32,000 nt of DNA, taken from NCBI RefSeq assembly GCF_009831105.1, contig NZ_WUUQ01000004.1:30001-62000 (forward strand), in the 5' to 3' direction. Origin of the DNA: Copranaerobaculum intestinale (GTDB lineage Bacteria; Bacillota_I; Bacilli_A; Erysipelotrichales; Erysipelotrichaceae). The notes beneath the pieces are model-generated. The model saw only the letters and a program-made list of their open reading frames with translations. It did no database searches and was not told the origin of the DNA. Below are positions 1-32,000 of the stretch, piece by piece; positions within the stretch are counted from its first letter, which is position 1, and every line of letters begins with the position of its first letter. The translations under genes and the position numbers were made by a program.

Positions 1-515
1 GTTTATTTGAAGCGATGGAGGATCAGCCGGAAACTGCACCGATACCCGTGTTTAAAATATTACCGCTATCTGGTACATCTAAAGAAACGGTCTTAGATCC
101 ATGGCTGCATGAATTGATTCCTGCTGGTGTAAATGATTTTAAATTGGATTGGATTCGCTTTGAATCAGAGGATGACAAAATTCAAATTCATATCAGCCGC
201 AATCAGCAGACGTACTGCGTATTAGCAGGATATAACAGTTGGCTGGCACAGGATAATCAGTTCCATACTTTTAATACGTTTATGTCTTATGATAGTCTGT
301 GCAATGAACAGCCCAGCACGGTTGATAATACTTTATTTGCATCCTATGCCTGGATAACGCCGACCACGCTGAAGGTTGTCATACGTGAGCATGATCATTC
401 TGCGGTGACAACCTTGACCTTTGCATTTGATCGTTATCATGTTGTACTGTATTATCATATCGACGGTTTATATACGAATCTGACTGAAACAAAGTGTGTC
501 TTCAAACGACTATGA
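1..515 (+). CDS. hypothetical protein, probably the 3' part of a CDS that begins upstream of the window
   Basis: The ORF track gives 15..515. The same frame stays open back to nt 3 (tta ttt gaa gcg) and there is no Shine-Dalgarno before ATG 15, so Met15 is probably internal. I recognised no family motif. Confidence 0.35.
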   Translation, partial: LFEAMEDQPETAPIPVFKILPLSGTSKETVLDPWLHELIPAGVNDFKLDWIRFESEDDKIQIHISRNQQTYCVLAGYNSWLAQDNQFHTFNTFMSYDSLCNEQPSTVDNTLFASYAWITPTTLKVVIREHDHSAVTTLTFAFDRYHVVLYYHIDGLYTNLTETKCVFKRL

Positions 516-566
516 GAAATGTAAATATTCATAGATTGCATGAATATTGCAGATGGGGAGGAAATG

Positions 567-1043
567 ATGATGTTTAAATTTTTTAAAAAGAAAGCTGTTC
601 ATGTATATGCACCGGTTGACGGTATTCAAATTCCTCTGGAAGCGGTAAATGACCCGGTATTCGCAACAAAGATGATCGGTGCAGGGGCAGCCTTTGAACT
701 ATCGGGGGATACGATATATTCACCATGTGCAGGAACGATTCATTTGATTGCGGATACACTTCATGCTTTCGGTATCGTTATGCCCGGCGGTATTGAAATT
801 CTCATCCATGTCGGTCTGGAAACGGTCCGCCTGAAAGGGCAGGGATTAACACCGCTGAGAAAACAAGGAGATTCAGTTCAAGTGGGGACGCCGCTGCTTA
901 AAATTGATCGTGGATTCATGAAGGAGCAGCAGGTGGATCTGACCACGATTGTGGTTATCGTGAAAGATAACGGTCTGCATACTGTGCTTTGTGACAATAC
1001 GCAAGTAAGCAGCGGCACTACCGAAATCTTCACGCTGCAATGA
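567..1043 (+). CDS. crr: stand-alone PTS EIIA component, glucose family
   Basis: Shows PTS_EIIA_1 hallmarks: VYAPVDG, DPVFATKMIGAG, and the two conserved His contexts TLHAFGI and LIHVGLETV. GGAGG at 557-561 favours ATG 567 or 570 over the ORF-track ATG 540. Confidence 0.85.
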   Translation: MMFKFFKKKAVHVYAPVDGIQIPLEAVNDPVFATKMIGAGAAFELSGDTIYSPCAGTIHLIADTLHAFGIVMPGGIEILIHVGLETVRLKGQGLTPLRKQGDSVQVGTPLLKIDRGFMKEQQVDLTTIVVIVKDNGLHTVLCDNTQVSSGTTEIFTLQ

Positions 1044-1114
1044 TGCATACAGGATTATGAATGGATTTATCGGTTATGAAGACTCTTCGATCCTGAATAT
1101 ATCATGCAATTTCT

Positions 1115-1143
1115 AAAAGAAGCAGCTGTCTGCTTCTTTTTTC
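1115..1143 (+). terminator. intrinsic terminator after the EIIA gene
   Basis: Stem aaaagaagcag / ctgcttctttt with loop ctgt, followed by a T-run. Confidence 0.7.
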
Positions 1144-1216
1144 TTGAATAGTATGATTTGCTTTTTCTCTAGTTTTTGGTTATGATTATGTGTACTTTAA
1201 GAAAGCGAGGGGAATT

Positions 1217-2860
1217 ATGGAAGATATTATTCATATTATCGGACATAAAAATCCTGATACCGATTCAATCGTATCGGCGATTGCATATGCGGAATTAAAG
1301 CGCCGCCTGGGGATTAGTGCGATCGCGTGCCGAATCGGAGAATTAAATTCAGAAACAACCTACATCCTGAATAAATTTAACGTTCAGGAGCCGATTTATA
1401 TTCAAAATGCAAAACTGAAGCTGTATGATGTACCATTTGATCAGCCGCTGACTATCACCAAGGAGAAAACACTGAAAGAAGCATGGGATAAAATGTGTGT
1501 GAGCACAGATCAGGGACGCAGTACATCGCTGTACGTGGTTGATTCTGACAATCGCCTGATCGGCGTTGTATCACTATCAGATATTGCCCATATCCTGCTG
1601 AATCCCAGGGCGAATATCAAAGCGCTGATGGCGGAAACACCGGTAGAAAATATCTGTGAGGTGCTGGACGGAAATCTGGTATATAAACCTGATCGTTTCC
1701 GGCGGAAGGGAAATGTGCATATCATAACCTCCAATCATCATGACCGCCATGAAATTGATTTTAGAGACAGCGTTGTCGTGATGAGTGATGATTTAAGCCT
1801 GCAGCGTCATGTGGTAGAAAACGGTGCTTCCTGTTTGATTCTGGCAGGAGTTGATATCATTTCAAAGGGTATTGTCGAAAGTGCAAAAGAAAACGGATGT
1901 ATTATCGTACAGACGATGAAATCAATGATGGATGTAGCAAATATCATCTATCAGGCGATTCCGGTATCCAGCATTATGTGCCGAAAGGTGGTATCCTTTG
2001 ACAATCATCAGTATATTGATGACGTCTATAAGAAAATGTCCCAGTCGCGTTTTCGTTCCTACCCGGTGTTAAACAATCAGGGCCGTGTACTTGGGGCAAT
2101 CAGCCGTTATCACTTACTGAATTATCAGAAAAAGAAATTTATCTTGGTCGATCACAATGAAACATCACAAAGCATTGATGATCTCCGCGATGCGGAAATT
2201 CTGGAGATCGTCGATCATCATCGGATCGGAGATGTGGAGACCAGCAGTCCGGTGCGCTTTCGTAATGAAATTATCGGTTCAACCTGTTCAATCATCGCCA
2301 TGATGTATAAGGAACAGAATATGGAGCCCGATTCCGTCACTGCAGCGCTCATGTGTTATGGAATTATTTCAGATACGATGAATTTCAACTCACCGACTAC
2401 TACGCCGGTCGACCGAATCTTGGCAGAATGGCTGGCAGGCATAGCCGACATTAATCTAAGCGGCATCGCTCCGGATATGTTCAAGGCAGTCGCTACGCTG
2501 AAAGGTAAAACGCTTTCTGAAATCCTCTATAATGACTTTAAAGAATACAATATCGATGGAAAGCGAATCGCGATCGGTCAGATTAATCTGGCTGATAAAC
2601 AGGAAATGGTTGATATTAAACGAGATTTCATCGAATACCTAAAAACAATCAATACAATCAACAAATTCGATCTGTTGATGATGTGTTTTACCGATGTTGA
2701 AGGAAAAGGAAGCAATTTAGTGTTTATCGGTGAACTAAGTTGGATTGTCGATGAAGCTTTCAAAGAAGATATTATGGATGAACAGTATTTCGTAGATAGT
2801 GTTATTTCACGTAAAAAACAGATAATTCCAGCTTTGTCAAAAATCATAAAGGAAGCATAA
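1217..2860 (+). CDS. ppaC: CBS-domain family II (DHH/DHHA2) inorganic pyrophosphatase
   Basis: N-terminal DHH motifs (IIGHKNPDTDSIVSAIAYA; LVDHNE; VDHHRIG) with a long CBS/DRTGG-like insert between DHH motifs, and a C-terminal DHHA2-like region. GAGGGG RBS precedes ATG 1217, which is the internal Met10 of the ORF-track ORF 1190..2860. Confidence 0.8.
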   Translation: MEDIIHIIGHKNPDTDSIVSAIAYAELKRRLGISAIACRIGELNSETTYILNKFNVQEPIYIQNAKLKLYDVPFDQPLTITKEKTLKEAWDKMCVSTDQGRSTSLYVVDSDNRLIGVVSLSDIAHILLNPRANIKALMAETPVENICEVLDGNLVYKPDRFRRKGNVHIITSNHHDRHEIDFRDSVVVMSDDLSLQRHVVENGASCLILAGVDIISKGIVESAKENGCIIVQTMKSMMDVANIIYQAIPVSSIMCRKVVSFDNHQYIDDVYKKMSQSRFRSYPVLNNQGRVLGAISRYHLLNYQKKKFILVDHNETSQSIDDLRDAEILEIVDHHRIGDVETSSPVRFRNEIIGSTCSIIAMMYKEQNMEPDSVTAALMCYGIISDTMNFNSPTTTPVDRILAEWLAGIADINLSGIAPDMFKAVATLKGKTLSEILYNDFKEYNIDGKRIAIGQINLADKQEMVDIKRDFIEYLKTINTINKFDLLMMCFTDVEGKGSNLVFIGELSWIVDEAFKEDIMDEQYFVDSVISRKKQIIPALSKIIKEA

Positions 2861-2885
2861 AACCTCAGAAATGAGGTTTTATTTT
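2860..2885 (+). terminator. intrinsic terminator after the pyrophosphatase gene
   Basis: aaacctca-gaaa-tgaggttt hairpin followed by tattttg; it starts at the stop codon. Confidence 0.75.
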
Positions 2886-2937
2886 GTCACATTTTGTCGT
2901 TAATTATACAAAAATGTAAGGGGTTACTAAATTTTTG

Positions 2938-2966
2938 TTGACTTCTCATTTTGAATGGTAGATAAT
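2938..2966 (+). promoter_or_regulatory. sigma-A-type promoter candidate (TTGACT-17-GATAAT) for the C69 peptidase gene
   Basis: TTGACT at 2938-2943, an exact 17-nt spacer, GATAAT at 2961-2966. This implies a leader of about 190 nt before ATG 3161. Confidence 0.5.
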
Positions 2967-3160
2967 GTACTTGGTCCTAGGATTATGTAGTAAAATTTGC
3001 GTATTCTGTCTTGATAAGTAGACTTTAATGAATACGTATAGAATTGATAAAAACGGCAAATAAATGTCTTTTTAAGCACAAAAAAACCAGTTTTAACTGG
3101 TATGTTAGATGTATATAAAAGTCTAATTATTGAGATAATATTAGGGAGGATTAGCAAAAT

Positions 3161-4867
3161 ATGAACTTAAAGCGAATTGCTGCTGTTCTGTTTACATCCA
3201 TGTTTGCATATGGCAGTATCTCCAGTGTATCAGCATGTACGATGGTTTATGTCGGCAGTGATGTTTCTGACGATGGATCCAGTATCGTAGCTCGTTCTGA
3301 AGATCTGCAGAAAAACCACAACAAGATGTTTAAAGTACATCATGCTGAGGATCATGCGGCTGGCGCTATGTATACAGATGTTACTGGATTTACAATGCCT
3401 TTGCCATCACATACTTACCGTTATACCTTGGTACAGGATGACTATACCGATGACGGTAAGCCGGAAGCAGAAGGATTTGCAGAAGCTGGTTTCAATGAAA
3501 ACGGAGTTTCTGTAACAGCTACTGTATCAACTAGTTATCACGCTAGTATCAAAGCAAAAGATCCGTTGGTAAGAAATACTGGTATTACAGAAGAATCTAT
3601 GGGAAGCATCCTGCTTTCTCAGGCTACTTCAGCTCGTAATGCTATTGAAATTCTGGCAAACGTTGTTGATACATACGGTGCCGGTGAATGTAATACGATC
3701 ATGGTTAGTGATCAGAATGAAGTTTGGTACATGGAAATTGTATCCGGTCATCAGTATGCAGCTATTAAAATGCCAACTGACAAAGTAGCTGTTATTCCAA
3801 ATATGATGATGCTTGGCGAAATTGCGTCTTATCCAGCAAGCGATGTTATCAAATCAGCTAATTTGGAGCAGACGGCAATTGATGCAGGAACGGCACAATA
3901 TGATGCTCAGAATCGTTTCTTGGTAGCAAAATCATATATGGCAAAATATTCAGCAAGTAACACTTACCGTGTTTGGGGCGGTAAAAACTTATTAGCTCCA
4001 TCTATTATCAATACTGTAGATCCGGATCCTAATACAGCAACTGGTATGGATCTGCTGTTCAGCCCTGATAAAAAAGTTGGTGTAATGGATGTTGTAAATG
4101 TTTTAGGATATCGTTATGAAGGAACACCATATGCTACAGATACAACTGGTTACCGTGCAATCGGTGCGGATACACAGATGGAGATCCACATTCAGCAGCA
4201 GCGTAAGAATATGCCGAAAGAGTTAGCTGGTCTTGAATGGTTAGCGATGGCTAATGGTGAATTTACGGTTTATGTGCCGTATTATGCACAGTTGTTAACA
4301 GATACTCATGAAGCATATCAGGTTGCTACCGGCAACGGTGCCTCTAAATTTAACGAAAATTCATTCTATTGGAACTTCTTTAAAGTTCAGGAATTATCTT
4401 CTAAAAACCGTGCAATGTACGGTGCTAATGTAAAGGCTTACTGGCGTAGTTACCAGCAGAAACTGATTGAGCAGCAGAAAGCTGTTGATCAGGGAATGCT
4501 GCAGCTATATAACACAGATAAGTCACAGCTTAGCGCAAAAGCTACTTCTTTAGGTAAGGCAGTAGCTGGTGAAGTATTAGGTCATGAAAAAACTATTTTG
4601 AAAGAGCTCTCAGCTTTTGTTGACGCAAACCCTGCTCCTACAACGGCTTTCGTACCATCTTTGATGAATGGCGGTGCGGTTGCTCCTACTTACAGTTTTA
4701 ACATGGATGTTGAACCACAGCCTGAACCTGAAAAACCAGCTGATGACACTCACAAAACAGGTGTCCCTACTGGTGATACTACAAATGTCGGCGCATTAGC
4801 CAGCACATTTGGCGTTACCGGTCTTGCGGCAGCCGTATTGTTCCTACTGAAACGTAAAGCTGCTTAA
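3161..4867 (+). CDS. secreted peptidase family C69 (Ntn-type dipeptidase) with a C-terminal cell-wall sorting-like signal
   Basis: Signal peptide ends ...SISSVSA|CTMVYVGSDVSDDGSSIVARSEDL, where a nucleophile Cys followed by the TM.Y.G/ARSED pattern is typical of C69. The C-terminus is GVPTGD, then a 24-aa hydrophobic stretch, then KRKAA. Confidence 0.8.
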   Translation: MNLKRIAAVLFTSMFAYGSISSVSACTMVYVGSDVSDDGSSIVARSEDLQKNHNKMFKVHHAEDHAAGAMYTDVTGFTMPLPSHTYRYTLVQDDYTDDGKPEAEGFAEAGFNENGVSVTATVSTSYHASIKAKDPLVRNTGITEESMGSILLSQATSARNAIEILANVVDTYGAGECNTIMVSDQNEVWYMEIVSGHQYAAIKMPTDKVAVIPNMMMLGEIASYPASDVIKSANLEQTAIDAGTAQYDAQNRFLVAKSYMAKYSASNTYRVWGGKNLLAPSIINTVDPDPNTATGMDLLFSPDKKVGVMDVVNVLGYRYEGTPYATDTTGYRAIGADTQMEIHIQQQRKNMPKELAGLEWLAMANGEFTVYVPYYAQLLTDTHEAYQVATGNGASKFNENSFYWNFFKVQELSSKNRAMYGANVKAYWRSYQQKLIEQQKAVDQGMLQLYNTDKSQLSAKATSLGKAVAGEVLGHEKTILKELSAFVDANPAPTTAFVPSLMNGGAVAPTYSFNMDVEPQPEPEKPADDTHKTGVPTGDTTNVGALASTFGVTGLAAAVLFLLKRKAA

Positions 4868-4880
4868 TTAAACGAATTAT

Positions 4881-4910
4881 AAAAAGATGCCGAGATTTCG
4901 ACATCTTTTT
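4881..4910. terminator. bidirectional intrinsic terminator between the convergent C69 peptidase and ligD genes
   Basis: aaaaagatgccga-gatt-tcgacatcttttt: a stem of about 12 bp with one mismatch, an A-run on the left and a T-run on the right. Confidence 0.75.
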
Positions 4911-4913
4911 ATA

Positions 4914-5852
4914 TTATCTGCGAATACAGTCGCGTGGATTCTTATCTGTACGAAAACCTTTGAAGATCGGCTGCCGTAAAGAACCTGATTCAGTTTTCAT
5001 CATGAATTTAACCACAGCGACAGCCTTTGGCTCCAGCCAAACTGCATTTTCATGATGGGGAGGAAGCTTTGCCAGGGGACACTCCTTCAGGATAGAGATT
5101 TGCTGATCTTCGAGGAAATGTAAATTTCTGACTCCCATTGTGACATGACCGCAGTATTGCAGTTCACCCTGTTCATATTGGGAAAGTACCAGTGATATGA
5201 TCGAATCATGCTTGGGAATATAACCACATATGACGTAATCATCATCCATTAGATTTTTGACCTTTACCCATTTTTTTGTGCGGGAGTCTGGTATATAAGT
5301 ACTGCTTTTTTGTTTGGCAACGATCCCTTCTAAATTTTTCTCCACTGTCATCTGATAAAGAGCGGTTCCATAACGCTCAATCGTTCGTGAAACCGAGAAT
5401 CGCTCGTACTCGGATCGTACCGTTTGATTCAGTATCTTTTTACGTTTTGTGAGCGGCTGATCCATAATCCAATTATCTTTGGCATACAGAATATCAAATG
5501 CGGTAAAATGAGCGGGATGAGAATTTGAAGCTAGCTTTGCACGAAAGGGATTTTTTTGATGTGCACGCTGCTGAAGGGCAAAAAAATCAATTGCTCCTTG
5601 TTCATATACAATTAGTTCTCCGTCCAATAAACAGGGTGTTTTCACATATTTATAGAGATCATGAAACTCGGGAAAAACCTCCGTAATATTTACATTTCGC
5701 TTATTGTAGATTTCGGCTCGGTCATTTTCCAAATACATCAGACAACGCAGACCATCCAACTTGAGTTCAAAGAGATAATCATCGCTGTCAAACGGTTCAG
5801 CAGTTTCACCGATCAGCATCGGTCGAATGGTGCGTTCAACAAAGCTGTTCAT
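4914..5852 (-). CDS. ligD: ATP-dependent DNA ligase, ligase-only LigD-type (NHEJ)
   Basis: Adenylation motif I in FELKLDGLRCLMY (KxDG), a length of 312 aa, and a start that overlaps the ku stop by 4 nt (ATGA), indicating operon coupling. Confidence 0.85.
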   Translation of the reverse strand: MNSFVERTIRPMLIGETAEPFDSDDYLFELKLDGLRCLMYLENDRAEIYNKRNVNITEVFPEFHDLYKYVKTPCLLDGELIVYEQGAIDFFALQQRAHQKNPFRAKLASNSHPAHFTAFDILYAKDNWIMDQPLTKRKKILNQTVRSEYERFSVSRTIERYGTALYQMTVEKNLEGIVAKQKSSTYIPDSRTKKWVKVKNLMDDDYVICGYIPKHDSIISLVLSQYEQGELQYCGHVTMGVRNLHFLEDQQISILKECPLAKLPPHHENAVWLEPKAVAVVKFMMKTESGSLRQPIFKGFRTDKNPRDCIRR

Positions 5853-6637
5853 GCCTGCGGACGACGTTTACCGGCCGGTTTTTTCGTCATCGCTACACTT
5901 TGTTTCAAAGCCTCCATGAGATCAACGACAGTATCTCGTTCATCCGCTTTAGGTTCACTGATTTCCTTTCCGGTAATTTTCGCTTCAATTGCCTGACGCA
6001 GCCGTTTTTGATATTCGTCTTCAAATTCTTCTGGATGGAATGGAGAGGTCATCGAATCGATCAATGCTTTCGCCATGTTCATTTCACTTTTGGTAAGTTT
6101 CTGCTTGTTTACAACCTTAGGAACTGATTCAATTTCATCCTCATAGAAAAGCGTCTTAAATAGGATGCCTTCTTCTTTGGGACAGAGCGCCAACAGCTGC
6201 TCCTTTGTACCCATCACGGTTTTTGCGATGGCAACAACTTTCTGGTTGAGCATCGCCTGATGAAGTAATTCAAAAGCTTTTTCACCGCCTTTTTCCGGTA
6301 CCGCGTAAAAGTTTTTCTCATAATAGATATCACTGATATCGGCAAGCTTTGTGAACTGCAGGATGTGGATTGTCCGATCTGTTTCTGTTTTCAGTTGATC
6401 GAGCTCTTCATCACTCATAATGACATATTTATCCTTTTCATATTGATATCCTTTTACGATATCGGACGTTTTGATTTCTTTTTTACAGTTGGGACAGAAT
6501 TTTTTATAACGTACCCGTTCCTTGGTTTCCTTGCAGAGCTGGTTGAAGCTGATATCGATATCTCTGGTTGTTTTATACAGCTGAACCGGGATATGAACCA
6601 GTCCGAACGATATTGCACCCTTATGTCTTGCTGGCAT
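5849..6637 (-). CDS. ku: Ku DNA end-binding protein
   Basis: The N-terminus MPARHKGAISFGLVHIPVQLY is the canonical bacterial Ku start. There is a basic C-terminal tail (KKPAGKRRPQA), and the gene is immediately followed by ligD. Confidence 0.9.
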   Translation of the reverse strand: MPARHKGAISFGLVHIPVQLYKTTRDIDISFNQLCKETKERVRYKKFCPNCKKEIKTSDIVKGYQYEKDKYVIMSDEELDQLKTETDRTIHILQFTKLADISDIYYEKNFYAVPEKGGEKAFELLHQAMLNQKVVAIAKTVMGTKEQLLALCPKEEGILFKTLFYEDEIESVPKVVNKQKLTKSEMNMAKALIDSMTSPFHPEEFEDEYQKRLRQAIEAKITGKEISEPKADERDTVVDLMEALKQSVAMTKKPAGKRRPQA

Positions 6638-6785
6638 AGAATCACCTCAGCATTAGTATGCACGTGTTTGTGATGTCTATGTGGAAGAAAAGCAAACGAT
6701 CGCTTGATAAAAAAGGAATGCTTATGAATCATACAAATGCATGAAAATGTAGTATAATACAAGGCATAAGACAGGAGGACTGTTT

Positions 6786-8438
6786 ATGAAGATCGCTTGT
6801 ATCGAAATGAATGTAAAAGCGGGGAAGTGTGAAGAAAACTTTACGTTTATGAAGGAACAGATTGAGGCGGCAAAGCGTGAAAATGCTGATTTGATTGTGT
6901 TTCCGCAAAATGCAGTGAGCGGCTATTTGCTGGGAGATAAATGGCTTGATGATGATTGGTGTCAATATGTTGACAGCTTTAATGAAAAGATTACTAAGCT
7001 GGCAGATTCAATTGCGATCGTATGGGGCAATATTCGTTATCGTCACCGTATGCGGTTTAACAGTGCTTTTTTTGCGTATCAGGGTAAAACGTATATGCGG
7101 GTGAAACGCAATCAGGATCATTTCTTTTTTCAGGATTCACGCTATTTTAAAGAGAGCGATATCAATGCGGCAATTGAGTATCAGGATTTGACCCTGGCGT
7201 TGAATTTCGGCTATGAACAACAGATTGCCGATTTGAATATCAATATTGATTGTTCTCCTTGGATATATGATAAGCCGCACGTGATTAAAGGCAGTACGGT
7301 TTATGTAAATGCCATGGGTATTCAGAATATAGGTAAAAATATAAGCGTTTTTGACGGTTCCTGCGTGGTTACGCAAAATCATCAGGTCTTAGTGCGAAGC
7401 AAAGCTTTTCAAACGGGGATCGTTTGGAGTAATGTTCATGAATGCTTTGAAAACCCTTCGCTGCTGGATGCTTTATTGTTTGGTGTGAAAGAATTTGATG
7501 CACAGCTATTAGGCGGAAACATGCCATGGATCGTTGGCTTATCCGGAGGGCTGGACAGCAGTGTTACAGCCGCTGTTTTAACCATGGCACTAGGTAAAGA
7601 ACGGGTGATCGGTTATAATATGGCCACTCGCTATAACAGTGATAAGACGGTTTCCAATGCTTCTGGCTTAGCTGAAAAGCTTGGCATCGCGATACATGAA
7701 GGCAGCATTGAATTGCTGATGGAAAGCTCTGTGAATACGGTAAAAGAATATGGATATGATGAAGAATCGTGGAATTCATTGGTGAAAGAGAACATGCAGG
7801 CACGGCTGCGGGGACATCTATTATCCACCTTTGCATCGATTCATAATGGTGTCGTTGTGAACAATGGCAATAAGGTAGAGGCAGCACTGGGATACTGCAC
7901 GCTTTATGGAGATGCAATCGGTGCGCTTTGTGTGATCGGCGATGTCAGCAAGGTACAGCTGTTTGATATCGCAAAAGAAATCAATCATCGGCTGAATGTT
8001 GAAGCGATTCCGCAGCGCTTGCTTCCGGTTGTACACAGTGATGGCATTACCTGGGAAATGCCGCCAAGTGCGGAATTGAAGCAGGATCAGTTGGATCCGA
8101 TGAAATGGTTCTATCATGATTATATAATTGAACATCTGCACAGCGATTTGACGATCACAGCATGGATGCGGATGTATCTTGATAAAACAGCTTTTGATAC
8201 CCCGGCTGGACGCTGGCTGCGTTATTATGGATTGGATGATCCGCAGGCATTTATTGATGATTTAGATTGGCTGGTTCAAACCATGACACGCAATGGCTTC
8301 AAACGAATACAGTTCCCGCCTATTTTGTGTATTTCAGCAAATCCCTATGGCAATGCCTATATAGAAACGCAATCTCAATTCGATGAAGCGGAGTATCAGA
8401 AATTGCGCGATGCAATTTTAAAGCAGCCAATTCAGTGA
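6786..8438 (+). CDS. nadE: two-domain NAD+ synthetase (CN-hydrolase-like N-domain plus PP-loop synthetase domain)
   Basis: PP-loop GLSGGLDSSV at about residue 252 and synthetase-domain motifs (GNKVEAALGYCTLYGD). The N-terminal 240 aa resemble the glutaminase domain, but the expected FPE motif reads FPQ (see findings). RBS aggagga precedes ATG 6786. Confidence 0.85.
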   Translation: MKIACIEMNVKAGKCEENFTFMKEQIEAAKRENADLIVFPQNAVSGYLLGDKWLDDDWCQYVDSFNEKITKLADSIAIVWGNIRYRHRMRFNSAFFAYQGKTYMRVKRNQDHFFFQDSRYFKESDINAAIEYQDLTLALNFGYEQQIADLNINIDCSPWIYDKPHVIKGSTVYVNAMGIQNIGKNISVFDGSCVVTQNHQVLVRSKAFQTGIVWSNVHECFENPSLLDALLFGVKEFDAQLLGGNMPWIVGLSGGLDSSVTAAVLTMALGKERVIGYNMATRYNSDKTVSNASGLAEKLGIAIHEGSIELLMESSVNTVKEYGYDEESWNSLVKENMQARLRGHLLSTFASIHNGVVVNNGNKVEAALGYCTLYGDAIGALCVIGDVSKVQLFDIAKEINHRLNVEAIPQRLLPVVHSDGITWEMPPSAELKQDQLDPMKWFYHDYIIEHLHSDLTITAWMRMYLDKTAFDTPAGRWLRYYGLDDPQAFIDDLDWLVQTMTRNGFKRIQFPPILCISANPYGNAYIETQSQFDEAEYQKLRDAILKQPIQ

Positions 8439-8495
8439 TTTAATACGCATGGAAACGTCTGATGGATCACATCTAAATAAAAGACCAGATAAATG

Positions 8496-8539
8496 AAATG
8501 CACCTCTTTGTTGGATCATCTCAAAGGAGGTGCATTTTT
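8496..8539. terminator. bidirectional intrinsic terminator between nadE and the convergent hypothetical gene
   Basis: aaatgcacctctttg ... caaaggaggtgcattt (15/16-nt arms, one bulge), flanked by A-rich sequence on the left and ttttt on the right. Confidence 0.7.
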
Positions 8540-8548
8540 AAATCAAAG

Positions 8549-9139
8549 CTAACGATAGAATGTTTTATCTAAAGGATAGTAGCTTTTATTCAGCGGCAGC
8601 CAAATCAAACGCGGATAGAGGTAGTGCACTTGGATCGGTCCATCCTGATAGTGTTTAAATAAGGTATATAAATCTCTTAAGGATAAATCAGTTTTAAGGT
8701 AGTGCTGGTAATTGGCGATCGTCTTAAAACTGAGATGCTGTCCAATCGCTTGAAAAATTTGGAGGGTTGAACTGAATTTATGAAGATCATAATCCTTTAG
8801 TTTAATATGAAAGTCTTTTGCGATATTTGACAGATTCAAACGAATATAATGCTTGATGTGTAAATTCATATGGGAGTTAATCGACTGTATCTGACAGGTA
8901 ATGGCAGTTTCATTTAGTTTCAGCTCATCAAATCTGGCTTTTTCCTGATTCAGACAGGTCATCGGCATAGCGGTGCGGCGATCCAGGATGCGAACCTGAA
9001 ACTGCTTATTTCCATCATCCTGCAGGATATACATATCTGGGAGCTCCTTTGCCAGAATCAAAATCTGCTTTGGGTTTACAGCATTTACAGCGGTGATATT
9101 CATAATTAACATGCAAATTATTAACAGTATTTTTTTCAT
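8549..9139 (-). CDS. hypothetical secreted protein
   Basis: N-terminal signal peptide MKKILLIICMLIMNITAVNA|V. I recognised no catalytic or family motif. Confidence 0.5.
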   Translation of the reverse strand: MKKILLIICMLIMNITAVNAVNPKQILILAKELPDMYILQDDGNKQFQVRILDRRTAMPMTCLNQEKARFDELKLNETAITCQIQSINSHMNLHIKHYIRLNLSNIAKDFHIKLKDYDLHKFSSTLQIFQAIGQHLSFKTIANYQHYLKTDLSLRDLYTLFKHYQDGPIQVHYLYPRLIWLPLNKSYYPLDKTFYR

Positions 9140-9218
9140 AGATGCCCCCTTATAAAGCTAGTATGATTGATAATTCAAAAGCTATGCAGGTCGCTATGAA
9201 GATTCTGGCTTAAATGTA

Positions 9219-9247
9219 TTGATTTGTTCAAAAATAGAATGTATAAT
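9219..9247 (+). promoter_or_regulatory. strong sigma-A-type promoter (TTGATT-17-TGtTATAAT) of the ABC importer operon
   Basis: TTGATT at 9219-9224, a 17-nt spacer ending in TG (extended -10), TATAAT at 9242-9247. Confidence 0.65.
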
Positions 9248-9274
9248 TACCTTTATGAACAAAAGGGTGATATT

Positions 9275-10249
9275 TTGAAAAAAATAATAATCGGTTTGCT
9301 GGCAGCGTGTGCTTGTTTACTTACCATTATGCAGAAGCAGGAAGCCAATACCATTATCGTATATTCCAGCATGGAGCAGTTTCGAAACGATGAGCTTCAG
9401 AAGCAGCTGAATCAGAAATTTCCCGACTTGCATGTTTTTGTCATGTATATGCCTACGGCTAAAGCAGCTGCGCGTATTCATGTAGAACAGGAAAATACCG
9501 ATGCAGACATCGTTGTGAATTTGGAGACAGCATATTTAGAAATGATTAAAGATCAGCTTGCGCCAAGTTCACAATTCTCAAAGCTGGATTACCTTGCGGA
9601 TGCAAAATCTCCAGATGACCGCTATGTAATATGGGATCGGCAGGCGGGAAGTATCATTGTGAATAAAGATGTCATAAAAAAACATCATCTTGATATACCG
9701 AAAACATATGATGATTTATTAAAACCTGAATACAAGGGTTTAATTGCTATGCCTGATCCGAAATCAAGCGGCACCGGGTATTTCTTTTATAAGAATCTTG
9801 TAAATAAATTAGGTGAAAAAGCTGCTTTGAATTATATTGATCGGCTGGCTGTGAATGTGAAACAATTCAGCGAATCGGGATCTGGGCCGGTCAAACTGTT
9901 GATTCAAGGTGAAGTAGCGATCGGGCTCGGCTTGACTTTTCAGGGAGTAAACGAAAGTAACAACGGAAATCATTTTGAAATACTGCGTCCGGAATTCGGT
10001 TCTCCTTATTCCTTGACCGGAGCCGGAATTATAAAAGGTCGAGAACATAATAAGGATATTCAGCGAGTATATTCTTTTATTATCAATGATTTTCTGGTTT
10101 ATGATAAAGAATATTTCAGTCCTGAACCAATTTTAAAGCAACAGGTGAATCGGATTCCGCATTATCCTAAAGATATTCAGTATGCAGATATGAACGGGAT
10201 TGAGGATTTAAAAGAAAAAGAAAGGCTGTTATCATTATGGAAATATTAA
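9275..10249 (+). CDS. ABC transporter substrate-binding lipoprotein (Fe3+/thiamine/2-aminoethylphosphonate-type SBP family)
   Basis: TTG 9275 follows RBS aaagggtg and lies downstream of the promoter at 9219-9247; the ORF-track ATG 9224 sits inside that promoter. Lipobox LLAAC. IIVYSS...DADIVV...SSGTGYFF is a typical family-1 SBP pattern. Confidence 0.7.
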   Translation: MKKIIIGLLAACACLLTIMQKQEANTIIVYSSMEQFRNDELQKQLNQKFPDLHVFVMYMPTAKAAARIHVEQENTDADIVVNLETAYLEMIKDQLAPSSQFSKLDYLADAKSPDDRYVIWDRQAGSIIVNKDVIKKHHLDIPKTYDDLLKPEYKGLIAMPDPKSSGTGYFFYKNLVNKLGEKAALNYIDRLAVNVKQFSESGSGPVKLLIQGEVAIGLGLTFQGVNESNNGNHFEILRPEFGSPYSLTGAGIIKGREHNKDIQRVYSFIINDFLVYDKEYFSPEPILKQQVNRIPHYPKDIQYADMNGIEDLKEKERLLSLWKY

Positions 10250-11025
10250 ATTCGAATCTAAAGCTAATCGTGAAAGATCTTTATAAAAATTTTGACGGCA
10301 AAGATGTGTTGAATCATATATCATTCGATGTAAAACCGGGTGAATTTCTGTCGGTGCTGGGACCTAGCGGCTGTGGGAAAACAACCCTCCTGCGCATTCT
10401 CATTGGATTGGAGAAGCAAAACAGCGGGGAAATTATTCTGGAGGGAAAGGAAATTTCTAATCTGTCACCGGAGAAACGAGGCATGGGAATTGTATTTCAA
10501 AATTATGCGTTATTTCCTAATATGACGGTGCTTGGCAATGTTGAGTACGCATTAAAGCTACATCAAGAAACGGCGGGTGACGCACGTGAAATTGCGAAAA
10601 GAACGCTGGATTTGATCGGTATGTCTGATCAGTTGGATAAAAAACCAAAACAGCTTTCCGGAGGGCAGCAGCAGCGTGTGGCGATTGCCAGAACATTGGC
10701 ATTGAATCCCAATATTATTCTGCTTGATGAACCGATTTCCGCACTGGATGTATCGATGCGGGAAGTTATGAAAAGAGAGCTGAAGGATATCCAAAAGAAA
10801 TTTCAGGCTACGATGATTTTTATTACCCACGAACAGGAAGAAGCATTTTACTTGTCGGATCGCATCATGATCATGAGTGAAGGAAATATCGAACAGCTGG
10901 ATACGCCGCGTAATATTTATGATCATCCGGCAAATGATTATGTAAGAGATTTTGTCGTAGCGCATCTGGATCAAAAGTATGAATCATTATTAAAATGCAC
11001 AGGAAGAATCGATCATGAAAAGTAA
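10237..11025 (+). CDS. ABC transporter ATP-binding protein
   Basis: Walker A GPSGCGKTT, signature LSGGQQQRV, Walker B ILLDEP, H-loop ITHEQ. The protein is short (262 aa) with no long C-terminal regulatory domain. Its start overlaps the SBP gene. Confidence 0.9.
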   Translation: MEILNSNLKLIVKDLYKNFDGKDVLNHISFDVKPGEFLSVLGPSGCGKTTLLRILIGLEKQNSGEIILEGKEISNLSPEKRGMGIVFQNYALFPNMTVLGNVEYALKLHQETAGDAREIAKRTLDLIGMSDQLDKKPKQLSGGQQQRVAIARTLALNPNIILLDEPISALDVSMREVMKRELKDIQKKFQATMIFITHEQEEAFYLSDRIMIMSEGNIEQLDTPRNIYDHPANDYVRDFVVAHLDQKYESLLKCTGRIDHEK

Positions 11026-12598
11026 ACGTTTCTCAACCCTGAAAATTCTAGTTGGATTGTTTTTATGTGTCAGCGTGCTCTTTCCTCTGATTTTATTGAT
11101 TACGCATATTCAGCCAGAGGACTTTGCCAAGGTTGCCTCATCCGCTCAGTTTTGGCCGATGATCGGCAATTCGCTGCTTGCGACAACGATTTCCATGTTA
11201 ATATCGGTCACGCTTGCATTGGGGCTGGCGTGGTGTGTGAACCGCAGCAGAATCCGTTATAAATCTGTATTCAGCGTATTGTTTACCTTGCCAATGCTGA
11301 TTCCCAGCATTTCGCATGGAATGGGTTTGGTTTTGCTATTTGGTGACAATGGGATCTTGACGAATCTATTAGGAATCAATATTCATCTGTATGGATTAGT
11401 GGGGATTGTCATTGGATCGGTGCTGTACAGCTTTCCCGTTGCCTTTTTAATGCTGACTGATATTTTTCGATATGAAGATTATACGGTATATGAAGCGGCT
11501 CAGGTGTTAGGTCTCAGCAAATGGCAGCAATTTGTTACCATTACTCTGCCTAATTTAAAAGCACCGCTCATTTCGATTATTTTTGCGACATTTACCTTAA
11601 TCTTCACGGATTACGGAGTTCCGCTGATTGTCGGCGGCAAGATGATGACAATTCCCGTCTATATGTACCGGGAAGTCATTGGACTGCTCGATTTTTCAAA
11701 GGGAGCTATTCTCGGTCTTCTGTTGCTGATTCCTGCCGTGATTGCCTTTGTGATTGATTTAAGGAGTGAAGATAACGGAAATGTCAGCACGGTTACCAAG
11801 CCTTATCAGATTGGACCCAATAAGCGTAGGGATGGTTTGGCATATTTGCTGTGCATCGGAACCGTTGTGCTTGTTTCGCTGCCCCTGATAGCCTTTGCTT
11901 ATCTGAGCTTTGTTAGGCAGTATCCAATTGATATGAGTCTATCTCTGCACAACATTAAAAAAGCATTTACCCTGGGAGTTGATATGTATTTGGTAAATTC
12001 CCTGGCCATCGCTTTGGCAACCTCAGTTTTAGGTACTGCTGTATCCTATTTTACCGCTTTTCTTACCGCTAGATCACATCGTACCTTTTCTAATATGACG
12101 CTGCATTTGATTTCAATGGTGTCACTCGCAGTACCGGGAATTGTACTTGGTCTATCTTATGTTTTATTCTTTAAGGGTACCTTCATATATGGAACTATTA
12201 TGATTTTGATTCTTGTTAATATTATACATTTTTTTGCATCTCCTTATCTTTTGGCGTATAATTCATTATGCAAATTCAATGAAAATCTGGAGGATGTATC
12301 AACGACCCTGGGTATCAGCCGAATCAGAATGCTTTTGGATGTGTATCTGCCATGTACCCAAGCAACCATTGTAGAAATGTTCAGTTATTTCTTTGTCAAC
12401 TGCATGGTGACAATTTCGGCGGTATCATTCCTTGCCAATTTCAAAAATATGCCGTTAGCCTTGCTGATCCCGCAGTTTGATTCTCAATCGCTGATTGAGG
12501 CAACAGCCTTTATCTCAATTTTGATCTTGCTCGTAAACGGTTTATTAAAAATATCGGTATTCTTTATCAAGCGACAGCTGCAGAAACAGGAGGCTTAA
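11015..12598 (+). CDS. ABC transporter permease, fused double-domain (ThiP/FbpB-like)
   Basis: 527 aa with about 12 hydrophobic segments and two EAA-like loops (YEAAQVLGLSKWQQF and LEDVSTTLGISRIRML). Its start overlaps the ATPase gene. Confidence 0.85.
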   Translation: MKSKRFSTLKILVGLFLCVSVLFPLILLITHIQPEDFAKVASSAQFWPMIGNSLLATTISMLISVTLALGLAWCVNRSRIRYKSVFSVLFTLPMLIPSISHGMGLVLLFGDNGILTNLLGINIHLYGLVGIVIGSVLYSFPVAFLMLTDIFRYEDYTVYEAAQVLGLSKWQQFVTITLPNLKAPLISIIFATFTLIFTDYGVPLIVGGKMMTIPVYMYREVIGLLDFSKGAILGLLLLIPAVIAFVIDLRSEDNGNVSTVTKPYQIGPNKRRDGLAYLLCIGTVVLVSLPLIAFAYLSFVRQYPIDMSLSLHNIKKAFTLGVDMYLVNSLAIALATSVLGTAVSYFTAFLTARSHRTFSNMTLHLISMVSLAVPGIVLGLSYVLFFKGTFIYGTIMILILVNIIHFFASPYLLAYNSLCKFNENLEDVSTTLGISRIRMLLDVYLPCTQATIVEMFSYFFVNCMVTISAVSFLANFKNMPLALLIPQFDSQSLIEATAFISILILLVNGLLKISVFFIKRQLQKQEA

Positions 12599-12599
12599 T

Positions 12600-13508
12600 A
12601 TGAATCTTACTTATAATCAATTTGAAATCTTAGTTACCATTGAATGTGAACAGGATAAAAAGCACACACAGCGAACCTTGGCAGCACGGCTCGATATGTC
12701 ATTAGGCTTAGTTAATAAAACGTTGGAAGAGCTCAAGGAACAGGAGCTTATCCTTGCACGCACCGGTTCTCGTTACGAGGTTACGTTAAAGGGATACAAC
12801 TGGCTGGAGCCCTATAAAGTAAAAAAGGCAATCTTTATTGCGGCTGGTTTTGGATCGCGTTTGGTTCCGATTACTTTAAATACACCTAAGCCCTTAATTT
12901 TAGTACATGGAAAACGAATTATTGAAACGCTGTTAGATGCTGTAGTGGATGCGGGCATAAAGGATATCACCATTGTTCGCGGATATTTAGGGGAGCAGTT
13001 TGATGTCCTTTTGAAGAAGTACCCAACCATTAAATTTGTAGAGAATCCCTTATATAATGAATCCAACAATATCAGTTCAATGATGATGGTACGTGAGAAT
13101 TTATCGAACAGCTATGTATTCGAAAGTGATTTAATGCTTTATAATCCGAAGCTGATACGGAAATATGAATATACTTCGAATTATTTAGGAATGAAAGTAG
13201 ATATGACAGATGATTGGTGTTTCTTTACAAAACGCGGTTATATTTCTAAATTAGGAGTGGGCGGAAAAAACTGTCATCATATGTTTGGTATCAGTTACTG
13301 GAATAAGGAAGATGGAGAAAAAATGGCTGATGATATCAAGGCTTCTTTCGAAATGCCTGGAGGAAAAGAAAAATACTGGGATGAAGTAGCGCTGCGTGAT
13401 TTTATCAGTCATTATAAAATCATGGTTAAGCCTTGTCATAAAGAGGATATTATAGAAATTGATACTTTTAATGAATTAAAAGCAATCGATCCGATTTATG
13501 CCGTATAA
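12600..13508 (+). CDS. winged-helix domain fused to a LicC-like nucleotidyltransferase (phospho-amine cytidylyltransferase family)
   Basis: Residues 1-75 look like a MarR-type wHTH (TQRTLAARLDMSLGLVNKTLEELKEQELI). Next comes the nucleotidyltransferase glycine-rich loop AIFIAAGFGSRLVPITLNTPKPL and a LicC-like remainder. ATG 12600 is 1 nt after the permease stop. Confidence 0.65.
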   Translation: MNLTYNQFEILVTIECEQDKKHTQRTLAARLDMSLGLVNKTLEELKEQELILARTGSRYEVTLKGYNWLEPYKVKKAIFIAAGFGSRLVPITLNTPKPLILVHGKRIIETLLDAVVDAGIKDITIVRGYLGEQFDVLLKKYPTIKFVENPLYNESNNISSMMMVRENLSNSYVFESDLMLYNPKLIRKYEYTSNYLGMKVDMTDDWCFFTKRGYISKLGVGGKNCHHMFGISYWNKEDGEKMADDIKASFEMPGGKEKYWDEVALRDFISHYKIMVKPCHKEDIIEIDTFNELKAIDPIYAV

Positions 13509-13545
13509 AAAGATTCATGCTATTACACGCATGAATCTTTTTTTT
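13507..13545. terminator. bidirectional intrinsic terminator between the ABC/LicC operon and gdhA
   Basis: aaaaagattcatgc-tattacac-gcatgaatcttttttt. Confidence 0.8.
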
Positions 13546-13547
13546 AC

Positions 13548-14927
<1,380 letters not shown>

Positions 14928-15124
14928 TTATATGAAACTATTTTTTTTATGACTTGCATTCCAACATGTTGGTAATGGGCTTGATGTAAGATGTTATCAC
15001 CAAGCGAGGTTGTCCAGATCAAGACATTAAACGGATCGATATCCAATCAGGAACGTGACCTGTAAAACGGTAGAAATTCATCATAAGACATGTCAAAAAC
15101 GATGAAAGAGTTGGAGGGTATGTA

Positions 15125-15514
15125 ATGATTACGCTACAAGAAATCAAACTGTGGATACAAAGTTATTTGGATAATGTATATGTGAGCATTGGGGAGGTAA
15201 CTGAGGGAAGTGATCGTCAGGCAGCAATCCGGACAGTAAAGGGAGCGATTGCCCCAGCGTCAATTGGGAAAAGCAGTTCTTATTGTAACCTGAGCATTGC
15301 TGTACAGTATGCTCAGACAGGTGAAGATGATGCCGAAAACGTTGCTTGGCAGATTTATGATCTTCTGAATCAGGCTTCCAGTATCGGTGCACATGCGATC
15401 AATCATATCCAAATGGCATATGAATATCCGCTGTGGATAAGAAAAACAAGTGAGGGTGCAACTGTATTTGAGGCAGCGGCATTAATCAATTATCAAAATG
15501 AAGAAGGAGAATGA
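15125..15514 (+). CDS. putative tail terminator / tail completion protein
   Basis: A 129-aa protein encoded immediately upstream of, and overlapping, the major tail protein gene, which is the position held by lambda gpU / SPP1 gp17 analogues. The call rests on position and size only. Confidence 0.4.
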   Translation: MITLQEIKLWIQSYLDNVYVSIGEVTEGSDRQAAIRTVKGAIAPASIGKSSSYCNLSIAVQYAQTGEDDAENVAWQIYDLLNQASSIGAHAINHIQMAYEYPLWIRKTSEGATVFEAAALINYQNEEGE

Positions 15515-15516
15515 TT

Positions 15517-15960
15517 ATGAACGGAGTATTTCCTGTATACAACATGACTTTTAAAATTGGTTCTAAAGGGCTGACATCAGCTGAGGCGGATATGGTCAGT
15601 GTAAAGGATATGGAATCCTTTTCGATAGCAATGGAAAATGGAACAGAAAACTGGACGCCATTAGACGGATCCGGCTGGGCACGTTCTTTAATGACGGCTA
15701 AGAAAATGACAATTTCATTGAAAGGAAAACGCTGCATTGGTGATGCTGGAAATGATTATGTAGCTGCGGCCGCCTATAAAGATGCGGCTGACTGTGCAAC
15801 TAAAGTTATTGTTGATTTTCCGGATGGGGCCACATTGGCATTTGACTGTGTTTTAGATGTAAAAACGATCGGCGGAGACAGTACTAATATTACGCCGTTA
15901 GAATTTGACATGATTGCCAATGGAAGACCGGTATACACGCCGGCGGCTGAAAAAGCGTAA
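15517..15960 (+). CDS. major tail (tube) protein, phi13/TP901-1-like
   Basis: 147 aa, sited before the tail chaperone pair. Its composition is typical of small siphovirus tube proteins (..ISLKGKR..GDAG..FPDG..FD..V...GG). GGAGA at 15506-15510 favours ATG 15517 over 15511. Confidence 0.6.
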   Translation: MNGVFPVYNMTFKIGSKGLTSAEADMVSVKDMESFSIAMENGTENWTPLDGSGWARSLMTAKKMTISLKGKRCIGDAGNDYVAAAAYKDAADCATKVIVDFPDGATLAFDCVLDVKTIGGDSTNITPLEFDMIANGRPVYTPAAEKA

Positions 15961-15973
15961 GGATCAAATAAAG

Positions 15974-16336
15974 ATGGCACGCAAATATGATCTTGTCGAA
16001 CGTTTAAAGACAGCTAATGAAAGACCCTTCTTAGTCCTGGATGAAGAACATGTATATACCATTAACACCAGTAAAAATAACGTTATAGCTATGATGGCAA
16101 TGATGGATGAATATGAACGGAATAGCGAAGGGAATCCCAATCACAGCCAGCTGGAAATGATGGACAAGATGATTACAATGGCTCTGGGTAAAGCAGGTGC
16201 GGAGTATATTGCCAGCAGAGAAGACTGGACGTTTGATGCACTTCAGGATGTTGTCAAATCAATTTCTGCTGCAATTGCCAATATCAGTATTGAAGAAGTA
16301 GAAAAGCGCAGCAACCAAGCAGGCAAAAAAAAATAG
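15974..16336 (+). CDS. tail assembly chaperone (G-like, short product)
   Basis: An acidic 120-aa protein between the tube protein and the tape measure. It ends GKKK* on a 9-A run. The ORF-track start 15914 overlaps the tube gene; ATG 15974 is the plausible start. Confidence 0.65.
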   Translation: MARKYDLVERLKTANERPFLVLDEEHVYTINTSKNNVIAMMAMMDEYERNSEGNPNHSQLEMMDKMITMALGKAGAEYIASREDWTFDALQDVVKSISAAIANISIEEVEKRSNQAGKKK

Positions 16337-16674
16337 CCGAGGACTGGTACGATCTGTTTGATGATTGGGATTTAATTGAGGCTTCTTTTGCAATGCAATA
16401 TCCGGGAAAGAACCTCTATGATGAATCTATGGACTGGGTACAGTTTTCAGCGCTGCTCGCCGGCATTATGCCGGAAACTCCATTGGGTCAGATTGTGAGT
16501 ATCCGAAGTGAAGAAGATCCCCGCGTATTGAAAAGCTTCACAGCAGAACAGCATCAGATCCGAAATAATTGGAGAGAAAAGAAACGGCAGGAACAGCTGG
16601 ACAAACTCACTTCAACCGATATGGAAAAACAGATCGTTGATCTGCAGAATATGATGGCGCATGCTTTCCGATAG
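15974..16674 (+). CDS. tail assembly chaperone GT-like fusion made by a -1 programmed frameshift
   Basis: The -1 frame is open from 16294 through 16674 and reads ...KKIAEDWYDLFDDWDLIEASFAMQYPGKNLYDE... (Gp15-like). The annotated ORF 16393..16674 has no RBS of its own. Confidence 0.6.
16325..16333 (+). promoter_or_regulatory. slippery site (A AAA AAA within a run of nine A) for the G/GT -1 frameshift
   Basis: The zero frame reads ggc aaa aaa aaa tag. The -1 frame reads caa aaa aaa ata gcc and continues open. Confidence 0.6.
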
Positions 16675-16686
16675 CTCGGTATCATC

Positions 16687-16711
16687 AAAAGGCACCGAAG
16701 GGTGCCTTTTT
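16687..16711 (+). terminator. intrinsic-terminator-like hairpin inside the tail operon, just upstream of the tape measure gene
   Basis: aaaaGGCACC-gaag-GGTGCCttttt, 13 nt after the GT stop and 21 nt before ATG 16732. Confidence 0.55.
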
Positions 16712-16731
16712 GCGTAAAGGAGGTTACATAT

Positions 16732-18588
16732 ATGGCAGAAACAATTAGGGTGCAGCTGCAACCGGATATAGATACACTCAGTGCACAACTGAGAAACAGT
16801 ATATTGCAGGCTTTTAATTCGCTTAACAGCAGTTTGAGCCAAACCGGCGTAGTTATGATCACAACGCTCGACTCGTTTAAGAATCGTGCAATATCAGCAT
16901 TAAAAGCGATGGCTAAAATTATTAGCAGTATTCAAATGCCGCAGTTTTCACCATCAGGAACTAGTAGTTCCACCACTGCTGGAGGCAGTATGGAAGGAGG
17001 AAATGGCCCGCCAAAATTAGATTCCCTGATAACATCCTTCAAATCACTGAGAAGTGCTTTTAACGATTTTAAGAATGGCTTCAAAGCTTTTGATGAATTA
17101 AAAACTAAATTACTGGAGTTGCCAGGAAATATTGATTTCCTTACTAGCAAGATCAATTCTATACCGATTTCCTTTGAAACTCTGAAATCGACATTCGGCG
17201 GAATATCCGGGAAGTTCTCTGACTTAAAAGGTTCACTAAGCAGTTTGAAAGAAGGATTCAGCGGGATTGGTCTCAGTGTATCTTCCTTTACATCCTCACT
17301 GGTGGGATCGCTGAAGGGTCTGTTTGAAGTAGTCAAGGCAAATCCGTTAGGAGCTTTATTGACAGTGCTGCAGTTATTGATTCCGGTTTTTATTGATCTT
17401 TACAATAATAATGAAGGATTCCGTAATCTGATTGACAGTATTATCGGGACAATCGCAGATACGGTTGTGCCGATTATCGAAACAGTATCATCCTTTCTCC
17501 AGGATTTCTGGGATAACTGTCTTGCAGTTCTCATTGATGTATTAATGAATCTATGGGAAACGGTTTTGCTGCCATTGGGAATCTGGCTGGGAGAAGTGCT
17601 CATGGGAGCATTGAATATTGTATCTGGCATCCTTATGGATCTGTTCAATAACATTTTAGTTCCGTTTGCAAATTTTTTGTCCGAAGTATTTACGACAGTG
17701 ATTAAAACGGTTATGGATGTTTGGTCAAACTGGCAACCAGCCATTCAAATGATTTGGGAATTACTGCAGGCAATCTGGAACAATGTACTGCAGCCAATTG
17801 CATCATGGCTAATGGATGTTCTGTGCAGCGCGTTTCACATGGTTGAAAATGTTGTCAGTACAGTGATTGATGTGATTATTAATGTATTCACGACCTTCTT
17901 TGATGTCGTATCTGGTGTTTGGGATGCATTGATGGAAATCATTTCAGGTGTGATCAATTTTCTAAGTGATGTATTTATGGCCGCTTGGAATACTGTATTC
18001 TCAGCAGTTGGAACAGTCATTGGCGGAATGGGGAAAACTGTAAGTGATGTCTTTGAATCACTGAAAAAGATATTTAACGGTATTATCGATTTCATCACCG
18101 GCGTATTCAGCAGTGACTGGGGAAAAGCCTGGGATGGCATCAGGAGTATTTTTTCTGGTATCTTTGACGGAGCTGCTGCGATCCTAAAGGGGCCGATCAA
18201 TATTGTCATCGGTATGATCAACAGTGCGATCAAAGCCCTGAATAAGATTTCAATAGATATTCCTGACTGGCTAGGTGGTGGTCATATCGGATTTGATATA
18301 CCAAGAATCAAGCCTTTGGCAACAGGTGGTATCATTGATCAACCAACTTTGGCAATCGTAGGTGAAGCAGGTCGTGAAGCTGTCATGCCGTTGGAACATA
18401 ACACGGGTTGGATTACACAGCTTGCTTCTGATCTGAATGTCAGAATGGGTAGCCATAACAATGATCGAATGGAAAAACTACTGAGTCAACTTATCTTGGA
18501 AGTACGCGGTCTTGATTTGAATATTGACGGTAAAAAGGCCGGTAAACTGATTTCAAGTGCTCGAAAAGAACTGTCCATGATACGATAG
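16732..18588 (+). CDS. tail tape measure protein
   Basis: 618 aa in the position after the G/GT pair. The centre is long, helical and Trp/Phe-rich and repetitive (..NLWETVLLPLGIWL.., ..IWNNVLQPIASWL..). The C-terminal motif GGIIDQPTLAIVGEAGREAVMPLE is typical of TP901-family TMPs. RBS aaggagg precedes ATG 16732. Confidence 0.8.
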   Translation: MAETIRVQLQPDIDTLSAQLRNSILQAFNSLNSSLSQTGVVMITTLDSFKNRAISALKAMAKIISSIQMPQFSPSGTSSSTTAGGSMEGGNGPPKLDSLITSFKSLRSAFNDFKNGFKAFDELKTKLLELPGNIDFLTSKINSIPISFETLKSTFGGISGKFSDLKGSLSSLKEGFSGIGLSVSSFTSSLVGSLKGLFEVVKANPLGALLTVLQLLIPVFIDLYNNNEGFRNLIDSIIGTIADTVVPIIETVSSFLQDFWDNCLAVLIDVLMNLWETVLLPLGIWLGEVLMGALNIVSGILMDLFNNILVPFANFLSEVFTTVIKTVMDVWSNWQPAIQMIWELLQAIWNNVLQPIASWLMDVLCSAFHMVENVVSTVIDVIINVFTTFFDVVSGVWDALMEIISGVINFLSDVFMAAWNTVFSAVGTVIGGMGKTVSDVFESLKKIFNGIIDFITGVFSSDWGKAWDGIRSIFSGIFDGAAAILKGPINIVIGMINSAIKALNKISIDIPDWLGGGHIGFDIPRIKPLATGGIIDQPTLAIVGEAGREAVMPLEHNTGWITQLASDLNVRMGSHNNDRMEKLLSQLILEVRGLDLNIDGKKAGKLISSARKELSMIR

Positions 18589-18598
18589 GAGGATATCT

Positions 18599-18964
18599 AT
18601 GAAATTAACATATACACTTAAAATAAATAATAAAGTTATAAAGAATATCACGAAGTATTCAGCCATATTGAATGAACTTACCGGTAATGAACAGCGAAAT
18701 GCGTGCGGTGGTCTCATTCGTTACCGCATAGCCCGCATTCCATCACTTTCAGTGGAGACTGGAATTCTGGAACCCGAAGAAATGAAAGAACTGCTGCAGT
18801 TATTAGCACTGCCGAAAGTAATGATCGAATGGTATGATCCTGAATCTGGAACATATCGTTTTGGTGAATTTTATGCGGGCGATCATGAGCCGGAGATATA
18901 CAGCATGGATCCCCTGCGTTATGCACCCCTGAAAATTGATTTTCAGGCGCTTGGAGGTATTTGA
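18599..18964 (+). CDS. small distal-tail (Dit-position) protein
   Basis: 121 aa with RBS aggagga, sited between the TMP and a Tal-like gene. It is much shorter than classical Dit proteins, so the call is positional only. Confidence 0.35.
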   Translation: MKLTYTLKINNKVIKNITKYSAILNELTGNEQRNACGGLIRYRIARIPSLSVETGILEPEEMKELLQLLALPKVMIEWYDPESGTYRFGEFYAGDHEPEIYSMDPLRYAPLKIDFQALGGI

Positions 18965-18966
18965 AT

Positions 18967-20973
18967 ATGCAGATTATGAGTGAAGCATTTCAGCGAGCAA
19001 TTAGTGCGGATACTCTGCAAACCAGAGCCTATTTGGATTTTGAAGATTTTCGGGTCCAAGACGACGGTGCGCTAACCAGTATTGTGATTCATGATGAATG
19101 CTATGATGGGGAGACAGATACAATTTTCGGAACCTTTATTGGAAGGTATGGAGAAGCAGATATTATTAGTCAGCAGAATCAGATATTTGAAGACAAAGCA
19201 TTTACTCCCTATTTTGGAGTAGTTTTGGATCAAGGAGAGATAAGTTATCTCTCCTATGGCCGAATGCATGTCTACGAATGCACGCGCAAGGAAGATTCAG
19301 GTAAAACAACCTTAAAATTCATTGATGACAGACTGCTGTTCAATCGTATTTTTAATTTTGAAAATCTTACTTATCCCATGACTTGGCGACAGCTGTTAAA
19401 TGAAGCCGCAAAGCAAGCAGGGATACAGTGCAGCGACCAACAGTTTCTGAACGACCGAGAAGTGATAGCTGAACCAGTATTCTTCGGTTTGGATGCAACC
19501 TGTGCTGATGTTGTGAAAGCGATTGCTCAGGCTAGCGGTACCTTTGCGAAAATTACTAGGACCAATCAGTTAGAGCTACGCAAACCTTTGGAGGAATCAA
19601 CTGTCGTATTGCCGCAAAATTACTATACGTTGGAAACCTTTTCAAACTATGGTCCGATTAATTCTTTAGTGCTAGGGCGTGATCCGCAGAATGATAATGT
19701 ATATTTGAAAGATGATGAAGCAATCAAAAGAGATGGTCTTCATGAATTGCGCATTGTCAACAACCCTTTATTGGATGATCGAAGAGAAGCTTTGATTTCT
19801 TCTTTGTATACTGCGCTGAAAGACTTTTCCTATTCTGGATTAACGTGTATGATGCAAGGATTCCCGGCATTTGACTGCGGTGACGCGATTACGATAAAGA
19901 GCCCTGATGATACTTCTAAACAATCTTATGTGTGGAATCATACGCTGTCATTTCAGGGTTCCTTGCTTTCGCAGATTGATGCTCCAACTTTGACTGCAGC
20001 TGAAATAGCTTATGAAGGGGCAACTTCCATTGAAAAAAAGGTTTTAGAAACTGAACTGAAAGTGGATAAGGTAAAAGGGGAAATTACATCAAAAGTTGAG
20101 GAAACTGAACAAAAAATAGAAATTGTTGACGGAAAGTCAGAAGAATATTTTAAAAGCCTTTCCAACAGTATGTCGCAGACAATGGATTCCTTGAATATAA
20201 CGGTATCACAAGTTGAAAAAAATGAAGAAGAGGTCAAATCTCAGCTGAACAGTTTTACCTTATCCTTAGATGGATTAAAAAATCAATTTTCAATGACTGG
20301 CGGAAATAATATCATTGAAGATTCGATGGGGATTTTTGGTACAACTTTTCAGGAAAACCAATCTATTTGGAAAGGTACTTATGCGGTTGACCATTCGACA
20401 GAAGCTAAAAAGCAGAATATTTATGGCTATGCGCTGATGCTGATGAATGATACTTTGGAGCAGCAAATTCAAGTTCCAAATGGTGTTTATACATTTTCTT
20501 TCGGATATCAGAAGCATAAAGAATTAGCTAAAGTAAGCCTAGTTATCGACAACGAGGTAATACCACTGATGAATGATCGCTATACGAAAGTTGAAAAAAC
20601 AATTCAAGTTACAGCGAATGAAATATCTTTGAAATTTGTGTCTGATATCGATCACTCCTGTACAATTTTTAATCTCATGGGTAATCAGGGAGAAGTAGCT
20701 TCTGTATATTGTTTGGCTCCCGGCGAAAGCTGGAATGATTACGTGAAAATTGGCCGCGGAATTGAAATCGGCTCGGATAGTTCTGATGTAACATTTCAGG
20801 CAAATGCTGATACAATCGGATTTAAAAATAAGAGTGGTGAATATATTGCCGTATTTACGGACACCGGTGCAAATATGAAGGAAATCAGCATTGCAAATCG
20901 GACACAGTTATCGGGAATACTCGTTCAAAATATTAATAATCAAACAGTTTTTAACTATATAGGGGTGAAATAA
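18967..20973 (+). CDS. tail-associated (Tal-like) / minor structural protein with a central coiled coil
   Basis: 668 aa. GGAGGT lies 8 nt before ATG 18967. The N-terminal 340 aa resemble the prophage-tail (endopeptidase-tail) fold region by position. A heptad-rich segment ETELKVDKVKGEITSKVEETEQKIE... matches 'phage minor structural protein' architectures. Confidence 0.55.
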   Translation: MQIMSEAFQRAISADTLQTRAYLDFEDFRVQDDGALTSIVIHDECYDGETDTIFGTFIGRYGEADIISQQNQIFEDKAFTPYFGVVLDQGEISYLSYGRMHVYECTRKEDSGKTTLKFIDDRLLFNRIFNFENLTYPMTWRQLLNEAAKQAGIQCSDQQFLNDREVIAEPVFFGLDATCADVVKAIAQASGTFAKITRTNQLELRKPLEESTVVLPQNYYTLETFSNYGPINSLVLGRDPQNDNVYLKDDEAIKRDGLHELRIVNNPLLDDRREALISSLYTALKDFSYSGLTCMMQGFPAFDCGDAITIKSPDDTSKQSYVWNHTLSFQGSLLSQIDAPTLTAAEIAYEGATSIEKKVLETELKVDKVKGEITSKVEETEQKIEIVDGKSEEYFKSLSNSMSQTMDSLNITVSQVEKNEEEVKSQLNSFTLSLDGLKNQFSMTGGNNIIEDSMGIFGTTFQENQSIWKGTYAVDHSTEAKKQNIYGYALMLMNDTLEQQIQVPNGVYTFSFGYQKHKELAKVSLVIDNEVIPLMNDRYTKVEKTIQVTANEISLKFVSDIDHSCTIFNLMGNQGEVASVYCLAPGESWNDYVKIGRGIEIGSDSSDVTFQANADTIGFKNKSGEYIAVFTDTGANMKEISIANRTQLSGILVQNINNQTVFNYIGVK

Positions 20974-22427
20974 TGGCAATTAGTTATCAGGACTTATACG
21001 TAGGCTCACCATCTGGTGACTGGTATTTACGGTTATATTATGATTCGATATCACAGTCGGTAGCAAATAATCAATCAATTCTTAATTTTCATTTAACCCT
21101 CAGGGGAACGAATCCTTATGGATGGGTAGAGTTTGATCGACGGGATGCTTGGATTGGAGGCAATCACTTTAGCATAAATTTCCATCAAGATCCAGTTGAA
21201 CATACCTTAGGTAGTGCTGTCTATACTGTAAATCATGCGGCAAATGGAACAGCTGCATTCCGTGTAGAATTTGGTATTTCCACTTCTTATATGTTGAATG
21301 GTTCCGCAACGATGAATCTTACTCTACCACCAATTCCCCGTGCTTCTGATTTGACATCATTTACAGATTTTAACGTTGAGGATATATTGAAAATCAATGT
21401 TACTAAAAAATACGGCGGTTTTAGAGACGATCTGCAAATTTATTGTGGGGACACGCTTATCAAAACCATCAGTAATTATCAAAATAATACTGTGATACAA
21501 TTTACGGCAACAGAGAAGCAATTGGTTTTTAATTTGATGAAATCAGTAAACAGCACTGCCTTCACCGGTACTGTTACCACATACAATGGAACAACGAAAA
21601 TCGGAAGCTCATCCAGATCAGCAATTGGTACTATTTATAATGCAGCCCCGCTTATCAGTGGATTTACCTGGAAGGCTCTAAATCACTTGGATCTCTGTAG
21701 TGATCAGACAATTATAAAAAATCATACAAAGATAGGAGTAATGCTTACTGCAGCAATTCCCCAAAAGGGGGCGATTCTTCATCACTATCAGATAACCTGC
21801 GGAAGTAAATCCGTATCCTGTACAGCAATCGACAAGGAAGTGCAGTTGGAAAATGTAGATGACTCTTTCATTCGTGTATATGCTGTAGATAGTCGAAGTA
21901 ATGCAACTGAAATTTCATCTGCAGCCATATCTTTTTTAAATTATCAAAAGCCCTATATACAGGAAATAACGATGATTCGCAGTGAAGGCGGCATTGGTCA
22001 TGATGTAACGCTTCATATTAAAGGTAGTATGTGGGCCGATAATTTCGGACTTGTGAATAATCAGTTAACGGCTGCGTACTTCTACAAGGAGCGAAATTCG
22101 AATACATGGATACAGGGAACAACGGCTTTAACGATTGATCAAAAAGATGAATTTACCTGTACCATGAAAATAAAAGGAGATTTAGGTGCAGATGGCTTCA
22201 GTAATAAAAATTTTGATATTCGCATGATCGTTACTGATAAGCTTGATTCTTTTGTAAAAGAAGAAATATTGTCACAGGGAAATCCACATTTGTCAATCCA
22301 CGAAGATGGTGTAGCAATCGGTGGATTTTATGATGAACAAGTGGGAGGAAGTCTGCAGATTTATTCTTCTGCTTTACGTCGTATGATCAGCTCGGACTGG
22401 TTGATTTTTGATGATCCGCAGGCTTGA
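20973..22427 (+). CDS. tail fibre / receptor-binding candidate (DUF859-like N-terminus)
   Basis: 484 aa; the start overlaps the upstream stop (TAATG). The N-terminal pattern (LRLYYDSISQSVANNQSILNFHLTL..) resembles the siphovirus DUF859 family from memory, and the rest is beta-rich. Confidence 0.45.
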   Translation: MAISYQDLYVGSPSGDWYLRLYYDSISQSVANNQSILNFHLTLRGTNPYGWVEFDRRDAWIGGNHFSINFHQDPVEHTLGSAVYTVNHAANGTAAFRVEFGISTSYMLNGSATMNLTLPPIPRASDLTSFTDFNVEDILKINVTKKYGGFRDDLQIYCGDTLIKTISNYQNNTVIQFTATEKQLVFNLMKSVNSTAFTGTVTTYNGTTKIGSSSRSAIGTIYNAAPLISGFTWKALNHLDLCSDQTIIKNHTKIGVMLTAAIPQKGAILHHYQITCGSKSVSCTAIDKEVQLENVDDSFIRVYAVDSRSNATEISSAAISFLNYQKPYIQEITMIRSEGGIGHDVTLHIKGSMWADNFGLVNNQLTAAYFYKERNSNTWIQGTTALTIDQKDEFTCTMKIKGDLGADGFSNKNFDIRMIVTDKLDSFVKEEILSQGNPHLSIHEDGVAIGGFYDEQVGGSLQIYSSALRRMISSDWLIFDDPQA

Positions 22428-22514
22428 TTGTGGAACATAATAGAGTGTATTCACTATCTTCTGCTAAAAGATATGTGAAGCAGTGGATCATGAATAATAA
22501 TGGAGGTATAGACC

Positions 22515-22973
22515 ATGACAATGAAATGTTTAAGCGGAATCCATCCTTGTCCTTATCGTATTGGTGATATTATTTTAACCGATATTGCTGAAAATCCTGC
22601 GGTTATGTATAAGGGAACAAAATGGGAAATGACGTGCGTTGGAAGAGTTCCGGTAGGTATGATGAGTACTGATTCAGACTTTAAGACAATAAATTCCATT
22701 GGCGGATCGAAAACGCAGAATTTAACAGTAAAGAATTTACCTAATGTGACTGGTCGATTAGAATTTCATAATGCGGGGGTTGCTACAAATCTATTTGGAG
22801 CTAGCGGGAGTTTCTCACCTGGTAATCGATGCAGTCGATATGGAAATCTTGCAGGAACTAACGCAGGCGCAATTTCAATTGGTATTGTAAATTTCAGTCT
22901 TGGCGGTGAAAATCTGGCTCATAATAATATGCAGCCTTATCAGGTCAAGTATTTTTGGATTAGAAAATCGTGA
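22515..22973 (+). CDS. phage tail-collar-like tip protein, paralog 1
   Basis: CPYRIGDI...GTKWE...GRVPVG...IGGSKTQNLTVKNLP...HNNMQPYQVKYFWIRK matches the tail-collar pattern (GGS.. / HNN.QPY). RBS ggagg. Confidence 0.6.
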   Translation: MTMKCLSGIHPCPYRIGDIILTDIAENPAVMYKGTKWEMTCVGRVPVGMMSTDSDFKTINSIGGSKTQNLTVKNLPNVTGRLEFHNAGVATNLFGASGSFSPGNRCSRYGNLAGTNAGAISIGIVNFSLGGENLAHNNMQPYQVKYFWIRKS

Positions 22974-23232
22974 TAATGCAAGGATATTTTACTTTCAGTG
23001 TGATATAGAAAATAATGGTTTCATTTAAAATAGTTTTGAAGAAGTTGTTAACTTTTTAATCATATTAAAATAGGAATAATAAAGTAGAGATTCACCATAT
23101 ATGAAAGTTTTACATTCTTGCTAGATTTTAGTGAAATATAAGTATTTTTAATTTTATAGTGCTGCTAGGAACTTTTGAATAAGTTAAATTATTAAGAATT
23201 CAGAAGATTTACTTAAAAAGGAGGATTTCTAT

Positions 23233-23637
23233 ATGATGTATATGATAAATGGAAAGGAAGCGTGCATGTATGCGATTGGTGATTTTGCTTCCTTCCCTGA
23301 AGGAATTGATCCAAATCAGAAATTTTCGGGTACTCACTGGCAGAGAATAAAGGGTCGTATGATCGTCGGAGTAGATGAGAATCAAGATGAATTCAATAGT
23401 GTTAATAAAATCGGAGGAAGCAAGGAGCTCCAGGAACATTCCCATGGTACACCGATTCCTAATTCGGGTGGTCCATATAGTTTCAAGGGATATAGCATAA
23501 ACAGTAATTATGGCGGCTCAGAAAATACAACTTTTAAGACTTGGTGGGCTTTATGGATGACAAGTGTATCTGGAAAGGGTGATAGTGGTAATCTGCCTCC
23601 GTACATCACAAAATTTCTCTGGGAACGGGTTGCTTAA
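23233..23637 (+). CDS. phage tail-collar-like tip protein, paralog 2
   Basis: CMYAIGDF...GTHWQRIKGRMIVG...IGGSKELQEHSHG...LPPYITKFLWERV has the same scaffold as paralog 1 with a divergent middle. Strong RBS aaggagga. Confidence 0.55.
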   Translation: MMYMINGKEACMYAIGDFASFPEGIDPNQKFSGTHWQRIKGRMIVGVDENQDEFNSVNKIGGSKELQEHSHGTPIPNSGGPYSFKGYSINSNYGGSENTTFKTWWALWMTSVSGKGDSGNLPPYITKFLWERVA

Positions 23638-23665
23638 ATGATTGCGGAGCAATCAATAAGATGAT

Positions 23666-23947
23666 ATGGAAGTCATAACTATTACAATCATAAACAGGGA
23701 GTTTGCATGTAAATATGCTATTGATGATGTGGTATCCATTACCAAAGATGATAATCCTAATGATAATAATTACAACACCTCCTGGATTCACCGTATGATT
23801 GTTTGCGGAGATGAAAAACAAGAAGTATTTGATCGGCTAGAAAAAATTGGAGGGAAAAGTATTGACTTTACAAATTTCAAAGAGGGAGATCGATATGTAC
23901 CTTATGTGGTTATTACTGATATAAAGAATCAAATGTTTGGACTATAA
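23666..23947 (+). CDS. short tail-collar-like paralog 3
   Basis: ACKYAIDDV...TSWIHRMIVCG...IGGKSIDF...YVPYVV keeps the N-terminal scaffold but lacks the central segment. The RBS is weak. Confidence 0.4.
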   Translation: MEVITITIINREFACKYAIDDVVSITKDDNPNDNNYNTSWIHRMIVCGDEKQEVFDRLEKIGGKSIDFTNFKEGDRYVPYVVITDIKNQMFGL

Positions 23948-23959
23948 GGGGGTGACAAG

Positions 23960-24151
23960 ATGAAAGTAAAATTATTGAAAATGATGAATGTGAAGAGCAT
24001 TGTGACATTGGTGTTGACACTTGTCTTTGCCTATCTTTCTATCATACAGGTAGTGCAGGAACAACAGTTCATGACAGTATTTACTGTGGTCATTTCATTT
24101 TATTATGGAACACAAAGTATAAAGCGAGCGAATGCATCAGATGAACAGTGA
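23960..24151 (+). CDS. putative holin (two-TM, 63 aa)
   Basis: Two hydrophobic helices (IVTLVLTLVFAYLSII; FMTVFTVVISFYYG), a charged C-terminus KRANASDEQ, a strong RBS aagggggtga, and the last position of the tail operon. Confidence 0.5.
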   Translation: MKVKLLKMMNVKSIVTLVLTLVFAYLSIIQVVQEQQFMTVFTVVISFYYGTQSIKRANASDEQ

Positions 24152-24189
24152 TGTTTTGATTGCAGAGATTGTTGAAATCTATGCTTCTC

Positions 24190-24378
24190 CTACTTAAAAC
24201 CGTCGTCAAGTGCAATGAAGCTATTGTACTTATTATCGATCAAATACTTGAGCCTGTAAGTAGAAACGTATAATAGTATTATCAAAAGCATGGCAATGGT
24301 TGAGAATAATGTGAAATCAGTATAACACAGATTTAATGAATTCATAGAAAAGGTGGAGTCATTCCGCCTTTTTACCAT
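24190..24378 (-). CDS. doubtful small membrane ORF (62 aa)
   Basis: It has one clear TM segment (FTLFSTIAMLLIILLYVSTY). However, the RBS is poor and its first 9 codons are the complement of the plus-strand terminator hairpin. Confidence 0.2.
   Translation of the reverse strand: MVKRRNDSTFSMNSLNLCYTDFTLFSTIAMLLIILLYVSTYRLKYLIDNKYNSFIALDDGFK
24349..24373 (+). terminator. intrinsic terminator candidate ending the tail/holin transcription unit
   Basis: aaaggtgga-gtcat-tccgccttt (9 bp including one G-U) running into five T. Confidence 0.5.
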
Positions 24379-24480
24379 CCTATATCATATGTTAAGAATT
24401 TACGAAAATTCCTGCAATCGTTCATCGGTATTCGTGCTTTTTTTTAAACAGGTTTCGTTATGCTGATATTGGTGATAACA

Positions 24481-24708
24481 ATGAAACTGACAGAATTAAA
24501 ACCAAGGGAAAAAGCGCGAATCACACATCTTGATCTCAGTGAGGAATATCAGCGCCGGCTGCTTCATTTAGGAGTATACAAGGGGTCGGTAATACGTATG
24601 GAACGCCTTGCACCCTTAGGAGATCCATTGGAGTATTTTGTCTGCGGCAATCTCTTGATTCTACGCCGAAGTGATGCGCAGAATATTGAGATTACGCGGG
24701 AGGGGTAA
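24481..24708 (+). CDS. feoA: ferrous iron transport protein A
   Basis: 75 aa with a FeoA/SH3-like pattern (LTELKPREKARITHLDL...LLHLGVYKGSVIRMERLAPLGDPLE). ATG 24481 is preferred over ORF-track ATG 24460 because ggtga lies 5 nt upstream of it. Confidence 0.85.
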   Translation: MKLTELKPREKARITHLDLSEEYQRRLLHLGVYKGSVIRMERLAPLGDPLEYFVCGNLLILRRSDAQNIEITREG

Positions 24709-24711
24709 GAT

Positions 24712-26820
24712 ATGAAGGAATATACGATTGCATTTGTTGGGAATCCCAATGTCGGTAAGAGTGCCTGGATTAATGCGTTGTCTCATGCGGATTTCAAGAT
24801 CGGCAACTGGCCTGGAGTAACAATAGAACGTAAGGAAGCCACAGTGACATGGCAGGATGATTCCTATCACTTGATTGATCTTCCCGGTACATATAGTCTG
24901 GATGACATCACAAATGAAGAAATTATCACATCACAGTTTTTGAAGCAGGAAAAAGTGGATTGTATCGTTAATGTTGTAGATGCAACTAATCTTCAGCGAA
25001 ATCTCTATCTGACGCTCCTTTTGCGGGAACTGCAGGTACCGATGATTCTTTTACTGAATTTTATGGATGAAGCTGATCGCTATCACATTCATATTGAAAT
25101 ACAGAAGCTGTCGCGGCGGCTGCAGATTCCGGTGATTGCGGCCAGTGCTTATGATGCTTCTAAATATGAACATGTTCAACAGGAGATTATCGATCAAAGC
25201 GGAAAAACGGTTTTCTATTATCCGCTTTTACCAGATGTTGATTATGAAAAATATGTAGCACTCTTTCATTACGTGGAACAACATATACCGCATTTTTTAA
25301 AGCTGGAGGATAAACAGATTTGTGACATGATCACGAAAATACGTGAGGGTGATCGTGAAACCGCCCTGCAGTTTCGTACATGGGGAATTGATGAAGAGAA
25401 GCTCAAGCAGAAGCTGGAACCATTCGGTGAAGCAGTAATGAAAGAAAAACGTTATGAGGTAATTCATTCTCTGATGAAATATGTAAAAGAAAATGAAGAC
25501 CTGCGATTGGAAAAAACGCGGCGTATAGATAAACTGCTTCTGCATCGATTTTGGGGGTTGCCGCTGTTCTTTCTTTTATTTTCGTTGCTTTTGCTGTTTG
25601 TTTTTCATGGCAGTGCCCCATTGAATGACTTTATCGATTATACCGTTCATGAATATATCAGCAAGTATGTCTATTTACTGCTGAGCTGGGCACCGAAAGT
25701 GCTTCGAGAACTGGTTGTCAACGGTATCATCGCAGGCGTAGGCGGAGTTCTGGTATTTATTCCGCTGATGGCTTTCTTGTACCTCATGCTTGCGATCTTG
25801 GAGGAAAGCGGATATATGTCGCGGATTGCCTTTTTACTGGACCGGGCGATGCGTAATTTTCACCTCAGCGGTAAAAGCTTTGTTTCTTTACTAATTGGTT
25901 TTGGCTGTAACGTTCCGGCGGTTTATGCAACTCGTACGCTGGATAATGAACGGCAGAAAAAGCTGACCGCAGTTTTGATACCTTTTATGTCATGCGGTGC
26001 GAGGCTGCCGGTCTATGTGCTGTTTGCGGCCGCGTTTTTCAAACAGAAAGCGGGGTTGATGATTGTTACGGTATATGCGATCGGGATTCTTCTGGCCCTG
26101 CTTTTAGCAATGATTTTCAGTCGGTTTCAAACCTTTCAGGATCATGATCTATTTGTCCTGGAACTGCCGCCTTACCGCGTTCCAAAGTTAAAAACAGTTT
26201 TTCATAAGGTCAAGTTGGAGGTAAAGGGTTATATAAAAAAGGCCACGAATGTAGTCTTATGGGCGATGATTTTAATTTGGGTGATTTCATATTTTCCAAA
26301 AGGAAACATCGAAAGCAGTTATATTGCTTCGTTTGGGCGCAGTGCGAGCGTACTATATCAGCCGCTTGGATTTGGCACTCGATGGGAAACGGTGGCATCT
26401 TTACCAGGCAGTGTGATTGCTAAAGAGACCGTGGTTGGATTCTTGGATCAAGTGCTTTTGAAAACTAAAAGTGATGTAACCTATGAGTGGAATTTATGGG
26501 AAGATACTCGTACTCTGGCGGTAAAGCTGGGCAGCGCTGTGAAGGACAGTGCGGTCAATATGGTTACGATTGGCGGTTATGAAAAGCAAAGTGACTCGCT
26601 GGTCCACGCGATATCCGAACTGTGGACAGACCGCCTAGCGAAACTGCGTGCTTTCTGCTTTATGTTATATGTTTTGCTGAGTATCCCATGCGTCATGACG
26701 CTGAATGCAATCTATCGTGAATACGGACGAAAACTACTGCTGATTTCGATATCAACTATGCTGATCGTTCCTTATCTGACAGCCTTTTTCATCTTTCAAA
26801 TTTTTTCTCTTATCCTGTAA
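24712..26820 (+). CDS. feoB: ferrous iron transporter B
   Basis: N-terminal G-domain with G1 GNPNVGKS, G3 DLPGTYSL and G4 NFMD, followed by a polytopic membrane domain with gate motifs. 702 aa. Confidence 0.95.
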   Translation: MKEYTIAFVGNPNVGKSAWINALSHADFKIGNWPGVTIERKEATVTWQDDSYHLIDLPGTYSLDDITNEEIITSQFLKQEKVDCIVNVVDATNLQRNLYLTLLLRELQVPMILLLNFMDEADRYHIHIEIQKLSRRLQIPVIAASAYDASKYEHVQQEIIDQSGKTVFYYPLLPDVDYEKYVALFHYVEQHIPHFLKLEDKQICDMITKIREGDRETALQFRTWGIDEEKLKQKLEPFGEAVMKEKRYEVIHSLMKYVKENEDLRLEKTRRIDKLLLHRFWGLPLFFLLFSLLLLFVFHGSAPLNDFIDYTVHEYISKYVYLLLSWAPKVLRELVVNGIIAGVGGVLVFIPLMAFLYLMLAILEESGYMSRIAFLLDRAMRNFHLSGKSFVSLLIGFGCNVPAVYATRTLDNERQKKLTAVLIPFMSCGARLPVYVLFAAAFFKQKAGLMIVTVYAIGILLALLLAMIFSRFQTFQDHDLFVLELPPYRVPKLKTVFHKVKLEVKGYIKKATNVVLWAMILIWVISYFPKGNIESSYIASFGRSASVLYQPLGFGTRWETVASLPGSVIAKETVVGFLDQVLLKTKSDVTYEWNLWEDTRTLAVKLGSAVKDSAVNMVTIGGYEKQSDSLVHAISELWTDRLAKLRAFCFMLYVLLSIPCVMTLNAIYREYGRKLLLISISTMLIVPYLTAFFIFQIFSLIL

Positions 26821-27106
26821 TCACATCAGAGAATTGCTCCATTATTTCTTTTACAAGCTCCTTAGCTTGCTGTTCGCATTGATCCTGATGATCAGGGTCA
26901 CAACTGAAATGATTTTCCATAATGTGTATTACTTCATGAAAAAAGGTTTTTTGCTGCTGATAGATTGTAAAACGAGAATTGATGATGACATGATAATAAG
27001 CACCGTCGTAATAGCAAAAACCGCGTATCCGGGTGCTGAGCTGATCATTAAAATGAATCAGAATATCATGTTGTGCACAAAAATCCTCAAATCCTATTTC
27101 ATCCAT
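26810..27106 (-). CDS. ImmA/IrrE-family (M78) metallopeptidase, short form
   Basis: HEVIH zinc motif within FFHEVIHIMENH, preceded by YYHVIINSR. It lies immediately downstream of, and co-oriented with, the XRE repressor. Its 3' end overlaps the feoB 3' end by 11 nt. Confidence 0.7.
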   Translation of the reverse strand: MDEIGFEDFCAQHDILIHFNDQLSTRIRGFCYYDGAYYHVIINSRFTIYQQQKTFFHEVIHIMENHFSCDPDHQDQCEQQAKELVKEIMEQFSDVITG

Positions 27107-27115
27107 ATACTACCT

Positions 27116-27553
27116 CTAATCTATGCCTCGTTCTTTGCGGATTCCGCGGATGATTGTCAGCACCATTTCCAAATCAGATGGTTCCAGATCTTTCGCAGAA
27201 TCAAATAAAAGTGCTAGTGTTTCTTTCTCACAGATGTCCTGATACAAAGAAAGTAATTCTGGTTTATCCGACAGAAAATCAATATTATTTTGATGATCAC
27301 CATATATCTTGGGCATACTCATCTTCTGCTGGATATCCTGCATGAGTTCATCATAGCTGATTTCGTATAAATCAGCGAGTTGTCGAATCGTTGATATTTC
27401 CATGCGGTGCATGCCCATTTCATATCGCTGCACCGTTTTTTTGGTTTTGCCTAAACGTTCGGCAACCTGGGCGAGAGAGTAACCCTTAGCCTTGCGAAGC
27501 TGCCGTAGCCGTTTACCCAAGTGTTCATAAATCTGTTTATCATATGTTGACAT
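27116..27553 (-). CDS. XRE-family (ImmR/cI-like) HTH repressor
   Basis: HTH_3 pattern LGKRLRQLRKAKGYSLAQVAERLGKTKKTVQRYEMG plus a roughly 70-aa C-terminal domain. It is divergent from the late-activator gene. Confidence 0.85.
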   Translation of the reverse strand: MSTYDKQIYEHLGKRLRQLRKAKGYSLAQVAERLGKTKKTVQRYEMGMHRMEISTIRQLADLYEISYDELMQDIQQKMSMPKIYGDHQNNIDFLSDKPELLSLYQDICEKETLALLFDSAKDLEPSDLEMVLTIIRGIRKERGID

Positions 27554-27580
27554 ATTTATCCCTCACATCTTTTCCATTTT

Positions 27581-27609
27581 ATTGTAACATTATGTATGTA
27601 CGTATTCAA
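27581..27609 (-). promoter_or_regulatory. xre/immA promoter candidate (TTGAAT-17-TACAAT, minus strand)
   Basis: The -35 TTGAAT is the complement of 27604-27609 and lies inside the left operator arm. After an exact 17-nt spacer, the -10 TACAAT is the complement of 27581-27586. Confidence 0.55.
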
Positions 27610-27636
27610 GACACAGTTAATAATTGTGTCTTGAAT
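27604..27636. promoter_or_regulatory. operator: perfect 12-bp inverted repeat ATTCAAGACACA-N9-TGTGTCTTGAAT
   Basis: Read directly from the sequence. It sits between the divergent xre and late-activator promoters and overlaps the xre -35. Confidence 0.7.
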
Positions 27637-27639
27637 GGG

Positions 27640-27669
27640 TTGACATATTAGAACTGTCAGGAGTAAGAT
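27640..27669 (+). promoter_or_regulatory. promoter candidate (TTGACA-18-TAAGAT) for the late-activator/lysin operon
   Basis: TTGACA at 27640-27645 lies 3 nt downstream of the operator; TAAGAT is at 27664-27669. Confidence 0.5.
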
Positions 27670-27764
27670 GTGATTGCCAGATAAGATATGGGAAGAAAAT
27701 TCTGCGGGGGATTTTTCTTTCTCGACAATGTGTCTTATTTGGGAAACGCAGGGAGAGATGCAGA

Positions 27765-28139
27765 ATGTTGAATGAACAAATTAAACGGCTTCGCTATCGA
27801 CTATATCTTTATGGATCTTATCAACAAGAATACCAAAAAAAGCAGCGGGAACTACATGAGAAACCTAGTGTTGATCAGGAACAATACTTGCTATATTTAA
27901 GAGAATGCATTATGAATACACATATAGAAGAAGCTCTTATGCTTTTAGATGAACAGGAGCTTTCTTTGATTGAGCAACGCTTTATTCACAATTATACATT
28001 TGAGAAGATGTCAATGATTTATACGATGAAGGAAGGCATTCGCAGAGATAAATCGCAAATTTATGATGATGTAGAAAAAGCTTTGAAGCATCTGTTGACG
28101 ATATTAGCTAAAATAGAACTTCCAACACGTTGGTCTTGA
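27765..28139 (+). CDS. ArpU/RinA-like late transcriptional activator (sigma-70 region-4-like HTH)
   Basis: 124 aa. LDEQELSLIEQRFIHNYTFEKMSMIYTMKEGIRRDKSQIYDDVEKAL resembles a sigma region 4 / ArpU HTH. RBS gggagag precedes ATG 27765. The ORF-track start 27624 would run through the operator and promoter. Confidence 0.5.
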   Translation: MLNEQIKRLRYRLYLYGSYQQEYQKKQRELHEKPSVDQEQYLLYLRECIMNTHIEEALMLLDEQELSLIEQRFIHNYTFEKMSMIYTMKEGIRRDKSQIYDDVEKALKHLLTILAKIELPTRWS

Positions 28140-28183
28140 ATAATGGCTATGATTTGGAAAAAGGAAGGTTAGGTTGTGGAACT

Positions 28184-28540
28184 ATGAAAGAGCAGTTGAA
28201 ACTGATGGGACTGGATGATTCACAAATTCATGGCGTTATGGCCTTGATTACACAGAAAATGATAACTAGGCATCGATTTAATCAAGTGAATGAAAGGCGT
28301 AAGAATGCAGAGCTTCGTGTCGTTTTTCTGAAAGAAAGAATTCAAGAACTGGAACGAGAAGCCGAACGGTACAGTATGCTGAAGCAGGAACTGCATATTT
28401 TGGAGAATGCTGTAAAGGTTCGCAAAGAACAGTCAGAACGAGAGCAGCAAAAGCTTATGTTGAATTTGATGAATCAGTGTATTCAGGATGAAATGTTGAA
28501 ACAAAAAATTAAAACATGCATGTATGAGGAGGACAAATAA
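28184..28540 (+). CDS. coiled-coil protein of unknown function
   Basis: 118 aa. The N-terminus LKLMGLDDSQIHGVMALI is followed by a heptad-rich, E/K/Q-rich helix. Its stop overlaps the endolysin ATG (TAATG). The start is uncertain: TTG 28130 is an alternative. Confidence 0.45.
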   Translation: MKEQLKLMGLDDSQIHGVMALITQKMITRHRFNQVNERRKNAELRVVFLKERIQELEREAERYSMLKQELHILENAVKVRKEQSEREQQKLMLNLMNQCIQDEMLKQKIKTCMYEEDK

Positions 28541-29544
28541 TGATTCGGGGAATTGATGTATCACAGCATAACGGTGAATTGGATGTAGCGAAAATAAAGC
28601 AGAGTGGAGTTTCGTTTATCATCATTCGTACCAGTTATGGGATGTATTATGAAGACCAACAGTTTCGCAGGACTGTGGCTAAATGTGAAGTACAGAAGAT
28701 GCCATATGGATTTTACCATTATAGCTATGCCCGGAATTTAAAAGAGGCAGAACAGGAAGTAGCAGGTATGCTTGCCAGCATTGCTGGAAAGCATCCATCA
28801 TATCCAGTCTATATCGATATGGAGGACAGTGATTACTGGAAGAAAAATAATGGTAACCCATCCAATGAAGTATATCAGGAAATTTGTGAATATTTCTGTA
28901 AACGGGTAGAAGAGGCAGGCTATTATGCGGGAATATATGCAAATCTGGACTGGCTTAAAAACCGTCTGCGATCTCCCCGATTGGATCGTTTTGATAAGTG
29001 GGTGGCACAGTGGTCAGCCGCCTGTACTTATGATCTTCCCTATGGTATGTGGCAGTACAGCAGTAATGGCAAGGTCAACGGAAGTAGTCTCAGAACTGAT
29101 ATGAACTATGCGCTGATAGACTATCCTTCGCTGATCCATCCACTTCAAAAAGAAGAAACTTATTTAAAGATCGGTGATATGGTAAACGTTATCGTTAATC
29201 GATCCTATGATGGAGTCCCGTTGATAGAAGCTGTTCTGCATCATACCTATCCAGTGATTGAGATTGGGAATGACCGAGTAGTACTGGGTGGCGGGTTGAA
29301 TACTGCTTTTCATATTCATGATATCTGCAAACAGGATACATCACCCACGCTGTCTAATCAAATCCGAGTAACAGATCGGGTAAGAGTTGTGGAGGGTGCC
29401 TTAGATATTGAAGGTAAAGCGCTGGCGTCCTTTGTCTATCAGCAGATTTATGAAGTAATGGAAATATCTGGTGATCGAGTAGTCATCGGTCAAAATGGAA
29501 TGGTTACAGCTGCTGTACACATGCGTGATTTGCGGGTTTCCTAA
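28540..29544 (+). CDS. GH25 muramidase endolysin with two C-terminal SH3-like wall-binding repeats
   Basis: GIDVSQHNGELDVAKIKQSGVSFIIIRTSYG and YIDMEDSD are GH25 hallmarks. Two repeats of about 60 aa occupy nt 29158-29541 (..YPVIEIGNDRVVLGGG..AFHIHDI / ..YEVMEISGDRVVIGQNG..AVHMRDL). There is no signal peptide. Confidence 0.85.
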   Translation: MIRGIDVSQHNGELDVAKIKQSGVSFIIIRTSYGMYYEDQQFRRTVAKCEVQKMPYGFYHYSYARNLKEAEQEVAGMLASIAGKHPSYPVYIDMEDSDYWKKNNGNPSNEVYQEICEYFCKRVEEAGYYAGIYANLDWLKNRLRSPRLDRFDKWVAQWSAACTYDLPYGMWQYSSNGKVNGSSLRTDMNYALIDYPSLIHPLQKEETYLKIGDMVNVIVNRSYDGVPLIEAVLHHTYPVIEIGNDRVVLGGGLNTAFHIHDICKQDTSPTLSNQIRVTDRVRVVEGALDIEGKALASFVYQQIYEVMEISGDRVVIGQNGMVTAAVHMRDLRVS

Positions 29545-29556
29545 GGAAACCCTTTT
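29534..29556 (+). terminator. intrinsic terminator whose loop is the endolysin stop codon
   Basis: GGGTTTCC-taa-GGAAACCC followed by tttt. Confidence 0.7.
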
Positions 29557-29612
29557 ACTTTCTTACAAAAAATCCTTATAATAATAACAAGATAAAAAAT
29601 GAGGAGAAAGAT

Positions 29613-30233
29613 ATGGCAAGAGTACATGATCAGAGTTTAGGCATTTTAGAAAATAAATATCTGTCACAGCTTCATAAACCGCTTGTTATTGTAATTGATA
29701 TGGTTAAAGGCTTTGTCTATGAGGGAGCTCTGCATGATGCGGCGATTGCAGACATTGCCGCACCGATTCGTCAGCTGCTGGACAGCGGTGTCAGCCGGAT
29801 TTTCTTTGCAGATTGTCACACGGATAGCGCAGTAGAATTTGCTAGTTATCCAAAGCATTGTGTTAAAGGTACTTCAGAAAGTGAGATTATTGAGGAATTG
29901 AAGCCGTATGCTGAAAGAATCCTTGAAAAAAACAGCACCAATGGTTTTATCAGTGATGGATGGCAGGATTTTCTAAAAGACTCGCTCTCTGACTATGAAG
30001 ATATCATCGTGACCGGCTGCTGTACGGATATATGTGTTATGCAGTTTGCTTTATGTATGCGTACATGGTTAAACGATCAAAACCGCAGCGGACGTGTGAT
30101 CATACCGGTGGATATGGTGGATACCTATCATATTGATGATATACATGATGTAAATGCATGCAACCTATTTGCTTTGAATAATATGAAAATGAACGGCATT
30201 GAGCTTTGTAAAACCGTAGAAAAGGGGTTATAA
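29613..30233 (+). CDS. pncA: nicotinamidase (isochorismatase-family cysteine hydrolase)
   Basis: Catalytic Asp in VIDMVKGF, the metal/His context DCHTD...YPKHCVKGT, and the nucleophile Cys in GCCTDICV. It lies directly upstream of pncB. Confidence 0.8.
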   Translation: MARVHDQSLGILENKYLSQLHKPLVIVIDMVKGFVYEGALHDAAIADIAAPIRQLLDSGVSRIFFADCHTDSAVEFASYPKHCVKGTSESEIIEELKPYAERILEKNSTNGFISDGWQDFLKDSLSDYEDIIVTGCCTDICVMQFALCMRTWLNDQNRSGRVIIPVDMVDTYHIDDIHDVNACNLFALNNMKMNGIELCKTVEKGL

Positions 30234-30235
30234 AG

Positions 30236-31717
30236 ATGGAAGGGCTTGATTATAAATTTGATTTTCGGGATGAACGAAATTTATCACTGGTAATGGATTT
30301 CTATGAATTGACCATGAGCCAATGTTATTTCAACAGTGAAGCAAAGGACCGGGTTGCGGTTTTTGATTTGTTTTACCGCCGTAATCCGGACAACGGAGGT
30401 TTCTCGATCTTTGCAGGACTGGAGGAAGTGATCGGCTATATTCAAAATCTTCATTTCACAGATGATGATATTGCTTATCTGGACTCGCTTCATAAATTTT
30501 CACAACCCTTTTTAGGTTATTTAAGACATTTCATTTTTGCCGGTGATATCTATGCGATTCCTGAAGGAACTCCGGTTTTTCCATATGAGCCATTAGTTCG
30601 GGTAAAGGCAAATATCATTGAAGCACAGCTGATCGAAACTGCTTTGCTTTTGGCAATCAATCATCAGACACTGATCGCAACGAAAGCCAATCGCATTGTA
30701 CGGGCGGCGAAAGGACGGGCTGTAATGGAATTTGGAGCCCGCCGCGCCCATAATTTTGATGCGGCGACATACGGTGCGCGAGCTGCATTTATCGGCGGAG
30801 TGACCGGTACCGCTACGACCTATGCCGGTGAAAAATTTGATATACCCGCCCTGGGAACAATGGCACATTCCTTTGTACAGTCATTCGACAGTGAATATGA
30901 AGCATTTAAATGCTATGCGGAAACCTATCCAAATAGCTGTACGGTGCTGTTAGATACTTACGATACATTAAAGAGCGGTCTGCCAAACGCGGTTCGTGTT
31001 GCTAAGGAGGTGCTGGAGCCTGCCGGTCATCGCTTAGCCGGTGTGCGCATTGACAGCGGTGATATTGCGTATCTGTCTAAAAAAATTCGCAAAGTGCTGG
31101 ATGAAGCCGATATGCAGGACTGCGGAATTGTCGCGAGTAATTCGTTCGATGAATATATTATCAAAAGTCTGATTGAACAAGGTGCTCAGATCAATTCCTT
31201 TGGTGTAGGAGAAAATATGATTTGTTCCCGCTCAACGCCGGTCTTCGGCGGTGTCTATAAAATGAGCGCACTGTTCGACGGTGATCAGGTCATTCCAAAG
31301 ATCAAGGTCAGTGAAAATGTTGAAAAGCTGACAAATCCAGGATTTAAAAACCTATATCGCATCTATGATAAAGAAAGCGGAAAAGCTTTAGCCGATCTGA
31401 TGACATTAGCGGATGAGGTTCTAAATGAGGATGAGGATCTAACTATCTATCATCCGATGAATACCTGGAAGCATAAGACTTTGGAAAAAGGAACCTATGA
31501 AATACGTGATCTGTTGGTTCCGATAATTCTGAATGGTCAGTTGGTTTACGAGGCTCCAAAGCTCAGTGAAATTCGCGATTATGCAAAAGCACAATTGGAT
31601 ACCCTATGGGATGAGATATTCCGCTTTGAATATCCGCAGACGTATTATGTGGATCTCAGTAAAAAACTGTTGGATCTGAAGCTTCGTATGCTGGGAGATG
31701 TACGTACACATGAATAA
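30236..31717 (+). CDS. pncB: nicotinate phosphoribosyltransferase
   Basis: 493 aa with NAPRTase motifs (MDFYELTMSQCYF; MEFGARRAH; GTMAHSFVQSF; VRIDSGD). Confidence 0.9.
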   Translation: MEGLDYKFDFRDERNLSLVMDFYELTMSQCYFNSEAKDRVAVFDLFYRRNPDNGGFSIFAGLEEVIGYIQNLHFTDDDIAYLDSLHKFSQPFLGYLRHFIFAGDIYAIPEGTPVFPYEPLVRVKANIIEAQLIETALLLAINHQTLIATKANRIVRAAKGRAVMEFGARRAHNFDAATYGARAAFIGGVTGTATTYAGEKFDIPALGTMAHSFVQSFDSEYEAFKCYAETYPNSCTVLLDTYDTLKSGLPNAVRVAKEVLEPAGHRLAGVRIDSGDIAYLSKKIRKVLDEADMQDCGIVASNSFDEYIIKSLIEQGAQINSFGVGENMICSRSTPVFGGVYKMSALFDGDQVIPKIKVSENVEKLTNPGFKNLYRIYDKESGKALADLMTLADEVLNEDEDLTIYHPMNTWKHKTLEKGTYEIRDLLVPIILNGQLVYEAPKLSEIRDYAKAQLDTLWDEIFRFEYPQTYYVDLSKKLLDLKLRMLGDVRTHE

Positions 31718-32000
31718 ACGAAAAATAAATGTAAAATTGCTATATCTGATCGTTCTCGTAATTTATATATTGACCCTGCTGTACAGCTTTGCTACCGGCT
31801 TTTTCGAACAGAATTGGAATCGCGTCGGGATGACCGTCGTGTCAGTGCTTTGTTTGCTTATTATTCCTGTGGTTTTCAAGATATTTCGCTGGAAACCGGT
31901 TTATGAGATTTATGTATTAGGAACCTGCTTCATGTATTTTGCCTCTTTGATCGGCAGTTGTCTGGGTGGCTATTCGGTTCGTTATTTTGACAAGGTTGTG
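31710..32000 (+). CDS. membrane protein, 5' part (the CDS runs off the window end)
   Basis: ATG 31710 overlaps the pncB stop and the frame stays open for 97 codons to nt 32000. It has three hydrophobic helices. It is absent from the ORF track because there is no stop within the window. Confidence 0.5.
   Translation, partial: MNKRKINVKLLYLIVLVIYILTLLYSFATGFFEQNWNRVGMTVVSVLCLLIIPVVFKIFRWKPVYEIYVLGTCFMYFASLIGSCLGGYSVRYFDKVV

Follow-up and report, generated by a model that had tools for sequence, protein, structure and literature searches.

Organization of the locus

The locus lies in Copranaerobaculum intestinale, a gut bacterium of the Erysipelotrichaceae. We analysed a stretch of 32 kb (positions 30,001–62,000 of contig NZ_WUUQ01000004.1, assembly GCF_009831105.1), which is called the window in the following. 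Two gene blocks are of concern (Table 1). Block 1 (15125–24151) consists of 12 co-directional genes in the order of a siphovirus tail: first terminator and tube, then two chaperones with their A9 slippery site, followed by tape measure, Dit, Tal, and fibre, with the collar-type tips and a holin-like gene at the end. Block 2 (26810–29544), which begins 2.7 kb downstream of the tail block, codes for an ImmA-like protease, an Xre repressor, a sigma-region-4-like activator, a scaffold-like protein, and a GH25 endolysin. Between the blocks lie feoA and feoB, host iron-transport genes outside the tail machine; as the locus is split in this way, no regulator adjoins the tail operon. The order block 1, feoAB, block 2 is also present in an independent metagenome assembly (L005).

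A first-pass annotation of this DNA had already described the twelve tail genes, a TAATG stop/start overlap, a gap of 242 nt between gdhA and the first of the tail genes, and a single 259-nt spacer. All of these were found again, the overlap at 20971–20975, the spacer at 22974–23232, and the gap with gdhA (minus strand) starting at 14882. The canonical order of the tail set is borne out by family searches with Pfam and PHROGs and by the structure model of Tal. The open reading frames also stood, but according to the gene calls the likely true starts of the first chaperone and of the TMP (tape measure protein) are 15974 and 16732, the TMP frame being open from 16702. The annotation had let the element end at 24151, which was too early: it overlooked the regulators, the activator, and the lysin because these are located past feoAB.

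Pfam searches with every larger flank ORF revealed no head, packaging, integrase, or replication genes in the 32 kb, as previously noted. The flank ORFs correspond to host functions only (PTS EIIA, DHH phosphoesterase, peptidase C69, LigD/Ku, NadE, an ABC transporter, a LicC-like gene, gdhA, feoAB, pncA, and pncB). Sheath and baseplate-J genes are likewise absent from the window, so the structure would be non-contractile, in line with the earlier reading.

Table 1. Genes and sequence features of the locus, in positions of the window
Feature	Position	Strand	Basis
46-nt non-coding block upstream of first tail gene	15029–15074		gdhA/terminator intergenic alignment with L178
Tail terminator protein (TrP), first structural gene	15125–15514	+	PF12691, 27.3 bits (cut-off 23.8)
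Tail tube protein (TTP)	15511–15960	+	phrog_820 E 9e-37, PF06199
Tail assembly chaperone, G-like, 120 aa	15974–16336	+	phrog_8300 E 7e-24, gene call
A9 slippery run (−1 frameshift) directly before TAG stop	16325–16333	+	read from sequence
Chaperone T part	16393–16674	+	phrog_8355 E 5e-31, partial Phage_Gp15 match
Terminator-like hairpin and T run between chaperone genes and TMP gene	16687–16711	+	fold energy −19 kcal/mol
Tape measure protein (TMP), 618 aa	16732–18588	+	many TMP PHROGs, down to E 7e-47
Dit-position protein (DUF6711)	18599–18964	+	PF20458 E 9e-10, phrog_1194; assigned by position
Tal/baseplate hub protein	18961–20973	+	AF2 model fold matches
Fibre or baseplate-peripheral tail protein, DUF859-like family	20973–22427	+	phrog_372 E 4e-52
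Collar/Gp10_C tip 1, putative receptor-binding tip	22515–22973	+	PF21939 E 2e-13
Collar/Gp10_C tip 2	23233–23637	+	PF21939 E 3e-10
Truncated tip paralogue	23666–23947	+	no family match; central part and C-terminal motif absent (tip alignment)
Holin-like small membrane protein	23960–24151	+	phrog_13256 E 6e-17 (family with no assigned function), hydropathy
feoA and feoB	24460–26820	+	FeoA, FeoB_N, Gate, FeoB_C Pfam matches
ImmA/IrrE-type (M78) metallopeptidase, HEVIH motif	26810–27106	−	PF06114 E 1e-6
Xre/CI-type repressor	27116–27553	−	HTH_31, HTH_3
16+16-nt palindrome, ATTCAAGACACAGTTA / TAATTGTGTCTTGAAT	27604–27636		inverted repeat I18, 94% complementary
TTGACA-18-TAAGAT promoter-like site directly after palindrome	27640–27669		promoter scan
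Putative small late activator, sigma-70 region-4-like C-terminus	27765–28139	+	weak matches
p136, coiled-coil 136-aa protein	28130–28540	+	PF06810 (Phage_scaffold/GP20), 28 bits, sub-threshold (cut-off 35)
GH25 endolysin, C-terminal repeats	28540–29544	+	PF01183 E 6e-29, phrog_291 E 2e-46

The tail genes and their signals

The non-coding block upstream of the terminator gene occurs once in the window and is 100% identical in the related locus L178, whose synonymous sites are near saturation. It is a candidate late promoter or activator site; alternatively, it could be part of the divergent gdhA. A promoter scan upstream of the tail operon found no sigma-70-type promoter outside gdhA. The full prophages L007 and L010 have terminators homologous to that of the window, and the tube protein is 77% identical to that of the Clostridium innocuum element and 58% to that of Clostridium phage vB_CpeS-CP51.

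The reading frame of the G-like chaperone terminates at the slippery run, and the slippery site of the first-pass annotation was confirmed as GGC AAA AAA AAA TAG (16322–16336). The run is the same in L178 and reads A8G in C. innocuum. The −1 frame is open across the site: the frame of the T part is open from 16324, the −1 translation is continuous, and in the window, L178, and C. innocuum a conserved DWYDLFDDWDL precedes the annotated ATG. A slip at A9 would yield a G-T fusion. The hairpin that follows the chaperone genes is kept in L178, and in the C. innocuum elements its place is taken by a hairpin with another sequence; a possible role is that of an attenuator setting the stoichiometry.

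The interval from chapT to Dit, which is filled by the TMP, amounts to some 640 aa-equivalents for the window and some 600 for C. innocuum (TMP ORFs of 586–639 aa), compared with a median of 1067 (5–95% range 840–1352) in head-bearing relatives. Judged by this interval, the TMP of the window is short for its lineage. The Dit-position protein and the corresponding protein of the head-bearing phage contig L006 share 42% identity. The AF2 model of Tal has a mean pLDDT of 73.6, with about 90 for residues 1–345, and this part matches the T4 gp27/Mu gp44/MuSo2 hub fold (E 1e-14, TMt 0.6–0.66). Further matches of the model are the hub of diffocin and chain 9j1k_L of the monocin tip; the lambda tip complex is a weak fold-level match at rank 45. 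The C-terminal domain matches CBM61 (E 3e-6). The model predicts an N-terminal hub, a coiled coil in the centre, and, at the C-terminus, a beta-sandwich similar to a carbohydrate-binding module.

The fibre is homologous to the post-Tal gene of L006, L007, L011, and L015 and, weakly, to that of C. innocuum and Beduini massiliensis. Three collar tips had been proposed downstream of it; two of them match the collar family, whereas the third is internally truncated and probably degenerate. The gene of tip 1 carries its own GGAGG ribosome-binding site, and its product is only 39% identical to the L178 counterpart, marking a variable region; tip 2 is 83% identical to the product of the third tip gene of L178. 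The gene closing the operon, previously called a holin, does code for a protein with two hydrophobic stretches and a charged C-terminal end, but its family has no assigned function; by position and hydropathy we term it holin-like.

The regulator and lysin block

The M78 metallopeptidase is a putative anti-repressor protease and makes up, with the Xre repressor, a regulator pair of the damage-switch type. The palindrome and the adjacent promoter-like site (27604–27669), a putative operator and early promoter, lie between the Xre gene and the activator gene, and the palindrome is kept in the related locus L179. The activator shows weak family matches throughout (window, TIGR03001 E 0.003; Beduini, TIGR02937 E 7e-5; C. 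innocuum, E 0.055), on which the assignment as a putative late activator is based. The stop codon of p136 overlaps the ATG of the lysin gene, and p136 may be the fossil of a deleted head module. A terminator scan found a strong terminator after the endolysin gene (29534–29552).

Head-less loci and full phages among the relatives

We surveyed 170 loci with a related tube gene. In 150 of them head-module genes are situated upstream of the tube gene. Of the head-less loci among the 170, only those of the window group and of the C. innocuum group have 4 kb or more of upstream sequence. C. innocuum and B. massiliensis carry homologous head-less loci at other chromosomal sites, with regulators and lysins contiguous; M78, Xre, and activator homologues directly head their tail operons. 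The Beduini locus is head-less save for a 122-aa ORF, positive with the scaffold HMM, just before the tube gene. In C. innocuum the locus occupies one chromosomal site in 8 assemblies, and dN/dS is mostly 0–0.35 and reaches 0.51 for chapT in one pair; the fibre/holin region is mosaic. Full prophages of the same lineage show the order minor capsid, scaffold, major capsid, connectors, terminator, tube, and three to four connector or head-completion genes lie between the capsid gene and the terminator in the full phages.

L178 shares the gdhA/terminator junction with the window at a host-gene dS of 0.9–1.3. Eight core tail genes are identical in length between the two, with dN/dS from 0.018 to 0.27 (terminator 0.27, tube 0.018, G-like chaperone 0.06, TMP 0.08, Dit-position gene 0.05, fibre 0.09; Tal 0.055–0.059 against two relatives, 0.055 being the value for the second). 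The comparison with relatives proposed in the first-pass annotation thus favours its view that the genes are maintained by selection, although this view has to be tempered for the locus as a whole, which is split and has in L179 lost 1.35 kb, with the C-terminus of the activator, p136, and the greater part of the lysin gene deleted. The regulatory and lysis half is therefore not kept in every relative.

Interpretation of the locus

In our interpretation the locus is a head-less cluster of siphovirus tail genes that has been domesticated as an F-type (non-contractile) tail-like bacteriocin and derives from a CP51-like temperate siphophage of Bacillota; to this reading we assign a probability of about 65%. 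The candidate tailocin of the first-pass annotation thereby gains support from gene content, regulators, lysis genes, and relatives, and all genomic traits of an F-type tailocin that can be assessed in silico were found at the locus.

We considered three alternatives. The locus could be an inert cryptic prophage remnant, a functionless set of leftover tail genes whose decay is yet to come. Signs of erosion exist in the truncated tip paralogue and the scaffold-like p136, feoAB splits the locus, and the deletion in L179 fits as well. However, neutral decay at a dS of about 1 would have given frameshifts and stops, whereas eight tail genes have kept their length under purifying selection, slippery site and inter-gene hairpin have been preserved, and homologous head-less loci under purifying selection reside at fixed sites in other genera. 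The L178 junction, the gene lengths, the dN/dS values, and the head-less loci of the relatives argue for domestication of the locus and against a prophage in decay, and we regard an inert remnant as unlikely.

Somewhat less probable still is that the two blocks are remnants without relation to each other, one of tail and holin genes and one a regulator/lysin cassette, which became neighbours by chance, the Xre/ImmA pair being a generic stress switch like CapH/CapP. Host genes do lie between the blocks, no repeats marking a rearrangement between them were found, and the Xre protein also matches the CapH and RmrA regulator models. Yet the flanking genes of the M78/Xre pair include no defence effector, and the M78 protein (44–51% identity), the Xre protein (39–42%), and the activator (E 9e-6 to a Beduini 138-aa gene) all match genes heading the tail operons of C. 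innocuum or Beduini. The blocks are also complementary, block 1 having a holin-like gene without a lysin and block 2 a lysin without a holin.

A tail-donor module, whose tails would join capsids of a tail-less prophage or a capsid-forming satellite for DNA transfer instead of killing, is very improbable: the terminator, which caps the head-proximal tube end, is kept as first gene, but it is the first structural gene in the monocin too (PMC11830787), the 32-kb window holds no head-tail connector or head-completion gene, and the TMP is far shorter than those of the phage relatives, so that a killing device fits better than a phage-matched DNA conduit.

Proposed mode of action

For the domesticated tail cluster we propose the following scheme. 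Upon a stress or DNA-damage signal the M78 protease would inactivate the Xre repressor bound at the palindrome beside the early promoter. Derepression would lead to synthesis of the activator and of the cytoplasmic GH25 lysin, and the activator might switch on the tail operon in trans via the conserved region upstream of 15125. The G and G-T chaperones, the latter made by a −1 slip on A9, would serve the assembly, which terminator, tube, TMP, and Dit join; a 618-aa tape measure would correspond to a tail of about 90 nm. Head-less tails would be completed by the fibre, the collar-type tips, and the Tal hub, whose C-terminus is CBM-like. The holin-like protein may time lysis, and the lysin would free the particles. 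By analogy with monocins and F-pyocins, we infer that particles are produced, attach to cell-wall carbohydrate of related strains, and kill without DNA delivery.

Comparison with known systems

We found no paper describing an F-type tailocin in the Erysipelotrichaceae; if our reading is true, this would be the first described for that lineage.

The closest phages are CP51-like siphoviruses (vB_CpeS-CP51, phiCp-A, Solobacterium phage SMO_1P) and the prophages L007 and L010. Their tube proteins are 46–58% identical to that of the window, and they share the order terminator, tube, chaperones, TMP, Dit, Tal. They differ in that their terminator is directly preceded by genes for minor capsid, scaffold, major capsid, and connectors, and in that their tape measures are much longer.

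The F-type pyocins of Pseudomonas aeruginosa follow the same concept, a chromosomal flexible head-less tail that brings its own genes for regulation and lysis, together with variable receptor-binding genes, but they are lambda-like, Gram-negative, and regulated by PrtN/PrtR, with no sequence relationship to the locus. Efagin of Enterococcus faecalis (ef1276–ef1293) is a head-less, non-contractile chromosomal inhibitor found species-wide, which arose independently of the monocin (bioRxiv 10.64898/2025.12.13.693970). Its pattern of conservation, likened here by description, resembles that of the C. innocuum relatives, which are conserved at one site; it belongs to another host family, and the window copy is split.

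The monocin is, like the locus described here from its genes, Gram-positive, head-less, and non-contractile. Its genes run from regulators through FtbF, the terminator (TrP) capping the head-proximal end of the tail tube, FtbG, two chaperones, FtbJ, Dit, hub, and fibres to holin and lysin (PMC11830787). The monocin is contiguous and TP901-1-like in ancestry, whereas the window locus is split by host genes and CP51-like, and the small collar/Gp10_C tips are unlike those of the monocin. Tube, Tal, and fibre queries detected no sequence similarity among PDB sequences including the monocin; the likeness of the Tal N-terminal domain to chain 9j1k_L is one of fold. The two systems have their gene order in common, and the tape measures are of nearly the same length, 622 aa for FtbJ and 618 aa in the window (PMC11830787).

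Tail operon

ORF calls on the window gave twelve ORFs that run in one direction and are closely packed or overlap slightly, with a stop/start overlap TAATG at 20971-20975, and gene families were assigned by PHROG and Pfam scans (see the table). The first-pass annotation had described a complete siphovirus-type tail gene set of twelve tightly packed co-directional genes, and this description holds. It is supported by the family matches, by the hub fold of the Tal-like protein and by the slippery site of the chaperone genes, Dit being assigned by DUF6711 and position only. Some gene starts needed minor corrections; an exact-sequence look-up of the tube protein had no match, since gene callers begin it two codons further downstream. 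The three tail-collar tips of that annotation are reduced to two Gp10_C/collar-type proteins, the third being a truncated paralogue. The element had also been taken to be confined to 15125-24151, which is right for the tail part but not for the whole, as regulators and a lysin lie beyond feoAB.

Features of the tail locus and its surroundings (positions in the window)
Feature	Position	Strand	Assignment or remark
Ku + ATP-dependent DNA ligase (LigD-like), NHEJ gene pair	4914-6637	minus	upstream
Palindrome CCAACATGTTGG	14940-14975		gdhA/tail intergenic region; perfect, 12 bp
Tail operon	15125-24151		twelve ORFs
Tail terminator			first gene; PF12691, above curated cut-off
Tube protein			phrog_820, E 9e-37
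Two chaperone-position genes			PHROG/Pfam scans
Hairpin + T run	16687-16711		terminator-like
Tape measure (TMP)			618-aa gene call; PHROG/Pfam scans
Dit-position protein			DUF6711 + position
Tal-like protein			670 aa, 'tail protein'; PHROG/Pfam scans
Fibre (p484)	20973-22427		phrog_372 tail protein; PHROG scan
Two small tip proteins			Gp10_C/collar-type; Pfam/PHROG scans
Tip 1 (tip152)	22515-22973
Spacer	22974-23232		259 nt, AT-rich
Holin-like gene	23960		end of tail block
62-aa ORF	24190-24378	minus	hydrophobic segment
feoAB	24460-26820		host iron-transport genes
Regulator/lysin block	26810-29544		directly 3' of feoAB
M78 peptidase		minus	ImmA/IrrE-type
Xre repressor		minus
Activator		plus	27765-28139; 124 aa, sigma-70 region-4-like C-terminus; weak assignment
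p136	28130-28540	plus	136-aa coiled-coil protein; sub-threshold phage-scaffold match
GH25 endolysin		plus	strong terminator follows

The G/GT chaperone pair was likewise found as annotated. The first chaperone gene has the slippery run GGC AAA AAA AAA TAG at its 3' end; the -1 frame stays open over it and codes, 5' of the ATG of the second gene, for a conserved DWYDLFDDWDL motif. Both run and motif are kept in relatives, and the pair is a predicted case of the classical G/G-T frameshift, with an expected product of ~230 aa. The chaperone genes are separated from the TMP gene by a terminator-like hairpin, which has counterparts in the diverged relative L178 (about 11563-11587) and in the Clostridium innocuum locus L001 (about 7827-7855); in the C. 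innocuum elements its position is kept and its sequence is different. This hairpin may be an attenuator setting the excess of tube over TMP and distal proteins.

The Tal-like protein has the same sequence as GSF08_09695 of 'Clostridiaceae bacterium DONG20-135'. The AF2 model has a pLDDT of ~90 over the N-terminal 345 residues, and the N-terminal domain matches the gp27 / Mu gp44 / MuSo2 hub fold (E 1e-14), while the C-terminal beta-sandwich is similar to CBM61. Because of this N-terminal fold and the CBM61-like C-terminus the protein is taken as a Tal/baseplate hub with a probable carbohydrate-binding end. The fibre gene and tip 1 lie in a common frame; that they are one gene split by a nonsense mutation was rejected, as the interval between them contains four stops and a GGAGG ribosome-binding site for tip 1.

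Upstream of the terminator gene, a 46-nt block is 100% conserved between the window and L178 and may act as the late promoter or in the control of gdhA. The palindrome in the same intergenic region is largely kept in L178 and probably serves to regulate gdhA. One candidate for a late-promoter motif (TTGTCC ... ATAT), common to the window, C. innocuum and Beduini, was rejected as unreliable, since TTGTCC is not kept in L178. The 62-aa ORF between the holin-like gene and feoA is absent from the gene calls of the independent metagenome assembly L005. Rfam found no RNA families in the window.

Regulators and lysin beyond feoAB

In the regulator/lysin block a 16+16-nt palindrome separates the minus- from the plus-strand genes, immediately 5' of a TTGACA-18-TAAGAT promoter-like site. 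The tail block ends in a holin-like gene and has no lysin, whereas this second block has a lysin and no holin. L005 reproduces the split order exactly, and the order activator, p136, lysin with TAATG coupling is kept in a further relative, L180. A search for repeats that would mark the junctions of the rearrangement found none. Near the Xre gene no defence system was indicated, PADLOC giving generic HTH matches only. For the activator, an AF2 model from a 4-sequence alignment reached a pLDDT of 45, and a PDB sequence search with its profile gave no informative match.

The nearest relatives of the window belong to the Erysipelotrichaceae (C. innocuum, Beduini, Breznakia and Solobacterium phage hosts). 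The C. innocuum Tal homologue, found in identical form in 118 blocks of the collection by the index, sits in a contiguous head-less locus between host genes. There M78 and Xre on the minus strand are followed by a small activator, terminator, tube, two chaperones, TMP, Dit, Tal, fibre, two small genes and a CHAP lysin. An architecture of this type is also found in Beduini massiliensis, at another chromosomal site and with a GH25 lysin at the end. Between the window and these two, M78 is 44-51% and Xre 39-42% identical; the tube is 77% identical to that of C. innocuum, and the activator is homologous to a 138-aa gene of Beduini. Since the homologous loci are contiguous, we infer that the regulators and lysis cassette of the window are functionally tied to the tail genes in spite of their separation. 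The ImmA/Xre switch, together with a sigma-like activator co-transcribed with the lysin, would then control the tail/holin operon in trans, across the host iron-transport genes.

Conservation and selection

We considered whether the locus could be the remnant of a decaying prophage, which should show disrupted ORFs, dN/dS near 1 and patchy presence. Synteny in close relatives was read from Logan and ENA contigs. The host genes of L178 are 89-98% identical to those of the window at the protein level, with dS of 0.9-1.3. Its neighbourhood is that of the window (Ku/ligase, NadE, ABC transporter, LicC-like gene, gdhA), and the junction of gdhA and the terminator gene is the same. Each of the eight core tail genes is equally long in both, with dN/dS of 0.018-0.27; for Tal, comparison with a second relative gave 0.055. 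In contrast to this intact core, signs of decay were found at the periphery only, namely the truncated tip and a deletion in the relative L179.

The tips differ between the window and L178: tip 1 is 39% and tip 2 83% identical, and one tip is absent. Where L178 has its second tip gene, full-length at 131 aa, the window has the AT-rich spacer, in which tblastn detected no remnant of that gene. In the C. innocuum clade the locus occupies one site in 8 assemblies, with dN/dS of 0-0.35 for most genes (0.51 for the second chaperone gene in one pair) and a mosaic fibre/holin segment. In tblastn alignments of the C. innocuum group, stops were seen in the 140-aa holin-like gene (L008, L018, L022) and in the fibre gene (L008); they may reflect allelic replacement or pseudogenes.

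A conserved core with variable receptor-binding genes is as expected of a maintained tailocin, unlike a decaying prophage, and the earlier claim of maintenance by selection is upheld. Against L178 the locus shows vertical inheritance at a fixed site under purifying selection, yet L179 (Logan SRR22839718) tempers this picture: a 1.35-kb deletion corresponding to window 27979-29332 has removed the C-terminal part of the activator along with p136 and the greater part of the GH25 lysin, leaving Xre and a truncated activator adjoining pncA.

Absence of head genes and relation to phages

None of the ORFs of the 32-kb window encodes a capsid, portal, terminase, connector, integrase or replication protein, and all larger ORFs flanking the tail locus are host genes, in line with the first-pass annotation. 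The flanks in L178, L001 and the Beduini locus L003 are likewise devoid of these genes. The only head-module trace in the window is the scaffold match of p136. The absence of capsid, portal and terminase from the window and the homologous loci speaks against a PBSX-like defective phage or a gene transfer agent. No ORF of the two blocks gave a family match to sheath or contractile-baseplate (baseplate-J) genes, which agrees with the non-contractile tail proposed before.

Tube homologues were surveyed in metagenome and IMG/VR collections, and their loci were classed by iterated HMMs for head, tail and regulator genes. Head-module genes lie upstream in 150 of the 170 loci; of all loci whose upstream sequence reaches 4 kb or more, only the window group and that of C. 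innocuum are head-less. The tail lineage of the window includes the head-bearing prophages L007 (Clostridiales VE202-01) and L010 (Breznakia MAG), in which minor capsid, scaffold, major capsid and connectors stand immediately 5' of the terminator, and the head-bearing phage contig L006. The Beduini element is head-less except for a 122-aa scaffold-like remnant before the tube gene (L003 5493-5861), which matches a scaffold HMM derived from related prophages. As no homologue of the terminator was found in L003, its deletion boundary is not the same as in the elements of the window and of C. innocuum.

The interval from the second chaperone gene to Dit, filled by the TMP gene, comprises ~640 aa-equivalents in the window and ~600 in C. 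innocuum (TMP ORFs of 586-639 aa), as against a median of 1067 (5-95% range 840-1352) in head-bearing relatives. A flexible tail of ~90 nm would be expected for the window. The tube is 58% identical to that of Clostridium phage vB_CpeS-CP51 and 48% to that of Solobacterium phage SMO_1P, pointing to a CP51-like ancestry. Tube and chaperones of the window are closest to the C. innocuum elements, those of Beduini to phages (82% to L076), and Dit and Tal of the window to phage L006. These mixed nearest relatives indicate two or more domestication events, an exchange of modules with phages, or both.

Interpretation and comparison with known tailocins

That the locus is head-less, domesticated and under selection is very probable. 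Whether the window copy makes bactericidal particles is a closer matter, with the balance slightly in favour. To the combined reading, that gut Erysipelotrichaceae including C. innocuum carry a new F-type tailocin family, domesticated at least twice from CP51-like siphophages and with a split regulon in the genus of the window, we give a probability of about 0.5. C. innocuum is an emerging pathogen of the human gut. If this reading is true, a conserved and independently derived family in the Erysipelotrichaceae would make flexible-tail bacteriocins a recurrent weapon of gut Bacillota, and would offer a natural scaffold of narrow spectrum for use against C. innocuum and related bacteria. The paired tailocin and phage relatives would allow the changes of domestication to be studied (head loss, TMP shortening, tip diversification), and the split arrangement offers a natural test of whether a tailocin can be regulated in trans.

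In the searchable literature, F-type tailocins of Gram-positive bacteria are on record only from Listeria (monocin) and, very recently, Enterococcus (efagin); full-text searches returned no paper in which Erysipelotrichaceae or C. innocuum are connected with tailocins or phage tail-like bacteriocins. A phmmer search of tube, Tal and fibre against all PDB chain sequences, monocin entries included, detected no homology to monocin Ftb proteins and no phage match either. Because the organisation is monocin-like without monocin sequence similarity, and no paper on the family was found, we place the locus as a candidate F-type tailocin from a lineage not described before, its genetic architecture being split in an unusual way. 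The F-pyocins are a conceptual match, as is efagin, encoded by ef1276-ef1293 of Enterococcus faecalis and compared by the description in the preprint only (bioRxiv 10.64898/2025.12.13.693970). The monocin tape measure FtbJ has 622 aa (PMC11830787). Beyond gene order, the sole likeness to monocin is the fold of the hub domain, the N-terminal domain of Tal matching the monocin tip chain (rank 25 in the structure search). Gene for gene, the locus has the organisation of monocin (PMC11830787).
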